Part shown: positions 1 through 47,897 of the stretch, one piece after another
Position numbering within the stretch: position 1 is the stretch's first letter
Layout: the number at the start of each line of letters is the position of its first letter
Source: an uncultured Muribaculaceae bacterium
GTDB lineage: Bacteria > Pseudomonadota > Alphaproteobacteria > Rs-D84
Direction of reading: 5' to 3'
Assembly: GCA_964619545.1 (NCBI GenBank)
Contig: CAZUED010000001.1
Location: 1 to 47,897, forward strand
DNA: 47,897 nucleotides
Translations under genes and position numbers: made by a program
The notes under the pieces: generated by a model
Seen by the model: the letters and a program-made list of their open reading frames with translations, nothing else
Database searches by the model: none
Told to the model about the DNA's origin: nothing

Positions 1-1159
1 TTGCTTCATCATTTCCGATATAGCATGGCATAACCAGACTGCCACGAACCCAAACTTCACCAACGCCTTCTTTGTTTGGATTGTTTATTTTTATCTCGTT
101 GCCTGGCAGTGGTCCAGCATAGTAAGTTTTTCCATTATCCAGTTTGAATTGGAAATTAAAATTCGCAGGGCCGGTCGTTTCCGTCAGTCCATAGCAATCA
201 CCAACTACAAAACCCAATTTCTCAAAAAATCTGCGAACCCTTGGTTTTAATGTTGCGCCTGCGGAAATCAAAACCTTGACCCTGCCACCAAAAATGTCGT
301 GTATCGGTTTGGTTACTTTTTTAACCAATCCACCCAAACCAATAAATGTCAAAAATCCACGCATACCGACAATAGTCCGCACTAACCAATAGACACGTTT
401 TTCTTTCAAGCTATCTATGATTTTTTTATAGAACCCTTCCCATACACGTGGGACGGCGGGAATAACCTCTGGATGGTATTTTTGAAAATCTTTCAAAAAT
501 TCCTTTGGATTCAGAACCGGCTGAAGAAGTAGTGAGCATCGCAATGTAATTGGCGCGATAATGTTTATAACCACCCCATAAATATGATATAGCGGCAAAA
601 ATCCATAAAACATATACCCATCTTTGATAACAGGCTTGTAAAACATGGCGCCTTCGCCCAATGAAACAATGTTGTTGTGCGTCAAACCTACGATTTTTGG
701 ATTGCCGGTTGAACCACTAGTAAATGAAAGCATTGCTAAATCATCCAAATTCACATCTGCCGCAATAAAGTCTTTTTCATCGGTTGAATCCAATGTTTCA
801 ATGTCAAACATTTGTGGGCCATCTTCAATAAAATATGATTTCTGAGCTAATGCCAACTTGCAATTTGTGTGATTCATCATATTTAAGTGCTCGGCTTTTG
901 ACAAGCCAGTATCCAGCATTAAAACTTGGGCACCTTGGGAAGTAATAGCAAAATAAGATTTTATAAATTCCGGAGTGTTTCCAGACAAAATTGCAACTAC
1001 ATCGCCTTTTTTAATGTTGAACTTTTGCGCCAACAAAACTGCGCGCTTTTTAACACCGCTTAATAAATCCCCATAAGTTTCACCCTGACGAACAAAAAAT
1101 GTGCGTGCGCTATTTTCCGTACATACCTGATGCAACATTTCATAAATGTTTCTAAACAC
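1..1159 (-). CDS. AMP-dependent synthetase/ligase (acyl-CoA synthetase-like); C-terminal part lies beyond the window edge
   Basis: Absent from the ORF track because it is open at the edge. My minus-strand translation from GTG at 1159 (AAGGAG 7 nt upstream) gives ...LSFTSGSTGNPKIVGLTHNN... (AMP-binding motif I) and ...GDCYGLTETTGP... (motif II). Confidence 0.8.
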   Translation of the reverse strand, partial: MFRNIYEMLHQVCTENSARTFFVRQGETYGDLLSGVKKRAVLLAQKFNIKKGDVVAILSGNTPEFIKSYFAITSQGAQVLMLDTGLSKAEHLNMMNHTNCKLALAQKSYFIEDGPQMFDIETLDSTDEKDFIAADVNLDDLAMLSFTSGSTGNPKIVGLTHNNIVSLGEGAMFYKPVIKDGYMFYGFLPLYHIYGVVINIIAPITLRCSLLLQPVLNPKEFLKDFQKYHPEVIPAVPRVWEGFYKKIIDSLKEKRVYWLVRTIVGMRGFLTFIGLGGLVKKVTKPIHDIFGGRVKVLISAGATLKPRVRRFFEKLGFVVGDCYGLTETTGPANFNFQFKLDNGKTYYAGPLPGNEIKINNPNKEGVGEVWVRGSLVMPCYIGNDEA

Positions 1160-1331
1160 TATTGTACTCCTTTTAAGATCGACAAAGCAGTGTAGCCTTG
1201 GGGGAAAGGAAAAACAACCTAATTAAATCATTATTTGTAAAATGACCATTAACGCTATAATTTAATAATTTTGGTTGATTTTTGACGAATCGTCCCCTAG
1301 AATAACCGCGCTAATACCAAAGGTTAATAAA

Positions 1332-1514
1332 ATGGCTAACAAGAAAAAAGCGTCAAAGATTGTCGTGAAGATGAATAATCCGGAAACAGGCTTCTTTTAC
1401 ACGAAAACTAAAAATACAAAATCTGAAAACACTCAGGGCAAAATGAAAATGCGTAAATACGACCCAAAGGTGCGCAAGCATGTCGTATTCACTGAAACCA
1501 AAATGCCATCCTAA
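1332..1514 (+). CDS. rpmG: 50S ribosomal protein L33
   Basis: Internal ATG of ORF 1275..1514. [28 protein letters not shown]...[17 protein letters not shown] fits the L33 pattern. The upstream TTG extension is not conserved-looking. Confidence 0.93.
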
Positions 1515-1539
1515 AAAACGCGCCGATGGCGCGTTTTTT
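1513..1539 (+). terminator. Rho-independent terminator after rpmG
   Basis: CGCGCC-GAT-GGCGCG stem-loop (1519-1533) flanked by A6 upstream and T6 downstream. Confidence 0.75.
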
Positions 1540-1573
1540 AGAATACAAGGCACAAGTTCATAAGGCATAGATA

Positions 1574-3268
1574 ATGAATCTTTATAAATTTGTTTCTGAA
1601 TCTGTTAAATCCAGCCTTGCAGAAATTTCTGAATTAAAGGGCGCAGATTTGTCTGCAATCAGTATAGAAACTCCAAAAGATAGAACTTTTGGCGATTTTT
1701 CTACTAATGCTGCAATGGTTCTGACAAAGCAAATGGGCAAAGCTCCGCGCCAAATTGCAGAGATAATTTTGCAATACCTTAAAAATTTGGATTTTGTATC
1801 GGACGCTTCTATCGCTGGTCCAGGGTTTATAAACATCAGATTAAAAGATGAATTTATTTTTAATGCGATAAATCAAAAGTCCGACATAAAAACCACAAAT
1901 CCTGAAACTATAGATATGGACTATGGTGCGTATAATGTTGCAAAATCTTTGCATATTGGTCATTTGCGCACTTCAATTGTTGGTGACACATTAAATCGTA
2001 TTGCCAGATTTTTGGGACACAAAACCATATCCTATAATCATATCGGTGATTGGGGCAGGCCAATGGGTTTGGTTTTGGCGTGGATTGAGAAAAACTCTAT
2101 AACAGAAATAACTGCCAAAGAACTGGATAATTTTTATCCGCTTGCTGCGGATTATGCCAAAAATAATCCCGAATTTTTAGAACGCGCACGAATAATCACT
2201 GCCGAATTTCAAGATGGCGACCCAAAATGGACCGCGCTTTATAAAAAATTTATGCCTATTTCACTGAATGCAATGAATGAAATTATAAATCGTTTGGGAA
2301 TGCTGCCATTTGATAATACTTTGGGCGAGGCGAACGCATCAAAATACTTGGAACCGGTTGAAAAATTGCTGCAGAGCAAAAATTTGTTACAAGAATCTGA
2401 TGGCGCACAAATAGTTGTCGTTCGTGAAGATTCTGATAATGCACCGATGCCTCCATTTATGTTTTACAACTCTCGTGGGGCGGACACTTATGACGCAACA
2501 GATTTGGCTGCGTTGTATTATAGAAAAATTACAGATAATCCAGATCGGATTATTTATCTGACAGATGTTCGCCAAGCCTTGCATTTCAAGCAGGTTTTCC
2601 GCGTAGCATCAAAAATTGGTCTTTTTAAACCGGAACAGCTGGAACATCAGTATTTCGGAACAATAAATGGTAAAAATGGACCATTAAAAACCCGTGATGG
2701 AAACGCCGCAGGTCTGTTGGACATTATAGAAATTGTAAATGACGCCGCGCGCGAGCGCGTGAAAGCGTCCGGCAAAGATTTACCAAAAGAAACTATTGAA
2801 ATGATTGCAATGGCCGCATTGAAATTCAATGATTTAATGCACGATGTTAAATCAGATTATGTTTTTGATGCAGATGGGGTTGTCCAATTCGAGGGTCGCA
2901 CAGGACCATACATTCTTTATACTGCGGTCAGATTGAACAGCATATTGCAAAAGGGCAAAGAGCAAATAATAAATAACAAAACCAAAATCTGTAATCTTGA
3001 TGAATCCGAGCGTAATTTGTTGCTGGGAATTTTGGATTTCAGTCGGTCTGTCCAGGTAGCTTTTGATAAAAGGGCGACGGATATAATCGCTAATTATACC
3101 TATGACCTTTGCCAGCTGACGAATACTTTCTATCACAACTGCCCGATTTTACGTGAAGACGTGAGTCCAGAATTGCGCGACCATAGATTACAAATCGCCG
3201 CCAAGGCTTATCATACACTATCCACAGCGATTGATTTGATGGGGTTAAAAGCTCCCATCGAAATGTAA
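1574..3268 (+). CDS. argS: Arginine--tRNA ligase
   Basis: 564 aa. Class I HIGH-type motif SLHIGHLR, N-terminal Arg-tRNA-binding-like region, C-terminal DALR-type anticodon-binding end (...IAAKAYHTLSTAIDLMGLKAPIEM). Confidence 0.93.
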   Translation: MNLYKFVSESVKSSLAEISELKGADLSAISIETPKDRTFGDFSTNAAMVLTKQMGKAPRQIAEIILQYLKNLDFVSDASIAGPGFINIRLKDEFIFNAINQKSDIKTTNPETIDMDYGAYNVAKSLHIGHLRTSIVGDTLNRIARFLGHKTISYNHIGDWGRPMGLVLAWIEKNSITEITAKELDNFYPLAADYAKNNPEFLERARIITAEFQDGDPKWTALYKKFMPISLNAMNEIINRLGMLPFDNTLGEANASKYLEPVEKLLQSKNLLQESDGAQIVVVREDSDNAPMPPFMFYNSRGADTYDATDLAALYYRKITDNPDRIIYLTDVRQALHFKQVFRVASKIGLFKPEQLEHQYFGTINGKNGPLKTRDGNAAGLLDIIEIVNDAARERVKASGKDLPKETIEMIAMAALKFNDLMHDVKSDYVFDADGVVQFEGRTGPYILYTAVRLNSILQKGKEQIINNKTKICNLDESERNLLLGILDFSRSVQVAFDKRATDIIANYTYDLCQLTNTFYHNCPILREDVSPELRDHRLQIAAKAYHTLSTAIDLMGLKAPIEM

Positions 3269-3269
3269 T

Positions 3270-4490
3270 TTATTCATAACGCAATGCATCGATTGGATTC
3301 AGCTTTGCTGCTTTACGTGCAGGCATAACTCCAGACGCTATACCAACCACGACCGCCACCCCGATGGAAAGAAATACTGACGCAATGCTAAGCGGAACTG
3401 GCATATTCATAATGCCTGGCAGTAATGTCTGGGATAAAATCACACCCAGAAAAAATCCTATCATACTGCCCATAAAGGAAATTACTATCGCTTCGGACAA
3501 GAACTGAATCGTAATATGGCTTTCGCGTGCGCCAATTGCTTTGCGAATTCCAATCTCCCGAGTCCGTTCCGCCACGCTGACCAACATCATATTCATAATA
3601 CCAATAGATCCAACCAACAATGATACGCTGGCTATCGACATTAACAGCATTTTAAGAAACCCTGTAACAGTGTTCATAGTCTCCATAATTTGCTTCATAT
3701 CCGTAATCTGGAAATCATCGCTATTGGCATCTTTTAATTTGTGCCTTTCGCGCAGCAATTGCGTAATTTGTTCGACCGCAATTGCATTATCTGCAGATGC
3801 ATTCAGTTTAACAACTACTTGCGGAACAGAATCTGGAAATTTAGAGCCTATAACTCTTTTCTGCAATGTAGTTATTGGCATAAAAATCATATCGTCGCTG
3901 TTAGTTATGCCCGCACCACCTTTTTCCTTGGTAACACCAATTACTATCAAAGGCACGCCATTCATGCGAATCACCTGTCCCACGGGATCTGGCCCCAAAT
4001 CTAACTCTTTGGCAACGGTTGGTCCAACCACAACATAAGTACTGGCATTACGAACAGCGGACCAATCAAAAAATACCCCTTGATCCATTTCTATATTCTG
4101 AATGTTTTGATAAGTTGGATATGCCCCAATCGCACTGGTATTCCAATTTTTATTTCCAAAAACAATTGTTCCACCAGACATTCTGGTGGGGGTCGTATAT
4201 TCTACATCTGGCAATTGTGCCAATGCCTCGGTATCAGAAATAGTTAAAGTATTCGACCCTGATGCCGTACGAACACCACCGGATTGAGAAGCCCCCGCAC
4301 GAATCATAATTGTATTGGTTCCAAGTGATGCAAATTGACCAGTAATTTGATTTTGCACAGCATCACCAACTGACATCATAATAACCACGGCCATAACACC
4401 AATAATTATGCCCAGAATAGTCAAAAAGCTGCGGATTTTATTTCCGACAATACTCAACCAGCTTTCTTTAAGAATGTCATTAAATGTCAT
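3270..4490 (-). CDS. MacB-type (FtsX-like) ABC transporter permease
   Basis: 406 aa. N-terminal TM IRSFLTILGIIIGVMAVVIMMSVG, a large periplasmic domain, then three C-terminal TMs with the REIGIRKAIGA motif typical of the MacB/LolC/FtsX family. Confidence 0.9.
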   Translation of the reverse strand: MTFNDILKESWLSIVGNKIRSFLTILGIIIGVMAVVIMMSVGDAVQNQITGQFASLGTNTIMIRAGASQSGGVRTASGSNTLTISDTEALAQLPDVEYTTPTRMSGGTIVFGNKNWNTSAIGAYPTYQNIQNIEMDQGVFFDWSAVRNASTYVVVGPTVAKELDLGPDPVGQVIRMNGVPLIVIGVTKEKGGAGITNSDDMIFMPITTLQKRVIGSKFPDSVPQVVVKLNASADNAIAVEQITQLLRERHKLKDANSDDFQITDMKQIMETMNTVTGFLKMLLMSIASVSLLVGSIGIMNMMLVSVAERTREIGIRKAIGARESHITIQFLSEAIVISFMGSMIGFFLGVILSQTLLPGIMNMPVPLSIASVFLSIGVAVVVGIASGVMPARKAAKLNPIDALRYE

Positions 4491-5205
4491 CTTCTCTCTC
4501 TTGCATAAATCTTAAAAAACCAGTTGTATCCTCTCTGCCAAAATCATCCAGCATGTAAGATTTTTCCTGTATTATAGATCGTGATTTATAAAATTTGTTT
4601 TTTGTCTTTAATTGTTGTTCAACTTCTGCCAATAAATCTTGGGCTTGTTTTTTTGTCAGCCTCATCAAACCAACGTTTATTCTAAATTTTTCTTTTAACT
4701 CTCTTCTAGGCTCAAACGATTCATTAAACACATTATCGTTCGGGTAATTTTCTATCCAAAATTTTATATTTTCTGGCGGATAGCCATAAATCGCCCCGCG
4801 AATAAAATGAACTTTATCAACTAATCTCGGGGTCTTTATATATTTAAGGTCTGGATTTTGATTTTTGATTTGTTCGGTTAGATTATTGATTGTTTCAATC
4901 ATATCTTTTTTTATCTGTTCCAGCTCATGACCCAAAGGCTCGGTAATTTCAATTTTTTCACCAGAAATTTTTTCCATTTTTGAAATACAATAATCTGGAT
5001 AGGAAAACATTAACATTTTATTAGATTCTTGCTCTAACGCTTCTTTTGCAATGGGTAATTTATAATTATGAAAAAACTTTGGAACCTTATATCCAGCCGC
5101 AACCAATGCATTATCTAGATCTAACGCCGACGACGACCAAAAAGATGACAGCCCCATAGATTCATAAAATATTTTTAATAATTGCTGCAACGAATTGATT
5201 TTCAT
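4480..5205 (-). CDS. Hypothetical cytoplasmic protein embedded in the efflux operon (no recognisable family)
   Basis: 241-aa ORF. Its ATG shares one nt with the TAA of the upstream ATPase gene (TAATG, 5203-5207). Its last 11 nt overlap the permease start (ATG at 4490). No signal peptide or TM; K/E-rich; visibly lower GC than the flanks. Confidence 0.6.
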   Translation of the reverse strand: MKINSLQQLLKIFYESMGLSSFWSSSALDLDNALVAAGYKVPKFFHNYKLPIAKEALEQESNKMLMFSYPDYCISKMEKISGEKIEITEPLGHELEQIKKDMIETINNLTEQIKNQNPDLKYIKTPRLVDKVHFIRGAIYGYPPENIKFWIENYPNDNVFNESFEPRRELKEKFRINVGLMRLTKKQAQDLLAEVEQQLKTKNKFYKSRSIIQEKSYMLDDFGREDTTGFLRFMQEREDDI

Positions 5206-5924
5206 TACAAATTCCTTTCGCTTTTTGGGACTGGGCCGTCATGAGTAATTTTGCCATCACGAATATGTATCAATCTGTTTGTATGACATGCTATATCAAA
5301 TTCGTGAGTAATCATCACGATAGTTATACCCAATTCTTTATTCAATTTCTTGAACATTTCCAAAATTTCAAATCCCATTTTGCTGTCCAAGTTTCCAGTT
5401 GGTTCATCCGCCAGTATCAACTTTGGTTGTCCGACAAGTGCGCGCGCTATCGCAACTCGCTGACGCATACCACCAGAAAGCTGTGGGGGAAGATAATTTT
5501 CGAACTTTTCCAAACCAACCGATTTCAGCATTTTTCGTGCCATTACCACACGATCATCCGGAGATATACCGCGATACATAAGCGGCATTATAACATTATC
5601 CAAAACACTGCGTTTAGCCAGAAGATTAAAGTTCTGAAATACAAAACCAATATACTCGTTACGCGCTATGGCTAACTCGTCCGCGGTCATGTGCGTTACA
5701 TCATTGCCATAAAGTTTATATATTCCACTTGTTGGTGTATCCAGCGCACCAATTATATTCATACAAGTAGATTTGCCACTGCCAGATGGTCCCATGATTG
5801 ATACCAACTCGCCCGCGCGCACATCAAAACTAATGTTAAATAAAACCTGTTGAGAGCCGCCACCTTCCAAACTGAATGTCTTGTTTATTTTCTCCAGCGA
5901 AATTACTAGTGGCTCTTTAGTCAT
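5205..5924 (-). CDS. ABC transporter ATP-binding protein (MacB/LolD-type NBD)
   Basis: 239 aa. Walker A GPSGSGKST, signature LSGGMRQRVAIARAL, Walker B LILADEPTGNLD, H-loop ITHE. Confidence 0.95.
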   Translation of the reverse strand: MTKEPLVISLEKINKTFSLEGGGSQQVLFNISFDVRAGELVSIMGPSGSGKSTCMNIIGALDTPTSGIYKLYGNDVTHMTADELAIARNEYIGFVFQNFNLLAKRSVLDNVIMPLMYRGISPDDRVVMARKMLKSVGLEKFENYLPPQLSGGMRQRVAIARALVGQPKLILADEPTGNLDSKMGFEILEMFKKLNKELGITIVMITHEFDIACHTNRLIHIRDGKITHDGPVPKSERNL

Positions 5925-5934
5925 TATTTATGCC

Positions 5935-7167
5935 TTACATTCCTGGACCGCCAGGGCCACCACGACTGCCGTGATTATTGCCGCCCATCATACCGCCTGT
6001 CGCAGTAGATTTTTGTCCCAGCTTTCCAGTTATAATTTTATCTCCTTTGACGATTTCATCAGAAATAATTTCTGTCTCGGTCGCAGTTACCAAACCCTTC
6101 TTATACTCTATAATTTGTGGTTTCTTTGTCTTTTCACGAATAATCGCCAGATACTGGGTTGGCTTTTTATCTGCAGCAGATTCCACTATTCCATCAAAAT
6201 TGCGCAATACAAATGCCGCATTAGGCACTTTCCATACATCTTTTCTTTCATCTACCATGATAGTTACAAATGCCGTCATCCCAGGCATAAGACGCAAATC
6301 AGAATTATCAACATCAATAACAACGGTGTAAACCACAACATTGCTTGTCGTCGTTGGGGATAATCTTATTTGACGCACCGCGCCGTCAAAGGTCTGGGTT
6401 GGATATGCATCAACGGTAAAGGTAACTTTTTGTTTTTCCTTTATCACGCCAATGTCAGCCTCGGACACGCTGGTTTCAATCTGCATCTTGGACAAGTCCT
6501 CAGCGATTTCGAATAAATCTGGGGCTTGGAAAGATGCGGCTATTGTTTGGCCTTTATCGACTTTGCGCGAAATTATTGTTCCATCAACTGGTGATACAAT
6601 CTTGGTATATCCCAGATTTGTTTTTGCTCTTTCATATTGAGATTTTGCACGTAAAACGGATTGCTGGGATGTTTTATATTTTGTTTCGGCTTGCTCTAGT
6701 TCTGCACGCGCAATATACCCTTCGGCAAAAAGGGATTTATTTCTTTCGTATTCTGAATTATCAAATTTCAGTTGGGCCTGGGCCGAATCAAGAGCAGCCT
6801 TGGATTCATCGGCCGTTGCCTGTAAAACGCTGGGATCTATTGTTAATAAAACATCACCTTTTTTAACCTTGTCATTATAGTCAACCATAATGTTTTCAAT
6901 GTTTCCACTGACCTGACTGCCAACTTTAATTGTATTTACTGGTTTTATTTCACCGGTTGCGGTAACGACCTGCTTCAAGTTTCCACGTGTAATTTCAATA
7001 GTGGCAAACTGGCTTTCAGTCGATTTAGTTTCACCAAAAATCAATGGTAAAATTATTACCACACACAAAGCGCTTACTATCCACCATTTGTGCTTTACCA
7101 TATAATTAAAAATCCTTTTCCAACGACTGGTTGATGCTATTTCATCCATGTTCTGTGCCATATTCAT
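5935..7167 (-). CDS. Efflux periplasmic adaptor, HlyD/MacA family
   Basis: 410 aa. N-terminal TM, lipoyl-like VSGNIENIMVDYNDKVKKGDVLLTIDP, coiled-coil hairpin, beta-barrel region (TKIVSPVDGTIISRKVDKGQ). Unusual Gly-rich C-terminal tail GGMMGGNNHGSRGGPGGPGM. Confidence 0.9.
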   Translation of the reverse strand: MNMAQNMDEIASTSRWKRIFNYMVKHKWWIVSALCVVIILPLIFGETKSTESQFATIEITRGNLKQVVTATGEIKPVNTIKVGSQVSGNIENIMVDYNDKVKKGDVLLTIDPSVLQATADESKAALDSAQAQLKFDNSEYERNKSLFAEGYIARAELEQAETKYKTSQQSVLRAKSQYERAKTNLGYTKIVSPVDGTIISRKVDKGQTIAASFQAPDLFEIAEDLSKMQIETSVSEADIGVIKEKQKVTFTVDAYPTQTFDGAVRQIRLSPTTTSNVVVYTVVIDVDNSDLRLMPGMTAFVTIMVDERKDVWKVPNAAFVLRNFDGIVESAADKKPTQYLAIIREKTKKPQIIEYKKGLVTATETEIISDEIVKGDKIITGKLGQKSTATGGMMGGNNHGSRGGPGGPGM

Positions 7168-8540
7168 TTAATTTCTCCATACATATTTTCGGGGTTTGGC
7201 GCGGACGCGGTATCATCATCCAAATTTTCTTTTAACTCCCCGGACGCCAGCGCCAGTGCAGCCCGCTGGACATAAAGGTCATATCTGGCAGAAATGTTTT
7301 GCATCTTTGCGCTAGCCAACTCTGCTTGTTGTGTTTGCCAATCCAGCATTGTGGCGCGACCAACTTTATACATCCCGGCCGTTACGCGTTCACTTTCTGT
7401 TGCAGATTTCAGCAAAGAATCTGTCTGTTCCAAAACCTTTATAGCTGTTTTATAATTTTGATATGCAGTCCAAATGTCTTGGGCGACCAGATCTTCTTTG
7501 GCACGTTGTTGTTCTTTGGCGCGCTCGTAATTTGCCTGGCTGGCCCGCAAATTATAAACATTTGCAAAGCCTGCGAAAATCGGCATTGAAGCACGAATAC
7601 CTATGCTGCCACCAACCTTGTCATTTGGATTTCCGCTAACCGAATCATAGGTGTTCTGAAAATTATATGACATCTGACCGGTTGCAGAAATTGATGGTAA
7701 ATTTTTCAAAAATTCTGAATTGCGTCGATACCATGCTGCGTTGGTAGATTCTCCCGCGGAAAGCAAATCGGGACGTTGCTTTTTGGCTTTCTCTATCAGC
7801 TGGGTAATAGTTTCAGATTCTGCGGTACTGCCGAAATTTGATGGCATATCAGTAATTTTCAGATTTTGGTTTTGTGGAAAAGATAACAAGTATAAAATTT
7901 TACCCTTGGTAATTTCACGATTGCCCTGGGCGCGTTTTAATTCCAGCTCTCGCGCGGCCAGACTTGTTTCGGCCTTTAAAACATCTGCCTTGGCCACGGC
8001 ACCAGCCTTGAATTTCTTGTCCGCCGTATCTTTGGCGCCCTTTGCAACCTTGACTAAATCTTCTGCCGCAACGACGCCCGCGTCCGCGCTTAGCATTCCA
8101 TAGTAAGCTGCAACAACATCATAAACATAGTTCTGGACTGCAGTGCTGTAATCAAAGCCAGTTGCACGCCATACTGCTGCAAGTTGATTTAAATCAGAAA
8201 GTCGCTTACCAAAGTCAAAAATCAGCCAACTGGCCGATAAAGATGCGCCCGATTGTATGTCTCCCCATTCCTTGTTCCTGTATGATTTTGATCCGGAAAA
8301 ACCCGCATCTATGGATGGCAAATATGGCGCATACCCCGCATTTTTTCCAAAACGCGCAGATTCAGCAGATAAATACGCGGCTGCGGTCTGCGGATTTCGA
8401 CACAAACCCAACTCTACGACTTGCTGCAAAGTTAAAGTTTTATCTGGGACCGAACTGCGCGAAGCGCAGTTTTCATCCGCCGCCTGTGCCGAACAGGTCA
8501 GAAAAAACAGACTGGTTATTGGTAAAATCATTCTTTTCAT
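7164..8540 (-). CDS. TolC-family outer membrane efflux protein
   Basis: ORF 7164..8570. I prefer the ATG at 8540, which gives the signal peptide MKRMILPITSLFFLTCSAQA. Two repeated alpha/beta TolC-like halves. ATGA overlap with the adaptor gene at 7164-7167. Confidence 0.88.
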   Translation of the reverse strand: MKRMILPITSLFFLTCSAQAADENCASRSSVPDKTLTLQQVVELGLCRNPQTAAAYLSAESARFGKNAGYAPYLPSIDAGFSGSKSYRNKEWGDIQSGASLSASWLIFDFGKRLSDLNQLAAVWRATGFDYSTAVQNYVYDVVAAYYGMLSADAGVVAAEDLVKVAKGAKDTADKKFKAGAVAKADVLKAETSLAARELELKRAQGNREITKGKILYLLSFPQNQNLKITDMPSNFGSTAESETITQLIEKAKKQRPDLLSAGESTNAAWYRRNSEFLKNLPSISATGQMSYNFQNTYDSVSGNPNDKVGGSIGIRASMPIFAGFANVYNLRASQANYERAKEQQRAKEDLVAQDIWTAYQNYKTAIKVLEQTDSLLKSATESERVTAGMYKVGRATMLDWQTQQAELASAKMQNISARYDLYVQRAALALASGELKENLDDDTASAPNPENMYGEIK

Positions 8541-8619
8541 AAGACAAATTATATCATAATTTTCTTGCAATTACACGATTCGGTGTATAAAGTTAACTTG
8601 TTCTTAAATAAATTTTTAG

Positions 8620-8649
8620 GAGCGGGGTCTTGAAAAGCCCCGCTCTTTT
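8620..8649 (+). promoter_or_regulatory. Terminator-like hairpin in the nusA 5' leader (candidate attenuator)
   Basis: GAGCGGGG (8620-8627) pairs with CCCCGCTC (8638-8645), followed by TTTT. It lies 20 nt before the nusA ATG and just before the AAGGGAG RBS. There is no plus-strand gene upstream to terminate. Confidence 0.55.
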
Positions 8650-8665
8650 AACAAGGGAGTAAGAA

Positions 8666-10222
8666 ATGTCGTTTGTGCCAATGCCGCGCCAAGATTTGCT
8701 GTTAGCCATTGAAAGTCTGGCCCAAGAAAAGCAAATTGATCGCGAAATTGTATTTGAATCACTGGAAGCTGCTGTTGCAAAAATCGCAAAGCAGAAATAC
8801 GGCGAGGAATTTAACATAACCGCCACCATAGATCGTAAAAATGGCGCCATACGTGTACGCCGCCTGTTTGATGTTATAGATTCACCCGAAAAAGTTGGAA
8901 ATGATGAGCTGGGCGAATCTATTTACAACCCAGATACTATGCTGACCATTGCCCAGGCAAAAAAATATTCATCCGACCCAAAAGTTGGTGATGTTGTTGA
9001 AGATCAATTACCCGAACCCGAATTTGGCCGTATGGCATTTCAGACTGCACGTCAAATTATGACTTCTCGCGTTCGTGATGCAGAAAAGGGTCGCCAATTC
9101 GAAGAATTCAAGGATAACATCGGCGACATTATCAGCGGCACGGTAAAACGTATAGAATTTGGAAATGTGTTTGTTGATATAAATGGCAAAGCCGAAGGAT
9201 ATATCAAAGGAACAGAATTGATTCCTGGTGAACGTCTGAATGTCGGCGATCGTTTACGCGCACTGGTTATGGACGTCGTTCGCAGCAATTCAGGCCCACA
9301 GATTTTCTTGACTCGCACACATCCTATGTTTATGGAAAAATTGTTTGTTCAAGAAGTTCCTGAAATTTACGAAGGTGTTATTAAAATCAAGTCTGTTGCA
9401 CGCGCACCCGGCAGTCATGCCAAAATTGCGGTTCAGACCGAAGAGCCATCAATTGACGCGGTTGGTATGACTGTTGGAATGAAGGGGACACGCATCCAAC
9501 CAGTTATCAATGAATGCCATGGCGAAAAGATTGATGTTATTCTTTACAGCGAAGATCCAGCCGTATTTATTGTTAATGCAATGCAGCCTGCAAAAGTTGC
9601 AAAAATCATCGTTGATGAAGACACTCACACTGCTGTCGTTGTTGTAAACGAAGACCAACAAAGTCTGGCTATTGGACGTCGCGGACAAAATGTCCGCCTG
9701 GCATCACAACTGACCGGTTGGAACATTGATGTTATGAACGAAGCCCAAGAGCAAGAACGCCGCGCAAAAGAATTTAAAGAAAAAACTGAATTATTTATCC
9801 GTGGTCTGGACGTTGATGAAATGATTGCACATCTGCTGATAACCGAAGGCTTCCGGACTATTGAAGAAATAGCGTTTGTAGATTTGAATGAATTAGAAAC
9901 TATCGAAGGCTTTAACGCTGAACTGGCATCCGAATTGCAAAATCGCGCCAAGACTTATCTGGAAAAGCTGGAACAAGATTATATTGATGAAGGCCGCAGA
10001 TTAGGTATGAAGGATGATTTGTTACACTTTGACTTTGTAAAGCGTCCGATTATAATGAAGCTGGGTGCAGCTGGAATTCGCAGTTTGGAAGACTTGGCGG
10101 ATCTTGCATCTGACGAGCTGATTGAGATTCTGGGCGAAGATAATATGTCGCCGCGACTGGCCGAGCGTATCGTAATGAAAGCACGTGAAGTCGCATTCGG
10201 CATAACGATGGACGAGGAATAA
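8666..10222 (+). CDS. nusA: Transcription termination/antitermination factor NusA
   Basis: 518 aa. N-terminal domain, S1 and two KH domains (GRRGQNVRLASQLTGWNIDV), C-terminal acidic HhH repeats. Confidence 0.96.
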   Translation: MSFVPMPRQDLLLAIESLAQEKQIDREIVFESLEAAVAKIAKQKYGEEFNITATIDRKNGAIRVRRLFDVIDSPEKVGNDELGESIYNPDTMLTIAQAKKYSSDPKVGDVVEDQLPEPEFGRMAFQTARQIMTSRVRDAEKGRQFEEFKDNIGDIISGTVKRIEFGNVFVDINGKAEGYIKGTELIPGERLNVGDRLRALVMDVVRSNSGPQIFLTRTHPMFMEKLFVQEVPEIYEGVIKIKSVARAPGSHAKIAVQTEEPSIDAVGMTVGMKGTRIQPVINECHGEKIDVILYSEDPAVFIVNAMQPAKVAKIIVDEDTHTAVVVVNEDQQSLAIGRRGQNVRLASQLTGWNIDVMNEAQEQERRAKEFKEKTELFIRGLDVDEMIAHLLITEGFRTIEEIAFVDLNELETIEGFNAELASELQNRAKTYLEKLEQDYIDEGRRLGMKDDLLHFDFVKRPIIMKLGAAGIRSLEDLADLASDELIEILGEDNMSPRLAERIVMKAREVAFGITMDEE

Positions 10223-10258
10223 GGTGCAGTAAAGTCTGCATCAATGGAGTAAATTAGT

Positions 10259-12616
10259 ATGGCCACACTTACACTAGGCAAGTCTGTAACGACTGATCAG
10301 GTAGCAAGCAAAAAAGGCGATGCCGTTTTTGTAGAGCGCCGTCGACGCGTCATAGCGCCTGGCAGTCATGAACTGCGGGAAGAACCAAAAACCCCCAGCT
10401 CTGCGCGTAACGCCGCGGACGAAAAATTGCGCGCGGTGTTAGAGGCGGCTAAAGCACGCGATGAAGAGCGACGCAAACGTGAAGCCGAAGAATCTGCTGC
10501 ACGCGCCGCACGTGATGCTGAAATAGTTCGTGAATCCGAAGAATACGAAGCTGTCAAAGAAAAGCTCTCGGCCAAGGAATTAGCCAAAGAAGAAGAAACT
10601 CCGGCACAAAATGGACCACGCAGCGGTACAATTGCCCCGCGCATCAGCGCGCGCGAAACTGATGATGATGTGCGTCGTCCGGGAAATGTTCGCAAAGAAA
10701 AGAAAAAAGATTTTTCTAAGGGTAAAATTTCTATTCACGACATTGTTATCGGTGGCGGTGATGAAGGTGAAATTGAAATCCGCGGATCAAATCGCCGCCG
10801 GTCCGAGGCTTCCCTTAAACGTTTCCGCGATAAAGCGCGGTCTATGTTTGCGGCACCACAAAAAATTGCTCGTGAAGTAGTTTTGGGCGATTCAATTGTT
10901 GTTAAAGACCTGGCCGGTGCATTGGCTGAAAAAGTCGGAAATGTTGTTAAAAAATTGATGGAAATGGGAATGATTGTATCATTAAATCAATCCATTGATG
11001 CGGACACAGCAGAACTGATTGCCCAAGAATTTGGTGCATCTGTTAAACGCGTATCATCATTGCCACACGAAGAATTATTAAATCGTCAACCTGGCCCAGC
11101 GCACATGAAGCCACGCGCGCCTGTTGTAACGGTTGTTGGTCACGTTGATCATGGAAAAACCTCTTTATTAGATGCATTCCGTAATGCCAATGTGGTTGCT
11201 GGTGAGGCAGGTGGAATTACCCAACATGTATCTGCGTATGAAGTAAAATCAAAATCCGGAAAGATGATTACTTTCTTGGACACCCCGGGACACGAAACAT
11301 TTACTGCTATGCGCGCGCGCGGCGCGAACATGGCCGATATAGTCGTCTTGGTTGTCGCAGCGAATGATTCAATTATGCCCCAGACTATCGAGGCTATAAA
11401 TCATATCCGCGCAGCACGGGTTCCATTTATTGTTGCAATAAATAAAATTGATTTGCCTGACGCTAATCCGACAAAGGTTAAAACTGATCTGTTACAACAA
11501 GAAGTCCAAGTCGAAGAAATGGGTGGTGAAGTTCAAGCTGTTGAAATTTCCGCCACTAAAAACATAGGGTTGGATAAATTAGAAGATGCTATTTTGTTGC
11601 AAGCTGAAATGATGGATTTACAAGCTGATCCAGATATGCCGGCCGTGGGAATTGTAGTTGAAGCAAAAATGGAAAAAGGATTGGGCGCTGTTGCAACAAC
11701 TCTTATCCGTCAGGGTACACTTTCTATTGGCGACCCATTTGTTGTTGGGGAAACTTTCGGGCGCATTCGCGGTTTAATAAATTCGGTTGGCATGCGTGTT
11801 AAATCTGTGGGACCTGGACAACCCGTTGTTATACTTGGTTTAGAATCAGTTCCAAACGCAGGTGATACATTGAATGTTCTGGAAAACGAGGCACAAACAC
11901 GTGATGTAGCCGCATACCGCGCACGTCAAGAGAAGGACAAGGCCAGCATTGTAAAGCACAGCAGCTTGGAAGAATTATTTTCGAAACGTGATGATAATAA
12001 AAAATTGATGCTTCCGATTATTTTGCGTGCGGACGTCCAGGGTAGTGTCGAGGCAATTCGCGACATGTTGAAAGGCGTGGGTTCGGATAAAGCAGGAATA
12101 GATTTATTATCTGCAGGCGTCGGACAAATAACCGAGGGCGATATACGTCTGGCTATTGCTGGTGGTGCAGTTATAATCGCGTTTAATGTGCGTGCAGATT
12201 CTGCGGTGCGCGAACTGGCACGCCAAGGCGGCGTTGATATACGTTATCACTCGGTTGTTTATCGTATAACAGATGAACTGAAAGAAATCTTGTCCGGAAA
12301 ACTGGCACCTGAACGTCGCGAAACATTTATCGGATACGCAGATGTTATTGCTTTGTTCACGGTTGGCAAAGGAACCAAAGTCGCCGGATGCCGCGTTACC
12401 GAGGGCGTTATTAAAAAAGACGCATTCGTTCGATTACTGCGCGACAATGTAGTTATTTATGATGGTAAAATCGGAATGCTGAAACGCGAAAAAAACGAGG
12501 CCAAAGAAGTAGGTGTTGGAACTGAATTCGGTATGAGCTTTGATAAATATAATGATTTGAAAGAGGGCGATCGCGTTGAATGTTATGAAGTAGAAAACGT
12601 AAAAGCAACATTATAA
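10259..12616 (+). CDS. infB: Translation initiation factor IF-2
   Basis: 785 aa. G domain [12 protein letters not shown] / DTPGHE / NKID, a charged A/E/R-rich N-terminus, C-terminal domains. Confidence 0.97.
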
Positions 12617-12640
12617 AATGCGCCAATGGCGCATTTTTTT
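12615..12640. terminator. Bidirectional Rho-independent terminator between infB and the GT11 gene
   Basis: ATGCGCC-AAT-GGCGCAT stem-loop (12618-12634) flanked by A4 and T7. Shared by two convergent genes. Confidence 0.8.
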
Positions 12641-13403
12641 ACATAGCAATCCATTCTGGCATATTAATACTGGAACTTTTTATGTCTTTGGGTTCAGCAT
12701 TGTTCCATCTGCGCGGTGCGACCACTATTTTTTTTGGATTCTTATTCAGCCATGCACACCACCATGTAAAGGTGCTGTTTGTAATTATATGATTCTTGGC
12801 CAAAGAAGATGTCATCATATCTATATTTGGAGATTGGTTATACAAAAAAACAACCCTACCAAACTTTTCCAGATTAATATTTTTTTTGACCCAATCTAAA
12901 TCATCCGAAAATATAAAAAACACAGGATTGCCCAGCCGCTGCTTCATGTACTTGGCGGCACGGATAAAATAATCTGTACCAACAACATCATAATAAGGAT
13001 GCCCAACATAATCGCCGCGGCGAATATGAACTGCTACGCTGTTTTTTTCTTTGCTGATCTGCTTGGCAATTGATGGTAGTGTTTTTTTTAATGAAAGTTC
13101 TTTTAATAGCTGGGGTCGAATTCTGCGAAAATCTCCATGTGGATAACCGGAATAATGACGTCCCAGCAATCTAAAAAACAGCGCACCAATAATAGAAATA
13201 GATGGCAGCCTAACATTAAAATCTGCCAGATATAAATGCAAATGCGATACTTTTTTTAATTTTCTTTTTCGCTGACCTGAATGAAAAAAATGTAAATCAT
13301 ATAAAACTTTTTCGCCATATAATAACTCGCGCTCGCGCGCATAAGCATATTGGAAAATTTGATTTCCCAGTCCTGATTTTATTTTTACAACACGGGTTTT
13401 CAT
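12639..13403 (-). CDS. Glycosyltransferase family 11 (alpha-1,2-fucosyltransferase-like)
   Basis: 254 aa. GT11 hallmarks SGLGNQIFQYAYA, HIRRGDY, FFIFSDDLDW, NSTFTWWCAWL. Confidence 0.85.
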   Translation of the reverse strand: MKTRVVKIKSGLGNQIFQYAYARERELLYGEKVLYDLHFFHSGQRKRKLKKVSHLHLYLADFNVRLPSISIIGALFFRLLGRHYSGYPHGDFRRIRPQLLKELSLKKTLPSIAKQISKEKNSVAVHIRRGDYVGHPYYDVVGTDYFIRAAKYMKQRLGNPVFFIFSDDLDWVKKNINLEKFGRVVFLYNQSPNIDMMTSSLAKNHIITNSTFTWWCAWLNKNPKKIVVAPRRWNNAEPKDIKSSSINMPEWIAM

Positions 13404-13441
13404 TATTTTCCTTTTTAAATCAGGATAAATTTTATAAAAAA

Positions 13442-13515
13442 TGGAGGCCTGAGTCGGACTCGAACCGGCATAAACGGATTTGCAGTCCGGTGCATAACCC
13501 TTCTGCCATCAGGCC
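13442..13515 (-). tRNA. tRNA-Cys (GCA)
   Basis: Reverse complement is GGCCTGA-TG-...CCGGA-CTGCAAA-TCCGT...GCCGG-TTCGAGT-CCGAC-TCAGGCC-T-CCA. Cloverleaf with GCA anticodon, U73 discriminator and encoded CCA; one C-A mismatch in the T stem. Confidence 0.9.
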
Positions 13516-13606
13516 TGAGCTGCAATCATACTGGATACATTGCCCGTTTTCAACCGAAATTTATTCTATTGAAGAAAAACCTGCTTTTTTGTATGATTTG
13601 CCAGTA

Positions 13607-14692
13607 ATGCTGAATGTTTTGACCCTTGCAAATTTCCGTAATCATGATTCTGCCCGCATAAATTCCGCGGGCTTTAAGAACATCGTGATCACAGGCCCAA
13701 ACGGCAGCGGCAAAACCGCAATTTTAGAGGCCATATCAATGCTTTCTGGCAATGGCGGCCTACGCGGTGCAAGTATGCCCGAAATTGCAAAAATAAATGG
13801 TTATGGGGGATTTGCAGTTCATACGAAAATTTCTGACGATACAACCATTTCTGTTTCTTTTTCTGCTGGCGATACTGGGCGAAAGCTTCGTATTGATAAC
13901 GAGCCGAAGCCTCTATCAGCTGCATGCAGCGTAATTCGTATCATATGGTTGACACCAAAAGAAGACAGATTATTTGCAGAATCTGCATCTGATCGTCGTG
14001 CATTTTTGGATCGCTTGGTTGCCGGATTTGACCCTGTTCATACTGGCCGAGTTGCCAGACTGAATAAATTATTATCTGAACGTGCATTCGCAATTAAAAG
14101 CAATGGCGGTGAACAATGGCTGGATGCGATTGAATCCCAGCTGGCCGGCGTGGCCGCTTCTGTTGCTGCGGCGCGTGTTACTTATGCGGCACAACTAAAT
14201 CATTTTTTACAGGCAGAAACTAATTCGCAAATTATTTTAAGCGGTTGGTTTGAATCTCGTTTTGGCTCTGGTTGCAATTGTTTGGACGCAGAAAAAGAAT
14301 ACCGAAATTATTTATCAGAAAATCGTGCTTTGACAGCTGGAAATATGGTTATAGATGGTGCACACAAATCTGACTTTTCCATGTTTCGTAATGATCTTAA
14401 TATGAATGCTGCCATGCTGTCTGCTGGGCAACAGAAAAAATTATTGATGTTATTGATAATTGCAAATGCAAAACTTTTGCATGCTAAAATTTCTGCGCCT
14501 GTTTTGATTTTATTGGACGAGGCTTTATCTCATTTTGACCCGGAAAGCGCCGCAGATTTACTGGCGCGATTGGATGCTACGCCTGCGCAAGTTTGGATAA
14601 CTGGCGCCTATATTGATGTTTTCCCAAATGCGGAAAATTCTTTATTTGTTTCTTGCGCAGATGGCGATGTAAGTTGTAAAATGCAGGCATGA
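13607..14692 (+). CDS. recF: DNA replication and repair protein RecF
   Basis: Start moved to the ATG at 13607 (MLNVLTLANFRNH...), because the ORF-track start at 13490 overlaps tRNA-Cys. Walker A GPNGSGKTAILEAI, SMC-like signature region, Walker B LILLDEA. Confidence 0.92.
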   Translation: MLNVLTLANFRNHDSARINSAGFKNIVITGPNGSGKTAILEAISMLSGNGGLRGASMPEIAKINGYGGFAVHTKISDDTTISVSFSAGDTGRKLRIDNEPKPLSAACSVIRIIWLTPKEDRLFAESASDRRAFLDRLVAGFDPVHTGRVARLNKLLSERAFAIKSNGGEQWLDAIESQLAGVAASVAAARVTYAAQLNHFLQAETNSQIILSGWFESRFGSGCNCLDAEKEYRNYLSENRALTAGNMVIDGAHKSDFSMFRNDLNMNAAMLSAGQQKKLLMLLIIANAKLLHAKISAPVLILLDEALSHFDPESAADLLARLDATPAQVWITGAYIDVFPNAENSLFVSCADGDVSCKMQA

Positions 14693-15156
14693 AAAGCATA
14701 AATTACCCTCATTTGTTAGAAAAGGCATTAAAAATTGTTGTGCGCGACGCCCTGCGGCATGCACAAATCAACGGATTGGGCGATAATGCAAATTTCTATA
14801 TTACTTTTCGTACGCGTGACCCGGGCGTCGTAATTCCTGATTTTCTGCGTATGCGCTATCCTGAATTGATGACGATTGTTTTGCAGTATTCATTTTCTAA
14901 CCTGAATGTCTCGGACGATGAGTTTGGTGTAACACTTACATTTGATGGGCGTCCTTTTTATATCCGCGTGCCTTTTGATTCTATGCTGGAGTTCAAAGAT
15001 ACAAGTGTAGATTTCATACTGACATTCCAGCCAAAGGCTGCGCCCGATGCAGGAAATGATTTAGAACTTCCGCTTCCTGGCACAGTTGCACCAGCAGAAG
15101 AAAATGATGGTCGGGTAATTTCCCTGGACGCTTACAGACGGCGGCGCCAATCTTGA
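14689..15156 (+). CDS. sspB: ClpXP adaptor SspB (alphaproteobacterial type)
   Basis: 155 aa. ...FYITFRTRDPGVVIPDFLRMRYPELMTIVLQYSF...VTLTFDGRPFYIRVPF... resembles alpha-type SspB. C-terminal VISLDAYRRRR looks like a ClpX-binding tail. ATGA overlap with recF. Confidence 0.8.
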   Translation: MKSINYPHLLEKALKIVVRDALRHAQINGLGDNANFYITFRTRDPGVVIPDFLRMRYPELMTIVLQYSFSNLNVSDDEFGVTLTFDGRPFYIRVPFDSMLEFKDTSVDFILTFQPKAAPDAGNDLELPLPGTVAPAEENDGRVISLDAYRRRRQS

Positions 15157-15187
15157 TTTCCAGATTTTTTATTGTAAACTCAATCTT

Positions 15188-16822
15188 ATGAATAATTATG
15201 ATGTTATTGTTATAGGCGCAGGACATGCCGGGGTGGAGGCTGCTGCAGCCGCGGCACGCCGCGGGGCAAAAACTTTGCTGCTGACCAAATCTGAATCAGA
15301 TTTGGGGGCGTTGTCTTGCAACCCCAGCATTGGTGGTCCGGGCAAATCTCAACTGGTTGCAGAAATTGACGCTTTTGGCGGAATTATGCCAATTGCTGCG
15401 GATGCGTCTGGCATTCATTGGATATTGCTGAACGCGACACATGGCGCAGCAACTCGGGCTTTGCGCGCGCAAATTGATCGCACGCTTTATCACAATGCAA
15501 TTAAAAATTTGCTTGGACAATCTAATCTTGAAATAGTTTATGAATCTGTGGAAGATCTGGATTTAGAAAACAAGATCGTAAATAAAAAATACCATGCGAA
15601 CGCGATTGTTTTAACGACCGGCACTTTTCTGCGTGGATTGGTTCATCGCGGAAATGAAAAAATTGAATCAGGTCGATTGCAAGATGATGGATCTTATCAA
15701 GAACCTGATAAAAATATATCAAAAACTCTTGAGGCTGCTGGCTTTTCATTGCTTCGCTTAAAAACCGGAACCCCTGCCAGAATTTATCAGGACTCGATTG
15801 ATTTTTCTGTTTGCGAGCCTCAACCCAGTGATGAAAATCACGAATGGTTTTCGTCTGGAGAAAATGGATGTGAATCTCGCGTCAGTTGCTTTATAACTCA
15901 CACGACTGAAAACACTCACCAAATTATTCGGGAAAATATAAAAAATGCACCGATGTATAATGGCGACATTACTGGAACAGGGCCGCGCTATTGTCCATCT
16001 TTGGAAGATAAAGTTATGCGCTTTCCACAGCATACTTCTCACCATGTTTTTTTGGAACCCGAAGGTTTAAACAGCGATTTAATTTATCCGAATGGAATTT
16101 CAACCAGCTTTGGCGCAGACGAACAAGAGCAATGGATGCGCACCATTCCAGGGTTGGAAAACATGCGTGTTGCGCGATATGGATACGCCATAGAATATGA
16201 TGCGATTGACGCCAGAATGCTGAAATCAACCCTGGAATCCAAGGATTTGCCTGGTATATTTTTCGCAGGTCAAATCAACGGAACATCTGGATACGAGGAA
16301 GCTGCCGCCCAAGGATTGGTTGCGGGCGCGAATGCTGCGGGGGCAAACTTAGTTTTAGACAGAACAAATTCAATGATAGGCGTTTTGATAAACGACATAA
16401 CGACATTGGGAATTGACGAGCCTTATCGAATGTTCACATCACGGGCAGAATTTAGACTTTCGTTGCGCAGTGATAATGCGATAGTTCGCCTTGGGGAAAT
16501 CGCGGTAAAGGCCGGATTGATTACAGAAGACCAGCGCACAGAAAAATTAAATGCAAAAGCAGAAAAGATTGAAAAAATTGATAAATTTTACGCGGGATAC
16601 ATTGCAAGGAATCAGCGTGAGATAGAAAATTACAAACGCGATGAGAACTTAAAAATTCCAAAAGATTTTGACTATAAATCATTGGCGGGACTGACCAACG
16701 AGTTGATAGAAAAATTGACGCGGACAAGACCTGAAAACATCGCTGGATTATCAAGAATTCCCGGAATGACACCTGCTGGAATTATGGTTGTTTTGCGGAA
16801 AATAAAAACTGGAAATTCATAA
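15188..16822 (+). CDS. mnmG: tRNA uridine 5-carboxymethylaminomethyl modification enzyme MnmG (GidA), short form
   Basis: 544 aa. FAD motif VIVIGAGHAGVEAA, GPRYCPSLEDKV, GQINGTSGYEEAAAQG, C-terminal ...GLSRIPGMTPAGI. Confidence 0.94.
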   Translation: MNNYDVIVIGAGHAGVEAAAAAARRGAKTLLLTKSESDLGALSCNPSIGGPGKSQLVAEIDAFGGIMPIAADASGIHWILLNATHGAATRALRAQIDRTLYHNAIKNLLGQSNLEIVYESVEDLDLENKIVNKKYHANAIVLTTGTFLRGLVHRGNEKIESGRLQDDGSYQEPDKNISKTLEAAGFSLLRLKTGTPARIYQDSIDFSVCEPQPSDENHEWFSSGENGCESRVSCFITHTTENTHQIIRENIKNAPMYNGDITGTGPRYCPSLEDKVMRFPQHTSHHVFLEPEGLNSDLIYPNGISTSFGADEQEQWMRTIPGLENMRVARYGYAIEYDAIDARMLKSTLESKDLPGIFFAGQINGTSGYEEAAAQGLVAGANAAGANLVLDRTNSMIGVLINDITTLGIDEPYRMFTSRAEFRLSLRSDNAIVRLGEIAVKAGLITEDQRTEKLNAKAEKIEKIDKFYAGYIARNQREIENYKRDENLKIPKDFDYKSLAGLTNELIEKLTRTRPENIAGLSRIPGMTPAGIMVVLRKIKTGNS

Positions 16823-16847
16823 AACGCTGTATTAGACTGACATTCGC

Positions 16848-16923
16848 GCCGGCCTAGCTCAGTTGGTAGAGCACCTCATTCGTAATGAGGGGGTCGCAGG
16901 TTCGAATCCTGTGGCCGGCACCA
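16848..16923 (+). tRNA. tRNA-Thr (CGT)
   Basis: GCCGGCC-TA-GCTC-AGTTGGTA-GAGC-A-CCTCA-TTCGTAA-TGAGG-GGGTC-GCAGG-TTCGAAT-CCTGT-GGCCGGC-A-CCA. 76 nt canonical cloverleaf. Confidence 0.95.
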
Positions 16924-17056
16924 TCCTTTGACACGGCTACGGGTGAGGGGCCAGTTAAATCTTGATTTTTAGATAAATCAATTGTATAAATAGGCACATG
17001 CAAATAAAGAACATAATCATTATAAGATAATCGGCACTGCGCTTTAGCGGTTGCTG

Positions 17057-17080
17057 GGGCGCACATAGCGCCCTTTATTA
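17057..17080 (+). terminator. Hairpin plus T-rich tract downstream of tRNA-Thr and just upstream of the ileS RBS
   Basis: GGGCGC-ACATA-GCGCCC (17057-17073) followed by TTTATTATTAT. Could terminate mnmG/tRNA-Thr transcription or attenuate ileS. Confidence 0.5.
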
Positions 17081-17098
17081 TTATCAGGAGCAAAGTAA

Positions 17099-20000
17099 AT
17101 GTCATACCCAAAGACCGAACCAAAAGCAAACTTTCCACAGCTGGAACGCCAAATCATGGATTTTTGGCGCGGTGATGACACTTTCCACAAGGCTCTTGCC
17201 GCTAACGCAGTAAAAAAACCTCGCGTTGACTTTTCTTTTTATGATGGTCCACCAACCCCCAGCAGCAAGCCTCATGTTGGACACTTGGGTGTATCGGCCG
17301 TCAAAGATATGGTATTTCGCTATCACACAATGCGTGGTCAATATGTTACGCATCAATTCGGTTGGGATGTTCATGGACTTCCTGCCGAAGTAACCGTTGA
17401 AAAACAAACCGGCTGTAAATCTATCGACATTGTCGCCAAAGATGGAATCGCCGCCTTTTGCGATATGTGCCGCAGTGGCCTTATGTTGTATGCCGATGAA
17501 TGGCGTGGATATATCAACAGAATTGGTCGTTGGGTCGATTTTGGCAGTGATGGTCAAGAATATATCACCATGGATACTAAATATATGGAGTCTGTTCTGT
17601 GGGCATTAAAAAGCCTGTATGAAAAAGGCTTGCTGTATGAAGATTATAAAGTAAATCCTTTTTCTTGGAAATTGGGTACGGTTGTATCAAACGCTGATGC
17701 TGCCAAAGAATATACTGATGTTATTGATGATGCAGTAACCGTTTGGTTTGAACTGATTGATGGACGTCGCGTTTTGGCATGGACAACAACTCCTTGGACT
17801 TTACCAGGAAACTCTGCATTGGCCGTGAATCCAAAGATGAAGTATTTGGTTGTGCGTGATGCTGATGGCGCCGAATACATCATTGCCGAATCCAGATTCA
17901 AAGCGTATGAAAAGCAACTGGCATCTGCTGAAAAAGTTGGCGAATTATTTGGTTCTGATTTGGTTGGATTAAAGTACAAACCATTGTTTAATTATTACAC
18001 GGATGAAAAATTATATTCAATAATTCCTGCTGATTATGTTTCTGATTCTGATGGAACTGGAATTGTTCATATCGCGCCGGCCTATGGTCAGGAAGACTTT
18101 GCAGCTGCGCGTGAATTTGATAACGAATTTCCGGTTATCTTGAATGTCGATGATTATGGTAATTTTACAAGCGACGTCAAAGATTGGGCAGGTGAAAACA
18201 TTTTTGATGCATCACCTAAAATCATTCAACATCTGCAAAGCAATGGTCATCTGGTTAAAAAAGAGCAATACAAACACAGCTATCCTTTTGACGATCGCAC
18301 TCATACCAAGTTGATTTATCGCGCGACAAATTCTTGGTATATCAATGTACCGGCAGTGCGCGACAGATTGATGGAGAATAACAAACAAGTAAATTGGACC
18401 AGCGCGGGCGAAAGATTCCGGTCTTGGATTGAAAATGCCAGACCTTGGGCAATTACTCGTAATCGTTTTTGGGGAACTCCATTACCAATTTGGAAACGTG
18501 GCGACGAAATCAAAGTATTTGGTTCAATTGCAGAACTGGAAGAATTTTTCGGCGTTAAAATAAATGATTTGCATCGTCCAACTTTGGATAAACTTGAAAA
18601 AGACGGATGGAAACGCATTCCTGATGTTTTAGATTGCTGGTTTGAATCTGGGGCTATGCCTTTTGCCGCTTTGCATTATCCTTTTGAGAATAAAGACAAG
18701 TTTGATAAAACTTTCCCTGCTGATTATATTATCGAAGGCATTGATCAAACACGCGGTTGGTTTTATACATTGATGGTATTGGCAACGGCTTTGTTTGATA
18801 AACCTGCATTCAAAACCGTTTCTGCAAATGGTTTGACGTTGGACGAACAAAAACGGAAAATGTCGAAATCTTTGGGAAATTTCGAAGACCCCAGCAAAGT
18901 CTTTGATGATTACGGCGCAGACGCAATTCGACTTTATTTGCTGGGCAGTAATTTTATCAAGGGTGAACCAGTACTTATTGATAAAGCCGGTAAAGTATTT
19001 AACGAGCCTATCAAAAATATACTGACCCCACTTTGGAATGCGTACCACTTCTTTACACTTTATGCGAATGCTGGAAATGTAACTGCTAAAGATTTATCGA
19101 CCAGCGAAAATGTTTTGGATAAATACATTTTAGCAGAACTGGATGAGCTGATTGGCGTAGTCTCGAATTCTTTGAACGATTACAAACCTGACGTTGCAGT
19201 TCGTGAATTTACCAGATTTTTGGAAATCTTGAATAATTGGTATATCCGCCGCTGTCGGGAAAGATTCTGGGACGAAGACCAAACTGCTTTTGATACTTTG
19301 CATTTTGTTTTGACAAGTGTTTGCAAATTACTTGCACCGCTTGCCCCATTCATCAGCGATTATATCTATCGCAATTTAACCGGCAAAGAATCTGTTCATT
19401 TAGAGGCATTTCCAAAATGCGAAAAAAATAACAATGTTCAGTTGATGGATGACATGCGCCGCGTTCAGATGATTGTGGCAACTGGAAAAATGCTGCGTGA
19501 AAATTATAAATTGCGCAATCGTTTGCCATTAAAATCTTTAATGATTGCTGGCGCAGATATGAATGAATTTTCAGACATTTTGCGCGACGAGTTGAATGTA
19601 AAATCAGTTGTATTTTCGTCCAATGTTGCATCAGTTGCTGATTCTTTCGTGTATCTGATTACCCCCAAAATCGGTGCAAGACTGGGCGGAAAATTAAAAG
19701 AAATTATGGCTGCCAGCAAGCAGTCTGAATTTAATCCATCTGAATGGGGATTATTAGGCGACGAATACGAAATGCGCTTGAATGTAAAAGATGGTATAAC
19801 AGGTGCGGCACTTCCTGATAACACTGCGGTTGTAGTTTTGGATACAAATATGACACCAGAATTATTGGCCGAAGGTTTGGCAAATGACGCGCTTCGCTTT
19901 ATCCAAGACACCAGAAAAACAATCGGCCTGGATGTTTCTGACCGCATAATTTTGGAATACAATTCTGATATTGAATTGGCAGACGCGCTGGAGGCTCATC

Positions 20001-20110
20001 GTGAAACAATCATGAAAGACGCACTGATAACAAATATGAAATCTGGAAGTGGAGAATTTGATACGGAAATAGATGGTCATAAACTATCTATTAAAATAAC
20101 AAAGGCGTAA
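17099..20110 (+). CDS. ileS: Isoleucine--tRNA ligase (type 2, eukaryote-like)
   Basis: 1003 aa. FYDGPPTPSSKPHVGHL (HIGH region), GWDVHGLP, DCWFESGAMPFA, EGIDQTRGWFYTL, KMSKS. Confidence 0.93.
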   Translation: MSYPKTEPKANFPQLERQIMDFWRGDDTFHKALAANAVKKPRVDFSFYDGPPTPSSKPHVGHLGVSAVKDMVFRYHTMRGQYVTHQFGWDVHGLPAEVTVEKQTGCKSIDIVAKDGIAAFCDMCRSGLMLYADEWRGYINRIGRWVDFGSDGQEYITMDTKYMESVLWALKSLYEKGLLYEDYKVNPFSWKLGTVVSNADAAKEYTDVIDDAVTVWFELIDGRRVLAWTTTPWTLPGNSALAVNPKMKYLVVRDADGAEYIIAESRFKAYEKQLASAEKVGELFGSDLVGLKYKPLFNYYTDEKLYSIIPADYVSDSDGTGIVHIAPAYGQEDFAAAREFDNEFPVILNVDDYGNFTSDVKDWAGENIFDASPKIIQHLQSNGHLVKKEQYKHSYPFDDRTHTKLIYRATNSWYINVPAVRDRLMENNKQVNWTSAGERFRSWIENARPWAITRNRFWGTPLPIWKRGDEIKVFGSIAELEEFFGVKINDLHRPTLDKLEKDGWKRIPDVLDCWFESGAMPFAALHYPFENKDKFDKTFPADYIIEGIDQTRGWFYTLMVLATALFDKPAFKTVSANGLTLDEQKRKMSKSLGNFEDPSKVFDDYGADAIRLYLLGSNFIKGEPVLIDKAGKVFNEPIKNILTPLWNAYHFFTLYANAGNVTAKDLSTSENVLDKYILAELDELIGVVSNSLNDYKPDVAVREFTRFLEILNNWYIRRCRERFWDEDQTAFDTLHFVLTSVCKLLAPLAPFISDYIYRNLTGKESVHLEAFPKCEKNNNVQLMDDMRRVQMIVATGKMLRENYKLRNRLPLKSLMIAGADMNEFSDILRDELNVKSVVFSSNVASVADSFVYLITPKIGARLGGKLKEIMAASKQSEFNPSEWGLLGDEYEMRLNVKDGITGAALPDNTAVVVLDTNMTPELLAEGLANDALRFIQDTRKTIGLDVSDRIILEYNSDIELADALEAHRETIMKDALITNMKSGSGEFDTEIDGHKLSIKITKA

Positions 20111-20125
20111 TCAAAGGAATATAAA

Positions 20126-20680
20126 ATGAATTTTTATAAAACCGAATTTTCTGGTGTTTTTATAATAGAGCCAAAAATCTTTCCGGATTCTCGTGGGTAT
20201 TTTTTCGAGTCTTATAATGAACAAGAATTTTGTGCCAATGGAGTAAAAAACAGATTTGTGCAAGACAATCAATCTTTTTCCAGTTATGGAACTATTCGTG
20301 GAATACATGCGCAAATTGGCGATTTTGCCCAGGCAAAACTTGTTCGCGCGATCAAAGGTCAGGTGCTGGATGTCGCTGTTGATTTACGTAGGGGCAGTCC
20401 AACCTTTGGTAAGCATATTTCGGTTTTATTAAATGATCAAGAAAATAATATGCTGTTTATTCCCCGCGGTTTTGGACACGGATTTTCAGTTCAATCTGAA
20501 ACGGCAATCTTTGGATATAAATGTGATAATTTTTATAACAAAAACTCTGAAAGTGGAATTATTTATAATGATGCAAAATTAAACATTGATTGGAAAATTC
20601 CGAAAGAAAAAATACTTACATCTGACAAAGATTTGCTGTGGCCGACTTTATCGGAATGGAGCGCCAAAAATTCAAGATGA
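20126..20680 (+). CDS. rfbC: dTDP-4-dehydrorhamnose 3,5-epimerase
   Basis: 184 aa cupin. ...IIEPKIFPDSRGYFFESYN...FVQDNQSFSSYGTIRGIH...LFIPRGFGHGF... typical of RmlC. Confidence 0.9.
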   Translation: MNFYKTEFSGVFIIEPKIFPDSRGYFFESYNEQEFCANGVKNRFVQDNQSFSSYGTIRGIHAQIGDFAQAKLVRAIKGQVLDVAVDLRRGSPTFGKHISVLLNDQENNMLFIPRGFGHGFSVQSETAIFGYKCDNFYNKNSESGIIYNDAKLNIDWKIPKEKILTSDKDLLWPTLSEWSAKNSR

Positions 20681-21306
20681 AACTGACACCAAAAATTTAT
20701 TTTGAGCGCGTTCCCGCATGTCTGAACATGGAAATTCGGAGCGAGTTGTATCACACTAATGAATTTACATTTGCGGTCGCAGTTATTTTATCCGCCCAGG
20801 CAACTGATAAAAAGGTTAACGAGGTTACGCCCACATTATTTGCCATCGCTGATACACCGCGAAAGATGATGAAACTGGGTGAAGACGGACTGAAAGAGCA
20901 TATCAAAGTAGTTTCATTTTTTAATAATAAAGCAAAAAGTATTATGGGACTCAGTCGCGCGCTGGGCGATTCTGATTTGCCGCACGATCGCGATGCATTG
21001 ATGAAATTACCGGGTATTGGGCAAAAGACTGCGAATGTTATTATGAATGTGCTGTGGGGTGCACCAAATATAGGCGTTGATACTCACGTTTTTCGTAATG
21101 CCCACAGATATGGCTGGGTTAATAACAATGCAAATACTCCGGAAAAAGTTGAAGCCCAGCTGATGAAGCTTATTCCGAAAAAGTATCATCCAATCGCAAA
21201 TCACGTTATGGTTTTGCATGGACGATATATCTGCAAAGCATTGCGTCCAAAATGTAGTGATTGTCCAGTTGCCAAGTGGTGCGACGCGACATGTAAAACC
21301 ATATAA
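20677..21306 (+). CDS. nth: Endonuclease III
   Basis: I prefer the ATG at 20677 (ATGA overlap with the rfbC stop). HhH motif LMKLPGIGQKTANVI; 4Fe-4S cluster CKALRPKCSDCPVAKWC. Confidence 0.92.
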   Translation: MKLTPKIYFERVPACLNMEIRSELYHTNEFTFAVAVILSAQATDKKVNEVTPTLFAIADTPRKMMKLGEDGLKEHIKVVSFFNNKAKSIMGLSRALGDSDLPHDRDALMKLPGIGQKTANVIMNVLWGAPNIGVDTHVFRNAHRYGWVNNNANTPEKVEAQLMKLIPKKYHPIANHVMVLHGRYICKALRPKCSDCPVAKWCDATCKTI

Positions 21307-21331
21307 AAAAACCGGCATTTGCCGGTTTTTT
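21305..21331. terminator. Bidirectional terminator between nth and pheT
   Basis: ACCGGC-ATTT-GCCGGT (21311-21326) flanked by A6 and T5. The genes are convergent. Confidence 0.8.
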
Positions 21332-23657
21332 ATTTATCCCTGATTTTTGCACCACATTTTTTTTCAACACTTGTAATCACGGCATTCTGAATTTCTAATA
21401 ATTCTTCCGAATTCAGATTTTTATTCGGCTCTATCAAAATCTCGAAAGCCACAGATTTATTACCATCGCACATTTCAAACACATCAAATATGTTTGTGTC
21501 TTTGATTTGTTCATCTGCCGCAATGGCCGCATCTAACAAATCTTGTGGATCTGTATTTGCATCTGTTATAAATGCAAAATCACGAGTGATTGGTAATAAG
21601 TCTGACATTGATAATTTTCTGCCGTTTTTATCAGATATAATTTTTTCACTTTTTTCTTCTGAAAAATTTCTACCTGTCGGTATATTGATAATTCCAATTA
21701 TTACCTTTGTTTTTATTTTTAATTTTTTTGCAACCGATGGATGTAATTCTCCAAATTCAATGTTTTCACCAAGGCAACCATATCTGTATGGATGAGCCCA
21801 CGCAGGAACTTTTTCCGGCACATTAAGGGTTTTATCCGGAAATGCTTGCAAGAAAGCATCACGTATATCATATATATCACACTCTCGGCCATGCTTGGCC
21901 CATGTTTTATCAGTTGCTAAACCGGTACGAATTATCACCAGCTGTTGATGTTGTTGTCCTGGTTTATATCCATCAAAAACCGTTCCTTGCTCAAACATAC
22001 GCAAATTAGTCCTTCCACGGCGTTCATTTTCTTTTACTGCCAACAACAAATTACTGATTAAGCTTTTACGCATTACATCTAATTCATTTGTAATGGGATT
22101 TTTAACTTTTACATGGTTTGTGATTCCTATTATTTCTTCTATCTTGGAATCGGTAAAACTAAAGCTGATATTTTCTGTATATCCGAACTTGTTAAGGTTC
22201 ACCTTAATCGGATTGTATATTGGCTTGTATTCTGGTGAATGTTTTTTAATTTTGATTTTATCATAGCCACCAATACGAACCAGCTCGGAAATAATGTTTT
22301 CCGGTATTAAAACATCAACGCGCGCAGACGGCGGAATTATAACCCACATATCTTTATCGCCTTGAATAATAAATCCAAGATTTTCCAAAATTTCTTTTTG
22401 CTGATTTTCAGGCATATCAAAGCCTGTTTTTTTAACAAAAAGACTGGGATTATAAGAAATCCTACGTGGATCTAAATCCGCCAAAATTGGATTTTGTTGA
22501 TCCCAATCGCGCAAAGGAACACAAGCGTCCCCTCCACATGAATCGTGAATTAATTTTGCCGCATGTGAAATACCAGCCAAAGTAATAGTTGGATCAATGC
22601 CCCGCTCATAGCGATATGAAGCATCCGATTGAATTCCTAAACGTTTTGATGTTTTTCGAATACCAACGGGCTCGAAATAAGCACTTTCTAATATAACATT
22701 TTTTGTTTTATCGGTTGTCATACCACGTACGCCACCGATAACCCCAGCCAATGCTAAAACACCTTTGCTGTCAGCGACAACCAAATCCGTCTTGATCAAA
22801 GTATGTTTGATTCCGAACAAGTCTGTAAATTCTTCACCATCTTTTGCATTGCGAACAATTATATCTCCTGCAACTTCATCTGCGTCAAAGCAATGCATAG
22901 GCTGCCCCAGATCATAACAAACATAATTAGTTGCATCTATTGGTGCATTTTTTGGATTAATCCCAATTGCTGACAAACGCGATGCAATTTTATCGTTGCT
23001 TTGCGACATTTTAATGTTTTTGATTTCACATAAATGGTAAATCGGGCAGGCGGTATAGTTTTCTATTTTTGCTTTACGCTCGCCTTTTATTTCGCCAAGA
23101 AAATCACAATTTTTATTCTTGAAATTGCCAGCTCCAGATGCGGCTAAATCCCGTGCAATTCCGCGTACCGATAAATAATCAGGTCTGTTCGGAGTAATCC
23201 CCGCATCAAAAATAATTATATGTTTTGCATTTGTTGCAGGAATGCCCAATCTAGAATCGGACGCCAATTCTATAATTCCGTCATGATTATTACCAATGCC
23301 TAATTCTTTTTCACTGCACATCATGCCGTCTGATAAAAAGCCACGTATTTTTCCACTTTTTATTTCCATATCTCCAATCTTGCAACCAGGGACCGCCAGC
23401 GCAGAAACTAATCCAGCGCGAGCATTCGGAGCCCCACATACAACCTGCCGCAAAGCACCAGATCCATCATCAACTTTTAATAAATGCAGATGAGTGTCCG
23501 GTATATCATTGCATTCGATAATCTTTGCAACAATGGGCGCGGGCGTTTCTATTAAATCCTCAACTTCCAGACCAATCCTTGTCAATGTGTCTGCAATTTC
23601 AGACGGGGTCGCATCTGTTTCCAAATAATCTTTTAACCAATCATATGTCCATTTCAT
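21330..23657 (-). CDS. pheT: Phenylalanine--tRNA ligase beta subunit
   Basis: 775 aa. N-terminal MKWTYDWLKDYL..., tRNA-binding domain, B3/4 and B5 domains. Lies directly downstream of pheS. Confidence 0.94.
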   Translation of the reverse strand: MKWTYDWLKDYLETDATPSEIADTLTRIGLEVEDLIETPAPIVAKIIECNDIPDTHLHLLKVDDGSGALRQVVCGAPNARAGLVSALAVPGCKIGDMEIKSGKIRGFLSDGMMCSEKELGIGNNHDGIIELASDSRLGIPATNAKHIIIFDAGITPNRPDYLSVRGIARDLAASGAGNFKNKNCDFLGEIKGERKAKIENYTACPIYHLCEIKNIKMSQSNDKIASRLSAIGINPKNAPIDATNYVCYDLGQPMHCFDADEVAGDIIVRNAKDGEEFTDLFGIKHTLIKTDLVVADSKGVLALAGVIGGVRGMTTDKTKNVILESAYFEPVGIRKTSKRLGIQSDASYRYERGIDPTITLAGISHAAKLIHDSCGGDACVPLRDWDQQNPILADLDPRRISYNPSLFVKKTGFDMPENQQKEILENLGFIIQGDKDMWVIIPPSARVDVLIPENIISELVRIGGYDKIKIKKHSPEYKPIYNPIKVNLNKFGYTENISFSFTDSKIEEIIGITNHVKVKNPITNELDVMRKSLISNLLLAVKENERRGRTNLRMFEQGTVFDGYKPGQQHQQLVIIRTGLATDKTWAKHGRECDIYDIRDAFLQAFPDKTLNVPEKVPAWAHPYRYGCLGENIEFGELHPSVAKKLKIKTKVIIGIINIPTGRNFSEEKSEKIISDKNGRKLSMSDLLPITRDFAFITDANTDPQDLLDAAIAADEQIKDTNIFDVFEMCDGNKSVAFEILIEPNKNLNSEELLEIQNAVITSVEKKCGAKIRDK

Positions 23658-23668
23658 TTTGCTATCCT

Positions 23669-24625
23669 CTAGAATCCACTATTTTGCAACCATCTAATGT
23701 CGCCTTCGTAAAATTTACGCAAGTCGGTCAAGTTGTATTTCAGCATTGTTAATCTGTCCAAGCCAAATCCAAATGCAAAACCTTGGTATTTAGAAGGATC
23801 AACATTTACATTTCTCAGAACATTTGGGTGAACCATCCCAGCACCCGCAACTTCTAACCATTTACCAGATGACCATTCGATGTCCAACTCTATACTTGGT
23901 TCAGTAAAAGGAAAATAGCTGGGGCGAATTCGCAGATTAAATTCGCGGCCAAAAAATGTTTCTAAAAAATTCTTTAAATCTTCAACTAAATCTGAAAGAG
24001 TAATGTTTTCATCAATGTATAGTCCTTCTATCTGATGAAACATAGGTGTATGAGTCGCATCCATGTCTTTGCGATAAGTTGCACCAACGCCGCACATTTT
24101 TATAGGCACTCCTTTTTCTTCCATAGCCCTGATCTGAATTGCAGAAGTTTGACTGCGCAATACATTCCCACTTTCTAGAAAGAAAGTATCCTGCATATCG
24201 CGGGCGGGATGGTATTCTGGAGTATTCAACGCAGTAAAATTATGCCAATCATCTTCTATTTCCGGACCACGTAAAACATTGTATCCCAAAGCAGTTAGAA
24301 TTCCCGAAATTTCCGCCAATGTGTATGACAAAGGATGCATTTGTCCGGGCGATAAAATACAAGACTCGCGATCAATTTTTGCCAAAGGGTCTTGTTTTTG
24401 CTTTTCTAAATCACGCATCAAGGCAGCATTTTCTAAAAACTCTTGCCGCAACTTGAATGCTTCACGCAGCTGGGCATTCTGCTCATTTAATTTTGTGCGC
24501 GCTTCATTATCCAATGTCGCCATCTGCTTTAATTGGAAAGTCATAGTCCCATTTTTTCCAAACACAGACGCATAAAAGGCCTGCAACTGGTCAAGATTTT
24601 CAATTTGATTTATCTGTTCTTTCAT
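23669..24625 (-). CDS. pheS: Phenylalanine--tRNA ligase alpha subunit
   Basis: 318 aa. Class II motifs: HPARDMQDTFF, RPSYFPFTEPS, GFAFGFGLDRL. Confidence 0.96.
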   Translation of the reverse strand: MKEQINQIENLDQLQAFYASVFGKNGTMTFQLKQMATLDNEARTKLNEQNAQLREAFKLRQEFLENAALMRDLEKQKQDPLAKIDRESCILSPGQMHPLSYTLAEISGILTALGYNVLRGPEIEDDWHNFTALNTPEYHPARDMQDTFFLESGNVLRSQTSAIQIRAMEEKGVPIKMCGVGATYRKDMDATHTPMFHQIEGLYIDENITLSDLVEDLKNFLETFFGREFNLRIRPSYFPFTEPSIELDIEWSSGKWLEVAGAGMVHPNVLRNVNVDPSKYQGFAFGFGLDRLTMLKYNLTDLRKFYEGDIRWLQNSGF

Positions 24626-24637
24626 TATTTTTTCCCT

Positions 24638-24666
24638 AAAATAAAAAGCTGTCCATGGACAGCTTT
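24638..24666 (-). terminator. Hairpin plus U-tract between rplT and pheS (terminator/attenuator)
   Basis: Perfect 22-nt palindrome AAAGCTGTCCATGGACAGCTTT (24645-24666), followed on the minus strand by TTATTTT. It lies 20 nt before the pheS ATG. Confidence 0.65.
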
Positions 24667-24698
24667 ATTATTGCAAATGATACCCTCGCCGCCAAGGA

Positions 24699-25067
24699 TT
24701 ATTTATTTGTCGGCGCGATAAATCGTTTTGCTTCCTGGACAAGTTTGTCAAAGCCTGCACTTTTTGTGTATGCCATTTCTGCCAAAACTTTTCTATCCAG
24801 CTCTATCCCGGCCTTTTTCAAGCCATTCATAAATCTAGAATATGTCAAACCGTGTGGCCGAACAGCCGCATTGATACGAATAATCCAAAGTGAGCGGAAT
24901 TCGCGTTTCTTGACCTTACGATCACGATAGGCATATTGTCCTGCCTTTTCGGTTTTTTCACGTGCTGCACGATAAGTCGAGCCATGACGACCCAAGAAAC
25001 CTTTGGCGCGTTCCAGAATTTTATTGTGTTTTTGTTTTACGGTTGTTCCGCGTTTTACTCTTGCCAT
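24699..25067 (-). CDS. rplT: 50S ribosomal protein L20
   Basis: 122 aa. [24 protein letters not shown]...[22 protein letters not shown]. Confidence 0.97.
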
Positions 25068-25082
25068 TTTTTCAGCCCCTTA

Positions 25083-25286
25083 TTATTTCAAACCATACGG
25101 CGCCAAAATTTTCGCTTGGCCGACCATGTTTTCGTTCAGATACTGCGCCTTGGATCCAGCGTTATTGGCGCGGGCGGATTTTTTTCGCAGCAATTTTTTG
25201 TGGCTGTTTCTGGCAACCCGGATTTTGCCGGTCGCGGTCATGCTTGCCCGTTTTTTCAGGTAAGACTTTGTTTTCATCTTAGGCAT
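25083..25286 (-). CDS. rpmI: 50S ribosomal protein L35
   Basis: Internal ATG at 25286 (GGAG RBS upstream) gives the 67-aa MPKMKTKSYLKKRASMTATGKIRVARNSHKKLL.... The 75-aa N-terminal extension in the ORF track is rejected. Confidence 0.93.
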   Translation of the reverse strand: MPKMKTKSYLKKRASMTATGKIRVARNSHKKLLRKKSARANNAGSKAQYLNENMVGQAKILAPYGLK

Positions 25287-25410
25287 TTTTAACTCCATAT
25301 TTATCCTGACGGCAATGCCTTGCCGCTTTGGTGACTGGTATTCTGGCAGATTTTTTAACAAAATCAAGAAAATTGTAGAAAATTGAAATCTTGGTGCTAA
25401 ACTTGGCCGA

Positions 25411-26226
25411 ATGGATATGAAAGCGGCTTCTTCTAAAATAGCGAAAAAGGTACAAGCGGGTATTGCGGCCTGTCTTTTGCCTGTGTTTTTTCTATATGTT
25501 TTATTAGACAAACCTGATTATAAAATAATGAACGCAATGGCGGACGTTATTGTTCCAGCGGCGCGCGCAGTGGGAGATGGCATAACATGGCCCGTCAGAC
25601 TTGCCGATAAATTGAGTGAAAATATACGCGTACGCCAAGGAATTCGACAAGAAAATCGAAATTTAAGAAAAAAGCTGGATGAATTGACCATCCAGCAGAC
25701 CAGTTGTATTGCACTGGGCGCAGAAAACCAGCGACTGGAACAGGCATTGGATATAGTTCGATCACAGCCCAGCAAAGCTGTTCTTGCACGTGTGATTTAT
25801 GAAAATGCCTCTTTTTCCAATAGTACTTTTACATTAGACAGGGGTGAAAAATCCGGAATCCGCAGCGGGAATGCCGTAATTTCCAAGGATGGTTTTCTTG
25901 TCGGAACAATAACTGATGTAGGAACGGATACGGCCAAAGTTCGTGGGCTGCGCGATACCGGAGCAAATACTCCTGTTCGCGTTGCTGGCAGCGATGTATT
26001 AGGATTTTTACGCGGTCGCGGCAATGCCCAACCTGTGTTCGAGCTTTTCAGTGATCAAGAGTTTATCCCAACCCCGGGCGTTATGTTGCTTTCTGTTTCT
26101 GCTGGTGGAAATTTGCCGGATGGAATCCCCGTGGGAAAAATAAAATCTGTTGGGGACGGAAAATCCGCCCCGGTATCGCCGGGTGCAAAAACAATGTCCG
26201 AAGTAGTTGTATTAATTTATAAATGA
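25411..26226 (+). CDS. mreC: Rod shape-determining protein MreC
   Basis: 271 aa. N-terminal TM, coiled coil (ENRNLRKKLDEL...ENQRLEQAL), beta-barrel domains (AVISKDGFLVGTITDV...). Followed by mreD and mrdA. Confidence 0.88.
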   Translation: MDMKAASSKIAKKVQAGIAACLLPVFFLYVLLDKPDYKIMNAMADVIVPAARAVGDGITWPVRLADKLSENIRVRQGIRQENRNLRKKLDELTIQQTSCIALGAENQRLEQALDIVRSQPSKAVLARVIYENASFSNSTFTLDRGEKSGIRSGNAVISKDGFLVGTITDVGTDTAKVRGLRDTGANTPVRVAGSDVLGFLRGRGNAQPVFELFSDQEFIPTPGVMLLSVSAGGNLPDGIPVGKIKSVGDGKSAPVSPGAKTMSEVVVLIYK

Positions 26227-26687
26227 AAAAAGTAGTTGAAGTTTTATTACCTTTTTTCGCCACATTGTTTTTGTGGCGCATGTCTTCTTCGGTGCTTAAT
26301 CCGAACGGAATTCTGGCTATGATTCCAATTTTTTATTATTCAGTTGTAAAAGAACGTGGTGGATTTATACCAATGGCTTTGATTGGTTGTTTTTTAATAG
26401 ATAAAAATTTTGATACTATGTTGTTTTGGACGGCGCTGTTTTGTTTGTTTTATGCCGTTTTGGGCCTGCAAAGCATTATAAACCCTGGCGTCCAGCGATT
26501 TCGCGGCTTGGATTTATTTATGATTTTTATTGGCTTAGGGGCGGCAATTCTTGGGATTTGGTCAGCTTTTTTAACAGGATCTCTGATTCCAATTTGGACT
26601 GGGATATGGATTTTTGTATTATCGGCCCTGGCTTACGCGCCTTTGACTTATTTATTTGAGAGGACAGAATGCTGGACAAAGAAATAG
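26223..26687 (+). CDS. mreD: Rod shape-determining protein MreD (putative)
   Basis: 154-aa polytopic membrane protein in the canonical position between mreC and mrdA. ATGA overlap with mreC. Confidence 0.65.
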   Translation: MKKVVEVLLPFFATLFLWRMSSSVLNPNGILAMIPIFYYSVVKERGGFIPMALIGCFLIDKNFDTMLFWTALFCLFYAVLGLQSIINPGVQRFRGLDLFMIFIGLGAAILGIWSAFLTGSLIPIWTGIWIFVLSALAYAPLTYLFERTECWTKK

Positions 26688-28456
26688 CCACAACTTTTGA
26701 CAGACGCAGTGCCCTGTTTCTGACAGGTGGCGCAATTTTGACCAGCGTATTAATTTTACGCATGTTGCAATTACAACTGTTCGAGCATAATAAATACAAG
26801 CGATTGTCGTTAAATAATTCTGCCCGAATTATTATTGACCCACCAGAACGTGGAAAATTTTTAAGTGCAGATGGTGCCGCACTGGCCAAGGACGAGGCCG
26901 TGTATCGCGCATTTATAATTCCGGACGAGTGCAATGATGTGCCGATTGTTCTGGCGGCTGTGCAAAAAGAGCTGGGGCTTACTGCCAAAGACATTGAAAA
27001 AATTCTGAAAAAAATCGAACGCCAGCGCAGATTCCAGCCAACTATCATTCGTGAAAATATAAAATGGGCGCAATTGGCAACATTAAAATCATTGGATTTG
27101 CCAGGATTACATCTAGAGCCCGGATTCAGCCGTAAATACCCGGGCAGTGGACTGGCTGCGCATACGATTGGTTATGTTGGAACTTTGGATGAATCACGCA
27201 CAAACCCACGCATGGCCGCAACATCGCCGTTTTTAATGACGGGTCAGGCAGGGCTGGAACGGGTTTTTGACCAGCAATTATCCGGTACCCCGGGGCAAAT
27301 TATTACACACACTGACGCATTGGGGCGAATCATAGAAGGCGATAATGAAAATCGCATTATGGCGGTACCTGGCCAAAACTTGCAAATAACATTGCGCCAA
27401 AATGTTCAGAAAAAACTAGAAGAAGCGCTGACTGCGCATGGCGCGGGATGCGGTGTTGCACTGGAATGTGCAACTGGAAACATCCTTGCGATGGCGTCTA
27501 TGCCAACATTTGATGCGAATTTGTTCCGCAGTATTGATGGTGCAGAATACATGGATCAGTTGCGCGAAAATAAATTAAAGCCTTTTATGAATAAATCTAT
27601 CGAAGGGCTTTATCCACCGGGATCTACATTCAAGATAGTTGTTGCCTTGGCTGCATTGGAATCTGGTGCGGTGACACCGACAGAAAAAATTTATTGTGAT
27701 GGCAGTTGGGAATACGGAAAACATCTTTATCACTGCTGGGAAAAAGATGGTCATGGTTGGATGAATATGGAATCCGCTTTGGCAAAATCTTGCGACGTTT
27801 ATTTTTATCAAATTGCTTTACGTATTGGAATCAATCCGATTAAATACATGGCCGAAAGGCTGGGGCTGGGCCAAAAACTGCTGGATTTGCTGCCACGTGA
27901 AATGGTTGGGGTAATTCCGGATCGTGATTGGAAACAGGCAAATGTTAAACAAAAATGGATGCATGGTGATACCATTATTTCCGGAATTGGTCAGGGTTAT
28001 ATTTTAACCAATTGTTTGCAGCTGGCTGTGATGGGCGCACGCGCCGCAACCAATCGCGAAGTTATGCCCCGCTTGATTGCAGATAATAAGGGCGATGATT
28101 CAGATTTCAGAAATCTGAAATTAAATCCGGAAAATATAAAAATTGTTATGAACGGATTATCACGGGTTACACAAGAAGGCGGAACAGCCGCCGGTGTAGG
28201 ATGGATTATCAAAAACATGGGTGGTAAAACTGGAACATCGCAAGTGCGACGAATCAGCATGGCCGAGCGACAAAGTGGTGTTAAAACCAACGAGCAATTG
28301 GTATGGGAACAAAGAAACCATGGACTTTTTGTTGGTTTGGCACCAATAGATAAACCAAAGTATTCGGTTGCTGTTATCACAGAGCACAGCGGCGGCAGCG
28401 GCACAGCAGCGCGCGCAGCAGCCGAAACAATGAAAGAAATTCTGAAAAATGGTTAG
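26669..28456 (+). CDS. mrdA: Penicillin-binding protein 2 (elongasome transpeptidase)
   Basis: 595 aa. N-terminal TM, active-site STFK (PPGSTFKIV), KTGT (GGKTGTSQV). Confidence 0.93.
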   Translation: MLDKEIATTFDRRSALFLTGGAILTSVLILRMLQLQLFEHNKYKRLSLNNSARIIIDPPERGKFLSADGAALAKDEAVYRAFIIPDECNDVPIVLAAVQKELGLTAKDIEKILKKIERQRRFQPTIIRENIKWAQLATLKSLDLPGLHLEPGFSRKYPGSGLAAHTIGYVGTLDESRTNPRMAATSPFLMTGQAGLERVFDQQLSGTPGQIITHTDALGRIIEGDNENRIMAVPGQNLQITLRQNVQKKLEEALTAHGAGCGVALECATGNILAMASMPTFDANLFRSIDGAEYMDQLRENKLKPFMNKSIEGLYPPGSTFKIVVALAALESGAVTPTEKIYCDGSWEYGKHLYHCWEKDGHGWMNMESALAKSCDVYFYQIALRIGINPIKYMAERLGLGQKLLDLLPREMVGVIPDRDWKQANVKQKWMHGDTIISGIGQGYILTNCLQLAVMGARAATNREVMPRLIADNKGDDSDFRNLKLNPENIKIVMNGLSRVTQEGGTAAGVGWIIKNMGGKTGTSQVRRISMAERQSGVKTNEQLVWEQRNHGLFVGLAPIDKPKYSVAVITEHSGGSGTAARAAAETMKEILKNG

Positions 28457-29633
28457 ACAAACAAGAATTTCACGGGCAGAAAACATCAGCTTTAATGAAA
28501 AGCTGCGTGGATTCAGCTGGCCATTATTTGGACTGATGTGTCTTGTTCTGCTTTTATCTGTGATTTCTCTCTATTCTGCGGGAAGGCCAGTTTGTGCAAC
28601 GGATGCAACAACCTGTAATGGTTTTGGTGGATGGCGACCTTATGCTTTTTCCCAGATGGCGAAAATTGTGTTAGGGTTTGTTTTGTTTTTTATAGCGGCT
28701 TTTGCAAATATAAAAACTTGGCTTAAAAATTCTTATTTAATTTATTTTGTCGCGCTGGTATTGGTTGTTTTGGTTACATTCATAGGACACACAGGAATGG
28801 GCGCACAAAGATGGTTGAATTTGGGATTTTTTCATATTCAGCCATCCGAACTTATCAAGATTGCATTAGTTATGGCATTGGCCCGGTATTTTGCATGGCA
28901 GAATTCTGTTGAACTTTCCAAGTTCCGAAATTATTTAATTCCAATCGCAATGTTGATTATTCCTTTTGCGTTGATAGTTGTACAACCTGATTTGGGCACA
29001 GCTGTTTCTTTGGCATTAATTACTATCGGTTTTTTCTGGATTGTTGGTGCGCACAAAAAATGGTTTTTGATTGCTGGGGTTTTGGCAATGCTGGCTGCAC
29101 CAGTCGTTTGGTTTGGCGGACTGCATGATTACCAGCGCGAGCGCGTAATTACATTTATAAATCCAGATCATGATCCCAGTGGTGCTGGCTATCAAATTAA
29201 TCAGTCTAAAATTGCATTTGGGTCTGGCGGAATTTTTGGCAAGGGTTATCTGGCCGGAACACAATCACATCTTTCTTTCTTGCCTGAAAAGCAAACTGAT
29301 TTTATATTTGCAATGTTTGGGGAAGAGCTTGGATTTATTGGCAGTTTTGCGCTTATTTTAATTTATTCTTCGATAATTGGGGTTCTGTTTTGGTTTGCGA
29401 AAACATCCAGAAATAGATTCGGACAGCTATTGTGTTTTGGATTTATGTTGAACTTTTTTGTTTATTACTTTATAAATGTTGCCATGGTTTTAGGATTGAT
29501 GCCAACGGTTGGTGTGCCACTGCCACTGATGTCTTTTGGCGGAAGTTCGCTTTTATCGCTGATGTTCGGATTTGGATTGGCCCAAAACGCGCATATAAAT
29601 AAAGACCAGCAATTGTCTGCAAAAGGAATCTAG
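28449..29633 (+). CDS. rodA: Peptidoglycan glycosyltransferase RodA (SEDS family)
   Basis: 394 aa, about 10 TMs. QPSELIKIALVM, PEKQTDFIFAMFGEELGFIG, GVPLPLMSFGGSS. Confidence 0.93.
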   Translation: MVRQTRISRAENISFNEKLRGFSWPLFGLMCLVLLLSVISLYSAGRPVCATDATTCNGFGGWRPYAFSQMAKIVLGFVLFFIAAFANIKTWLKNSYLIYFVALVLVVLVTFIGHTGMGAQRWLNLGFFHIQPSELIKIALVMALARYFAWQNSVELSKFRNYLIPIAMLIIPFALIVVQPDLGTAVSLALITIGFFWIVGAHKKWFLIAGVLAMLAAPVVWFGGLHDYQRERVITFINPDHDPSGAGYQINQSKIAFGSGGIFGKGYLAGTQSHLSFLPEKQTDFIFAMFGEELGFIGSFALILIYSSIIGVLFWFAKTSRNRFGQLLCFGFMLNFFVYYFINVAMVLGLMPTVGVPLPLMSFGGSSLLSLMFGFGLAQNAHINKDQQLSAKGI

Positions 29634-31910
29634 ATGAATCTTTTAATCGTTGAATCTCCGGCAAAAGCAAAAACTATTGAAAAATACCTTGGGTCGCCTT
29701 GGCATGTTATTGCCTCGGTTGGGCATGTTCGTGATTTAGTTCCCGAAGATGGATCTGTTGATACCGATAAAGATTTTGCGATGAAGTGGCAAATTATGCC
29801 GGGCAAAGAAAAACAAATTAAATTGATTTTGGAACAAGTTAAAAAGGCTGACGCTGTCTATCTGGCAAGTGACCCTGATCGCGAAGGCGAAGCTATTGCT
29901 TGGCATATTTTGGACATTTTAAAATCTCGTGGAGCTTTGAAGAAAAAGCCTGTTTATCGTGTAGTATTTCATGAAATAACCAAGAAAGTAGTCAATGAAG
30001 CAATCGCAAATCCTCGTGAAATTGACCAAAATTTGGTAGATGCTTATTTAGTTCGCCGCGCGCTGGATTATTTAATTGGATTCAAGTTATCGCCAGTTTT
30101 GTGGCGCAAAAACATTGGAAAATCTGCTGGTCGTGTGCAATCCGTTGCTGTTGCTTTGGTTATTGACCGCGAAGCCGAGATAGAAGCGTTTAAGTCTGTT
30201 GAGTATTGGTCGCTGGACGCAAAATGCGAGAAAGAAAAAAGCAAAAGTTTTATTGCTCATTTGACTGAATTTGCTGGCGATAAAATTGAAAAAATGACAA
30301 TCGAAAATTCTGCCAGAATTGAAAAAATAACTGCAGCATTTTCTGTACCGGGAACTGGCATAGTTTCCAATCTGGAAAAAAAGAAATCATCTCGTAAGCC
30401 TGCTGCACCATTTACAACCAGCACTTTACAACAGGAAGCGTCCAGAAAATTGCGCTTTTCATCAAAACGCACAATGGCGGCTGCACAGAAACTTTACGAG
30501 GCCGGATTGATTACTTATATGCGAACTGACGCAACGAATCTGTCTGCCGAAGCAGTTGATGCTATGCGTGAGTATATTAAAAAATCTTATGGCTCAGAAT
30601 TTTTACCCAGCAAACCAAATGTTTATATTACTAAATCTAAAAATGCCCAAGAAGCACACGAAGCAATTCGTCCAACAGATGCAACGCTTACATCCAGCAA
30701 CATTCATGGTGATGAAGACAAGTTATATGAATTGATTTGGAAGCGCACAATTTCATGCCAAATGGCAAATGCTGAATTTGATTCTGTTGTTGTTGATGTT
30801 GATGTGAATACAAAATCTGGAAATGCAACTTTCCATGCGGTCGGTACAACTCGCACTTTTGATGGATTTTTGAAAGTTTATGTCGAAGGCAAAGATGATT
30901 CTGATGACGATGATAACGAATCAAAATTGCCGTCTCTTGCTTTGGGCGATAAAATCAACATTGTCCAGTTGCTGCCAGAACAACATTTTACAACTCCTCC
31001 ACCAAGATATACCGAAGCAACCTTGGTAAAAAAACTGGAAGAGTTGGGAATAGGTCGTCCATCAACTTACGCTGGAATTATGTCGACGATTGTTGATCGC
31101 GAATATGTAAAGTTGGACAAGCAGCGGTTTTTCCCAACTGATGGAGGCTGGTTGGTTGCAAAGTTCTTGGGACGTTATTTTGGAAATGTAATCAATGTTG
31201 ATTTCACTGCAAAAACCGAAGATACTTTGGACGAAGTTTCGCGCGGTGAAAACAATCGCAGCAACGCATTGTCATTATTCTGGAAACATTTTTTGCCGGC
31301 TGTTACCGCGGCCAAGGATGTTCCTATACCAGAAATTATGGCCGAACTGACAAAATCTATGCATGCTCATTTATTTCCAGATGGCAAAGCAAAATGCCCA
31401 GAATGCGGCGCTGATATGGAATTAAAGGTATCTAAATATGGTGCATTTTTGGGATGCTCGCGCTATCCCGAATGCAAATACACAAAACGTTTAAGCACTA
31501 CAGAATCTGCAGATAATAATACAGATAATGAAAAAGTCTCTGCGCCAGTTTCCAAGGAAGGAATTGAGCTGGGTGATGGAATAACATTCAAGGTTGGTCG
31601 CTTTGGGCCTTATGTAACGGATGGCAAAAAAAATGCATCTGCTAAAAAATATAGCGTGGACACGATCACTTTGGAAAATGCAAAAGAGTTATTAGATGGC
31701 GCTGGTAAAAAGGCCGAAGGTTTAGAATTGGGTATAAATACAAAAACTGGCAAACCAATTTTATACTTTGCAACTGGACGTTATGGGGCATATATTTCAA
31801 GTAATAAAGTAAATGTCAGTGTCAAAGAAGAACCTGATTTAGAAACGGCTGCGGATTTAATAAACAATAAAAAGCCAAGTGCAAAAAAAACATGGGGCAA
31901 AAAAAAATAA
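29634..31910 (+). CDS. topA: DNA topoisomerase I
   Basis: 758 aa. TOPRIM LIVESPAKAKTIEKYLG, DPDREGEAIAWH, catalytic Tyr region GLITYMRTD, one C4 zinc finger CPECG...CSRYPEC, Lys-rich tail. Confidence 0.96.
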   Translation: MNLLIVESPAKAKTIEKYLGSPWHVIASVGHVRDLVPEDGSVDTDKDFAMKWQIMPGKEKQIKLILEQVKKADAVYLASDPDREGEAIAWHILDILKSRGALKKKPVYRVVFHEITKKVVNEAIANPREIDQNLVDAYLVRRALDYLIGFKLSPVLWRKNIGKSAGRVQSVAVALVIDREAEIEAFKSVEYWSLDAKCEKEKSKSFIAHLTEFAGDKIEKMTIENSARIEKITAAFSVPGTGIVSNLEKKKSSRKPAAPFTTSTLQQEASRKLRFSSKRTMAAAQKLYEAGLITYMRTDATNLSAEAVDAMREYIKKSYGSEFLPSKPNVYITKSKNAQEAHEAIRPTDATLTSSNIHGDEDKLYELIWKRTISCQMANAEFDSVVVDVDVNTKSGNATFHAVGTTRTFDGFLKVYVEGKDDSDDDDNESKLPSLALGDKINIVQLLPEQHFTTPPPRYTEATLVKKLEELGIGRPSTYAGIMSTIVDREYVKLDKQRFFPTDGGWLVAKFLGRYFGNVINVDFTAKTEDTLDEVSRGENNRSNALSLFWKHFLPAVTAAKDVPIPEIMAELTKSMHAHLFPDGKAKCPECGADMELKVSKYGAFLGCSRYPECKYTKRLSTTESADNNTDNEKVSAPVSKEGIELGDGITFKVGRFGPYVTDGKKNASAKKYSVDTITLENAKELLDGAGKKAEGLELGINTKTGKPILYFATGRYGAYISSNKVNVSVKEEPDLETAADLINNKKPSAKKTWGKKK

Positions 31911-33530
31911 TTGGCCAACTATAACAATAATTTTAACGATGAACTGCGGCAGCGATTGTCAATCGTTGATGTAATTGGACGCCGCGTTCCGCTGGTTAAA
32001 AAAGGTCAAAATTATTGGGGATGTTGCCCATTTCATAATGAAAAAACTCCTTCATTTTCTGTGAATGAGCAGAAAGGTTTTTATCATTGCTTTGGTTGTG
32101 GTGAACATGGGGATATAATCTCGTTCACTATGAAATCGCAAAATATGGGATATGTTGATGCAATAAAAGAGCTGGCACAGCAAGCTGGATTAAAGCTGCC
32201 GGACTATAAACCCAAATCAGCCGAGCAACAAGCGCACGAGCAAACTTATTTTGACATTTGTGAAAATGCAGCAAAGTTATATCTACAAAAATTATATGAC
32301 GAATCTGGACGGGCCGCACTGGAATATATCCGCGGACGTGGCTTTACCGATGAAATTATAAAAAAATATCGTTTGGGATATGCGCCAAAAAATAATTCTT
32401 TGTCAGCAAAATTTGCAGATCAAAAAGAATCTAATTTAATTGCCACAGGATTGGTCAGACGTGGAGATTATGGTTTATATGATTTTTTCCGCGACAGGTT
32501 GATGTTTCCTATCTTTAATGTTCGTGGACAAGTTGTTGCGTTCAGTGGTCGTTCTATGGATGGGTCCGAACCTAAATATATCAACACATCAGATACAGAA
32601 TTATTTCATAAAAGACAAACTATCTTTGGACTCAATTTTGCGCGTGACGCAATTTACAAGGCCAATCGCAGTATAGTGGTCGAGGGTCAAATTGATGCAA
32701 TCCAAATGCAAACTCATGGCTTTTCTGAAACGGTTGCGCCACTTGGTACTGCGCTTACTGAAGAGCATTTACAGGTTTTGTGCAAATCAAACAGAAATAT
32801 AATTTTTTGTTTTGACGGGGATAATGCAGGACAAAAGGCTGCAGCGCGCGCGGCTGGTTTAATTATGCCATTTTTGCGCGATAATTCTGATGTTCGTTTT
32901 GCCTTTGTTTCGGGCGGCAAAGACCCTGATGAAATCCTTAAAAAATCAGATGGTATAATAGAGATGAAAAAGATTATAGATTATTCATTGCCACTTGTTG
33001 ATTTTTTATGGGACACAGCAAATAAAAACTTTTTGATTTCAACACCTGGTGGTAGGACTCGTGCGGAAAAATTTCTTGCCGCTGAAATACAAAAAATTAC
33101 AGATTTATCGTTGCGCAGCGAATTCCGTCAAGAATACGATCAAAGAAAATTTAATTTGTGGCACAAGTGGAAATCGGACAACAAGAAAAGTAAAACAGAA
33201 ATAGAAATTCCAAAGGTTGATGATTTGGTTATACGGGCTTTATCTGAAATTGCATCGACTTATCCAGATTTGGTTGAAAAACATTGTGAGTTTTTATTGA
33301 AACTTGGTGTGCAAATTGATGATACTAAAAACGCTGTATGTGCATTGAATAAAGAAGATGCGGAAAAATTCATAGTTTCTGTAAAGTTAAAAAATTATAT
33401 CAATAACTTACAATTGGACCGCGCGGCTGCAATGAAAGAAATGACCGCAGAATCCATGGCGCGTGCCAAGGCAATTAATTCTGAAATTGAATCTGTAACT
33501 GAAAAATTAAACAAACTCGCCGAGGTTTAG
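31911..33530 (+). CDS. dnaG: DNA primase
   Basis: 539 aa. TTG start immediately after the topA stop. Zinc finger CCPFHNEKTPSF...CFGCGEHGD, RNA polymerase core, TOPRIM VVEGQIDAIQM...FDGDNAGQKAA. Confidence 0.93.
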   Translation: MANYNNNFNDELRQRLSIVDVIGRRVPLVKKGQNYWGCCPFHNEKTPSFSVNEQKGFYHCFGCGEHGDIISFTMKSQNMGYVDAIKELAQQAGLKLPDYKPKSAEQQAHEQTYFDICENAAKLYLQKLYDESGRAALEYIRGRGFTDEIIKKYRLGYAPKNNSLSAKFADQKESNLIATGLVRRGDYGLYDFFRDRLMFPIFNVRGQVVAFSGRSMDGSEPKYINTSDTELFHKRQTIFGLNFARDAIYKANRSIVVEGQIDAIQMQTHGFSETVAPLGTALTEEHLQVLCKSNRNIIFCFDGDNAGQKAAARAAGLIMPFLRDNSDVRFAFVSGGKDPDEILKKSDGIIEMKKIIDYSLPLVDFLWDTANKNFLISTPGGRTRAEKFLAAEIQKITDLSLRSEFRQEYDQRKFNLWHKWKSDNKKSKTEIEIPKVDDLVIRALSEIASTYPDLVEKHCEFLLKLGVQIDDTKNAVCALNKEDAEKFIVSVKLKNYINNLQLDRAAAMKEMTAESMARAKAINSEIESVTEKLNKLAEV

Positions 33531-34606
33531 TTATTAAACAAAAAGTGGCAGATGTCGCCCTGTTGCATTACATAGTCGCGACCTACCAGTCTCATTTTTC
33601 CAGCCTCTTTTGCCGCAACTTCACCGCCAAATTTTAACCAATCCTCTGGCGCAATTATTTCTGCGCGGATAAAGCCTTTCTCGAAATCCGTGTGAATTTT
33701 ACCTGCTGCCTGTGGCGCGGTCATACCAACATTTATTGTCCAAGCATGTGCTTCTTTCGGTCCAACCGTATAAAAAGTTTGTAGACCCAAAGTTTCATAT
33801 CCTGTTTTTATAACTTGATCCAATCCAGATTCTTTTAATCCAAAATCATCCAAAAACATTTTTCTTTCTGTGATGTCTGCAATCTGGGCAATTTCCATTT
33901 CTATTTTTGATGAAATTACCAAAACTTTGGATTCTTTGCTGTATTTGTTTTTTACAGAATCTGAAAATTTATTTCCATTTGCAGCGGCCACTTCGTCTAC
34001 ATTACAAACATAAATTACTGGTTTTGCGGTCAATAATTGAAATTCTGGAATCCAATACTCACTGCGGCGCGCAGGAATTCCAGCCTCTAAATCTTTTTTG
34101 ATTTTTTCCGCAGCATCTAATTGCTTTATCGCTTCTTTATCCAGACCGCGGGCTTTCTTTGTTAAATTTGCAATTTGCTTTTCCAGACTTTCCAGATCAG
34201 CCAACATCAGCTCGGTTTCAATAGTTGCAATGTCGTCCAATGGGTCAATTTTTCCATTCACATGGACTATATCATCGTTTTCAAAACAACGAACAACGTG
34301 GATTATCGCATCAACCGCCTGAATGTGTCCCAAAAATTTATTCCCCAGCCCTTCACCACTGCTGGCACCTTTGACAAGTCCAGCTATATCAACTACTTCA
34401 AGTTGTGTAGGTATTATTTTTTGAGACTTTGCCGATTCTGCCAATTTTTCCAACATTTCATCTGGCACAATAACTTTGCCAGTATTAGGTTCAATCGTGC
34501 AAAAAGGGTAATTTTGCGCCGCAGCGGCCTGGGTCGCAGTCAACGCATTAAAAAGCGTGGATTTTCCCACGTTCGGCAGCCCAATAATTCCACAATTGAA
34601 TCCCAT
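33527..34606 (-). CDS. ychF: Ribosome-binding ATPase YchF
   Basis: I prefer the ATG at 34606 (MGFNCGIIGLPNVGKSTLFNALT). C-terminal TGS-like domain ...HTDFEKGFIRAEI.... Its stop overlaps the dnaG stop by 4 nt (convergent). Confidence 0.94.
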   Translation of the reverse strand: MGFNCGIIGLPNVGKSTLFNALTATQAAAAQNYPFCTIEPNTGKVIVPDEMLEKLAESAKSQKIIPTQLEVVDIAGLVKGASSGEGLGNKFLGHIQAVDAIIHVVRCFENDDIVHVNGKIDPLDDIATIETELMLADLESLEKQIANLTKKARGLDKEAIKQLDAAEKIKKDLEAGIPARRSEYWIPEFQLLTAKPVIYVCNVDEVAAANGNKFSDSVKNKYSKESKVLVISSKIEMEIAQIADITERKMFLDDFGLKESGLDQVIKTGYETLGLQTFYTVGPKEAHAWTINVGMTAPQAAGKIHTDFEKGFIRAEIIAPEDWLKFGGEVAAKEAGKMRLVGRDYVMQQGDICHFLFNN

Positions 34607-34633
34607 CTTAAAATCCTTTATAGTGCAGATAAT

Positions 34634-35311
34634 ATGAACTACTTGTGGCAAGAATTCAACATAAAAACCTTTCCCGCAGAAACTATTGTTTTTCGTGACG
34701 GGATTTATCAACCCGAATTATCAACTTTGCCAAATAGCCTTAAAATTGAAAAAAAATATGATTTGCCAGTTCATATTATTTATATTGGCGATATTTTTGG
34801 TAAAAAAGATATAACTTTTGAGATTTCTGCCGAAAATCAACCGGTTTTCCTTAGTGTTAAAATTACAAATAAAAAACCGGCCTTTTTGGACATTTTTATC
34901 AAAAACACCGGTAAAAATTCTGATTTTACTGGTAAGTTTTTATTTCAGAATTTTTCTGAGTTGGAAATTAACGAAAAAGCCGGTTATTTCGCAGAAAACA
35001 CAGGTATTTTTCTTGAAAATCGTATTATTGCCCATCCTAAAACAAAAACTAAACTTTGTGGAATAGCCACAATTTCAAAAGAAAGTCCTTTATGTAAATC
35101 TGATTTGAGTTTTGCAGCCTTGGCTGCTTCAGATGCACAAGTAGAATTTAAACCAGAACAATGTATTACTATCACCCCAAAGGTCGCCAGCCACTCTGCT
35201 TTTATTTGGAAGGGTACTGATCAACAAATCCAATACTTACGCTCCGCGGGTCTTTCTGGTGATGAAATTAAAAAAGTTTTAGAGGAAGCCTTTACAAATG
35301 GTTTTGTATAG
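34634..35311 (+). CDS. SufD-like (SufB/SufD beta-helix family) protein, short and divergent
   Basis: In-frame ATG at 34634 inside ORF 34175..35311; the upstream part is antisense to ychF. The C-terminus ...VEFKPEQCITITPKVASHSAFIWKGTDQQIQYLRSAGLSGDEIKKVLEEAF resembles the SufD/SufB C-terminal signature (PxLxI...xxxHxAxxGxxdxxqlFYLxSRGisxxeAxxll). Confidence 0.55.
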   Translation: MNYLWQEFNIKTFPAETIVFRDGIYQPELSTLPNSLKIEKKYDLPVHIIYIGDIFGKKDITFEISAENQPVFLSVKITNKKPAFLDIFIKNTGKNSDFTGKFLFQNFSELEINEKAGYFAENTGIFLENRIIAHPKTKTKLCGIATISKESPLCKSDLSFAALAASDAQVEFKPEQCITITPKVASHSAFIWKGTDQQIQYLRSAGLSGDEIKKVLEEAFTNGFV

Positions 35312-35350
35312 TCTATAATCTGCCAGCAAAAAACTATAAAGGTGATAGTA

Positions 35351-35482
35351 ATGAAATTTTTAAGCTCCTTAAAAGGATGGAAAAAACGCGGCAATATAAA
35401 ACAAATTCGCCGTGGTAAACAGATTATATTGATTGATCCTGATAAACCAAAATTTAAAGCTAAACAAGGCTTTAAAAGATAA
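35351..35482 (+). CDS. rpmJ: 50S ribosomal protein L36
   Basis: 43-aa ORF below the ORF-track cutoff. MKFLSSLKGWKKRGNIKQIRRGKQIILIDPDKPKFKAKQGFKR matches the non-zinc L36 form (MKVxSSLKSxKxR...RRGKxxVIxKxNPRFKARQG). RBS AAAGGTGA. Confidence 0.88.
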   Translation: MKFLSSLKGWKKRGNIKQIRRGKQIILIDPDKPKFKAKQGFKR

Positions 35483-35507
35483 AAATATAATTTATTCATA
35501 TTTTAAT

Positions 35508-35535
35508 AATTCCTGTTTTTACAGGAATTTTTTTT
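35508..35535 (+). terminator. Rho-independent terminator after rpmJ
   Basis: AATTCCTG-TTTTTA-CAGGAATT (35508-35529) followed by T6. Confidence 0.8.
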
Positions 35536-35600
35536 AACATTTACATTTCAAACAAAAATATAATTTATATTTATTATTTCTTTTGTTAGTCATGTTTATA

Positions 35601-35795
35601 TTGTTGAAAATAATTTTTGTTTATTTATAAACAGTTTTTCAACAAAAAAATGTTAGATTTTAAGGTAAAAATTTAATTTTGTTGAAAATGTAGAAAAATA
35701 ATAAACTTATAAAAAATATGGTATTTTTAAGTAATTTTAACAAAATATAAATAAATTATTTTATGCTTGTTGAAAAGTATAAAATTTTGTTAAAA
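35601..35795. repeat. Repeated TTGTTGAAAA motif in the AT-rich region upstream of virB3
   Basis: Exact copies at 35601-35610, 35679-35688 and 35767-35776. An inverted copy (TTTTCAACAA) at 35636-35645. A degenerate copy TTGTTAAAA at 35787-35795. Copies 1 and 2 form a 45-bp imperfect palindrome. Confidence 0.7.
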
Positions 35796-35812
35796 TCAAG
35801 ATAGAGAGTAGA

Positions 35813-36112
35813 ATGAAACAGCAAGTCTTAAAATCCTTGGCTAATCCGGCGCGCATATTTTATGTGCCGTATAACCTTGCAATACTTAATTTTGTAGTTC
35901 AATTTATTGTTTTTATGGTTATTTTTATAATTGGAATAACAACTTCGCCCAGTTATGAAATGCCTATAGATCCATTATATTTTTTACTATCGGTTGTAAT
36001 TGTTCATTTTATTCTAGCATTCTATTCAAAAAAAGAACCGCAATTAATGCAAATTATTTTAGCAAAATTAAGGTTGTTTGGAAAATTTATTCCAAAAATT
36101 CTAAGAGTGTAA
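35813..36112 (+). CDS. virB3: Type IV secretion system protein VirB3
   Basis: 99 aa. N-terminal LKSLANPARIFYVPYNLAILNF followed by two TM segments. Immediately upstream of virB4. Confidence 0.8.
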   Translation: MKQQVLKSLANPARIFYVPYNLAILNFVVQFIVFMVIFIIGITTSPSYEMPIDPLYFLLSVVIVHFILAFYSKKEPQLMQIILAKLRLFGKFIPKILRV

Positions 36113-36117
36113 AAAAA

Positions 36118-38532
36118 GTGCAAGATTTTTTTAATTTTTTTGTATCAGATATATCATCACCAACAACATTTGTGATGTTTGGTGCTATTATACTTTTTGT
36201 AATAATTATGTATTTTTATTCAAATGTATTATCAAAAACAATTTTGCCAAAATTTGGATATAGAAAATACTCTGATTATCTGCCTTTTTCATCAATTTAT
36301 TCTGATAATACAACTATTGGTTTGTTAGATGGGTCTATTGTCAGGGCTTATGAAATTGCTGGAATTCAGACATCTATGCATGATGATGAAACCAAGAAGA
36401 AGTTTTTAGAGCTACGAGCTCAATTATTAAATCAAATTAAAGATCCAACAATAACAATTAGATTTTTTATGATTCGTGATGCTGTCCAGCAAAACACTAA
36501 TTATGAATTTGATCAACCTATTTTACAAAAAATTAGCGATAACTGGAACGCCCAAGGATTAAAAATTTTCAAAAATTCATATTATGCTGTAATCAGTATA
36601 GCTGGCGGTGCACATGATAAAATGGCGCAAGTTTCAACTTATTTTGAATCAATTATGGCCGCATACAAACCGGTTTTATTAAAACATAATTCGACCAAGA
36701 ATTTTGCATCTCTTTATGCGCGTATTTTATCGCCATTATCAAAACCTGGTGTTTTTAGAACTGATTCTAATATGTCAAATTTAATAACAACCGATGAGAT
36801 AAGTTTTGGTTTTGACGGAATTATTACAGCTTCACATGGGTCTGATAAAAAGTATATGGCTATGGCGTCGTTTAAAACATCACCAGATTTTATGGATGAA
36901 GAATTTTTTGATTCAATTGGAACAATCCAGACAGAATTAATTTGTATGAGTGCTTTTAACGTTTTGGGATCATCAAAAACAGAAACAATTATTCGTCAAA
37001 AAATGGCCAGCAGCGATTCTAATAAAAACGAAAGTGGTGATGTTGCCACTCAGCAGATTGGTGAAGCATTATACTCGATGGATGAAAATGTAACAGGAAA
37101 TCAAAGCCTGATGGATTATTATCCTCTTTTTGTTCTTTCTGGTGATACAAAAGAAGAGTTGTCAGAACATATAAACGAGTTTAATAAAATTTGTGCAGGA
37201 TTTGGAATTTCACCTGTGGTGGAAAGTTTTGCTGCAAAAGTTTCTTGGTTTGCAATGTTACCCGGATTTGATGTTTTCCCACGTTCATTCAAGTTGCTTT
37301 CTATGACTGCCGCAACAAGTTTTCCATTATCCAGCTCGCCAGTTGGGGTTGAAAATTCTGATTGGGGCCCAGGTCCACTGGTTATATTTCCAACCAGCAG
37401 TGGAACACCATATCAGTTCCAATTTCATGTATCTGAATCTGCAGCGGCGGTTGCGCATACATTAACAATTGGACCAACAGGTGGTGGAAAAACAACATTA
37501 TTTTCTTTCTTGATTTCAATGTCACTGCGACATCAAAAATTAAAAGCATTCTTTTTTGATAGAAATCGCGGGGCAGAAATCTTTACATTGGCAACAGGTG
37601 GAAAATATCTGACCTTTAATGCAAAGTCTAAAGATAAAGTTGCGGCAGGTTTCGAGACCCGACTAAATCCATTCAAGTTGGATGACACAGACGCTAATCG
37701 CGCTTTTCTGCGACGTTGGCTGATGATGATCTCTGGGCAAAACGATCCACAATCTTTGGATGAAATAGCGCGCGCAGTATCGGTAAATTTTGATTATTTA
37801 GATGAAAGTCAAAGAAAGTTGAAAAATTTGTGGGTATCTAATTTTGCATCAGATGGCAAAATGCGTCCGGCGTTAAAACAATGGGTTGATGATTTGCAAT
37901 ATGGCAGTATCTTTAACGAAAATACCGATACATTGGATTTATTCTCACGTCTTACTACATTTGATTTTACTGATGTTTTGGCGGATGAAACTTTGGCGCC
38001 AGCGGTAATTTCTTATATATTACACAGAATAAATACAGCAACCGTGTCTGGTGGAAATCCTGCATTAATTATGATTGATGAAACCGCGCCCATGTTGGAA
38101 AATAAAATGTTCCGCGATAACTTTGTTGTTGGTTTGCAAGAAGGAAGAAAAAACAGACAAGCGTACATGGCGGCATTCCAGCGCGCAAATGTTTTGGATA
38201 AATTGGGCATCGGTGACGTTGTCCGTGGTCAGGCACAAACGATCTTGTTCTTCCGCAATCCTGGTGCTGACACGGCGGATTACGAGCACTGGAAGCTGAA
38301 CCCATTAGAAATGGCATTTATCCAAGGGCGCGCTTATCCTAATCTGAAACGTGCAGTTTTGTTGTCGCGTCCTGTTACTGGCGAGTCCGTAATTTTGAAC
38401 ACAGAATTAGGAGGCCTGGGCAGCTTGCTTCGATTATTCGAGTCAGGTCGTTCATCGGTATTATTAGCAGAGGAATTGTATAAACAATACGGGAATCAGT
38501 TTGTTGAAGAATACTTACGCAAGACCGCATAA
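36118..38532 (+). CDS. virB4: Type IV secretion system ATPase VirB4
   Basis: 804 aa. GTG at 36118 (alternative ATG at 36175). ...DYLPFSSIY...GLLDGSIVRAYEIAGI..., Walker A GPTGGGKTT, Walker B region ALIMIDETAPML. Confidence 0.92.
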   Translation: MQDFFNFFVSDISSPTTFVMFGAIILFVIIMYFYSNVLSKTILPKFGYRKYSDYLPFSSIYSDNTTIGLLDGSIVRAYEIAGIQTSMHDDETKKKFLELRAQLLNQIKDPTITIRFFMIRDAVQQNTNYEFDQPILQKISDNWNAQGLKIFKNSYYAVISIAGGAHDKMAQVSTYFESIMAAYKPVLLKHNSTKNFASLYARILSPLSKPGVFRTDSNMSNLITTDEISFGFDGIITASHGSDKKYMAMASFKTSPDFMDEEFFDSIGTIQTELICMSAFNVLGSSKTETIIRQKMASSDSNKNESGDVATQQIGEALYSMDENVTGNQSLMDYYPLFVLSGDTKEELSEHINEFNKICAGFGISPVVESFAAKVSWFAMLPGFDVFPRSFKLLSMTAATSFPLSSSPVGVENSDWGPGPLVIFPTSSGTPYQFQFHVSESAAAVAHTLTIGPTGGGKTTLFSFLISMSLRHQKLKAFFFDRNRGAEIFTLATGGKYLTFNAKSKDKVAAGFETRLNPFKLDDTDANRAFLRRWLMMISGQNDPQSLDEIARAVSVNFDYLDESQRKLKNLWVSNFASDGKMRPALKQWVDDLQYGSIFNENTDTLDLFSRLTTFDFTDVLADETLAPAVISYILHRINTATVSGGNPALIMIDETAPMLENKMFRDNFVVGLQEGRKNRQAYMAAFQRANVLDKLGIGDVVRGQAQTILFFRNPGADTADYEHWKLNPLEMAFIQGRAYPNLKRAVLLSRPVTGESVILNTELGGLGSLLRLFESGRSSVLLAEELYKQYGNQFVEEYLRKTA

Positions 38533-38539
38533 AATTATT

Positions 38540-39154
38540 ATGAAAAAAATTATAATAACTCTTTCAATATTTTATTTTTTCACTTTTTCACTTTATGCGT
38601 CGGATTGTTTGCAGTATAAAGCCTCGCCATCGGTAAAAATAACAACTCCAGAATGGAGCAAAAAGGTCGCACAACCAGATGTTCCTATGGACGCGATGCA
38701 TGGAACGGTTGTCGCCAGTTTTGATGAAGAGTATGATTTGCAAGTTGCCGCTCAACCAGTGTCAGATGGCTATTGTGTAATTTTGAACAAGTTAGATGCG
38801 ACGCTGGGTTATACGGGTTTTTTGGTGAATATAGACCGGTCTCATACGCCAGGTTCATGTGGATACACAATGACTTTGGAACATGAAGAAGAGCATATTT
38901 ATGCTCACCTAGAAGCGTTCAAAAATGAATTTGAAAACATGAAAAAATCAACACAAGCAGCAGCAGATAGCATCATGCCGATTTTTGTAAAAAGTCTGGA
39001 CGGAGTCAATGACGCACTGGACAAGATGCAGCAAGAATTACAATCTCACCCGGATATAGTTTTGATGAAGCAAAAGTTGAGCGCCAGTCAAGAAATCTTA
39101 AACAAGAAAGTGGACGAGCGCGACGACGGAGTCCGAATAAATTTGTGTAAATAA
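38540..39154 (+). CDS. Secreted hypothetical protein with HExxH motif (possibly DUF922-like metallopeptidase), in the virB5 position
   Basis: ATG at 38540, 8 nt after the virB4 stop. Signal peptide MKKIIITLSIFYFFTFSLYA. HEEEH at nt 38882-38896. C-terminal about 80 aa predicted helical (KNEFENMKKSTQAAADS...QQELQSH...). Confidence 0.6.
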   Translation: MKKIIITLSIFYFFTFSLYASDCLQYKASPSVKITTPEWSKKVAQPDVPMDAMHGTVVASFDEEYDLQVAAQPVSDGYCVILNKLDATLGYTGFLVNIDRSHTPGSCGYTMTLEHEEEHIYAHLEAFKNEFENMKKSTQAAADSIMPIFVKSLDGVNDALDKMQQELQSHPDIVLMKQKLSASQEILNKKVDERDDGVRINLCK

Positions 39155-39181
39155 AAAAAACTGCCGCAACCGGCAGTTTTT
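39153..39181. terminator. Bidirectional terminator between the HExxH gene and the SIMPL gene
   Basis: CTGCCG-CAAC-CGGCAG (39161-39176) flanked by A8 and T5. The genes are convergent. Confidence 0.8.
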
Positions 39182-39935
39182 ATTTAAGGTAAAAACTTAT
39201 CGTCGACACGACACGAATTTTTTTATAAATCGATTGTTTTTCATCATAGTTAAATCCAGCAACAGGGTCGCGCGGCTCTATACTGAAAACCCCTTGAGTC
39301 GCATTTTGTATAGGACCCAGTTTTGCCCCAGCATCTTTTGCAAATTGCTGTGCGGCCTGACCTGCGTTTTTTGTAGCCTGTTCAATCATCGATATTTTAA
39401 TGTCGTTCAAGCCATTAAATACATAGACAGGTCCAGTATAATCTTCTTTAATAGTTATTCCTTGGCGAACCAAATCGCCCATTCTTCTAGAAGTATTATC
39501 AACCATATTTACATTATTTGATCGAACCATGACACCAGTTTCAATAACATAGCGACCTTGGTTTTTATCCGACGAAATGTTTTCTTTCAAAGAAATAGGA
39601 TCATAGCCCGCAAAGTTGTCGCGCACCTGAACACGAGTGTTTTGAATTTCGGATTCAGCAAAGCCCGAATCAATCAAGAATTTTTTAATTTTCAAAATGT
39701 CTGAATCAACCGCAGTCTGTAAAGCAGCCAAGTCCCCACCGACTTTGGAAATGTTGATGTTCCAAACTGCCATATCAGCAACGGCGTCTCGCTCGGCCAA
39801 GCCCTTGACCGAAACGATACGTTTATTGCCAGCATTATAAACACCATTTCCGACAAAATATCCGCCCAAAACCAGCCCCAGCGATAAAACTGCTGCCGCC
39901 GGCAGCAAGTACTTTTTTATATTTTCGTCTTTCAT
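39180..39935 (-). CDS. SIMPL domain (BP26/Omp28-like) periplasmic protein
   Basis: 251 aa. N-terminal TM/signal, then ...RIVSVKGLAERDAVADMAVWNINI... and overall size and pattern typical of DUF541/SIMPL. Confidence 0.7.
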   Translation of the reverse strand: MKDENIKKYLLPAAAVLSLGLVLGGYFVGNGVYNAGNKRIVSVKGLAERDAVADMAVWNINISKVGGDLAALQTAVDSDILKIKKFLIDSGFAESEIQNTRVQVRDNFAGYDPISLKENISSDKNQGRYVIETGVMVRSNNVNMVDNTSRRMGDLVRQGITIKEDYTGPVYVFNGLNDIKISMIEQATKNAGQAAQQFAKDAGAKLGPIQNATQGVFSIEPRDPVAGFNYDEKQSIYKKIRVVSTISFYLK

Positions 39936-39980
39936 GACATTCTCTCTTGTTCAGCCAAAACATTATAGCAGAGAAAAGAA

Positions 39981-41075
39981 TTATTTACAATGGATAGACA
40001 AATCAAAACGCCTTTGCTTGTAAAATACGAACACAGGGATAAATCCAAACAACTTGTACTTTATCTTGCTAGGTTTGTTTTTGATTGTCAGCAATGGAAA
40101 GAAACCGAAAAGCTCAATCTTGGTCTCTTTGCTTTTGCGCTTTAATAAATAAAGCAGTAATCCAGTCTCGTTTTCAGAAATTAAAAAGTTCCACAAATCT
40201 ATATCTAACGAAGTCAATAGTTCTGGGCTGCGGCATTTTTTGAATAAAGCGATAGCAGATTTGACGACAAAAAATTGACTTTGCATCGAGAGATTTCTGT
40301 AAAACAAATCTGATAAAATTCGACTTAATCTGCCCGAGCAAGCAATGTCATAAGAAACCCGGTCTAAATTCAATTGGTTTATAAAACTAATAATGTTGTC
40401 GAAAGACGCGATAGAGGATTTGACCTTTGCGTATGACAAGCGTGGTGAGTCCAAACTGCCGGGACGGCGAATATAGTTATAAAAAGTCCCCGGCGCAAAA
40501 GCAATTTGGTCGGTGGTAAAAACAGCGCGAGTCAAAAAAGCAATGTCTTGGGCGACAATAATTCCAACGGGGAAGGTGATTTTATTGTGAATTAAAAAAT
40601 CGCGGCGATAAATGGCGGTTGTAAATTCGCCTTGGAACCAGGCCTTGTTTTCTTTTATCTTGGCAAGTCGATTGCTAAGTTTAATTTCACCATTGGGCTC
40701 AAAGGTTTTTAGCTCGGCCTTTGCAATGTCTGCGTCCGCAGCGGTTGCGGCAGCGTAAAGTCTTTCATAGAAATCAAGGTCAACAAAATCGTCCGGATCA
40801 ACAAAGCCAACATATTCGCCGCGCGCGGCGCCCAGGCCTGCATTGCGGGCAACAGCCGCGCCTCCGTTTTCAGGCAATTGAATAATAGTAATTTTTGCTG
40901 GATACTTTTTTTGATAGTCCAGCAAAACAGATAAAGAGTCATCGGTTGAAGCATCATCGACGCAGATAATTTCGATATCGGACAAGGTTTGATTCAACAA
41001 GGAATCCAAAGCGCGCGGCAGCCAAGGCGCGACATTGAAAACAGGGACAATAACAGAAACTTTGATAAGGGACAT
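39981..41075 (-). CDS. Glycosyltransferase family 2
   Basis: I prefer the ATG at 41075 (GGAG RBS). MSLIKVSVIVPVFNVAPWLPRALDSLLNQT, DDASTD, GFVDPDD (DxD). The C-terminal about 150 aa has no recognisable domain. Confidence 0.88.
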   Translation of the reverse strand: MSLIKVSVIVPVFNVAPWLPRALDSLLNQTLSDIEIICVDDASTDDSLSVLLDYQKKYPAKITIIQLPENGGAAVARNAGLGAARGEYVGFVDPDDFVDLDFYERLYAAATAADADIAKAELKTFEPNGEIKLSNRLAKIKENKAWFQGEFTTAIYRRDFLIHNKITFPVGIIVAQDIAFLTRAVFTTDQIAFAPGTFYNYIRRPGSLDSPRLSYAKVKSSIASFDNIISFINQLNLDRVSYDIACSGRLSRILSDLFYRNLSMQSQFFVVKSAIALFKKCRSPELLTSLDIDLWNFLISENETGLLLYLLKRKSKETKIELFGFFPLLTIKNKPSKIKYKLFGFIPVFVFYKQRRFDLSIHCK

Positions 41076-41091
41076 AACTAACTCCATGGTT

Positions 41092-41206
41092 GAAAAAACC
41101 GCCAAAGAATTGGCGGTCGGGGAGTTTAGAAGTCATTACTCATAACCCCGCGCTTTTGGTCAAGACCTATGGTATAGCTAACGGCTCCCCGACCATGGTC
41201 GGGGGA
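41092..41206 (-). promoter_or_regulatory. Structured 5' leader of the GT2 gene: intrinsic terminator plus three mutually exclusive pairing segments
   Basis: In minus sense, ACCGCCAA-TTCT-TTGGCGGT + T6 (41092-41117) lies 17 nt before the ATG. Plus-strand GGTCGGGGAG (41115-41124), CTCCCCGACC (41185-41194) and GGTCGGGGGA (41197-41206): the middle segment can pair with either flank. Confidence 0.5.
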
Positions 41207-41467
41207 TTTTAACGACGCACGCGCGTCGGAGTAAAAGAGCTTCTAACGGCCCGAACCCAAAATCCCTTTCGGTTTCATTGAAAAGTATAACACACCCCAC
41301 CCAAAATGCAAATGATTGATTTTACAATTGTTTCCGATTCGTGGTATTAAAAAAATGCCCCAGAACACTATGTTTTCTGCGGAATAAAAAAACCTTGCTT
41401 TAATTTTGGAAAAAATATAAGAATCGGATAAAGGGCTCAATTCCTTTCGAAATCAAGCCCCGAAACC

Positions 41468-41511
41468 AGCAAGATAATCTTACTAGCCAAACACTTACAG
41501 ATTATCTTGCT
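41468..41511. repeat. 13-bp perfect inverted repeat with an 18-nt spacer
   Basis: AGCAAGATAATCT (41468-41480) and AGATTATCTTGCT (41499-41511), about 60 nt upstream of the small ORF at 41570. Confidence 0.8.
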
Positions 41512-41569
41512 CCGATTCACTTGTCAATCATATTTTCGATTGGCAGCATTTCTTAAAAAGGAGCTTAAA

Positions 41570-41695
41570 ATGGCAAATGGTATACGTACCACCGCAAAAA
41601 CAGCATCCAAAGCATCTGATCTTTTAAGGAGTTCTAATACTTCATCAAAGACAAAATCTGTTGCTGCAGGATGTTTGGGCAATAGAGGCAAATAA
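41570..41695 (+). CDS. Small hypothetical protein (41 aa, K/S/T-rich)
   Basis: ATG at 41570, preceded by AAAGGAG with 7-nt spacing. MANGIRTTAKTASKASDLLRSSNTSSKTKSVAAGCLGNRGK. Followed directly by a strong terminator. Confidence 0.5.
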   Translation: MANGIRTTAKTASKASDLLRSSNTSSKTKSVAAGCLGNRGK

Positions 41696-41697
41696 CC

Positions 41698-41722
41698 AAA
41701 CCCGCCATTTGGCGGGTTATTT
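41698..41722. terminator. Bidirectional terminator between the small ORF and the KTSC gene
   Basis: AACCCGCC-ATTT-GGCGGGTT (41698-41717) followed by ATTTT. Confidence 0.8.
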
Positions 41723-41729
41723 TGATTTT

Positions 41730-41942
41730 TTACCTGATTTTCTCAAAACGATATTTATCTTTAATATGGTGGTCAAAATAAGTCCCGACAGAAGATGTAA
41801 AAATCAAGCCTTGGTATTCCGAGGTCGGAACTTGAAAATATCTGTATATTCCGCCACTATGAAATTCGATTTCTAAAATAAAGTTAATTTGATCAAAGCC
41901 AACACTTTTTATATTGCTAGACTTGACATTAACTCTATCCAT
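41730..41942 (-). CDS. KTSC domain-containing protein
   Basis: I prefer the ATG at 41942. MDRVNVKSSNIKSVGFDQINFILEIEFHSGGIYRYFQVPTSEYQGLIFTSSVGTYFDHHIK matches the KTSC pattern (SSxIxxxGYD...LxVxFxxGxxYxYxxVPxxxYxxLxxAxSxGxYFNxxI). Confidence 0.72.
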   Translation of the reverse strand: MDRVNVKSSNIKSVGFDQINFILEIEFHSGGIYRYFQVPTSEYQGLIFTSSVGTYFDHHIKDKYRFEKIR

Positions 41943-42062
41943 AATAGCCTTCTTTGGTTGTATTACATTAACAATACAATCAAATTTTAATAAAATAAAA
42001 TGGATTTTATTCCTTTTTATAAAACAAAAAACCACCCATAAGGGATGATTTTACTTTTTATT

Positions 42063-42139
<77 letters not shown>

Positions 42140-42195
42140 ATAATGCCGCCATTCTATCCTCTTTTTCCTCAATGTCAAGTCTTTCAACACATTCC

Positions 42196-42224
42196 TTGAA
42201 TTTTTTATTCTTTCGTGCTATCTT
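42196..42224 (+). promoter_or_regulatory. Candidate sigma70-type promoter of the DUF374-lpxK-lpxC operon
   Basis: TTGAAT (42196-42201), N17, TATCTT (42219-42224). The -10 element ends only 9 nt before the ATG at 42234 and no SD sequence is visible, which would imply a leaderless or near-leaderless mRNA. Confidence 0.35.
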
Positions 42225-42233
42225 CTAACCGCT

Positions 42234-42953
42234 ATGAAGAAAAAATTTAGAGATGTTTGGAAAAAATTTTGGCGCAAATTCTTTGGCGCTCCTCCTATCC
42301 AATGGCTCTTGGCTATTTTTATGCTTGTCGGAATTTACCTTGTTTATTTTACTTCGAAAAAAGACATTCGTGGCGAGGCCTTGTTCCGCGAATATAGCCG
42401 CAAGCCTGCCATTTTCGTTTTCTGGCATGGGCGCAGTATGATGCTGTCCCCTATCGTTCGTAAGTGTGGAGTTCGTGGTTATGCCCTGTCTTCTCGCCAT
42501 AAAGATGGTCGCATGATGGCAAAGCTTCAACGCTTGTTCGGATTAAAAGCTATTTACGGCAGCACCGGTCGCGATGGCGCTGTGTCTGCCCTTCGTCAGG
42601 GTGTGCGCCGCCTGAACGAGGGCTATGTGTTGGCGCTGTCCCCCGACGGACCAAAAGGGCCGTTGATGCGCTTGAATGACGGCGCTTTGTATTACTCGCG
42701 CATGACTGGCGCGCCCATCATTCCTGTGTGTTTTTCTTGCTCGCGCCCTTGGTTTCAAAAGCGTTGGGATCGTTATTTAATTGCGACTCCGTTTTCTAAA
42801 ATCGCGTGCAGTGTCGGACAGCCTATTTTTATCACCAAAGACAATTTTGACGGCGCAAAAGAAAATCTTGAACAGATGATGATAAAGCAGCTGCAAGATA
42901 TGGATGCCGAGTTCGGTTTGCCAAAAATGCAACCCGGTCCTGTTAAAAAATGA
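42234..42953 (+). CDS. DUF374 domain protein (lysophospholipid acyltransferase-like)
   Basis: 239 aa. ...IFVFWHGRSMML...SSRHKDGRMMAKL...GSTGRDGAVSALR...LSPDGPKGP... typical of DUF374, a family usually linked to waaA/lpxK in alphaproteobacteria. Confidence 0.8.
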   Translation: MKKKFRDVWKKFWRKFFGAPPIQWLLAIFMLVGIYLVYFTSKKDIRGEALFREYSRKPAIFVFWHGRSMMLSPIVRKCGVRGYALSSRHKDGRMMAKLQRLFGLKAIYGSTGRDGAVSALRQGVRRLNEGYVLALSPDGPKGPLMRLNDGALYYSRMTGAPIIPVCFSCSRPWFQKRWDRYLIATPFSKIACSVGQPIFITKDNFDGAKENLEQMMIKQLQDMDAEFGLPKMQPGPVKK

Positions 42954-43843
42954 AAACACCAACTTGGTTTTTAAGAAAAAATTTAATTGCTTGGCTTTTG
43001 TTGCCTGTATCTGTTGTGTATTTTATTGCTTCGTATCTGGTTTATTTTTACCGGCTTTTTCGGCAAAAATCGTCAAAAACACCGGTAATTTGCATAGGCG
43101 GATTATTAGCCGGAGGCGTTGGCAAGACTCCAATAGTTCGAGAAATTGCCAAAAAGACCGGCTCTGCGGTCGTTTTGCGTGGCTATAAAGGTGGGGACGA
43201 AGCGCGAATGTTATCCGGATCTGGGCTGTCTGTTTTTGTTGGCGCGGATCGCTTACAAAGTATAAAAAGTGCTGAAAAGGCCGGCTTTGCATCAATAGTC
43301 ATGGATGATGGTTTTCAAAATCCCAGCATAAAAAAAGACATTTCCATTTTAGTTTTTGATGGAAAAATTGGTGTTGGTAATAGTTTTATTTTGCCTGCTG
43401 GACCTTTGCGACAGCCGCTTTGCGCTGTTCGTCGTGCGGACGCCATTATTATCATAGGCAATAAAAATCAATTGATTGCGCGTGATTTAAAAAAATTTGG
43501 CGTGCCAATTTTTTATGCTGAAAATAAAACAATTTTACCAGTCAAAATTCGCAAATTTATCGCCTTTGCGGGAATTGGTTATCCTGAAAAATTTTTCGAT
43601 GGGTTATCTGTAAAGCCAATTAAAACTTTATCTTTTCCGGATCATTATGAATATACGGCATCGGATATAAAAAAATTATTAGCCATAGCAGATGCTGAAA
43701 AATCCGGCCTTTTGACCACTGAAAAAGACTGGGTTCGATTGCCGGTCGCTGTTCGTCGCAAAATTAAATTTGCCGCATTAGAAACAACTATTTCTGATGA
43801 ATTTTATTCTTGGTTAGAAAAACAAATGGTAATTAAAAAATGA
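42950..43843 (+). CDS. lpxK: Tetraacyldisaccharide 4'-kinase
   Basis: 297 aa. N-terminal membrane helix, P-loop GGLLAGGVGKTP, MDDGFQN. Confidence 0.9.
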   Translation: MKTPTWFLRKNLIAWLLLPVSVVYFIASYLVYFYRLFRQKSSKTPVICIGGLLAGGVGKTPIVREIAKKTGSAVVLRGYKGGDEARMLSGSGLSVFVGADRLQSIKSAEKAGFASIVMDDGFQNPSIKKDISILVFDGKIGVGNSFILPAGPLRQPLCAVRRADAIIIIGNKNQLIARDLKKFGVPIFYAENKTILPVKIRKFIAFAGIGYPEKFFDGLSVKPIKTLSFPDHYEYTASDIKKLLAIADAEKSGLLTTEKDWVRLPVAVRRKIKFAALETTISDEFYSWLEKQMVIKK

Positions 43844-44769
43844 TAAAAAGTGTTAAATTTTCAGGCGTTGGAATTCACTCGGGCGTTATGACCAATGTCG
43901 TTGTAAGCCTATCAAAAACGCCGGGCATTGTCTTTTACAGGGTTGATTTACCAACCCCCGAACCAATTCCTGCGGTTTGGGATAATGTTCAAAATACTGG
44001 TTTGATGAGCACTTCTATTGGCACGGCCCCAAATCAAGTTCAGACTATCGAGCATTTTATGGCGGCTTTATTCATTTGTGGAATTGATTCTGCAATCGTA
44101 GAAATTGATGGTTCGGAATTTCCAATTATGGACGGAGGCGCAAAAAGCTTTATTGAAATTTTGCAACCGATTGCCAACTATAAAATTAAGCCCAAAAAAA
44201 TAATTGTTAAAAAAGAAGTTATGGCAACTCGTCAGGAAGTCATTAAAAAAATGCCGATTCTAAAACGTTTGGCTTTATGGATTCATGGCAAGAAAACTGG
44301 TCGCAAGGAAGATGGCTTTGTTAAATTATCCCCGGATGCGCGAGGATTTTCAATGGATGTGACTTTGGATTATCCTGATAAAATTATTGGCGTGCAAAGT
44401 GTAGAGTTTCTTTTCGACGGCAGTATTGCTGCACGTAAAGATTTTATCAAAAATTTTTCTCATACCCGTACTTTTGGCAGAATTTGGGAATGGGAGTATC
44501 TGAAAAAGCGCGGAATGGGCATGGGAGCAAATGAAAACAACGTTATTGCAATCAATGAAACTGGTGATGGAGTGTTAAACAAACTTTATTCTCCGGATGA
44601 ATTTGTCAGACATAAATTGATTGATGCTTTGGGTGATTTTTACACCAGTGGAGGAATGATTGTTGGGAATTTAAAGTCTGTAAAAGGAAGTCATGCTTTG
44701 AACAATCTTGTTTTGCAAAAGCTGTTTGCAGACCCATCAAATTACGAAATAAAGGAAGGCAGAATATGA
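43840..44769 (+). CDS. lpxC: UDP-3-O-acyl-N-acetylglucosamine deacetylase
   Basis: 309 aa. GVGIHSG, TIEHFMAAL, EFPIMDGGAKSF, FVRHKLIDALGDF. Confidence 0.94.
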   Translation: MIKSVKFSGVGIHSGVMTNVVVSLSKTPGIVFYRVDLPTPEPIPAVWDNVQNTGLMSTSIGTAPNQVQTIEHFMAALFICGIDSAIVEIDGSEFPIMDGGAKSFIEILQPIANYKIKPKKIIVKKEVMATRQEVIKKMPILKRLALWIHGKKTGRKEDGFVKLSPDARGFSMDVTLDYPDKIIGVQSVEFLFDGSIAARKDFIKNFSHTRTFGRIWEWEYLKKRGMGMGANENNVIAINETGDGVLNKLYSPDEFVRHKLIDALGDFYTSGGMIVGNLKSVKGSHALNNLVLQKLFADPSNYEIKEGRI

Positions 44770-45086
44770 AAAAATTGTTTTTGATAATGCCGTTGGCGCT
44801 GTTTGCTTGTACTAACTCGGTTAAGCCAGAATCTGGCGCGGCGGCTTTGATAGAAATAAAGTCTGCCTCGGTCGAATGCAAGTTTTTATATATGATGGAT
44901 GCAGATGCAAGTTTTTACTCGGAAGCCGACGCAATAAGATATGTTGAAAATCAAATTGCCAAAAAAGGCGGAAATTCTTTTGTTATAGTAAAAAAAGAAA
45001 AGCGTCAAAACGAATGGAAAATGTTTGCGCCCGAATACTCTTATGCTATAACCGCGAATGTTTATGATTGCCCAGCTGTCAAATAA
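44766..45086 (+). CDS. Small lipoprotein (DUF4156-like)
   Basis: 106 aa. Lipobox LALFAC; Cys...GGNSFVIV...VYDC pattern. ATGA overlap with lpxC. Confidence 0.6.
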   Translation: MKKLFLIMPLALFACTNSVKPESGAAALIEIKSASVECKFLYMMDADASFYSEADAIRYVENQIAKKGGNSFVIVKKEKRQNEWKMFAPEYSYAITANVYDCPAVK

Positions 45087-45095
45087 TTTGTATAA

Positions 45096-46364
45096 TTGGA
45101 AAAACGGAGGGAGTTTTTGTCGGCAGGGGTTATAACTATTGAGCGCAAAAAATATGCGGTCGGGCTGTTTTGGCAGCCGTTGCCCGCTGGTCAAAATACC
45201 CGTGATTTTGCCAGGCAACTTTCCAAGCAGATTACAGGAAGTGTAAAATTTTATGCCGAGTTCAGATCAATGGTTGGTGTTGGTACTCGCGCGCTGGGTC
45301 ATCGCCGAGGTATGAAGATCGCCGCTATTGAGATTATAAATGCTTTTGCAGAGTATAATTCATTTTTGGCCGAATTTTTTACCCCGCAGGGTTTTTGGAT
45401 TATAGCAGTCAGAAACAACATCATAATTTTTGACCAATTATTTGGTGCCGAGGCCGAAGCAAAGCGGGAATTTATAAATTTATCAGCATTGCCAGACTGG
45501 GGTATAATTATTGCGCCCGGAAACTGGAATGTTCCAAGATCGGTCGAGAAATCTTTGCGCGACATTATTTCGGGAAATTCTAAAGTAGCATTGACACCAA
45601 TAGGCGGCACATTGGGAAATATTTTTTCAATAGCGGTTTTTGCCGCTATTGCTTCTGTTTTTTGGTATTTTTTCCAAGACCCAATAATCAAAGTTTTTGC
45701 CCCTCGTGCACAACAAGCACAAATAAATCCCCAGGTTATAGAAGAGTACAAACGGCAATTGGAAATCAAAAAAATCCAACAAGAAGACGTTATTCAACCG
45801 ATACGCGCTGATATGCCTTATGATAATCTGCCAGATGCGCTACTTTATGCTGAAAAATGCTGGAGATCCATAGCCTATGTTATGCAGCCGATTACAGGTT
45901 GGGTTCAGCAAAGTGCAGAATGTATAGATAATACTGCCAGCGCCAGGTTTGTTCGCACTTATGGAACGCTTGCAGGTTTGCATGAATCTGCATACTCTTT
46001 GATGGGTGATGTGTTTATTGTTGAAAATACTGATTCTGATGCTGTGATTAGTGTGCCTTTTGCTCCTTTACCACCAGCTGAGAACAATACACCAAAAAAT
46101 CTGACCGAGGACATTGTTTTTTCAATAAGCAGTTTATTTCAGACAATTGGTGAATCTGCAAATGTCCGATCTGGTATGGAAACAAGCGGAGAGGGAGAAG
46201 CGGCCGTAACATCAAATGTGGTTATAGTAAGTGCCGCATCGAAGTTAAAGCCGGATGAATTTATCAAAATTTTTGATGGAATTTCACCGCTTTATTTATC
46301 GTCTGTCAAATGGGATGCGCGATCGCGCACTTGGAACTATGAGGTTAAAATCTATGCTAAATAA
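45096..46364 (+). CDS. PilO2-like type IVb pilus biogenesis protein (bitopic inner-membrane protein)
   Basis: 422-aa ORF. A likelier start is the TTG at 45117, after GGAGGG. N-terminal ...VITIERKKYAVGLFWQPL... resembles the PilO/PilO2 (PAP_PilO) N-terminus as I recall it. Single central TM IFSIAVFAAIASVFWYFF. Followed by PilP-like and ATPase genes. Confidence 0.55.
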   Translation: MEKRREFLSAGVITIERKKYAVGLFWQPLPAGQNTRDFARQLSKQITGSVKFYAEFRSMVGVGTRALGHRRGMKIAAIEIINAFAEYNSFLAEFFTPQGFWIIAVRNNIIIFDQLFGAEAEAKREFINLSALPDWGIIIAPGNWNVPRSVEKSLRDIISGNSKVALTPIGGTLGNIFSIAVFAAIASVFWYFFQDPIIKVFAPRAQQAQINPQVIEEYKRQLEIKKIQQEDVIQPIRADMPYDNLPDALLYAEKCWRSIAYVMQPITGWVQQSAECIDNTASARFVRTYGTLAGLHESAYSLMGDVFIVENTDSDAVISVPFAPLPPAENNTPKNLTEDIVFSISSLFQTIGESANVRSGMETSGEGEAAVTSNVVIVSAASKLKPDEFIKIFDGISPLYLSSVKWDARSRTWNYEVKIYAK

Positions 46365-46989
46365 AAAATATAAAACCCCCATGGCGGCCATGTTTGTTAT
46401 TGCTTTGGCGTTCATGCCATCACTAGCAAGAAGTGCCGAAAATGTAAACGTTGAAGAATACGATCCGGCTGGTTCAATGTTCCAAATGATTACTGATTTG
46501 GAGCAAGAAAAAGTCATCTGGCAGTTGGAAAAAGAAAAAGCACAACTGCAACTGGATATGGACAGAATGGCAGCAGAGCAAATGCGCTTGAAAAACGAAA
46601 TGGACGCAATGCAAGGTTCAGGCAATACCCAGGCCGAGGCATTAGAACTGGAGCGCCAAAGATTAGAAATTGAAAAACAAAAATTAGAAGCGCAAAGAAA
46701 AAGTATTGATGAATCAGTCGTAACACCAACCAGAACTTCTGCGACCAATCGGGTCGAAGTTGAAGAACAATCGCCTATACAAGAAAAATACAGATTGATT
46801 GAAATTGTTGGTGCTGGACGCCAGTTGCTGGCAACGGTCGAGGACAATGCGACAGGTCAGCGCAAAAAGATTTCTGTTGGAAAAGATTTGGACGGCTATC
46901 GTATTGATTCTGTATCGTTAGATGAGGGTGTTATTATGTCAAAAGATGGACAGATTGCAACACTTGGGATTCATGCCGATCAACAATAG
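46354..46989 (+). CDS. PilP-like type IVb pilus biogenesis protein
   Basis: ATG at 46354 inside ORF 46255..46989, overlapping the previous gene by 11 nt. Signal peptide MAAMFVIALAFMPSLARSA, coiled coil, C-terminal beta domain YRLIEIVGAGRQLLATVEDNATGQRKKISVGKDLDGYRIDSVSLDEGVIM typical of PilP. Confidence 0.55.
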   Translation: MLNKKYKTPMAAMFVIALAFMPSLARSAENVNVEEYDPAGSMFQMITDLEQEKVIWQLEKEKAQLQLDMDRMAAEQMRLKNEMDAMQGSGNTQAEALELERQRLEIEKQKLEAQRKSIDESVVTPTRTSATNRVEVEEQSPIQEKYRLIEIVGAGRQLLATVEDNATGQRKKISVGKDLDGYRIDSVSLDEGVIMSKDGQIATLGIHADQQ

Positions 46990-47000
46990 TTTAATTAAAT

Positions 47001-47897
47001 ATGTCTGTACGAAAAAATCTTGAAAAAGAACAATTATCTGAAAGCAGTGTTACATTATCTGTTCCGGGTGATGTCGCGGCATTAACCCAGAAAGAAATAA
47101 TAGAACATCTTTTTTATAAGGGGAATACTCTGCTGACAGCAACCGGTGGTGCACTGGAGACCGCGCGCGATACCCAAAATCTTTTAGCATATTTTTCAGG
47201 TGGTGAAATTGTTATTTCGCGCACACATCGATATGATGGCCGGGTAATTTCTTTCTTGGAATTGCTGAAAAAAGAGAAGCGCATAGTTAAAGAGCCTTTC
47301 TATAGCGATCTGGGTTTGATTTCTGTAATTTACCGATTTAATGAGACCAAAACTGCTGGTTCGCCAACACGTGCACCGATGTATTATGATAATCAGATGC
47401 AAAAGGACTTTGTGGATATAATTGCGCGTGCTGCATCCATGAAAGTTTCTGACATTCATATAGAAGTTGCGGACCAGACAACAATTTATTTCCGTCTAGA
47501 TGGCAGCATGCAGTCTGTCATGGAATATAATTCTGGATGGGGCGAATCATTTATTCGTGCAGCTTTTGCATCTGCAGATCAATCAAGTTCTAACTATGCT
47601 CAGAACGAGTATCAAAGCGCACAAAAAGATGGGCGCACACCTTTACGCGGAACTCGTGATCTTTACCTGCCTGCTGGGATTATGGGTGTTAGAATGCAGT
47701 TTAATCCGATTGCATTCGGAAGTCGATATGTTGTTATGCGATTGCTTTATGATAATCCAACCGAAACAATAAAGACGGAACAAGAGTTTGGTGAATATGA
47801 ACGAAATCTGTTGATGCGTATGCGTTCTTTTCCGACGGGCCTTGTTGTGGTTGCGGGTCCAACTAGCAGCGGTAAATCAACAACTTTGTTTCAGAAT
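47001..47897 (+). CDS. GspE/PilB-family secretion ATPase (PilQ-like type IVb pilus assembly ATPase), 3' end beyond the window
   Basis: Absent from the ORF track because it is open-ended. My translation from the ATG at 47001 gives ...ASMKVSDIHIEVADQTTIYFRLDGSM...VRMQFNPIAFGSRYVVMRLL...GLVVVAGPTSSGKSTTLFQN (Walker A). Confidence 0.8.
   Translation, partial: MSVRKNLEKEQLSESSVTLSVPGDVAALTQKEIIEHLFYKGNTLLTATGGALETARDTQNLLAYFSGGEIVISRTHRYDGRVISFLELLKKEKRIVKEPFYSDLGLISVIYRFNETKTAGSPTRAPMYYDNQMQKDFVDIIARAASMKVSDIHIEVADQTTIYFRLDGSMQSVMEYNSGWGESFIRAAFASADQSSSNYAQNEYQSAQKDGRTPLRGTRDLYLPAGIMGVRMQFNPIAFGSRYVVMRLLYDNPTETIKTEQEFGEYERNLLMRMRSFPTGLVVVAGPTSSGKSTTLFQN

What the first reader, a model, noticed from the sequence alone, without database searches (positions are those of the whole stretch)
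4480..5205. Unrecognisable cytoplasmic ORF translationally coupled between the ATPase and permease genes of a MacAB-TolC-type operon
Seen: on the minus strand the order is tolC-like, adaptor, ABC ATPase, a 241-aa ORF, then the FtsX/MacB-type permease. The ORF's ATG shares a base with the ATPase TAA (TAATG at 5203-5207), and its last 11 nt overlap the permease ATG (4490), so it is built into the operon rather than sitting next to it. It has no signal peptide or TM, is K/E/N-rich, is visibly more AT-rich than both flanks, and carries no motif I can assign (for example ...VHFIRGAIYGYPPENIKFWIENYP...). Established: MacB-type tripartite pumps are described as adaptor + NBD/permease (fused or split) + TolC, with no fifth cytoplasmic subunit in the canonical description. 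Inference: it may be a new accessory, regulatory or substrate-handling partner of a type VII ABC pump, or a captured foreign gene.
Basis: partly seen in the sequence, partly recalled or inferred. Interest (0 to 1): 0.72.

Follow-up and report, generated by a model that had tools for sequence, protein, structure and literature searches.

The report
Orphan protein embedded in ABC pump operons
A fast-evolving 241-residue cytoplasmic protein of unknown fold sits, translationally coupled, between the ATPase and permease genes of a MacB-type efflux operon, and relatives sit in the same position in lipoprotein-release (Lol) operons of uncultured gut Alphaproteobacteria, which suggests an undescribed cytoplasmic add-on to this transporter class, although a sister lineage runs the same pump without it.

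Summary
ORF 4480-5205(-) encodes 241 aa, shares TAATG with the ABC ATPase stop, overlaps the MacB_PCD/FtsX permease start by 11 nt, and has 32% GC against 41-42% in the flanks.

It matches no Pfam, NCBIfam, PHROG or PADLOC family. Two high-confidence AlphaFold models (pLDDT about 94) have no PDB or BFVD neighbour.

The family is small, about 50 representatives among 1.84 billion proteins. Every named member is a hypothetical protein from an Alphaproteobacteria or Rickettsiales MAG.

In 14 of 18 distinct contexts it lies between the NBD and permease genes of a type VII ABC system:
- MacB-type operons: ABC-X-permease.
- LolCE/LolD operons: permease-X-ABC.

It is under purifying selection (dN/dS about 0.18-0.29) but changes 4-9 times faster than its flanks. 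One clear allele replacement was found, and GC3 stays low in nearly all loci.

A sister lineage has the same operon with 19 nt in place of X. Unrelated genes also insert into this operon.

Best reading (about 0.4): a dispensable, lineage-specific cytoplasmic modulator of the NBD/permease complex. Main rival: a hitch-hiking cassette. Binding to the pump is untested.

The parts
4480..5205 (-). Gene X: 241-aa soluble all-helical protein of a new, unnamed family
   Evidence: ORF. No family hits. Homologues. dN/dS 0.175-0.29. AF2 pLDDT 93.7. No fold neighbour.
5205..5924 (-). ABC ATPase (NBD) of a split MacB-type transporter
   Evidence: PF00005, E 9e-32. Best NCBIfam matches are the MacB NBD, DarD and LolD, all below equivalog cut-offs.
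3270..4490 (-). MacB-type permease (MacB_PCD + FtsX)
   Evidence: PF12704 E 4e-47 and PF02687 E 2e-22. Aligns to MacB positions 253-646.
5935..7167 (-). Periplasmic adaptor (HlyD/MFP)
   Evidence: PF16576 and PF13437.
7164..8570 (-). Outer-membrane factor (TolC-like OEP)
   Evidence: PF02321, E 4e-56, two repeats.
5203..5207 (-). TAATG stop/start overlap between the ATPase and X
   Evidence: Read directly. The same overlap type occurs in most MacB-type loci, and as TAATG between X and lolD in Lol-type loci; one MacB-type locus, L020, has an 11-nt spacer before X instead.
5212..5219 (-). Shine-Dalgarno-like GAAAGGAA for X, inside the ATPase codons Glu-Arg(AGG)-Asn
   Evidence: All X-bearing MacB-type loci use AGG for this Arg. 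The X-less sister operon L028 uses CGT.
4480..4490 (-). 11-nt overlap of the X stop with the permease start
   Evidence: Conserved in L004, L011, L006, L018, L012 and L027. L001 and L020 have short spacers instead.
4483..4530 (-). C-terminal tail of X (residues 226-241, DTTGFLRFMQEREDDI), after a lower-confidence linker
   Evidence: The motif D-P-T-G-[FY]-L-R-F-M is kept in MacB-type members even at about 30% body identity. The last 60 nt of X are as conserved as the permease gene. pLDDT is 66-80 here against >94 in the body. The tail is absent in Lol-type and L020-type members.
4765..4812 (-). Most conserved core motif of the family, VHFIRGAIYGYPPENI (residues 132-147)
   Evidence: G137, G141, P144 and I147 are nearly invariant across 44 sequences.

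Best explanation
X is the founding member seen here of a small, lineage-restricted family of soluble helical proteins. In uncultured gut Alphaproteobacteria the family has become wired into type VII (MacB/Lol-type) ABC operons.

Proposed mechanism (inferred, not shown). X is made by translational coupling in step with the ATPase and permease. It docks on the cytoplasmic face of the transporter, meaning the NBD dimer and/or the permease's N-terminal amphipathic helix and coupling helices. There it modulates the ATP-driven mechanotransmission cycle as a brake, gate or assembly factor. In MacB-type operons the conserved C-terminal peptide D-P-T-G-F-L-R-F-M would be the docking element, and the fast-evolving helical body would be the variable input side.

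X is an accessory, not a core subunit, because a sister lineage runs the orthologous pump without it.
For: Shown:
(1) Position is conserved across deep divergence. ABC-X-permease occurs in 12 distinct MacB-type loci, with X identity to the window falling to about 25% in the alignment (30% by phmmer).
(2) The family also occupies the same between-genes position in a different, paralogous system with the opposite gene order: lolCE-X-lolD in L007, L022 and L023. The lolCE permease scores 422.7 bits against the TIGR02212 cut-off of 362.
(3) Overlapping stop/start junctions are kept in both operon types. An SD-forming AGG codon is kept in the upstream ATPase only where X is present.
(4) Purifying selection acts on X: dN/dS 0.175 at dS 0.19, and 0.2-0.29 in older pairs.
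(5) The MacB-type and Lol-type members have the same confident fold: pLDDT 93.7 and 94.2, with the same helix order.
(6) The tail is conserved at the rate of the permease while the body diverges.
(7) There is no TM segment or signal peptide.

Established knowledge: type VII ABC transporters do their work in the periplasm and receive only ATP-driven conformational input from the cytoplasm (PMC5985334). A cytoplasmic partner can therefore only act on the NBD/coupling side.
Against: The orthologous operon of a sister lineage lacks X entirely. Its permease is 82% identical to the X-bearing L001, and only 19 nt separate its ATPase and permease genes.

The ATPase C-terminus and permease N-terminus are the same with and without X, so there is no visible co-adaptation.

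The operon tolerates unrelated insertions in relatives: an ldh/mdh-like gene, thymidylate kinase and an ORF6N gene. Position alone is therefore weaker evidence here than usual.

Four family members are not next to ABC genes.

Family-wide invariant residues (S25, S26, Y48, L50, P51, N117, G137, G141, P144) look structural, so no functional site is identified.
Confidence: 0.4

Rival explanations
1. Hitch-hiking cassette. X is a foreign, mobilome-derived gene whose function has nothing to do with the transporter. It persists because insertion between translationally coupled genes of useful or essential operons gives it expression and makes clean deletion costly. Alleles are swapped by recombination in the conserved flanks.
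For: GC3 is lower than both flanks in 9 of 10 loci, including a 54%-GC host (0.52 against 0.75). Nucleotide identity drops sharply exactly at the X boundaries. At one syntenic locus (L018) X is 28-33% identical while the permease is 86-88% identical. Between the window and L027, X has dS 0.19 while the flanks have dS 0.6-0.87, which suggests recent exchange of X. A sister lineage lacks X. Unrelated genes are inserted into the same operon in relatives. Standalone and tandem copies occur in other contexts, one beside an ART-PolyVal gene.
Against: No homologue was found in 50,697 phage records, 72,556 plasmids or IMG/VR. No mobility gene, repeat or nuclease motif accompanies X. Two independent insertions into the same relative position of two paralogous type VII ABC operons are hard to explain by chance. 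The X tree otherwise follows the host tree, which indicates mostly vertical descent. The tail is conserved at flank-like rates.
Confidence: 0.3
2. Conflict-driven guard, immunity or decoy. X binds the cytoplasmic side of envelope ABC machines (Lol, MacB) to protect them from, or sense, a rapidly evolving antagonist such as a phage protein or an interbacterial toxin that targets type VII NBDs. That would make its body hypervariable.
For: dN is 4-9 times that of the flanks with dN/dS still below 1. There is allelic replacement and presence/absence polymorphism. The body is variable and the tail constant. X associates with the essential Lol machine as well as with an efflux pump.
Against: No PADLOC hit. 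No partner toxin or effector gene is nearby. No site-specific positive selection was shown. This is entirely inferential and is a special case of the binding hypothesis.
Confidence: 0.15
3. Free-standing homing-endonuclease-like selfish gene that targets a conserved sequence of type VII ABC genes.
For: It is an AT-rich ORF wedged between conserved genes with overlapping junctions, as seen for phage seg/mob genes (my own knowledge). It is present in two paralogous operons.
Against: No GIY-YIG, HNH, LAGLIDADG or PD-(D/E)XK match. The fold is all-helical. No invariant acidic or histidine residues. The flank orientation differs between the two operon types: 3' of the ATPase gene in one and 5' of it in the other.
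Confidence: 0.03
4. Non-functional or mis-called ORF.
For: None beyond the lack of annotation; every named homologue is 'hypothetical protein'.
Against: dN/dS 0.175. The reading frame is conserved in more than 20 loci. AF2 models are confident. The SD and coupling signals are conserved.
Confidence: 0.02

Closest known systems
MacAB-TolC tripartite efflux pump (type VII ABC, mechanotransmission)
   Same: The window operon has all four canonical parts: OEP, HlyD-type adaptor, ABC NBD, and a permease with a MacB periplasmic core domain plus FtsX.
   Different: NBD and permease are separate genes, and a 241-aa soluble protein is encoded exactly where the NBD-TMD linker lies in fused MacB. No cytoplasmic component of this kind appears in the MacB family review (PMC5985334) or in my literature searches.
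LolCDE / LolDF lipoprotein-release transporter
   Same: Distant X-family members sit between a bona fide lolCE-family permease and a LolD-like ATPase.
   Different: Described Lol operons have no gene between the permease and lolD (my knowledge; nothing found). Only one permease gene is adjacent, which fits a LolF-like homodimer arrangement (my knowledge).
YknW of YknWXYZ and AS-48E (accessory proteins of Gram-positive MacB-type pumps)
   Same: They are extra, poorly understood proteins encoded with MacB-type transporters (PMC5985334).
   Different: Both are multi-pass membrane proteins. X is soluble and unrelated in sequence.
Cytoplasmic regulators acting on ABC NBDs in other ABC classes (EIIA-Glc on MalK; C-terminal regulatory domains of MetN and ModC)
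   Same: This is the proposed mode of action: a cytoplasmic element that modulates NBD closure. The comparison rests on my knowledge and is by analogy only.
   Different: These belong to importers and to different folds. No homology to X was detected.
FtsZ C-terminal peptide (D-I-P-x-F-L-R), which docks on FtsA, ZipA and other partners
   Same: The X tail D-P-T-G-F-L-R-F-M lies at the extreme C-terminus behind a flexible linker and forms a short helix. The resemblance is recalled from memory.
   Different: It is a 7-residue similarity with a register shift and was not tested statistically or structurally. Treat it as a lead only.

Membership tests
MacB-type (type VII) ABC tripartite pump (the operon) | Permease with four TM helices and a large periplasmic MacB core domain (PF12704) plus an FtsX C-terminal domain (PF02687) | tested here: met
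   PF12704 E 4.3e-47 and PF02687 E 1.6e-22.
MacB-type (type VII) ABC tripartite pump (the operon) | Cognate ABC ATPase, HlyD-family adaptor and OEP/TolC encoded together | tested here: met
   PF00005, PF16576/PF13437 and PF02321 in consecutive overlapping or adjacent genes.
MacB-type (type VII) ABC tripartite pump (the operon) | Equivalog-level identity to E. coli MacB (NF007826) | tested here: not met
   229 and 239 bits against a cut-off of 966. This is partly because the protein is split. It is a MacB-family pump, not a MacB orthologue, and its substrate is unknown.
LolCDE/LolDF (the operon holding distant X relatives) | Permease reaching the lolCE equivalog cut-off (TIGR02212) | tested here: met
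   422.7 bits against a cut-off of 362.45 for L007:5649-6899.
LolCDE/LolDF (the operon holding distant X relatives) | ATPase reaching the LolD equivalog cut-off (TIGR02211) | tested here: not met
   245.1 bits against a cut-off of 307.75. LolD is the best hit but falls below the cut-off.
Any curated protein family (Pfam-A, NCBIfam, PHROGs, PADLOC) for X | Score above the family threshold | tested here: not met
   Best Pfam E-value is 0.024, at 15 bits against a cut-off of 27.5. None of 44 family members shares a Pfam hit.
Any solved or predicted viral fold for X | Foldseek E <= 1e-3 or TM >= 0.5 | tested here: not met
   Best PDB E-values are 2.3 and 0.56, with TM <= 0.28, for two models. Best BFVD E-value is 0.94. 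The PDB sequence-profile search gave E >= 0.038, which is noise.
Obligatory subunit of the pump | Present wherever the orthologous pump is present | tested here: not met
   L028-L037 have OEP-MFP-ABC-(19 nt)-permease without X, in the same gpsA/TPR/gidB/parAB neighbourhood as the X-bearing L001.
Physical partner of the NBD/permease | Direct binding or a confident modelled interface | not testable with these tools
No multimer modelling or coordinates were available.
Free-standing homing endonuclease | GIY-YIG, HNH, LAGLIDADG or PD-(D/E)XK nuclease domain | tested here: not met
   No such Pfam hit in any of 44 members. The predicted fold is all-helical.
Phage- or plasmid-borne gene | Homologues on phage, plasmid or viral contigs | tested here: not met
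   No match in INPHARED phages, PLSDB plasmids or IMG/VR for three different members. Absence from these collections is not proof.

The most novel reading that the evidence does not exclude
The X family is the first dedicated cytoplasmic regulatory component of type VII ABC mechanotransmission machines. It would act on both an efflux pump and the essential Lol lipoprotein extractor, and its hypervariable body would reflect an arms race or a changing cytoplasmic input. Under this reading, envelope machines thought to be driven only by ATP availability are gated from the cytoplasm in at least one bacterial lineage.
Probability: 0.3. Interest if true: 0.8.

Novelty: new variant of a known kind. 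Interest (0 to 1): 0.6.

Why it matters
Type VII ABC systems (MacAB-TolC, LolCDE, FtsEX, YbbAP) are described as having periplasmic partners and no dedicated cytoplasmic regulator.

A protein family that recurs exactly between the NBD and permease genes in two of these systems would be a natural handle on how ATP hydrolysis is controlled in mechanotransmission. It would also point to a possible natural modulator of the essential Lol pathway, which is an antibiotic target.

If X instead proves to be a hitch-hiker, it is a clean example of an orphan gene exploiting translational coupling inside essential operons. It would also show allele replacement framed by conserved flanks in host-associated Alphaproteobacteria.

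Either way it defines a new protein family and fold, with two high-confidence models.

Tried and rejected
- **Family searches.** Pfam, NCBIfam, PADLOC and PHROGs on X, and Pfam on all 44 aligned members, gave nothing.
- **PDB sequence profile.** Only coiled-coil-like noise, E >= 0.038.
- **Fold searches.** Foldseek of two models against PDB and one against BFVD gave no neighbour.
- **Genome-collection scan.** The 44-sequence alignment was too divergent to run. The close alignment found only one MAG, split over two contigs, plus a spurious Treponema hit. That hit is an NAD-dependent epimerase that happens to contain DKVHFIRG, and I rejected it.
- **Phage, plasmid and IMG/VR searches.** Searches with the window protein or its close-homologue alignment A3, and with P0046 and P0014, were negative.
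- **Promoter and terminator scan of the operon.** Counts equal those in shuffled sequence, so there is no evidence for or against internal signals.
- **Second family copy or second ABC NBD in the window.** None found.
- **Literature.** No paper describes a cytoplasmic accessory protein of MacB or Lol operons.
- **Homing-endonuclease idea.** Considered and rejected: no nuclease motif, and the flank orientation is inconsistent between operon types.
- **Substrate chaperone idea.** Considered and rejected, because these transporters take substrate from the periplasmic side.
Full report
**1. The observation**

On the minus strand the window carries these genes in order:

| Gene | Coordinates |
|---|---|
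| OEP/TolC-like | 7164-8570 |
| HlyD-type adaptor | 5935-7167 |
| ABC ATPase | 5205-5924 |
| 241-aa ORF ('X') | 4480-5205 |
| MacB_PCD+FtsX permease | 3270-4490 |

Pfam confirms the four pump parts. Reading the sequence gives TAA 5207-5205 and ATG 5205-3, that is TAATG. The X stop at 4482-4480 lies 11 nt inside the permease gene, whose ATG is at 4490. GC over X is 0.31-0.33 against 0.41-0.44 in the flanks.

**2. X is a real, selected, folded protein of no known family**

- Pfam, NCBIfam, PADLOC and PHROGs give no significant hit.
- A scan of 1.84 billion representative proteins finds only 50 relatives at E <= 1e-3, and 22 at E <= 1e-10. The word-indexed search of 5.8 billion proteins finds 6.
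- No member hits a shared Pfam family.
- All members that carry a name are 'hypothetical protein' from MAGs labelled Alphaproteobacteria, Rickettsiales or Proteobacteria. The close homologues of the window's permease carry the same taxon labels.
- AlphaFold2 with a 44-sequence alignment gives pLDDT 93.7 and pTM 0.84. The model is an all-helical protein of ten helices, with a lower-confidence linker and a short terminal helix.
- A distant Lol-linked member, P0037, gives pLDDT 94.2 and pTM 0.88 with the same order of helices and no tail.
- Foldseek finds nothing in PDB (best E 2.3 and 0.56, TM <= 0.28) or in BFVD (best E 0.94). A PDB sequence-profile search gives only noise.
- Against a 93%-identical orthologue (L027), dN/dS is 0.175 at dS 0.19. 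Older pairs give 0.2-0.29.

**3. The linkage is conserved, and it recurs in a second type VII system**

- In every MacB-type locus recovered the order is ATPase-X-permease: L001-L006, L008/L009, L011-L013, L015, L016, L018, L020/L021 and L027. Identity of X to the window falls to 30% by phmmer (P0031), or 25% in the alignment (L020), and the wider neighbourhoods differ (argS/rpmG, parAB/gidB, yidD/accBC).
- Two further members, P0055 and P0037 (23-29% identity), lie between a permease and a LolD-like ATPase in the opposite order, permease-X-ATPase. That permease passes the lolCE equivalog threshold (TIGR02212, 422.7 bits against 362.45). There is an 8-nt overlap upstream and TAATG downstream.
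- MacB-type and Lol operons are ancient paralogues, so these must be separate insertions of one family into the same relative position.
- Counting distinct contexts, 14 of 18 lie between the NBD and permease genes of a type VII ABC system. The four exceptions are:
  - L017, where the contig starts inside X and X is followed by convergent kinase and thyA genes.
  - L019, with an unknown gene upstream.
  - L024/L025, standalone near an ART-PolyVal gene.
  - L026, with two tandem copies.
- A further detail supports selected translation of X. The SD-like GAAAGGAA upstream of X is formed by the ATPase codons Glu-Arg(AGG)-Asn in all X-bearing MacB-type loci. The X-less operon encodes the same Arg as CGT.

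**4. X evolves unlike its neighbours**

Amino-acid identity to the window:

| Locus | ATPase | Permease | X |
|---|---|---|---|
| L004 | 92% | 96% | 63% |
| L011 | 83% | 89% | 56% |
| L012 | 81% | 82% | 42% |
| L001 | 76% | 64% | 40% |

- In the Lol-type pair L007/L022, LolCE is 78% and LolD 79% identical, but X is 30%.
- dN of X is 4-9 times that of the flanks.
- A 60-nt sliding profile shows the drop in identity begins and ends at the X gene borders. The exception is the last 60 nt, which encode the tail and are as conserved as the permease.
- At the syntenic locus L018, X is only 28-33% identical to the X of its nearest relatives, while the permease is 86-88% identical. The tail is almost unchanged: DPTGFLRFMQGRDDDF against DPTGFLRFMQERDDDL. 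This indicates replacement of the X body by a divergent allele.
- Conversely, between the window and L027, X has a lower dS (0.19) than the flanks (0.61-0.87). This suggests recent exchange, although the GC3 difference between the two genomes may inflate flank dS.
- GC3 of X is below both flanks in 9 of 10 loci, including a 54%-GC host (0.52 against 0.75). Only L001 is fully ameliorated.
- Otherwise the X tree follows the permease tree.

**5. X is dispensable for the pump**

Permease P0196 is 66% identical to the window's permease and 82% identical to that of the X-bearing L001. It occurs on at least 23 contigs, of which 10 were shown. All 10 read OEP-MFP-ABC-(19 nt)-permease with no X. They share the gpsA/TPR/gidB/parA/parB neighbourhood of L001. 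X has therefore been lost, or never gained, in a sister lineage. The ATPase C-terminus (…DERNL) and permease N-terminus (MTFNDI…) are the same with and without X.

The operon is also permissive to other insertions in this clade:
- An ldh/mdh-like gene between the OEP and adaptor genes (L012).
- A thymidylate kinase on the opposite strand between the ATPase and X (L014).
- An ORF6N gene between the adaptor and ATPase (L020).

**6. Interpretation**

MacB-family transporters do not carry substrate across the inner membrane. They transmit NBD closure to periplasmic domains (PMC5985334). A soluble cytoplasmic protein can therefore plausibly act only on the NBDs or on the cytoplasmic coupling elements. 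This argues against the 'substrate-handling' idea.

The recurrence of one family between the NBD and permease genes of two paralogous systems, with coupling signals maintained, is the strongest argument for a functional tie to the transporter. Purifying selection and a tail conserved at flank-like rate add to it. Against that stand the X-less sister operon, the lack of co-adaptation in the termini, the foreign-like composition, the allele replacement, the standalone members and the insertion-prone nature of the locus. Together these keep a hitch-hiking cassette as a serious rival.

I put about 0.4 on a dispensable cytoplasmic modulator or adaptor of the NBD/permease complex. Within the binding idea, a conflict-driven guard is a sub-variant at about 0.15. 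I put about 0.3 on a hitch-hiker with unrelated function, and little on a homing endonuclease or a non-gene. Which steps are shown and which inferred:
- Shown: gene anatomy, linkage, selection, fold novelty, dispensability.
- Inferred: binding, the role of the tail, any effect on ATPase.

**7. Comparison with what is known**

The operon is a split MacB-family tripartite pump. It is not an equivalog of E. coli MacB, and its substrate is unknown. X is not a member of any curated family or known fold. Known accessory proteins of MacB-type pumps (YknW, AS-48E) are membrane proteins. Known NBD regulators (EIIA-Glc on MalK, the MetN and ModC regulatory domains; my knowledge) belong to importers and are unrelated. 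The tail resembles the FtsZ C-terminal docking peptide (D-I-P-x-F-L-R; from memory). That is an untested lead. Four literature searches found no description of such a component.

**8. Verdict**

The finding is a new protein family and fold, forming a new variant of type VII ABC operon architecture in an uncultured alphaproteobacterial clade. Function is unproven. Interest is 0.6.

Noticed in passing
window 35480-35810: An extremely AT-rich intergenic stretch (GC down to 0.17) lies just upstream of a virB3-like ORF (35814-36112) and a CagE/TrbE/VirB4 gene (36118-38532). It contains at least three direct copies of TTGTTGAAAA and one inverted copy. It may be a regulatory region of a type IV secretion operon.
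   Followed up: partly
L008 and L009 (CAYJAG010000043.1, CAYJAG010000017.1): A MAG labelled 'uncultured Muribaculaceae' carries the same operon and argS at about 91-96% protein identity to the window. Every other named relative is labelled Alphaproteobacteria, Rickettsiales or Proteobacteria. The contigs or the MAG label are probably mis-binned or mis-assigned. The X gene is split across the two contig ends.
   Followed up: partly
L007 987-2768, L022 2095-3867, L023 882-2654 (minus strand): A protein of about 590 aa combines FtsA (PF14450) and ribulose-phosphate 3-epimerase (PF00834) hits, next to ftsQ and close to the lolCE-X-lolD operon. This is an unusual fusion, or a gene-call merger.
   Followed up: no
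L012 3119-4042; L014 638-1318 (-); L020 2680-3258; L017 336-1817 (-): Unrelated genes are inserted into or next to the same pump operon in relatives: an ldh/mdh-like gene between the OEP and adaptor genes, a thymidylate kinase between the ATPase and X on the opposite strand, an ORF6N gene between the adaptor and ATPase, and guanylate-kinase-like plus thyA genes after X. The locus is an insertion hot spot in this clade.
   Followed up: partly
L026 166-819 and 866-1156: Two X-family paralogues lie in tandem on a short contig, not next to ABC genes. The second scores E 1.7e-13 against the family profile.
   Followed up: no
L010 7917-9053: A Treponema NAD-dependent epimerase contains the exact peptide DKVHFIRG and produced a false 'relative' in the genome scan. 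This is a caution for pattern-based locus searches.
   Followed up: yes
window 35352-35483: A small ORF (MKFLSSLKGWKKRGNIKQIRRGKQIILIDPDKPKFKAKQGFKR) resembles the zinc-free type of ribosomal protein L36. The resemblance is from memory and was not tested.
   Followed up: no
L007 4300-5631 and 8299-9721; L022 and L023 equivalents: The lolCE-X-lolD operon is flanked by conserved genes with no Pfam or NCBIfam match. Upstream is a lipoprotein-like protein of 443-451 aa (72% identical between loci). Downstream are two proteins, the first only 35% identical between loci, so it is another fast-evolving neighbour.
   Followed up: no

Follow-up and report, generated by a model that had tools for sequence, protein, structure and literature searches.

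An exported HExxH protein encoded as third gene of a conserved virB3-virB4 operon in the alphaproteobacterial order Rs-D84

In the alphaproteobacterial order Rs-D84 (Candidatus Enterousia and relatives), the genes virB3 and virB4 of a type IV secretion system (T4SS) are followed by a gene, here called X, whose product carries a signal peptide, four conserved cysteines and an HExxH..D signature. The linkage of X to virB4 is specific to this lineage. A tentative reading, to which we give a little less than an even chance, is that X is an exported metal-dependent hydrolase that was captured into the virB3-virB4 operon in Rs-D84 and that plausibly serves the T4SS in an accessory role. Genomes of this order, to which the DNA studied here belongs, are strongly reduced, mostly <1 Mb (PMC12306168).

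The window, that is, the whole stretch of 47,897 nucleotides analysed, contains virB3, virB4 and gene X in head-to-tail order, separated by 5 and 7 nt (Table 1). The open reading frames, the HEEEH motif and the terminator are as an earlier note on this DNA described them; its virB4-X gap of 8 nt is actually 7 nt, counted from the virB4 stop codon. Both nucleotide-binding motifs of VirB4 are intact (Walker A, GPTGGGKT, residue 452; Walker B, LIMIDE, residue 650), and the virB3 product has a weak NCBIfam match to PRK13899. A terminator-like hairpin forms the upstream boundary of the unit and lies after a small L36-like open reading frame, whose counterpart in related locus L184 is weakly labelled L36. 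At the other end, the unit shares a bidirectional hairpin with a convergent SIMPL/DUF541 gene. Rfam gives only a sub-threshold match at this hairpin (STnc40, 32.6 bits versus a gathering score of 45), which is probably nothing but the terminator itself. No further T4SS family is found among the 36 window open reading frames scanned, 35 of them against Pfam, in keeping with the earlier statement that no virB2, virB6 or virB8-virB11 genes are nearby. The neighbours are housekeeping genes: argS, nusA, infB, ileS, pheST, mreC, those for PBP2, rodA, topA, dnaG, ychF, lpxK and lpxC.

Table 1. Positions of the virB3-virB4-X unit, its boundaries and the main elements of gene X, counted from the first nucleotide of the window
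Feature	Position	Strand	Details
Small L36-like ORF	35351-35482		Ribosomal_L36 E 5.5e-4 over full length, under curated cut-off
Regulatory spacer	35483-35812	+	AT-rich, 14.5% GC; upstream of virB3
Terminator-like hairpin	35508-35529	+	Terminator scan; upstream boundary of unit
Putative sigma-70-type promoter	35767-35796	+	-35 TTGTTG 35767-35772; 18-nt spacer; -10 TAAAAT 35791-35796
virB3	35813-36112	+	99 aa; Pfam VirB3 28 bits vs cut-off 23.9
virB4 ATPase	36118-38532	+	804 aa, GTG start; Pfam CagE_TrbE_VirB 50.8 bits; TIGR00929 E 1e-111
Gene X	38540-39154	+	204 aa, exported; four conserved Cys and HExxH..D signature
Predicted Sec signal peptide of X	38540-38599	+	Residues 1-20, MKKIIITLSIFYFFTFSLYA cleaved before SDC; from sequence and alignments A1, A2
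Conserved Cys codons of X	38606-39148	+	C23 38606-38608; C79 38774-38776; C107 38858-38860; C203 39146-39148
HEEEH of X	38882-38896	+	His115, Glu116, His119; near N-terminal end of helix 107-144
Asp192 of X	39113-39115	+	Candidate third metal ligand; near end of helix 171-194
Bidirectional hairpin terminator	39156-39181	.	Terminator scan; T/A runs either side; ends virB3-virB4-X unit
SIMPL/DUF541 gene	39180-39935	-	Convergent

The spacer upstream of virB3 contains four exact copies of TTGTTGAAAA (at 35601+, 35636-, 35679+ and 35767+) as well as TTGTTAAAA variants. This TTGTTGAAA array is a general feature of the operon: of 80 related loci, 79 have the motif ahead of virB3. Clusters of at least three copies occur at this place only, as judged from about 2.5 Mb of related sequence. 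In 73 of the 80 loci a pair resembling TTGTTG-N17/18-TATAAT is found no more than 100 nt from the virB3 start, and 67 of these 73 have a perfect TATAAT at 17 nt. No promoter enrichment is seen upstream of X across the related loci. The conserved promoter before virB3, its absence before X and a median virB4-X gap of 4 nt bear out the single transcription unit assumed in the earlier note. The array was also considered as a marker for a wider T4SS regulon; this was rejected, as it is found in 0 of 74 virD4 upstream regions and forms no cluster elsewhere. Promoter and array together are a concrete regulatory element that is open to testing.

Among relatives, X directly follows virB4 in all 86 loci anchored on X and in both clades anchored on VirB4, which answers the question raised earlier of whether relatives keep it there. 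The junction is usually 9 nt or less or overlapping; 68 of 69 loci have a gap between -8 and 65 nt. The surroundings are far more mobile: the gene 3' of X comes from 34 different families over 75 loci, and the gene 5' of the trio from 13 families over 73 loci. Despite the many rearrangements at both flanks, virB3, virB4 and X are never split. Sequence identity across related loci is 63-95% for virB4 and 41-91% for virB3 (80+ loci), and X falls to 40% across the order-level divergence of Rs-D84. A VirB4 homologue search scored 8000 candidates, of which 1351 database proteins matched at E<=1e-30; among the matches listed, all 120 VirB4 homologues are from Rs-D84. Within the plasmid collection, the closest VirB4s (29-34% identical) come from MOBQ-type conjugative elements found in Microvirga, Erythrobacter and Paracaedimonas.

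The coupling protein gene virD4 stands alone, elsewhere in Rs-D84 genomes. A representative (locus L044, 16248-18497) encodes 749 aa with T4SS-DNA_transf, TraG-D_C and TrwB domains, and identity over 80 related loci is 60-88%. One virD4 locus is on contig Ga0209800_10000040, which at 355,004 bp is exactly as long as the longest contig on record for the X homologue P0015; virD4 and X thus probably share this contig. Searches by tblastn with VirB2-B11 and VirD4 references from three alphaproteobacterial plasmid T4SSs recovered virD4 and, besides it, nothing but a type IV pilus-type ATPase. VirB6, VirB8, VirB9, VirB10 and VirB11 had no match in the roughly 2.5 Mb around the trio and virD4, a search that covers about 5% of each genome and that divergent genes may escape. 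The two genes directly 3' of virD4 were tried as hidden T4SS parts and set aside; the product of one is an LpoB-like lipoprotein, and that of the other matches nothing in Pfam. The housekeeping-like conservation of virB4 and virD4, with the Walker motifs of VirB4 intact, indicates that these genomes maintain some T4SS function. That tblastn did not find VirB2, VirB6 and VirB8 to VirB11 near the trio or virD4 counts against an accessory role of X in such a system.

This arrangement resembles the rvh T4SS of Rickettsiales, as the earlier note suggested. In rvh, virB3 and virB4 precede virB6 paralogues, whereas in Rs-D84 they precede X and a terminator, and virD4 stands by itself instead of forming part of a virB8-D4 islet. 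The rvh genes are scattered in small islets with no recognisable virB5 (PMC2653234). The vir genes of Rs-D84 are likewise scattered in a reduced alphaproteobacterial genome, with virD4 apart from the trio and no recognisable virB5, and the weak match of the window's VirB3 is to PRK13899.

The signal peptide of X can be read from the alignments in every family member, and corresponds to a hydrophobic N-terminal helix (residues 2-19) of low pLDDT in the AF2 model. A lipoprotein was considered and discarded: there is no lipobox, and the residue preceding the cysteine is D, E or N. HExxH is invariant among 28 close and 84 distant homologues. Because it occurs in 198 of 198 full-length family members, and the full signature C..C..C-x7-HExxH..[IVLF]D..C in 83 of 83 distinct Rs-D84 copies, the motif is not a chance occurrence. 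The full signature is retained by 193 of the 198. Only seven columns are invariant in the 84-sequence alignment A2 (G55, C79, C107, H115, E116, H119 and D192), and HExxH, D192 and the four cysteines are invariant or nearly so across these sequences, down to about 20% identity. Conservation of the motif and a third zinc ligand had both been put forward as checks, and the invariant Asp192 is a candidate for the latter. The exported protein likely has two disulfides, with C79-C107 and C23-C203 as putative pairs.

The AF2 model of X (pLDDT 90.2) has strands at 31-35, 40-44, 56-74 and 77-97 followed by helices at 107-144, 153-168 and 171-194, which matches the beta-rich N-terminal half and helical C-terminal half predicted earlier. 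A second, independent model, of the distant member P0187 (pLDDT 90.8), has the same architecture of a beta-sheet and then a 38-residue helix bearing HExxH, with an extra helix at 56-67 ahead of the sheet. Rs-D84 copies of X form a distinct subfamily without a helix of about 20 residues that other members have, which suggests that the subfamily is specialised. The order of elements is compatible with a zincin fold (mixed sheet, backing helix, active-site helix), and an HExxH with invariant Glu on a helix is a zincin-like trait; Foldseek, however, matched no solved zincin to X. Neither the X model nor that of the distant homologue has a match in the PDB (best E 1.2 and 0.78), nor the X model in BFVD (best E 0.19). 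Sequence-profile searches of the PDB with alignments A1 and A2 gave coiled-coil noise only. The confidently predicted structure of X has no solved relative.

X belongs to an undescribed exported family of Alphaproteobacteria that is only remotely similar to DUF922. Homologues also occur in alphaproteobacterial genomes that are larger and richer in GC, with housekeeping genes around them. The distant members examined are about 23-29% identical to X in best local alignments, and in five of five metagenomic contigs they have ordinary chromosomal surroundings without virB4. Three adjoin an erpA-like Fe-S gene and a fourth follows a dnaJ-like gene; the neighbours of the fifth are unrelated genes, among them those for an IMPDH-family protein and a class II aminoacyl-tRNA synthetase. 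The earlier note had held that a confident assignment to a housekeeping periplasmic family, together with missing synteny to virB4 in other genomes, would refute its reading. Half of this applies: within Rs-D84 X always follows virB4, but in all five of these contigs synteny is indeed missing. Because these distant members lack virB4 as a neighbour, the ancestral function of X was not specific to a T4SS, and the virB4 link is a lineage-specific capture rather than a property of the family. A tblastn search of 72,556 plasmids with X gave no real match. The distant member P0191 gave three plasmid matches, in Microvirga, Methylobacterium extorquens AM1 and Rhizobium leguminosarum. The Microvirga gene is 35 kb from the plasmid VirB4 closest to that of the window, in the same conjugative element. 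An old association between X and T4SSs was nevertheless dropped, because the copies in M. extorquens AM1 (about 100 kb of flanks) and R. leguminosarum (about 50 kb) have no such T4SS around them.

Two groups of HExxH proteins invite comparison with X. Members of DUF922 (PF06037), which the earlier note raised as a possible home, are likewise small exported alphaproteobacterial proteins of about 200 aa with HExxH in every member. To our knowledge, they have no demonstrated activity or structure, and we know of no link between DUF922 and a T4SS. They are predicted to be zincin-like (PMC3650047), and one from Brucella has been found in outer-membrane vesicles (PMC11788153). Neither X nor its close relatives match DUF922 at E<=1. 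Distant relatives score 13-18.5 bits, and none of 16 individually scanned family members reaches the gathering threshold of 27 bits. Matches at E<=0.1 occur in 9 of 84 distant relatives (best E 8e-7), and weak matches to eCIS_core/DUF4157, likewise a predicted zincin-like family, in 5 of 84; both kinds align on the HExxH helix and count in favour of a hydrolase. Membership of X in DUF922 does not hold up. Aspzincins (M35 and related) combine HExxH with a GTxDxxYG motif. X shares with them HExxH and a putative Asp third ligand, which a conserved Tyr often follows; most members of the X family have ..[IV]D.xxxY.. However, X places the Asp 73 residues past the second His instead of about 10, has a different motif and gave no fold match.

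Several other readings of X have to be weighed. X may be a general periplasmic housekeeping enzyme, an orthologue of the erpA-linked members, that merely shares the promoter and has no tie to the T4SS. We give this a minority chance. Genome reduction often brings unrelated genes together in one operon, and such mixed operons are common in genomes as small as those of Rs-D84. The housekeeping neighbourhoods on the five metagenomic contigs and the copies without flanking T4SS genes in M. extorquens AM1 and R. leguminosarum fit the same explanation. It accounts less well for a trio that stays intact through dozens of rearrangements at both ends and order-level divergence, for the tight or overlapping virB4-X junction that is kept throughout, and for the distinct, helix-lacking subfamily of Rs-D84, which points to specialisation. 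It is also conceivable, though improbable, that the HExxH..D site is non-catalytic and that the metal it binds serves only stability or sensing. The confident models resemble no solved zincin, and Rs-D84 X lacks the helix (56-67 of P0187) that could match the zincin 'backing helix'. Against this, the HExxH Glu is as invariant as both His, and in zincins this residue is the general base and is not required for metal binding alone.

Two further readings tie X to secretion itself. As an effector or toxin, X would reach the periplasm through Sec and leave the cell through the T4SS, in the manner of pertussis toxin and Ptl; its target as a metalloprotease would be a partner or host cell. Its signal peptide, disulfides and protease-like motif, and the co-expression with the core ATPase that the operon implies, are in line with this, as is the proposed dependence of Rs-D84 bacteria on partner cells (PMC12306168). 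The idea is nonetheless very unlikely: X is unlike known toxin metalloprotease domains in Pfam, NCBIfam and Foldseek searches, and its homologues occur in larger, higher-GC genomes in housekeeping contexts. In addition, the presence of the coupling protein VirD4 points to cytoplasmic substrates. The least probable of these readings is the one that the earlier note placed first, that X is a cryptic analogue of VirB5 and serves a divergent T4SS as its minor pilus subunit or adhesin. X does resemble VirB5/TraC/TrbJ proteins in gene position after virB4, size, Sec signal and partly helical build, with its C-terminal half helical. The three nearest plasmid T4SSs carry a gene of 251-273 aa with a hydrophobic N-terminus after virB4, and that of Erythrobacter matches PF07996 (VirB5/TrbJ) at E 6.8e-7. 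X itself has no sequence, profile or fold similarity to these proteins, and its N-terminal half is beta. It has no PF07996 match at E<=1, and hhalign of A1 against an alignment of the VirB5-like genes (A3) gives a probability of 0.12% over 20 aligned columns. Foldseek searches of the PDB with the two X-family models return no TraC/VirB5 and no T4SS structure, and nothing below E 0.7; the reference fold here is the elongated helical bundle of TraC from pKM101. VirB5 proteins, as far as we know, have neither a catalytic-type motif nor four cysteines, unlike X. The invariant residues of X look like those of a catalytic metal site rather than of a structural helix bundle, and family members are found far from any T4SS.

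The preferred reading, of a captured exported hydrolase, leads to the following model. X would have become the third cistron of the virB3-virB4 operon in Rs-D84. Transcription would start at the conserved TTGTTG-N17/18-TATAAT promoter behind the TTGTTGAAA site array and end at the hairpin, and X would be translated directly after virB4. The exported protein would be stabilised by disulfides and would hold a zincin-like metal site formed by His115, Glu116 and His119 on one long helix, together with Asp192. It is most likely a Zn-dependent hydrolase, and probably a peptidase, that would act in the periplasm or at the cell surface. As a T4SS accessory enzyme, X may remodel the envelope or process a T4SS subunit. 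Its analogues would then be the peptidoglycan hydrolase VirB1 or a pilin-maturation protease, and not the structural VirB5. The proposed analogy to VirB1-type hydrolases is that of an exported hydrolase within a T4SS operon that aids assembly through the wall. VirB1 is, however, a lytic transglycosylase and not an HExxH protein, and X has no match to a peptidoglycan-hydrolase family in Pfam or NCBIfam. In a bolder form of this model, X is a dedicated accessory metallohydrolase of a minimal, scattered T4SS, with a fold absent from the PDB. It would replace VirB1- or VirB5-type functions such as wall opening or subunit maturation and be co-regulated with virB3-virB4 through the lineage-wide TTGTTGAAA operator array. 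This form is possible but rather doubtful.

Rs-D84 bacteria, including Enterousia, are widespread in human, ruminant and termite guts, and the mechanism of their interactions is undescribed (PMC12306168). With virB3, virB4 and virD4 conserved like housekeeping genes, a working T4SS-like machine is a candidate for partner interaction, and X is the only non-canonical gene joined to its core ATPase VirB4. If X is a T4SS accessory enzyme, it would represent a new class of T4SS component and provide a handle on partner contact. Even if X is only a passenger of the operon, it still defines an uncharacterised family of exported HExxH proteins in the Alphaproteobacteria.

The virB3 and virB4 genes of the window are followed by a gene for a 204-aa protein, here called X, and this order is fixed throughout Rs-D84, the host's alphaproteobacterial order (Candidatus Enterousia and relatives). 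In all 86 X-bearing loci compared, X comes immediately after virB4 and shares its strand, and virB3 is found upstream of virB4 wherever the contig extends that far. Two look-ups anchored on VirB4, in two clades, likewise recover a 202-205-aa gene with the full X signature 2-7 nt after virB4. The adjacency that the earlier note saw in a single genome is therefore shared by its relatives. Among 69 scored loci the median spacing between virB4 and X is 4 nt, and 68 of them fall between -8 and 65 nt. The sole exception is locus L010, where the two genes are 416 nt apart (9584-10001) and the insert is a gene for a 125-aa 23S-rRNA-intervening-sequence protein (IVP), a four-helix bundle. The trio is never broken despite changing flanks: the gene downstream of X belongs to 34 families in 75 loci, and the gene upstream of virB3 to 13 families in 73.

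Scans for ORFs, Pfam domains and terminators bear out the make-up that the earlier note had read from the sequence, with virB3, virB4 and a 204-aa HEEEH gene ending at a terminator. The tight virB4-X junction also stands, with its gap after the virB4 stop corrected from 8 to 7 nt. The virB4 product scores 50.8 bits to Pfam CagE_TrbE_VirB and E 1e-111 to TIGR00929, and it carries Walker A (GPTGGGKT) and Walker B (LIMIDE) motifs. The closing hairpin is common to the trio and a convergent SIMPL/DUF541 gene. The isolation of virB3-virB4 holds as well, as a scan of 36 ORFs of the window, 35 of them against Pfam, gives no match to another T4SS family. The ORFs identified are housekeeping genes (argS, nusA, infB, mnmG, ileS, pheST, rplT, mreC, PBP2, rodA, topA, dnaG, ychF, lpxK and lpxC), together with a MacAB-TolC-type efflux set.

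Coordinates of the virB3-virB4-X unit and of related features at other loci
Feature	Position	Strand	Remarks
Hairpin behind small L36-like ORF	35508-35529		upstream limit of unit
TTGTTGAAA(A) array	35601-35796		four exact copies within 176 nt
Putative promoter	-35 TTGTTG 35767-35772; -10 TAAAAT 35791-35796	+	
virB3	35813-36112	+	99 aa; Pfam VirB3 28 bits (cut-off 23.9)
virB4	36118-38532	+	804 aa; GTG start; 5 nt from virB3
X	38540-39154	+	204 aa; co-oriented with virB3 and virB4
HEEEH of X	38882-38896	+	read from the sequence
GC-rich hairpin	39156-39181		A and T runs on flanks; closes unit
VirD4 coupling protein	L044 16248-18497		749 aa; 60-88% identity over 80 metagenome loci (L096-L175)
Microvirga X-family member	L180 35558-36190 (Microvirga sp. 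VF16 plasmid pMVF16-3 718557-719189)		210 aa; cargo region

The spacer before virB3 is 330 nt long with a GC content of 14.5%. In 73 of 80 loci the last 100 nt before the virB3 start contain a TTGTTG-N17/18-TATAAT-like promoter. The 150 nt before X have promoter scores no higher than those of stretches drawn at random from within virB4. Together with the tight spacing and the intact trio, a promoter found only before virB3 provides good support for the co-transcription that the earlier note had proposed, and for probable translational coupling of the three genes, as predicted from sequence. The spacer also holds an array of the motif TTGTTGAAA, of which only one further exact copy, the fifth, occurs in the 47.9-kb window. 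The motif precedes virB3 in 79 of 80 related loci, and in about 2.5 Mb of related DNA clusters of at least three copies are found upstream of virB3 only. Its proximal copy provides the -35 element of the conserved TTGTTG-N17-TATAAT promoter, and tandem copies stand about 10 nt apart in many Enterousia loci. The 3' half of TTGTTGAAA (TTGAAA) is reminiscent of the Agrobacterium vir box, TNCAATTGAAAY.

Base composition changes along the unit. A markedly AT-rich zone (35813-37017), with 28-31% GC, covers virB3 together with the opening 900 nt of virB4; the remainder of virB4, X and the window overall have 40-41%.

X carries a strongly conserved site. Among 28 close homologues, C23, C79, C107, C203, H115, E116, H119, D99 and D192 are invariant. 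Among 1.84 billion representative proteins, searched exhaustively with HMMER, 199 are relatives at E<=0.001. When 84 of these are aligned, with identity down to about 20%, just seven columns remain invariant (G55, C79, C107, H115, E116, H119 and D192), and C23, P147 and C203 are conserved in at least 90%. The HExxH motif pointed out in the earlier note is thus retained in all 84, and four Cys occupy equivalent positions in 83. The signature C..C..C-x7-HExxH..[IVLF]D..C is present in 83/83 distinct Rs-D84 copies and 193/198 full-length family members. Most of the 84 have a signal-peptide-like N-terminus. The first Cys is preceded by D, E or N, which rules out a lipoprotein and marks the family, from this reading of its sequences, as a predicted signal-peptidase-I substrate.

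The AF2 model of X is confident (pLDDT 90.2, pTM 0.79). Its strands lie at 31-35, 40-44 and 148-150 (the last one short), a long hairpin is formed by 56-74/77-97, and there are helices at 107-144 (38 residues, with HExxH near the start), 153-168 and 171-194, D192 being near the end of the last. The model of a distant member, P0187 (pLDDT 90.8), follows the same plan with an extra helix (56-67). This helix sits in a segment of about 20 residues that is absent from the Rs-D84 copies, which form a distinct, shortened subfamily.

The T4SS of these bacteria appears conserved and dispersed. Across the order VirB4 is 63-95% identical, comparable with YchF (75-89%) and above DnaG (53-82%). The virD4 gene is solitary and adjoins rsmE; at about 35 loci two lipoprotein genes come next, the product of one being LpoB-like and that of the other about 420 aa long without a Pfam match. 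The TTGTTGAAA motif is absent upstream of virD4, and no virB8-B11 gene lies within 10 kb of it. Searches by tblastn with VirB2-B11 find no further component in the roughly 2.5 Mb around both anchors, about 5% of each genome. One virD4 locus lies on contig Ga0209800_10000040, whose 355,004 bp equal the length of the longest contig on record for P0015, an X homologue; this agreement suggests a single contig with both genes. Scattered vir genes resemble the rvh 'archipelago' of Rickettsiales, in which virB5 is also missing (PMC2653234).

The GTDB collection includes 161 species-level genomes with relatives of X, and none of 75 database homologues has a Pfam domain. The MAGs that carry X are named 'Alphaproteobacteria bacterium', 'Candidatus Enterousia' or 'uncultured Rickettsiales', with termite, ruminant, horse and human guts among their sources; one record is a complete chromosome of 716,531 bp (OZ246409.1). 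In Rs-D84, the GTDB order that includes Enterousia, genomes are mostly under 1 Mb and lack most biosynthetic pathways, and dependence on partner cells has been proposed in a description that does not mention secretion systems (PMC12306168). At L007-L009, L031 and L033 the alphaproteobacterial locus occurs in public MAGs labelled 'uncultured Muribaculaceae bacterium' or 'Bacteroides fragilis', a set that includes OZ246409.1. These labels probably reflect taxonomic mislabelling or bin contamination.

Several neighbouring genes deserve mention in their own right. The MacB-type efflux set (3270-8570) comprises an FtsX/MacB permease, an ABC ATPase, an HlyD-family adaptor and a TolC-like OEP, with a 241-aa gene lacking a Pfam match (4480-5205) between permease and ATPase. 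A protein of about 225-250 aa (34550-35311) matches only the SufB/SufD C-terminal core (E 1.8e-4, under the cut-off); its gene adjoins ychF across the whole order, with no other suf genes nearby. Between it and virB3 a 43-aa ORF (35351-35482) resembling Cys-less (type B) ribosomal protein L36 is kept, on the opposite strand in L184, with a full-length Pfam match under the cut-off (E 5.5e-4). A type IV pilus-like cluster (45096-47897) lies some 6 kb beyond X and runs past the window end. Its ORF 45096-46364 has no Pfam match of its own, and the stretch of a close relative that corresponds to the cluster (L007 6474-11073) encodes a PAP_PilO-like protein, a T2SSE ATPase and a T2SSF platform protein. 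The VirB11 tblastn query matches the ATPase of this cluster in 14 loci.

Our tentative reading, which we favour without holding it to be established, is that X is an exported, disulfide-stabilised, metal-dependent hydrolase, fixed as the third virB3-virB4 cistron in Rs-D84 and probably accessory to the T4SS. The comparisons establish operon membership and the conserved site; from these we infer catalysis, location and the T4SS function, and the main weakness of the last is that the wider family is not linked to T4SSs. Contig positions were obtained for five homologues at greater distance (about 23-29% identity to X by best local alignment), and virB4 is near none of them. Three adjoin an erpA-like Fe-S gene (two of them also an exonuclease-family gene), one stands behind a dnaJ-like gene between gyrA and gyrB, and the neighbours of the fifth are unrelated genes, an IMPDH-family gene and a class II aminoacyl-tRNA synthetase among them. 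Named sources of the wider family are Rhodospirillales MAGs, with the annotation 'hypothetical protein'. Attachment to virB3-virB4 is thus a capture specific to Rs-D84 and not a family property. Copies also occur on large replicons of Microvirga, Methylorubrum extorquens AM1 and Rhizobium leguminosarum. The Microvirga copy lies 35 kb from the VirB4 closest to the window's in the plasmid collection, within the same conjugative element, which also encodes a MobA/MobL relaxase, VirB2-B11, VirD4, SSB, Rad52 and Dcm. Chance may explain this proximity, given that neither the AM1 nor the R. leguminosarum copy has a T4SS of this kind within 25-50 kb. Such placements would suit a hitch-hiker, functionally unrelated to the T4SS and merely housed in a compacted operon; set beside a trio that stays intact as its flanks change, this is the less likely reading, if the most serious rival.

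The remaining rivals concern what X does. A metal-binding protein without catalysis is improbable. Foldseek comparisons of both models with 350,542 PDB chains, and of the X model with BFVD, give a best E of 0.19, and metalloproteases and T4SS proteins are missing from the leading matches, so that neither the zincin nor the VirB5/TraC resemblance raised in the earlier note emerges; sequence-profile searches of the PDB with the family are empty. X has no credible match in Pfam or NCBIfam, including the DUF922 affinity once suggested. The one signal that recurs is weak: DUF922 matches in 9/84 distant relatives (best E 8e-7) and eCIS_core/DUF4157 matches in 5/84. In members scanned singly, the DUF922 stretch falls over or beside the HExxH region (profile positions about 76-151) at 13-18.5 bits, under the cut-off of 27. 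DUF922 is itself a zincin by prediction only (PMC3650047). The family is therefore treated as undescribed and outside DUF922; it may share a zincin-like metal site with it. An effector secreted by Sec and then by the T4SS would fit the signal-peptide-like N-terminus and the place beside virB4, and is still less probable. Least likely of all is a VirB5 analogue, for which position after virB4 speaks. In the three plasmid T4SSs with the closest VirB4 (29-34% identity; Microvirga, Erythrobacter and Paracaedimonas) the gene after virB4 encodes 251-273 aa with a hydrophobic N-terminus, and that of Erythrobacter bears the VirB5/TrbJ domain PF07996. The X family aligns to these three with an hhalign probability of 0.1%, which rules out VirB5 homology.

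On the favoured reading, a metal-dependent hydrolase would have joined virB3 and virB4 in Rs-D84 as the third cistron of their operon, and would act as an accessory enzyme serving the secretion machine. Neither scattered T4SS genes nor exported HExxH proteins are new as kinds. What is new is that an exported HExxH protein is invariably joined to virB3-virB4 across an order of bacteria that are uncultured and partner-dependent, that its predicted fold is confident yet has no solved relative, and that a cis-regulatory TTGTTGAAA array extends throughout the lineage.

Follow-up and report, generated by a model that had tools for sequence, protein, structure and literature searches.

The minus strand upstream of a family-2 glycosyltransferase (GT2) gene in the window, the whole 47,897-nucleotide stretch of DNA that was analysed, likely encodes a self-contained, cis-acting transcription-attenuation leader RNA that has two mutually exclusive folds and resembles the Brt RNAs of Bartonella and the Rfam family sRNA-Xcc1 (RF02221); no transcript data support this assignment as yet. 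The comparative analysis showed that both sets of helices, those of a terminating fold (Fold A) and those of a read-through fold (Fold B), are under selection. On these comparative data a terminator/antiterminator switch is the likely architecture of the element; attenuation itself is inferred, and the trigger has not been identified.

The leader and its surroundings

The features of the leader, all read on the minus strand which is the sense of the GT2 gene, are collected in Table 1. The promoter scan placed the predicted transcription start at ~41279-41276 (-). The start site, the 3′ end and the read-through in this organism are predictions inferred from sequence alone, without transcript data. 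The leader has a GC content of 0.49-0.51 against 0.35-0.38 in the adjoining spacer, and its minimum free energy of -73 kcal/mol corresponds to z = -2.9 against shuffles. The covariance model R1 scored it at 159.6 bits on the sense strand and 36.2 bits on the opposite strand, and it was included in the family alignment (A2). No second copy was found within the 48-kb window by sequence searches or by R1. The terminator ends 17 nt before the GT2 ATG, which leaves no space for a separate GT2 promoter. The GT2 product matched Pfam PF00535 (E = 8e-35). The cassette is strain-specific and adjoins a tRNA-Met gene; in close relatives of the genome (80-86% nucleotide identity) the whole cassette is absent, and thus there is no orthologous leader to align.

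Table 1. Features of the predicted leader RNA and its locus, with the support for each helix in the family alignment
Feature	Position	Strand	Sequence, partners and remarks	Support among homologues
Promoter-like site	41284..41312	(-)	Consensus scan; sigma-70-like; -35 TTTGCA/TTGCAT (41312..41306), 17-nt spacer, extended -10 TGTTATACT (41292..41284)	
Structured leader RNA	41093..41278	(-)	~186 nt, predicted start to end of terminator U run	
P1, 5′ hairpin	41253..41276	(-)	GAAACCGAA / UUUGGGUUC; GGGA within loop	Compensatory changes in 8/8 pairs; 97.3% of cells paired (32 distinct sequences)
Long-range helix P2, 5′ strand	41240..41252	(-)	GGG 41252..41250 (segment b) and UUAGAAG 41246..41240; partners 41132..41126 and CCC of segment f; also in the window MFE structure	UAGUAA/UUACUA part: 6/6 pairs covary; 100% paired
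Long-range helix P3, 5′ strand	41229..41234	(-)	UUACUC; partner GAGUAA 41141..41136	6/6 pairs covary; 100% paired
P3b, variable hairpin	41213..41228	(-)	CGACGC-GCGU-GCGUCG; extra 30-55 nt in some homologues	5/5 pairs covary
Segment c	41197..41206	(-)	UCCCCCGACC; 5′ arm of hairpin P4	P4 (c:d): 6/8 pairs covary; 93.7% paired
Segment d	41185..41194	(-)	GGUCGGGGAG; partner c (terminating fold) or f (read-through fold)	
P5/P6 arm	41148..41184	(-)	CCGUUAGC ... GCGCGG around conserved AUACCAUA internal loop, and hairpin GGUC-UU-GACC; two helices of the consensus fold, present in both folds	
P7, local hairpin	41132..41146	(-)	GUUAU-GAGUA-AUGAC; read-through fold	95.5% paired; one-sided changes only within A2 register
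P2, 3′ strand	41126..41132	(-)	CUUCUAA	
Segment f	41115..41124	(-)	CUCCCCGACC; CCC pairs b (terminating fold), whole segment pairs d (read-through fold); 3′ ACC (GACC in family consensus) starts the terminator stem	
Intrinsic terminator	41093..41117	(-)	ACCGCCAA (41117..41110), loop UUCU, UUGGCGGU (41105..41098), U run to 41093	4/7 pairs covary; 96.9% paired
Cargo gene	39981..41085	(-)	RBS GGAG 41085..41082; ATG 41075; family-2 glycosyltransferase, 364 aa	

Several of these elements had been claimed in an earlier sequence-only reading of the locus. Its intrinsic terminator was confirmed (stem, UUCU loop, U run and the 17-nt gap to the ATG at 41075), as were the positions of three 10-nt segments (c, d and f), which are also conserved in the homologues, and the higher GC content relative to the surrounding spacers. 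The claim that the middle segment pairs perfectly with either partner was only half correct: d:f is a perfect 10-bp complement, whereas c:d matches in 8/10 positions with a 2-nt gap and in practice forms 7 bp closing a CAUG loop. The CGACGC-GCGU-GCGUCG hairpin is real but lies at 41228..41213 and not at 41211-41226, and the 5′ hairpin is real (41276..41253) but is formed in the family by GAAACCGAA with UUUGGGUUC and not by CCGAA with UUCGG. The repeat of GCCGUUAG that had been pointed out is present and is probably due to chance, as 0.53 occurrences are expected, at least two were found in 8/100 shuffles and the two sites are unalike in homologues. The long-range helices P2 and P3, which clamp the 5′ half of the RNA onto its 3′ half in the terminating fold, had been missed.

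Homologous leaders and the genes they precede

Homologues of the leader were collected by a pattern scan of species-representative genomes with segments c, d and f fixed, by the covariance model R1, which is independent of these segments and whose E-values are approximate owing to a shortened calibration, and by a metagenome scan with a pattern that left c, d and f free. Together these gave 35 leaders (32 distinct) from uncultured low-GC Alphaproteobacteria (Ca. Enterousia and relatives) and from metagenomes. In all 35/35 a promoter-like site is present, in which a -35-like hexamer (TTGnnn) is combined with an extended -10 resembling TGnTATAAT, whose end lies 4-8 nt upstream of the RNA. Several genomes or contigs hold more than one copy: there are two loci in one Enterousia MAG (L040, L088), two copies inside a stretch of 8 kb in each of L054 and L079, and four copies on one contig (L111, L112). 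The copies often lie near tRNA genes. A blastn search of the leader against plasmids and phages gave no real match. The upstream regions of the closest GT2 homologues (≤45% identity) contained no such leader, indicating that it does not travel with the GT2 family.

The genes following the leaders were found to be heterogeneous. Most copies are followed on the same strand, 12-52 nt past the terminator, by a gene with its own RBS, and a few have no gene directly downstream (L111, L136). The tally comprised ~20 secreted or membrane proteins of unknown function, 8 small HTH/XRE proteins, 1 trypsin-like protease and 2 GT2 proteins, the second GT2 being that of L134. The cargo of L119 and L111 matched PF01381 (HTH_3), and the genes after the copies in L025, L040, L054, L088, L106 and L124 encode small HTH-like proteins. 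Furthermore, L121 and L138 have an identical leader and different cargo genes. As the cargo differs between copies, the leader is modular and not specific to GT2, and its occurrence before unrelated genes makes a nucleotide-sugar ligand unlikely. No conserved neighbouring gene that could serve as a candidate trans-factor was found.

These observations bear on the possibility of a classical metabolite riboswitch dedicated to a glycosyltransferase pathway and sensing a compound such as a nucleotide sugar or cell-envelope precursor. In its favour, the leader has traits of metabolite riboswitches, namely a covarying structured domain with an aptamer-like multi-helix junction and conserved unpaired AUA.AAUA, GAAA and GGAGUCAU, followed by a platform of exclusive terminator and antiterminator, and a second family member precedes a GT2 gene. 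The association with one coherent pathway is, however, absent: only 2 of the heterogeneous cargo genes are GT2, there is no conserved neighbour and the identical leader precedes different genes in L121 and L138. In addition, neither the window nor the narrow leader region matched any Rfam riboswitch at gathering or permissive thresholds. Such a dedicated riboswitch is therefore very unlikely. A riboswitch that responds to a global signal, for instance a second messenger, remains possible and falls under the cis-attenuation reading that we prefer.

Covariation of two exclusive folds

Both folds were supported by compensatory changes. For Fold A, RNAalifold on 13 sequences found 24/52 pairs to be compensatory; across the 32 distinct sequences 96.5% of cells were paired and double changes occurred in 45/52 pairs, while 0/500 shuffles were as good and slid controls gave 37-49%. 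The d:f helix, with 10 pairs, was 95.9% paired in the 32 distinct sequences with compensatory changes in 6/10 pairs and a covariation score of 0.285 against 0.091 for shuffles; again 0/500 shuffles were as good, and slid controls were 32-61% paired. The two outermost d:f pairs (AU 17, UA 7, GC 3; and GC 25, UA 7) are unpaired in the terminating fold, so that only the alternative helix accounts for their covariation. The alignment A2 had been fitted to Fold A and hence carries no bias towards d:f. The matching of all three segments c, d and f was kept despite different letters (GGUUGGAGG/CCUCCAACC, GGCAGGAGU/GCUCCUGCC and UGUCGGGCGU/ACGCCCGACC), and Fold B as a whole was 94.7% paired with double changes in 15/25 pairs (32 sequences). 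The inferred role of segment c is that of an anti-antiterminator.

Some limits apply to this evidence. As c, d and f were fixed in the pattern that gave the genome-scan set, the covariation in these segments rests on ~20 other sequences, several of them closely related. In Fold A segment f also pairs with b, and its conservation is thus in part due to this second pairing. The loop of P7 is the 3′ strand of P3, which makes the two helices mutually exclusive; P7 is near-invariant and its pairing is thus hardly tested, and two divergent copies read by eye show CUAU/AUAG at this hairpin. In the window copy the energies were -70.3 kcal/mol for Fold A and -64.2 kcal/mol for Fold B. Fold B being ~6 kcal/mol less stable, the RNA may terminate nearly always.

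Other pairings were considered and rejected. For the second half of Fold B, a b:c helix was ruled out because the divergent copies L054b, L111b and L060 do not preserve it. The P1 loop GGGAUUUU could pair with AAAAUCCC immediately 5′ of c; this pairing makes 8 bp in the window and is only partial in other copies, and it is not claimed.

The possibility that the element acts at the DNA level without an RNA function, as a REP/RPE-like palindrome, an attC-like integron site or the end of a mobile cassette, is all but excluded. It draws on the multi-copy occurrence before unrelated genes and often near tRNA genes, on the position of the window copy in a strain-specific cassette beside tRNA-Met, and on the presence of sRNA-Xcc1 in integron cassettes (PMC12189769; PMC4909258). 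Against it, G-U pairs are conserved in the family, and these would be A-C mismatches on the other strand; together with the strong strand asymmetry of the model scores (160 against 36 bits) they indicate strand-specific selection at the RNA level. Each copy also has a promoter at a fixed distance upstream and a U-run terminator downstream, the helices are nested and long-range and do not form a simple palindrome, and there is no second copy in the 48 kb of the window. The defining trait of REP/RPE elements, a short palindrome scattered over intergenic sites without transcription signals of its own, is thus absent. With 35 homologues and heavy covariation, it is very likely that the leader is neither a chance structure nor a REP-like repeat.

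The broader inferences of the sequence-only reading can be weighed on these results. Its core inference was that read-through is controlled by the choice of the middle segment between two partners, one upstream and one distal that overlaps the terminator. The comparative data supported this inference: the covariation that the reading had proposed to look for in homologous leaders was found, as compensatory changes in 32 distinct sequences show conservation of the terminator and of both the c:d and the d:f pairing. It had held that a dispersed palindromic repeat at many unrelated sites would refute it; this is half fulfilled, as the leader is multi-copy and precedes unrelated genes, but every copy comes with a promoter and a terminator and shows covariation of the RNA, so that it is not REP-like. 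The control is not specific to the glycosyltransferase, since the same leader precedes unrelated genes elsewhere. No data here favour any of the triggers it had named (ligand, protein or temperature). Its statement that the leader could not be matched to the riboswitch consensus sequences it considered (TPP, SAM-II, cobalamin, c-di-GMP-I and fluoride) held in part: the Rfam scan it had suggested gave no hit for the leader at gathering or permissive thresholds, and a relationship to Brt, and below threshold to sRNA-Xcc1, was found as given below.

Likeness to Brt RNAs and sRNA-Xcc1, and the proposed switch

The leader is likely distantly related to the Brt RNAs and to sRNA-Xcc1, with homology scores that are modest or below threshold. 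Model R1, built from the new family alone, matched Brt copies on two Bartonella plasmids (L142 903-1100(-) and L143 903-1099(-)) with 30.2 and 31.1 bits. These matches (E ~5e-9 to 9e-9, a rough estimate) are modest in score, full length, on the right strand and directly upstream of an annotated HTH gene. Each of the helices P1, P2, P3, c:d and d:f is recognisable in the Brt sequence, written in different letters; sequence identity between the leader and Brt is too low for detection by BLAST. Brt1-9 (Tu et al. 2016, PMC5387305; review PMC8070961) are 194-203 nt long against the ~186 nt predicted here, and both groups are multi-copy, lie in plastic genome regions and have their own promoter. Brt RNAs end 10-18 nt before a promoter-less gene, which is comparable to the 17 nt in the window, and XRE or small HTH genes follow Brt and several members of the new family. 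The Brt RNAs are among the most abundant transcripts of B. henselae (~200 nt), and the downstream trp genes are poorly transcribed (PMC5387305); they lie upstream of XRE genes and are attenuators by experiment, deletion of the Brt1 3′ stem-loop de-repressing trp1 (PMC8070961). The window leader is inferred to be an attenuator of this type; its attenuation is unmeasured. There are also differences. Brt has been described as restricted to the genus Bartonella (PMC5387305; PMC8070961), whereas the new copies come from unrelated, uncultured gut Alphaproteobacteria, and the window cargo is a glycosyltransferase and not an XRE-family HTH regulator (trp). In the Brt copy examined, no U run follows the last hairpin, and segment f could instead pair with the Shine-Dalgarno region, which suggests that the expression platform of Brt may differ.

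In Fold B the new family has, over its 3′ half, the architecture of sRNA-Xcc1, known from Xanthomonas campestris and borne on integrons, islands and phages. The 9-10 bp GC-rich closing helix is formed by d:f, P5/P6 is an arm that combines a AUACAAUA internal loop with a short hairpin, P7 is the second hairpin, and there is a short joining strand. A three-way junction of the RF02221 type is present, which in the window reads GGUCGGGGAG...AUACCAUA-GGUC-UU-GACC...GUUAU-GAGUA-AUGAC...CUCCCCGACC; P5/P6 aligned with the AUACAAUA-CCC-GAAA-GGG arm of the Rfam family and P7 with its second hairpin. In the cmscan alignment of L054 the closing helix of RF02221 corresponds to d:f and its arms to P5/P6 and P7. 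The window gave no hit to RF02221 at gathering (53 bits) or at E ≤ 10, and no family member reached the gathering score; L054 (two copies) and L075 scored 40.2-42.5 bits, against 69.7 and 68.8 bits for the control copies L144 and L145. Both Bartonella plasmid loci carry a second leader-like element that scored 12.7-15.4 bits with R1 and 47-49.5 bits with RF02221. Like the new family, sRNA-Xcc1 is multi-copy and lies on DNA that is variable or mobile. Neither the 5′ half (P1, P2, P3 and c) nor the terminator is part of the Rfam model. In two above-threshold copies of sRNA-Xcc1 (an N. vulgaris plasmid and N. gonorrhoeae), P2-/P3-like upstream segments complementary to the P7 loop and joining strand were found, and in N. 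vulgaris a gene lies 46 nt past the copy.

A free sRNA of 88 nt was mapped for sRNA-Xcc1, to which a trans-acting role is ascribed (PMC2996969); it also occurs in integron cassettes (Chen et al. 2011, cited in PMC12189769; PMC4909258). The window element could similarly be a stand-alone trans-acting sRNA gene of the Brt/sRNA-Xcc1 type, with GT2 expressed by leak-through or from an unseen promoter and d:f belonging to the mature sRNA. This is supported by the strong promoter-like site and canonical terminator of the element itself, by the abundance of Brt in B. henselae (PMC5387305), by the free sRNA-Xcc1 (PMC2996969) and by the copies without a gene directly downstream (L111, L136). We consider it unlikely as the sole function. 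Selection acts on both Fold A and Fold B, although the two are mutually exclusive. Once the RNA has terminated, the last bases of f are tied up in the terminator hairpin, so that a finished sRNA could not form the full d:f helix. In most copies a same-strand gene with an RBS begins within 12-52 nt and leaves no space for a promoter, and the gene downstream of Brt1 is de-repressed when the 3′ stem-loop of that RNA is deleted (PMC8070961). Furthermore, the promoter expected ~85 nt upstream of segment d favours a primary transcript longer than 88 nt here. The roles of sRNA and cis-attenuator are not exclusive.

A thermometer or purely physical switch without a bound factor is very unlikely. It has been raised for Brt (PMC8070961), the two folds lie within ~6 kcal/mol and the organisms are host-associated. 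On the other side, trp transcription with Brt1 was unchanged across 27-37 °C and pH 6.6-7.2 (PMC8070961), and the many conserved unpaired nucleotides would not be needed. Gut symbionts live at constant temperature.

Under the preferred reading of a cis-acting attenuator, the sigma-70-type promoter of the element would start an RNA of ~186 nt. In Fold A, the putative OFF state and inferred kinetic and thermodynamic default, P2 and P3 would clamp the 5′ half to the 3′ half, c:d would form the local hairpin and the CCC of f would pair with the 5′ GGG; the terminator would form using the 3′ end of f (ACC; GACC in the consensus), and polymerase would stop at 41093. In Fold B, the ON state, the 10 bp of d:f would form, P7 would replace P3 and a three-way junction like that of sRNA-Xcc1 would result; the 3′ bases of f would be sequestered, leaving a terminator stem of 5 bp (GCCAA/UUGGC), and read-through into GT2 would follow. 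The balance is inferred to be shifted to Fold B by an unidentified factor, the best guess being a small molecule or protein that binds the conserved three-way junction; titration of the 5′ half is a less likely trigger. A trans-acting role of the terminated 186-nt RNA is possible in addition, as has been proposed for Brt1.

The exclusive anti-antiterminator (c:d), antiterminator (d:f) and terminator helices, and a structured sensor domain upstream of them, are shared with general attenuators and riboswitches (c-di-GMP-I leaders, T-box, trp-type 1:2/2:3/3:4). With second-messenger riboswitches the family also shares many copies per genome before diverse genes for surface or secreted proteins. 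Unlike those systems, it has no leader peptide, tRNA-binding signature, curated riboswitch match or known ligand, and its refolding is unusually global, with the whole 5′ half pairing with the 3′ half. A leader peptide of the trp-type attenuator was rejected, as there is no conserved frame and single-base indels run throughout the 5′ half of the alignment; the letters at the 5′ start are NUG in many copies and ACG or UGG in others.

A bolder reading, which could as easily prove wrong as right, joins the window leader, Brt and sRNA-Xcc1 into a single large and so far unrecognised superfamily of bistable cis-regulatory leaders on variable or mobile loci of Proteobacteria. The Rfam model would then describe only the 3′ ON-state domain, and one common signal (a second messenger, heme, which has been suggested for Brt1, or another host cue, or a dedicated RNA-binding protein) would coordinate secreted and surface proteins, surface-modifying enzymes and small HTH regulators. 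The sRNA-Xcc1 RNA, annotated as trans-acting with unknown function in genomes, islands, integrons and phages, may thus be the 3′ domain of a longer cis switch, and if so many annotations would need rereading.

These results extend Brt, held to be genus-specific, to a testable RNA class with >30 diverse sequences and a two-state model backed by covariation, which names the exact bases to mutate that were lacking in the Brt work. The leader is a candidate orphan riboswitch in which the global refolding is unusual. In the reduced-genome, uncultured gut Alphaproteobacteria that carry it, where it precedes genes for small regulators, secreted proteins and a surface glycosyltransferase, its trigger probably controls the surface that is presented to the host or partner.

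Anatomy of the leader upstream of the GT2 gene

The leader of the GT2 glycosyltransferase gene is encoded on the minus strand as a predicted RNA of ~186 nt, and its region was found to be more stably folded than shuffles (z = -2.9). The sequence-only reading had described three 10-nt segments (c, d and f in RNA order), a textbook intrinsic terminator 17 nt before the ATG and GC enrichment over the neighbouring spacers; the segments were found where it had placed them, the terminator was confirmed on the minus strand and the enrichment held (0.49-0.51 versus 0.35-0.38). The "perfect" alternative pairing that it proposed for d held with f, as d (GGUCGGGGAG) and f (CUCCCCGACC) form a 10-bp complement, but failed with c (UCCCCCGACC), which matches d at 8 of 10 positions and whose arm is just two bases away, giving 7 bp that close a CAUG loop. 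Its CGACGC hairpin was misplaced by two bases, and its repeated GCCGUUAG is present twice but within chance expectation and is not conserved among homologues. The Rfam scan that it had suggested, run on the window, gave no match for the leader at either gathering or permissive thresholds, and a second leader copy was not found within the 48-kb window.

Features of the leader and its surroundings in the window, and elements of the terminating fold
Feature	Coordinates	Strand	Basis
Segment missing from two relatives (2.9 kb)	39157..42047		comparison with L010 and L011
GT2 gene (ATG 41075, 364 aa)	39981..41075	minus	PF00535, E = 8e-35
RBS-like GGAG before GT2	41085..41082	minus	read from sequence
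Intrinsic terminator, ACCGCCAA-UUCU-UUGGCGGU + U run	41117..41093	minus	read from sequence
Segment f	41124..41115	minus	
Segment d	41194..41185	minus	
Segment c	41206..41197	minus	
AAAAUCCC, just before and inside c	41204..41211		
CGACGC hairpin	41228..41213		
GGGAUUUU, P1 loop and 3' strand	41259..41266		
Promoter-like site, TTTGCA, 17-nt spacer, TGT-TATACT	41312..41284	minus	sequence scan
Hairpin GGGGCUUGAUU-UCGAAAGG-AAUUGAGCCC, then U-rich stretch	~41433..41461	minus	
Small ORF (42 aa)	within 41567..41718	plus	
Terminator-like hairpin AACCCGCCATTTGGCGGGTT	41699..41718	both	
Weak FdoG-1 match	41954..42100	plus	Rfam
tRNA-Met	42063..42139	minus	
P1, 5' hairpin			Fold A consensus
P2, long-range helix, 5' GGG + UAGUAA with 3' UUACUA + CCC of f			Fold A consensus
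P3, second long-range helix			Fold A consensus
P3b, variable hairpin			Fold A consensus
P4, c:d hairpin			Fold A consensus
P5/P6, arm with conserved AUA.AAUA internal loop			Fold A consensus
Terminator, last element			Fold A consensus

The leader family and its two folds

Species-representative genomes were scanned with the pattern CCCCGACC-N2-6-GGTCGGGG-N50-80-CCCCGACC, by which c, d and f were fixed. Loci alignable with the window across the entire RNA were obtained in low-GC uncultured Alphaproteobacteria (Ca. Enterousia, 'Rickettsiales' and other MAGs), along with chance hits and repeat arrays. Four loci (L058, L027, L038 and L048) were rejected as regular arrays of CCCCGACC...GGTCGGGG repeats with CRISPR-like spacing of ~65-145 nt, unrelated to the leader. 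The covariance model R1, built from 13 first-scan loci and giving only rough E-values, added copies that the pattern had missed (L079 2500-2722, L054 618-797 and, in L106, one that is truncated). A metagenome scan whose pattern specified just the 5' hairpin and an AUGAUUU motif, so that c, d and f could vary, yielded 19 strong and three weaker hits. With these, the final alignment (A2) comprises 35 sequences (32 distinct); several are closely related, and the first set had been selected for given c, d and f sequences. The family is multi-copy: one MAG has two loci, two loci each contain a pair of copies within 8 kb, and one contig carries four. The relatives of the window's RNA come from Ca. 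Enterousia and MAGs allied to it.

The terminating fold (Fold A) was examined in the 32 distinct sequences, where 96.5% of cells are standard pairs and two-sided changes occur at 45 of 52 pairs. None of 500 shuffles reached any of these measures, and pairing fell to 37-49% when the partners were slid by 1-3 columns. P2 and P3 are 100% paired with all their pairs covarying. Because G-U pairs are conserved across the family and the window scores 160 bits with R1 in the sense orientation versus 36 bits in antisense, this comparison shows that selection acts on the RNA of the minus strand. The same strand asymmetry and G-U pairs contradict the alternative of a repeat acting at the DNA level, which is all but excluded.

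The d:f helix of the read-through fold (Fold B) was not in the model used to fit A2; it is 95.9% paired there, compared with 84.5% in shuffles and 32-61% in slid controls, and has compensatory changes at 6 of 10 pairs. The outermost pairs, d9:f2 (AU 17, UA 7, GC 3) and d10:f1 (GC 25, UA 7), are the cleanest evidence for Fold B since Fold A leaves all four of their positions unpaired. Diverged copies still match across c, d and f (GGUUGGAGG with CCUCCAACC, GGCAGGAGU with GCUCCUGCC, UGUCGGGCGU with ACGCCCGACC). P7, a local UCAU/AUGA hairpin whose loop is the strand making P3 in Fold A, is nearly invariant (CUAU/AUAG in two divergent copies) and therefore hardly tested by covariation. Taken as a whole, Fold B is 94.7% paired and 15 of its 25 pairs covary. 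Formation of d:f would sequester the last bases of f, with which the terminator stem begins (window ACC, family consensus GACC), and would reduce that stem to GCCAA/UUGGC. Fold A is predicted to be lower in energy than Fold B both in the full-length window copy (-70.3 and -64.2 kcal/mol) and in the nascent RNA that has not yet reached the 3' terminator arm (-58.1 and -53.6 kcal/mol), and thus termination is probably the default.

These comparative results, in the absence of transcript data for these uncultured organisms, suggested that the leader is likely to be a cis-acting terminator/antiterminator with both folds under selection. A purely trans-acting sRNA would leave the selection on two exclusive folds unexplained and is unlikely, while the terminated RNA might additionally act in trans.

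Separately, GGGAUUUU in the window is exactly complementary over 8 bp to AAAAUCCC. This pairing, seen in constrained Fold B, would keep c from d and is only partly present among other members.

Relation to Bartonella Brt and sRNA-Xcc1

Nine Bartonella regulatory transcripts (Brt), 194-203 nt in length, have been described, and each lies 10-18 nt before an XRE gene with poor transcription (PMC5387305); the arrangement is similar to that of the leader family. Deletion of the Brt1 3' stem-loop de-repressed trp1; temperature and pH made no difference, and an influence of heme was suggested (PMC8070961). An RNA thermometer, in which temperature would govern the leader, is considered unlikely. Brt copies were taken from Bartonella plasmids (L142 and L143) through published primer sequences, and R1, which contained no Bartonella sequence, matched them at full length (30-31 bits, rough E ~1e-8) on the HTH-gene strand and directly upstream of that gene. 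P1, P2 (UUAAAAG/CUUUUAA), P3 (AAUUAUAG/CUAUAAUU), c:d and d:f (UUCCGGGAG/CUCCCGGAA) are readable in the Brt copy. Its minimum free energy structure is Fold B, and the U run after its last hairpin is missing. The link to Brt rests on this modest score and the helix-by-helix reading. Another leader-like element, 0.6 kb away from the Brt copy (L142:1494-1726 and L143:1476-1704), precedes a gene for a hypothetical protein; R1 gives it 12.7-15.4 bits, and sRNA-Xcc1 (RF02221) gives its 3' part 47-49.5 bits, just under gathering.

Permissive Rfam scans of the homologues gave RF02221 matches on the 3' half of the RNA, twice in L054 and once in L075, with 40-42.5 bits and thus below the gathering score (53). 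The Xcc1 closing helix aligns to d:f and its two arms to P5/P6 and P7; thus Xcc1 likely corresponds to Fold B alone, without the 5' half and terminator. The window copy had no Xcc1 match in the permissive scan and is therefore not assignable to RF02221. Two Xcc1 copies are above threshold, L144:547-800 (Nitratidesulfovibrio, N. vulgaris plasmid; 69.7 bits), with a gene 46 nt downstream, and L145:540-777 (Neisseria gonorrhoeae record; 68.8 bits). In both, upstream segments are complementary to the P7 loop and joining strand, as in P2 and P3 (e.g. CUUGAACA/GUGUUCAAG, GCACAAAGCGG/CCGUGCUUUGUG), and RF02221 may in general describe the 3' domain of longer, bistable leaders. The literature searched contained no paper linking Brt and Xcc1.

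Genomic setting and cargo

In two related genomes with 80-86% nucleotide identity (L010 and L011), the VirB4, 204-216-aa, tRNA-Met, DUF374 and LpxK genes are contiguous, and the segment carrying the SIMPL protein, GT2, leader, small ORF and KTSC-domain gene is missing. In a third, L009, the SIMPL gene adjoins a tRNA-Met piece and an integrase/HEPN island. The GT2 gene, leader and KTSC gene therefore form a strain-specific cassette at the tRNA-Met 3' side; by appearance only, the segment is probably a variable islet. Close relatives lacking the cassette offer no orthologous leader to align. For several neighbouring proteins, clusters at >=90% identity do contain close relatives. Of 5.8 billion proteins searched, none was a homologue of the GT2 protein at more than 45% identity, and a similar leader was absent from the examined upstream regions of its best relatives.

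The GC content of the GT2 gene is 0.46-0.51 in the N-terminal catalytic domain and 0.34 in the C-terminal third, so it may be chimeric or recently acquired. The small ORF, starting MANGIRTTAKTASK and without a Pfam hit, stops 4 nt before the AACCCGCCATTTGGCGGGTT hairpin, which is also 3' of the minus-strand KTSC gene; a weak Trp_leader match there (26 bits versus 41) probably reflects the terminator alone. The GGGGCUUGAUU hairpin, ~120 nt upstream of the leader promoter, could be the terminator of an unannotated transcript. The FdoG-1 thermometer match (29 bits versus 50, E = 6e-5), in AT-rich sequence overlapping the KTSC gene start and tRNA-Met, is likely spurious.

Elsewhere, tRNA genes often lie within 0.1-0.8 kb of leader copies (L025, L054, L111, L141 and the window), ~100 nt upstream in L025 and L054. 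A sub-threshold match to the Wolbachia sRNA WsnRNA46 (L123:1387-1529; 45 bits versus 65.3, E = 3e-6) lies ~60 nt upstream of a leader copy.

At every copy, a TTGnnn/TGnTATAAT promoter-like site ends 4-8 nt before the RNA, often preceded by the upstream gene's terminator. In most cases an RBS and a gene on the same strand begin 12-52 nt or less after the copy, and a few copies have no downstream gene. About 20 of the cargo proteins, including a trypsin-like one (PF00089), carry a signal peptide or are membrane proteins and are of unknown family; eight others are small and either HTH-like or XRE (PF01381 in L119), and GT2 proteins occur in the window and L134 only, 34% identical to each other. 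Two metagenome contigs (L121:4430-4641 and L138:4156-4367) carry an identical leader (125.7 bits each) with different genes right after the RBS (121 and 239 aa), suggesting that cargo may be exchanged cassette-like. No recurrent neighbouring gene was found around the copies. Given the diverse cargo, the L121/L138 difference and the lack of a recurring neighbour, the leader is very likely a portable control module that is not specific to glycosyltransferases, and a nucleotide sugar is unlikely as its ligand. As to what might tip the balance between the folds, the conserved unpaired nucleotides of the three-way junction and the dispersed surface/secreted 'regulon' would fit a riboswitch that senses some global signal, or an RNA-binding protein dedicated to the leader.

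What the first reader, a model, noticed from the sequence alone, without database searches (positions are those of the whole stretch)
44766..47897. Type IVb pilus-like module (PilO2-like / PilP-like / ATPase) attached directly to the lipid A operon, with no secretin or pilin in view
Seen: three genes begin 9 nt (ORF-track TTG start at 45096) to 30 nt (preferred TTG start at 45117) after the small lipoprotein gene. The first encodes a roughly 415-aa bitopic protein with N-terminus VITIERKKYAVGLFWQPL and a single central TM. The second, overlapping by 11 nt, encodes a 211-aa signal-peptide protein with a coiled coil and a PilP-like C-terminal beta domain. The third, 11 nt later, encodes a GspE-family ATPase (SDIHIE..., GPTSSGKSTT) that runs off the window. 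Established: the order bitopic PilO(2), then PilP, then the PilQ ATPase is that of R64 thin-pilus and PAPI-1/ICE-type type IVb pilus clusters, and BfpC-BfpU-BfpD is analogous. There the genes are preceded by the PilL lipoprotein and the PilN secretin. Here only a 106-aa lipoprotein and lpxC precede them, and all genes are co-oriented. Inference: this is a chromosomal, possibly secretin-less or rearranged T4b-like machine in a reduced-genome bacterium that also keeps virB3/B4. It could act in conjugation/DNA uptake, adhesion or protein export, and it is possibly co-transcribed with envelope biogenesis genes. The family assignments of the first two proteins rest on my recall of sequence patterns and are the weakest link.
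Basis: partly seen in the sequence, partly recalled or inferred. Interest (0 to 1): 0.7.

Follow-up and report, generated by a model that had tools for sequence, protein, structure and literature searches.

The report
Chromosomal type IVb pilus assembly core
Right after the lipid A genes lie the inner-membrane scaffold and motor genes of a type IVb pilus. Relatives among tiny-genome gut alphaproteobacteria keep this module intact and in the same place, their pilin genes sit at a second locus, and no outer-membrane channel gene has been seen.

Summary
The 415-aa protein is a true PilO2. A profile comparison with plasmid PilO2 gives 99.4% probability, and the predicted fold matches the Burkholderia PilO2Bp and BfpC cytoplasmic domains. 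The 211-aa protein is PilP-like: it hits TIGR03021 but scores below the cutoff. The ATPase is BfpD-like. A GspF-type platform gene follows 3 nt after the ATPase in another strain of the same species. After that come fabD, fabG and gyrB, not pilins.

This is not a mobile-element pilus. The order lpxK-lpxC-(lipoprotein)-PilO2-PilP-ATPase-platform is conserved in about 70 of 80 related genomes, which are Candidatus Enterousia / Rs-D84-like gut Alphaproteobacteria with genomes under 1 Mb. The genes are under purifying selection as strong as on gyrB.

In the Enterousia relatives, a PilS-like pilin and three ~440-aa pilin-like paralogues sit at a second conserved locus (dnaX-pilin-ompA-skp-lpxD). 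In one genome that locus abuts the module.

No secretin, prepilin peptidase or retraction ATPase was found at either locus. Whole genomes could not be searched, so "secretin-less" remains untested. No pilin was found for the window's own sub-lineage.

Verdict: a dispersed, vertically inherited variant of a known machine, of moderate interest.

The parts
42234..44769 (+). Upstream context: DUF374 (42234-42953), lpxK (42950-43843) and lpxC (43840-44769). The genes overlap one another and form the conserved upstream neighbour of the module.
   Evidence: Pfam gives DUF374 6.3e-18, LpxK 4.4e-61 and LpxC 2.6e-63. The order c6-c4-c2 precedes the module in about 70 of 80 related loci.
44766..45086 (+). 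Small lipoprotein of 106 aa (lipobox LFAC, two conserved Cys). It belongs to a lineage-restricted, DUF4156-like family. It usually, but not always, sits between lpxC and PilO2. Whether it belongs to the pilus machine is not established.
   Evidence: There is no Pfam or NCBIfam hit. It was found as cluster 7 at 72 of the 85 module loci clustered, and the gap check recovered it at three more and confirmed it absent from L011, L013, L014, L015, L022, L024 and L056 (also absent from L072). Only 43 representative clusters exist among 1.84 billion proteins, and one distant member is named DUF4156. The AF2 model has pLDDT 79 and only a weak RcsF/YdgH-like fold match, E about 0.1. dN/dS is 0.12.
45068..45096 (+). 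Promoter-like site TTGCCC-17 nt-TATAAT, 21 nt upstream of the PilO2 start. A GGAGG Shine-Dalgarno sequence follows at 45106-45110. This may be an internal promoter, in addition to read-through from lpxC.
   Evidence: The consensus scan found it at L001 2968-2996, which is window coordinate minus 42100. The TATAAT, the GGAG and the TTG start are kept in the window, L005 and L008. The -35 half lies in coding sequence, and the total number of promoter-like sites in the region does not exceed the shuffles, so this is suggestive only.
45117..46364 (+). PilO2 (415 aa, TTG start). It is a bitopic inner-membrane protein with an actin-like cytoplasmic domain (about residues 1-135), a TM helix at 166-184, a periplasmic helix and two ferredoxin-like alpha/beta domains (about 240-415).
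   Evidence: Homologues are named 'type 4b pilus protein PilO2' by NCBI, and many carry PF06864. 11 of 20 aligned members hit PF06864, but the window copy itself does not. hhalign against Bosea plasmid PilO2 gives 99.4%, E 9.5e-22, over 380 columns; against E. coli plasmid PilO2 it gives 98.0%, E 1.7e-13. The top three Foldseek hits are 4byz, 3vhj and 4bz0 (PilO2Bp and BfpC cytoplasmic domains), all with probability 1.0.
46354..46989 (+). PilP-like periplasmic protein (211 aa) with a signal peptide, a coiled coil of about 90 residues and a C-terminal beta domain.
   Evidence: TIGR03021 pilP_fam scores 2.7e-6, 28.4 bits, below the cutoff of 34.65. All 14 aligned family members hit TIGR03021, best 1.8e-10. 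There is no detectable similarity to the positional equivalents on the Bosea and E. coli plasmids.
47001..47897 (+). N-terminal 299 codons of a 547-aa type IVb extension ATPase (BfpD / R64 PilQ type). The gene is cut by the end of the window.
   Evidence: The translation shows the Walker A motif GPTSSGKST. Pfam T2SSE scores 3.8e-12 on the fragment and 7.1e-63 on the full length from L001. Against PDB sequences, the full-length protein scores 1.5e-79 with BfpD, 9.4e-46 with GspE, about 1e-40 with PilB and about 1e-25 with PilT.

Best explanation
The region encodes the inner-membrane assembly core of a type IVb-class pilus. Outside the window, in the same species, a GspF-type platform gene completes it.

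Proposed mechanism, inferred from the characterised BFP/R64/PilMNOP systems:
1. The hexameric BfpD-like ATPase docks on the polytopic platform protein and on the cytoplasmic actin-like domain of the bitopic PilO2.
2. The periplasmic alpha/beta domains of PilO2 pair with the PilP-like protein. Its coiled coil and beta domain reach toward the outer membrane.
3. ATP-driven movement of the platform lifts processed pilins out of the inner membrane and into a growing filament.

The pilins are not encoded here. In the Enterousia relatives, a 152-aa PilS-like pilin and three ~440-aa pilin-like paralogues sit at a second conserved locus next to dnaX-ompA-skp-lpxD.

The module is not a mobile-element pilus. 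It is an ancestral, vertically inherited chromosomal feature of a clade of gut Alphaproteobacteria with genomes under 1 Mb (Candidatus Enterousia / order Rs-D84 and relatives). It lies directly behind lpxK-lpxC and is probably transcribed both by read-through and from its own promoter.

Shown: the gene identities, the order, the conservation, the purifying selection and the split architecture in the Enterousia clade. Inferred: that a filament is made, how it crosses the outer membrane, and its use. I consider attachment to a partner or host cell, or DNA/nutrient scavenging, most likely for an auxotrophic, partner-dependent organism.
For: Identity of the parts:
- PilO2.
- PilP-like.
- ATPase closest to BfpD by more than 30 orders of magnitude over GspE/PilB.
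- Platform T2SSF, 5.5e-23, starting 3 nt after the ATPase in L001.

Gene order:
- It matches plasmid type IVb clusters, secretin-PilO2-small protein-ATPase-platform.

Vertical inheritance:
- 315 matching stretches encoding a relative were found among the species-representative genomes.
- The synteny DUF374-lpxK-lpxC-(lipoprotein)-PilO2-PilP-ATPase-platform-...-gyrB holds in about 70 of 80 loci.
- GC is about 0.40, the same as the flanks.

Function maintained:
- dN/dS is 0.083 for PilO2, 0.027 for the ATPase and 0.038 for the platform, against 0.044 for gyrB.

Pilins exist in the clade:
- L072 carries a pilin (PF08805 PilS, 24.1 bits against a cutoff of 22) about 1.5 kb upstream of PilO2 (two genes, an OmpA-domain lipoprotein and skp, lie between), plus three pilin-like genes.
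- The pilin family has 350 clusters.
- The pilin locus is conserved in about 45 loci.
- The pilin has an invariant SGRSLIE motif and two Cys.

Lifestyle:
- One relative has a complete 716,531-bp chromosome.
- Rs-D84 genomes are under 1 Mb and are described as partner-dependent (PMC12306168).
Against: - No secretin, TcpQ-like partner, A24 prepilin peptidase, lytic transglycosylase or second (retraction) ATPase was found in the window, in the 8 kb downstream, in about 10 kb on each side of the module in 80 relatives, or at the pilin loci.
- No pilin was found in the window or in any locus of the window's own sub-lineage. For this genome, the pilin is extrapolated from relatives whose PilO2 is only about 40% identical.
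- The window's PilO2 and PilP copies do not themselves reach the curated Pfam and NCBIfam thresholds.
- The PilP-like protein shows no similarity to the proteins in the same position on two plasmids.
- The clade's pilin has a 6-residue leader and an invariant Arg at +1, which is atypical for type IVb pilins. That typicality judgement is from my own knowledge.
- There is no expression or imaging evidence.
Confidence: 0.78

Rival explanations
1. It is a truly secretin-independent machine. The type IVb-type core would build a short periplasmic endopilus or piston, or a filament that leaves through another outer-membrane route. Such a machine could serve DNA or nutrient uptake, or export, rather than forming a classical surface pilus.
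For: In plasmid type IVb clusters the TcpQ-like and secretin genes lie immediately upstream of PilO2. Here that position holds lpxC and a 106-aa lipoprotein in about 70 genomes. No secretin-like ORF appears in 2.27 Mb of fetched loci. There is also no retraction ATPase. The pilin has a short, pseudopilin-like leader, and one source names it 'type II secretion system protein'.
Against: Absence was tested only within about 10 kb of two loci, and these genomes already scatter the system over at least two loci. The organism is diderm, with lpxC, lpxK and TolC in the window and LptD and Skp in relatives. All characterised diderm type IV pilus and T2SS machines use a secretin (general knowledge). 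The PilP-type beta domain is retained, and in other systems that domain contacts the secretin.
Confidence: 0.15
2. It is a remnant of an integrated conjugative plasmid or ICE thin-pilus operon of the R64/PAPI-1 type. In that case it would be recently acquired and partly deleted.
For: The closest annotated homologues of PilO2 and the ATPase in the plasmid collection lie on conjugative or large plasmids. virB3 and virB4 are 6-9 kb upstream of the module.
Against: The same housekeeping flanks (lpxK-lpxC upstream, gyrB downstream) recur in about 70 of 80 species-level genomes. No integrase, relaxase or tra genes are adjacent. GC matches the flanks. dN/dS is as low as for gyrB. Identity to plasmid PilO2 is only about 22%.
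Confidence: 0.03
3. It is the inner-membrane part of a type II secretion system, with the ATPase acting as GspE, the platform as GspF, PilO2 as a GspL analogue and PilP as a GspC analogue.
For: T2SSE and T2SSF are shared Pfam families. The ATPase fragment also hits TIGR02533 gspE, at 50.6 bits against a cutoff of 630. The periplasmic part of the PilO2 model weakly resembles a Pul inner-membrane component, 5hl8, probability 0.77.
Against: The full-length ATPase matches BfpD at 1.5e-79 against 9.4e-46 for GspE. PilO2 and TIGR03021 are type IVb-specific families. The associated pilin hits PF08805 PilS. No GspD, C, G-K, L or M genes were seen.
Confidence: 0.04

Closest known systems
Type IVb pilus clusters with PilO2 (R64 thin pilus, PAPI-1 pilL2-pilV2, and the Bosea pBSY19_1 and E. 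coli plasmid clusters read here)
   Same: The core order is the same: PilO2, a small periplasmic protein, a BfpD/PilQ-type ATPase, then a GspF-type platform. PilO2 is homologous over its full length, at 99.4% and 98.0% hhalign probability. The ATPases are 33-37% identical over 87-88% of their length.
   Different: The plasmid clusters have TcpQ-like and secretin genes directly upstream. Downstream they carry a second ATPase, then (E. coli) an A24 peptidase and a lytic transglycosylase or (Bosea) a PilV-type adhesin gene; in the E. coli cluster the major pilin lies upstream. All of this lies in one block on a mobile replicon. Here none of those genes is adjacent. The flanks are lpxK-lpxC and fabD or gyrB. 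The module is chromosomal and vertically inherited, and the pilins (in relatives) are at another locus.
Bundle-forming pilus of EPEC (BfpC, BfpD, BfpE)
   Same: The ATPase's best solved relative is BfpD, at 1.5e-79 and nearly full length. The cytoplasmic domain of PilO2 matches the BfpC cytoplasmic domain 3vhj, with probability 1.0 and a target-normalised TM-score of 0.68.
   Different: BFP is a 14-gene plasmid operon with the secretin BfpB, BfpG, the peptidase BfpP and the retraction ATPase BfpF (general knowledge; BfpB/BfpG per PMC12531336). No counterpart of these was found here.
Burkholderia pseudomallei PilO2Bp (PDB 4byz/4bz0)
   Same: It is the top structural match to the predicted N-terminal domain, with E 3.5e-6 and 21-23% identity.
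   Different: Only the cytoplasmic domain has been solved. That system's context was not examined here.
Type IVa PilM-PilN-PilO-PilP alignment subcomplex
   Same: The functional logic is the same: a cytoplasmic actin-like module linked by a single TM helix to periplasmic ferredoxin-like domains, plus a PilP-type beta-domain protein. This comparison is an inference from the AF2 topology and general knowledge.
   Different: In the type IVa system these are separate proteins of different sequence families. The ATPase here is far from PilB, at about 1e-40 against 1e-79 for BfpD.

Membership tests
Type IVb pilus system (PilO2-containing, R64/PAPI-1/BFP class) | PilO2/BfpC-type bitopic protein: actin-like cytoplasmic domain, one TM helix, periplasmic domain (PF06864) | tested here: met
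   hhalign against two plasmid PilO2 proteins gives 99.4% and 98.0%. The top Foldseek hits are PilO2Bp and BfpC. 11 of 20 family members hit PF06864. Caveat: the window copy alone gives no Pfam hit at E<=1.
Type IVb pilus system (PilO2-containing, R64/PAPI-1/BFP class) | PilP-family periplasmic protein (TIGR03021) | tested here: inconclusive
   The window copy scores 28.4 bits against a cutoff of 34.65. All 14 relatives match, best 1.8e-10. There is no similarity to the positional equivalents on two plasmids.
Type IVb pilus system (PilO2-containing, R64/PAPI-1/BFP class) | BfpD/PilQ-type extension ATPase | tested here: met
   BfpD scores 3.9e-27 on the window fragment and 1.5e-79 on the full length, well ahead of GspE, PilB and PilT.
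Type IVb pilus system (PilO2-containing, R64/PAPI-1/BFP class) | GspF-family platform protein next to the ATPase | tested here: met
   It lies outside the window. L001, from the same species (PilP identical), has a 357-aa T2SSF protein starting 3 nt after the ATPase. It is present in nearly all related loci (78 of the 85 clustered; missing only where the contig ends).
Type IVb pilus system (PilO2-containing, R64/PAPI-1/BFP class) | Secretin (PilN/BfpB/TcpC type), usually with a TcpQ/BfpG-like partner | tested here: not met
   None was found in the window, in the flanks of 80 related module loci, or at about 90 pilin loci, by Pfam scans and by phmmer with two plasmid secretins. Presence elsewhere in the genome could not be tested.
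Type IVb pilus system (PilO2-containing, R64/PAPI-1/BFP class) | Type IV(b) major pilin with a class III signal peptide | tested here: inconclusive
   None was found in the window or in loci of its sub-lineage. The Enterousia clade has one: 152 aa, PF08805 at 24.1 bits, G|RSLIE, two Cys. In L072 it lies about 1.5 kb upstream of the module.
Type IVb pilus system (PilO2-containing, R64/PAPI-1/BFP class) | A24 prepilin peptidase | not testable with these tools
   None was found in any fetched locus. Whole genomes of the lineage could not be read.
Conjugative-element thin pilus (R64 / ICE PAPI-1) | Location on a plasmid or ICE together with transfer genes | tested here: not met
   The flanks are housekeeping genes conserved across about 70 genomes. 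Window annotation shows argS, nusA, infB, ileS, pheST, mreC, pbp2, rodA, topA and dnaG.
Type II secretion system | GspE equivalog ATPase together with GspD, C, G and L/M | tested here: not met
   TIGR02533 scores 50.6 bits against a cutoff of 630. BfpD is a far better match than GspE. No other Gsp genes were seen.

The most novel reading that the evidence does not exclude
A whole order of gut Alphaproteobacteria with genomes under 1 Mb (Rs-D84 / Enterousia and relatives) has kept a type IVb-derived filament machine with three unusual properties. It works without a dedicated secretin or retraction ATPase. Its parts are wired into the two lipid A / outer-membrane biogenesis operons: the machine sits behind lpxK-lpxC and the pilin ahead of skp-lpxD-fabZ. 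It uses an unusual Arg(+1) pilin and three giant pilin-like paralogues. It would serve as the organism's device for docking onto, or scavenging from, partner cells, which would parallel the pili of Patescibacteria.
Probability: 0.15. Interest if true: 0.75.

Novelty: new variant of a known kind. Interest (0 to 1): 0.45.

Why it matters
The one paper found and read on the order Rs-D84 describes it as ultra-reduced and probably partner-dependent. It reports type IV pili only for another lineage, not for Rs-D84 (PMC12306168).

This analysis shows that relatives across this clade keep a type IVb-type assembly core under selection as strong as on gyrB. The Enterousia clade also keeps a pilin locus. 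Such a system is an obvious candidate for the cell-cell contact or uptake device that an auxotrophic organism would need.

The architecture is also unusual for this class, which normally comes as one mobile operon. Here it is split into conserved chromosomal pieces next to envelope-biogenesis genes, with no channel gene where one is expected. If complete genomes confirm that no secretin exists, this would be a tractable case of a diderm type IV filament machine without a secretin.

Tried and rejected
- Pfam and NCBIfam on the window's PilO2 alone gave nothing. The assignment needed homologues, profiles and a fold model.
- hhalign of the PilP alignment against the positional equivalents on the Bosea and E. 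coli plasmids gave probabilities of 2% or less.
- The 106-aa lipoprotein was examined as a possible PilL, pilotin or secretin substitute. It has no family hit, no PDB sequence hit and only weak RcsF/YdgH-like fold matches. It is absent from about 8 of 80 loci. I do not count it as an established part of the machine.
- The 685-aa unknown protein beside the Enterousia pilin locus was checked as a possible divergent secretin. It is a Cys-rich secreted protein with no secretin features.
- Regex and HMM searches for pilins in the window and in loci of its sub-lineage found none.
- I tried to extend the window's contig by looking up ArgS, which added only about 1.2 kb.
- I tried to place pilin and module on one contig by matching record names and contig lengths. 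No match was found other than L072.
- The mSphere paper has no supplementary tables held as text.
- Literature searches for PilO2 with Rickettsiales, and for Enterousia with type IV, found no description of this system.
- The strongest terminator-like hairpin lies inside the PilO2 TM-coding segment. I treated it as coincidental.

Full report
**1. Observation**

- lpxC ends at 44769.
- A 106-aa lipoprotein gene (lipobox LFAC) spans 44766-45086.
- The next ORF can start at TTG 45096 (9 nt after the lipoprotein stop) or TTG 45117 (30 nt after) and ends at 46364.
- A 211-aa ORF starts at ATG 46354, an 11-nt overlap, and ends at 46989.
- A third ORF starts at ATG 47001, 11 nt later, and runs off the window after 299 codons. 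It contains SDIHIE and the Walker A motif GPTSSGKST.

The alignment of 20 homologues and independent gene calls on four other contigs favour the 45117 start. A GGAGG lies 6 nt upstream of it, and the 45096 TTG overlaps a TATAAT box.

**2. What the three proteins are**

*First protein.* Pfam and NCBIfam give nothing for the window's copy alone. Four other lines identify it as PilO2:
- Its 568 homologues include many that NCBI names "type 4b pilus protein PilO2" and many with precomputed PF06864.
- 11 of 20 aligned members hit PF06864.
- A profile of the family aligns over the full length with PilO2 of a Bosea plasmid (99.4%, E 9.5e-22) and of an E. coli plasmid (98.0%, E 1.7e-13).
- An AlphaFold2 model (pLDDT 79) has one TM helix at residues 166-184. 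Its three best PDB matches are the cytoplasmic actin-like domains of Burkholderia PilO2Bp (4byz, 4bz0) and of BfpC (3vhj), all with probability 1.0.

*Second protein.* It hits TIGR03021 (PilP family) at 2.7e-6, but 28.4 bits is below the 34.65 cutoff. All 14 family members tested hit the model, best 1.8e-10. It shows no similarity to the proteins in the same position on the two plasmids. "PilP-like" is therefore reasonable but not rigorous.

*ATPase.* It is of the type IVb kind. The full-length protein from the same species matches BfpD at 1.5e-79, against 9.4e-46 for GspE, about 1e-40 for PilB/PilF and about 1e-25 for PilT.

**3. What follows the window**

A Logan contig from another sample of the same species (L001) carries an identical PilP; its ATPase differs from the window's at 2 of the 299 residues seen. 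It shows the ATPase is 547 aa, followed 3 nt later by a 357-aa GspF-family platform protein. After that come fabD, a 46-aa ORF, fabG, an unknown gene on the other strand, and gyrB. No pilin, peptidase, second ATPase or secretin follows.

**4. Context and relatives**

The window is ordinary chromosome: argS, macAB-tolC, nusA, infB, mnmG, ileS, pheST, mreC, pbp2, rodA, topA, dnaG, ychF, virB3/virB4 and glycosyltransferases.

A scan of species-representative genomes found 315 matching stretches that encode a PilO2 relative. The 80 best are uncultured gut Alphaproteobacteria: Candidatus Enterousia, "Rickettsiales"/"Alphaproteobacteria" MAGs from termites, ruminants, mice and humans, and one closed 716,531-bp chromosome.

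My ORF clustering of those loci shows the order DUF374-lpxK-lpxC-(lipoprotein)-PilO2-PilP-ATPase-platform-...-gyrB in about 70 of 80. All 85 module loci clustered have PilO2 and the ATPase, and PilP and the platform are present wherever the contig extends far enough.

The module is under strong purifying selection. Against a relative with 91%-identical PilO2, dN/dS is 0.083 for PilO2, 0.027 for the ATPase and 0.038 for the platform, compared with 0.044 for gyrB and 0.083 for lpxC.

GC does not differ from the flanks. This rules out a recent plasmid or ICE remnant and a decaying relic.

The literature places Enterousia in the order Rs-D84, with genomes under 1 Mb, no respiration and a likely partner-dependent lifestyle. 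That paper reports type IV pili only for a different lineage (PMC12306168). The window's own lineage has PilO2 only about 40% identical to Enterousia's, so its placement in or near Rs-D84 is an inference.

**5. Where the other parts are**

In plasmid type IVb clusters a TcpQ-like gene and a secretin gene lie directly upstream of PilO2. Downstream, both clusters carry a second ATPase; the E. coli cluster then has an A24 peptidase and a lytic transglycosylase, and the Bosea cluster a PilV-type adhesin gene. In the E. coli cluster the major pilin gene lies upstream.

One relative, L072, has lost the lpx neighbourhood. It has instead dnaX, a 152-aa pilin (MKSQSG|RSLIEV..., PF08805 PilS at 24.1 bits against a cutoff of 22), an OmpA-domain lipoprotein and skp directly upstream of PilO2. 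Three ~440-aa pilin-like genes lie on the other strand.

That pilin family has 350 clusters. In about 45 further loci it sits in a conserved second locus: three pilin-like paralogues | small ORF, dnaX, pilin, OmpA-lipoprotein, skp, often lpxD-fabZ. The pilin has an invariant SGRSLIE motif with Arg at +1 and two conserved Cys.

In the Enterousia clade the system is therefore split over at least two conserved chromosomal loci, both next to lipid A or outer-membrane biogenesis genes.

No secretin, TcpQ, A24 peptidase, lytic transglycosylase or second ATPase was detected in 2.27 Mb of fetched loci. No pilin was detected in the window or in any locus of its sub-lineage. Whole genomes could not be read with these tools, so genome-wide absence is untested.

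**6. The lipoprotein**

- It is conserved: dN/dS 0.12, a lipobox and two invariant Cys.
- It is missing from about 8 of the 80 related loci.
- Its family is tiny and lineage-restricted, with 43 representative clusters among 1.84 billion proteins. One distant member is named DUF4156.
- Its model has only weak RcsF/YdgH-like matches.
- It is far too small to form a channel. I leave its role open.

**7. Transcription**

Gene overlaps and gaps of 3-30 nt from DUF374 to the platform are compatible with one transcript. No convincing terminator separates lpxC from PilO2.

A TTGCCC-17-TATAAT site at 45068-45096, a GGAG and the TTG start are kept in relatives whose PilO2 is down to 63% identical. An internal promoter is therefore plausible. 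Both points come from consensus patterns only.

**8. Verdict**

The module is a type IVb-class pilus assembly core, completed by a platform gene just beyond the window.

The "secretin-less" idea remains open. The "conjugative-type" association does not hold.

What is new is the architecture and distribution: a dispersed, vertically inherited system embedded in envelope-biogenesis operons across a clade of ultra-reduced gut Alphaproteobacteria. No paper found in my searches of the held library describes it. I rate it a new variant of a known kind, interest 0.45.

Noticed in passing
L085:2981-11146 and about 45 other loci (L086-L088, L094, L097-L179); L072:965-9873: The Enterousia-type genomes share a second conserved locus. 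Three paralogous ~440-aa proteins with prepilin-like N-termini lie on one strand, followed by a Zn-ribbon/DUF3426 protein and a 154-aa protein. Divergently come dnaX, a 152-aa pilin whose start overlaps the dnaX stop, an OmpA-domain lipoprotein, skp, and often lpxD-fabZ. The pilin has an invariant Arg at the predicted +1 position. One contig (L095) has two tandem pilin copies.
   Followed up: partly
window 35813-39154: A virB3-like gene (99 aa, 35813-36112) and virB4 (36118-38532, CagE_TrbE_VirB 2.7e-13) are followed by a conserved 217-aa ORF with no family hit (38501-39154). This trio recurs a few genes upstream of the lpx-pilus block in many relatives (clusters 15-12-14). No other T4SS genes were seen nearby.
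   Followed up: partly
L005, L006, L009, L018, L077 (record titles): Several public MAG records that carry this alphaproteobacterial locus are titled 'uncultured Muribaculaceae bacterium'. One of them is the closed 716-kb chromosome OZ246409.1. The gene content and nearest relatives indicate that the records' taxonomy label is wrong.
   Followed up: no
window 45628-45651 (L001:3528-3551): A perfect 10-bp stem with a 4-nt loop (CAATAGCGGT TTTT GCCGCTATTG), followed by a T-rich tail, lies inside the segment that encodes the PilO2 transmembrane helix. It was the strongest terminator-like site in the scan. It is probably a by-product of the hydrophobic codons, but its conservation was not checked.
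   Followed up: no
window 34175-35311 (+), overlapping ychF 33527-34711 (-): The mechanical 378-aa ORF overlaps ychF. The real gene probably starts near MNYLWQEFNIKTFPAE, giving about 230 aa. It is conserved next to ychF in relatives (cluster 21) and has no Pfam hit.
   Followed up: no
window 42063-42139 (-) and 41730-42035 (-): A tRNA-Met gene and a KTSC-domain gene on the minus strand lie just upstream of DUF374. They mark the 5' boundary of the co-oriented block DUF374-lpxK-lpxC-lipoprotein-pilus.
   Followed up: no
L085:11179-13236 (-): Next to the pilin locus in some Enterousia genomes lies a 685-aa secreted protein. It has a low-complexity, Thr/Arg/Ala-rich N-terminal region and a Cys-rich C-terminal region, and no family hit.
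   Followed up: partly
L015:7443-9893: In two relatives whose module is separated from lpxC (L015, L022), other genes precede PilO2. In L015 these are a 368-aa lipoprotein and a 447-aa signal-peptide protein with TPR-like repeats. They were not characterised.
   Followed up: no
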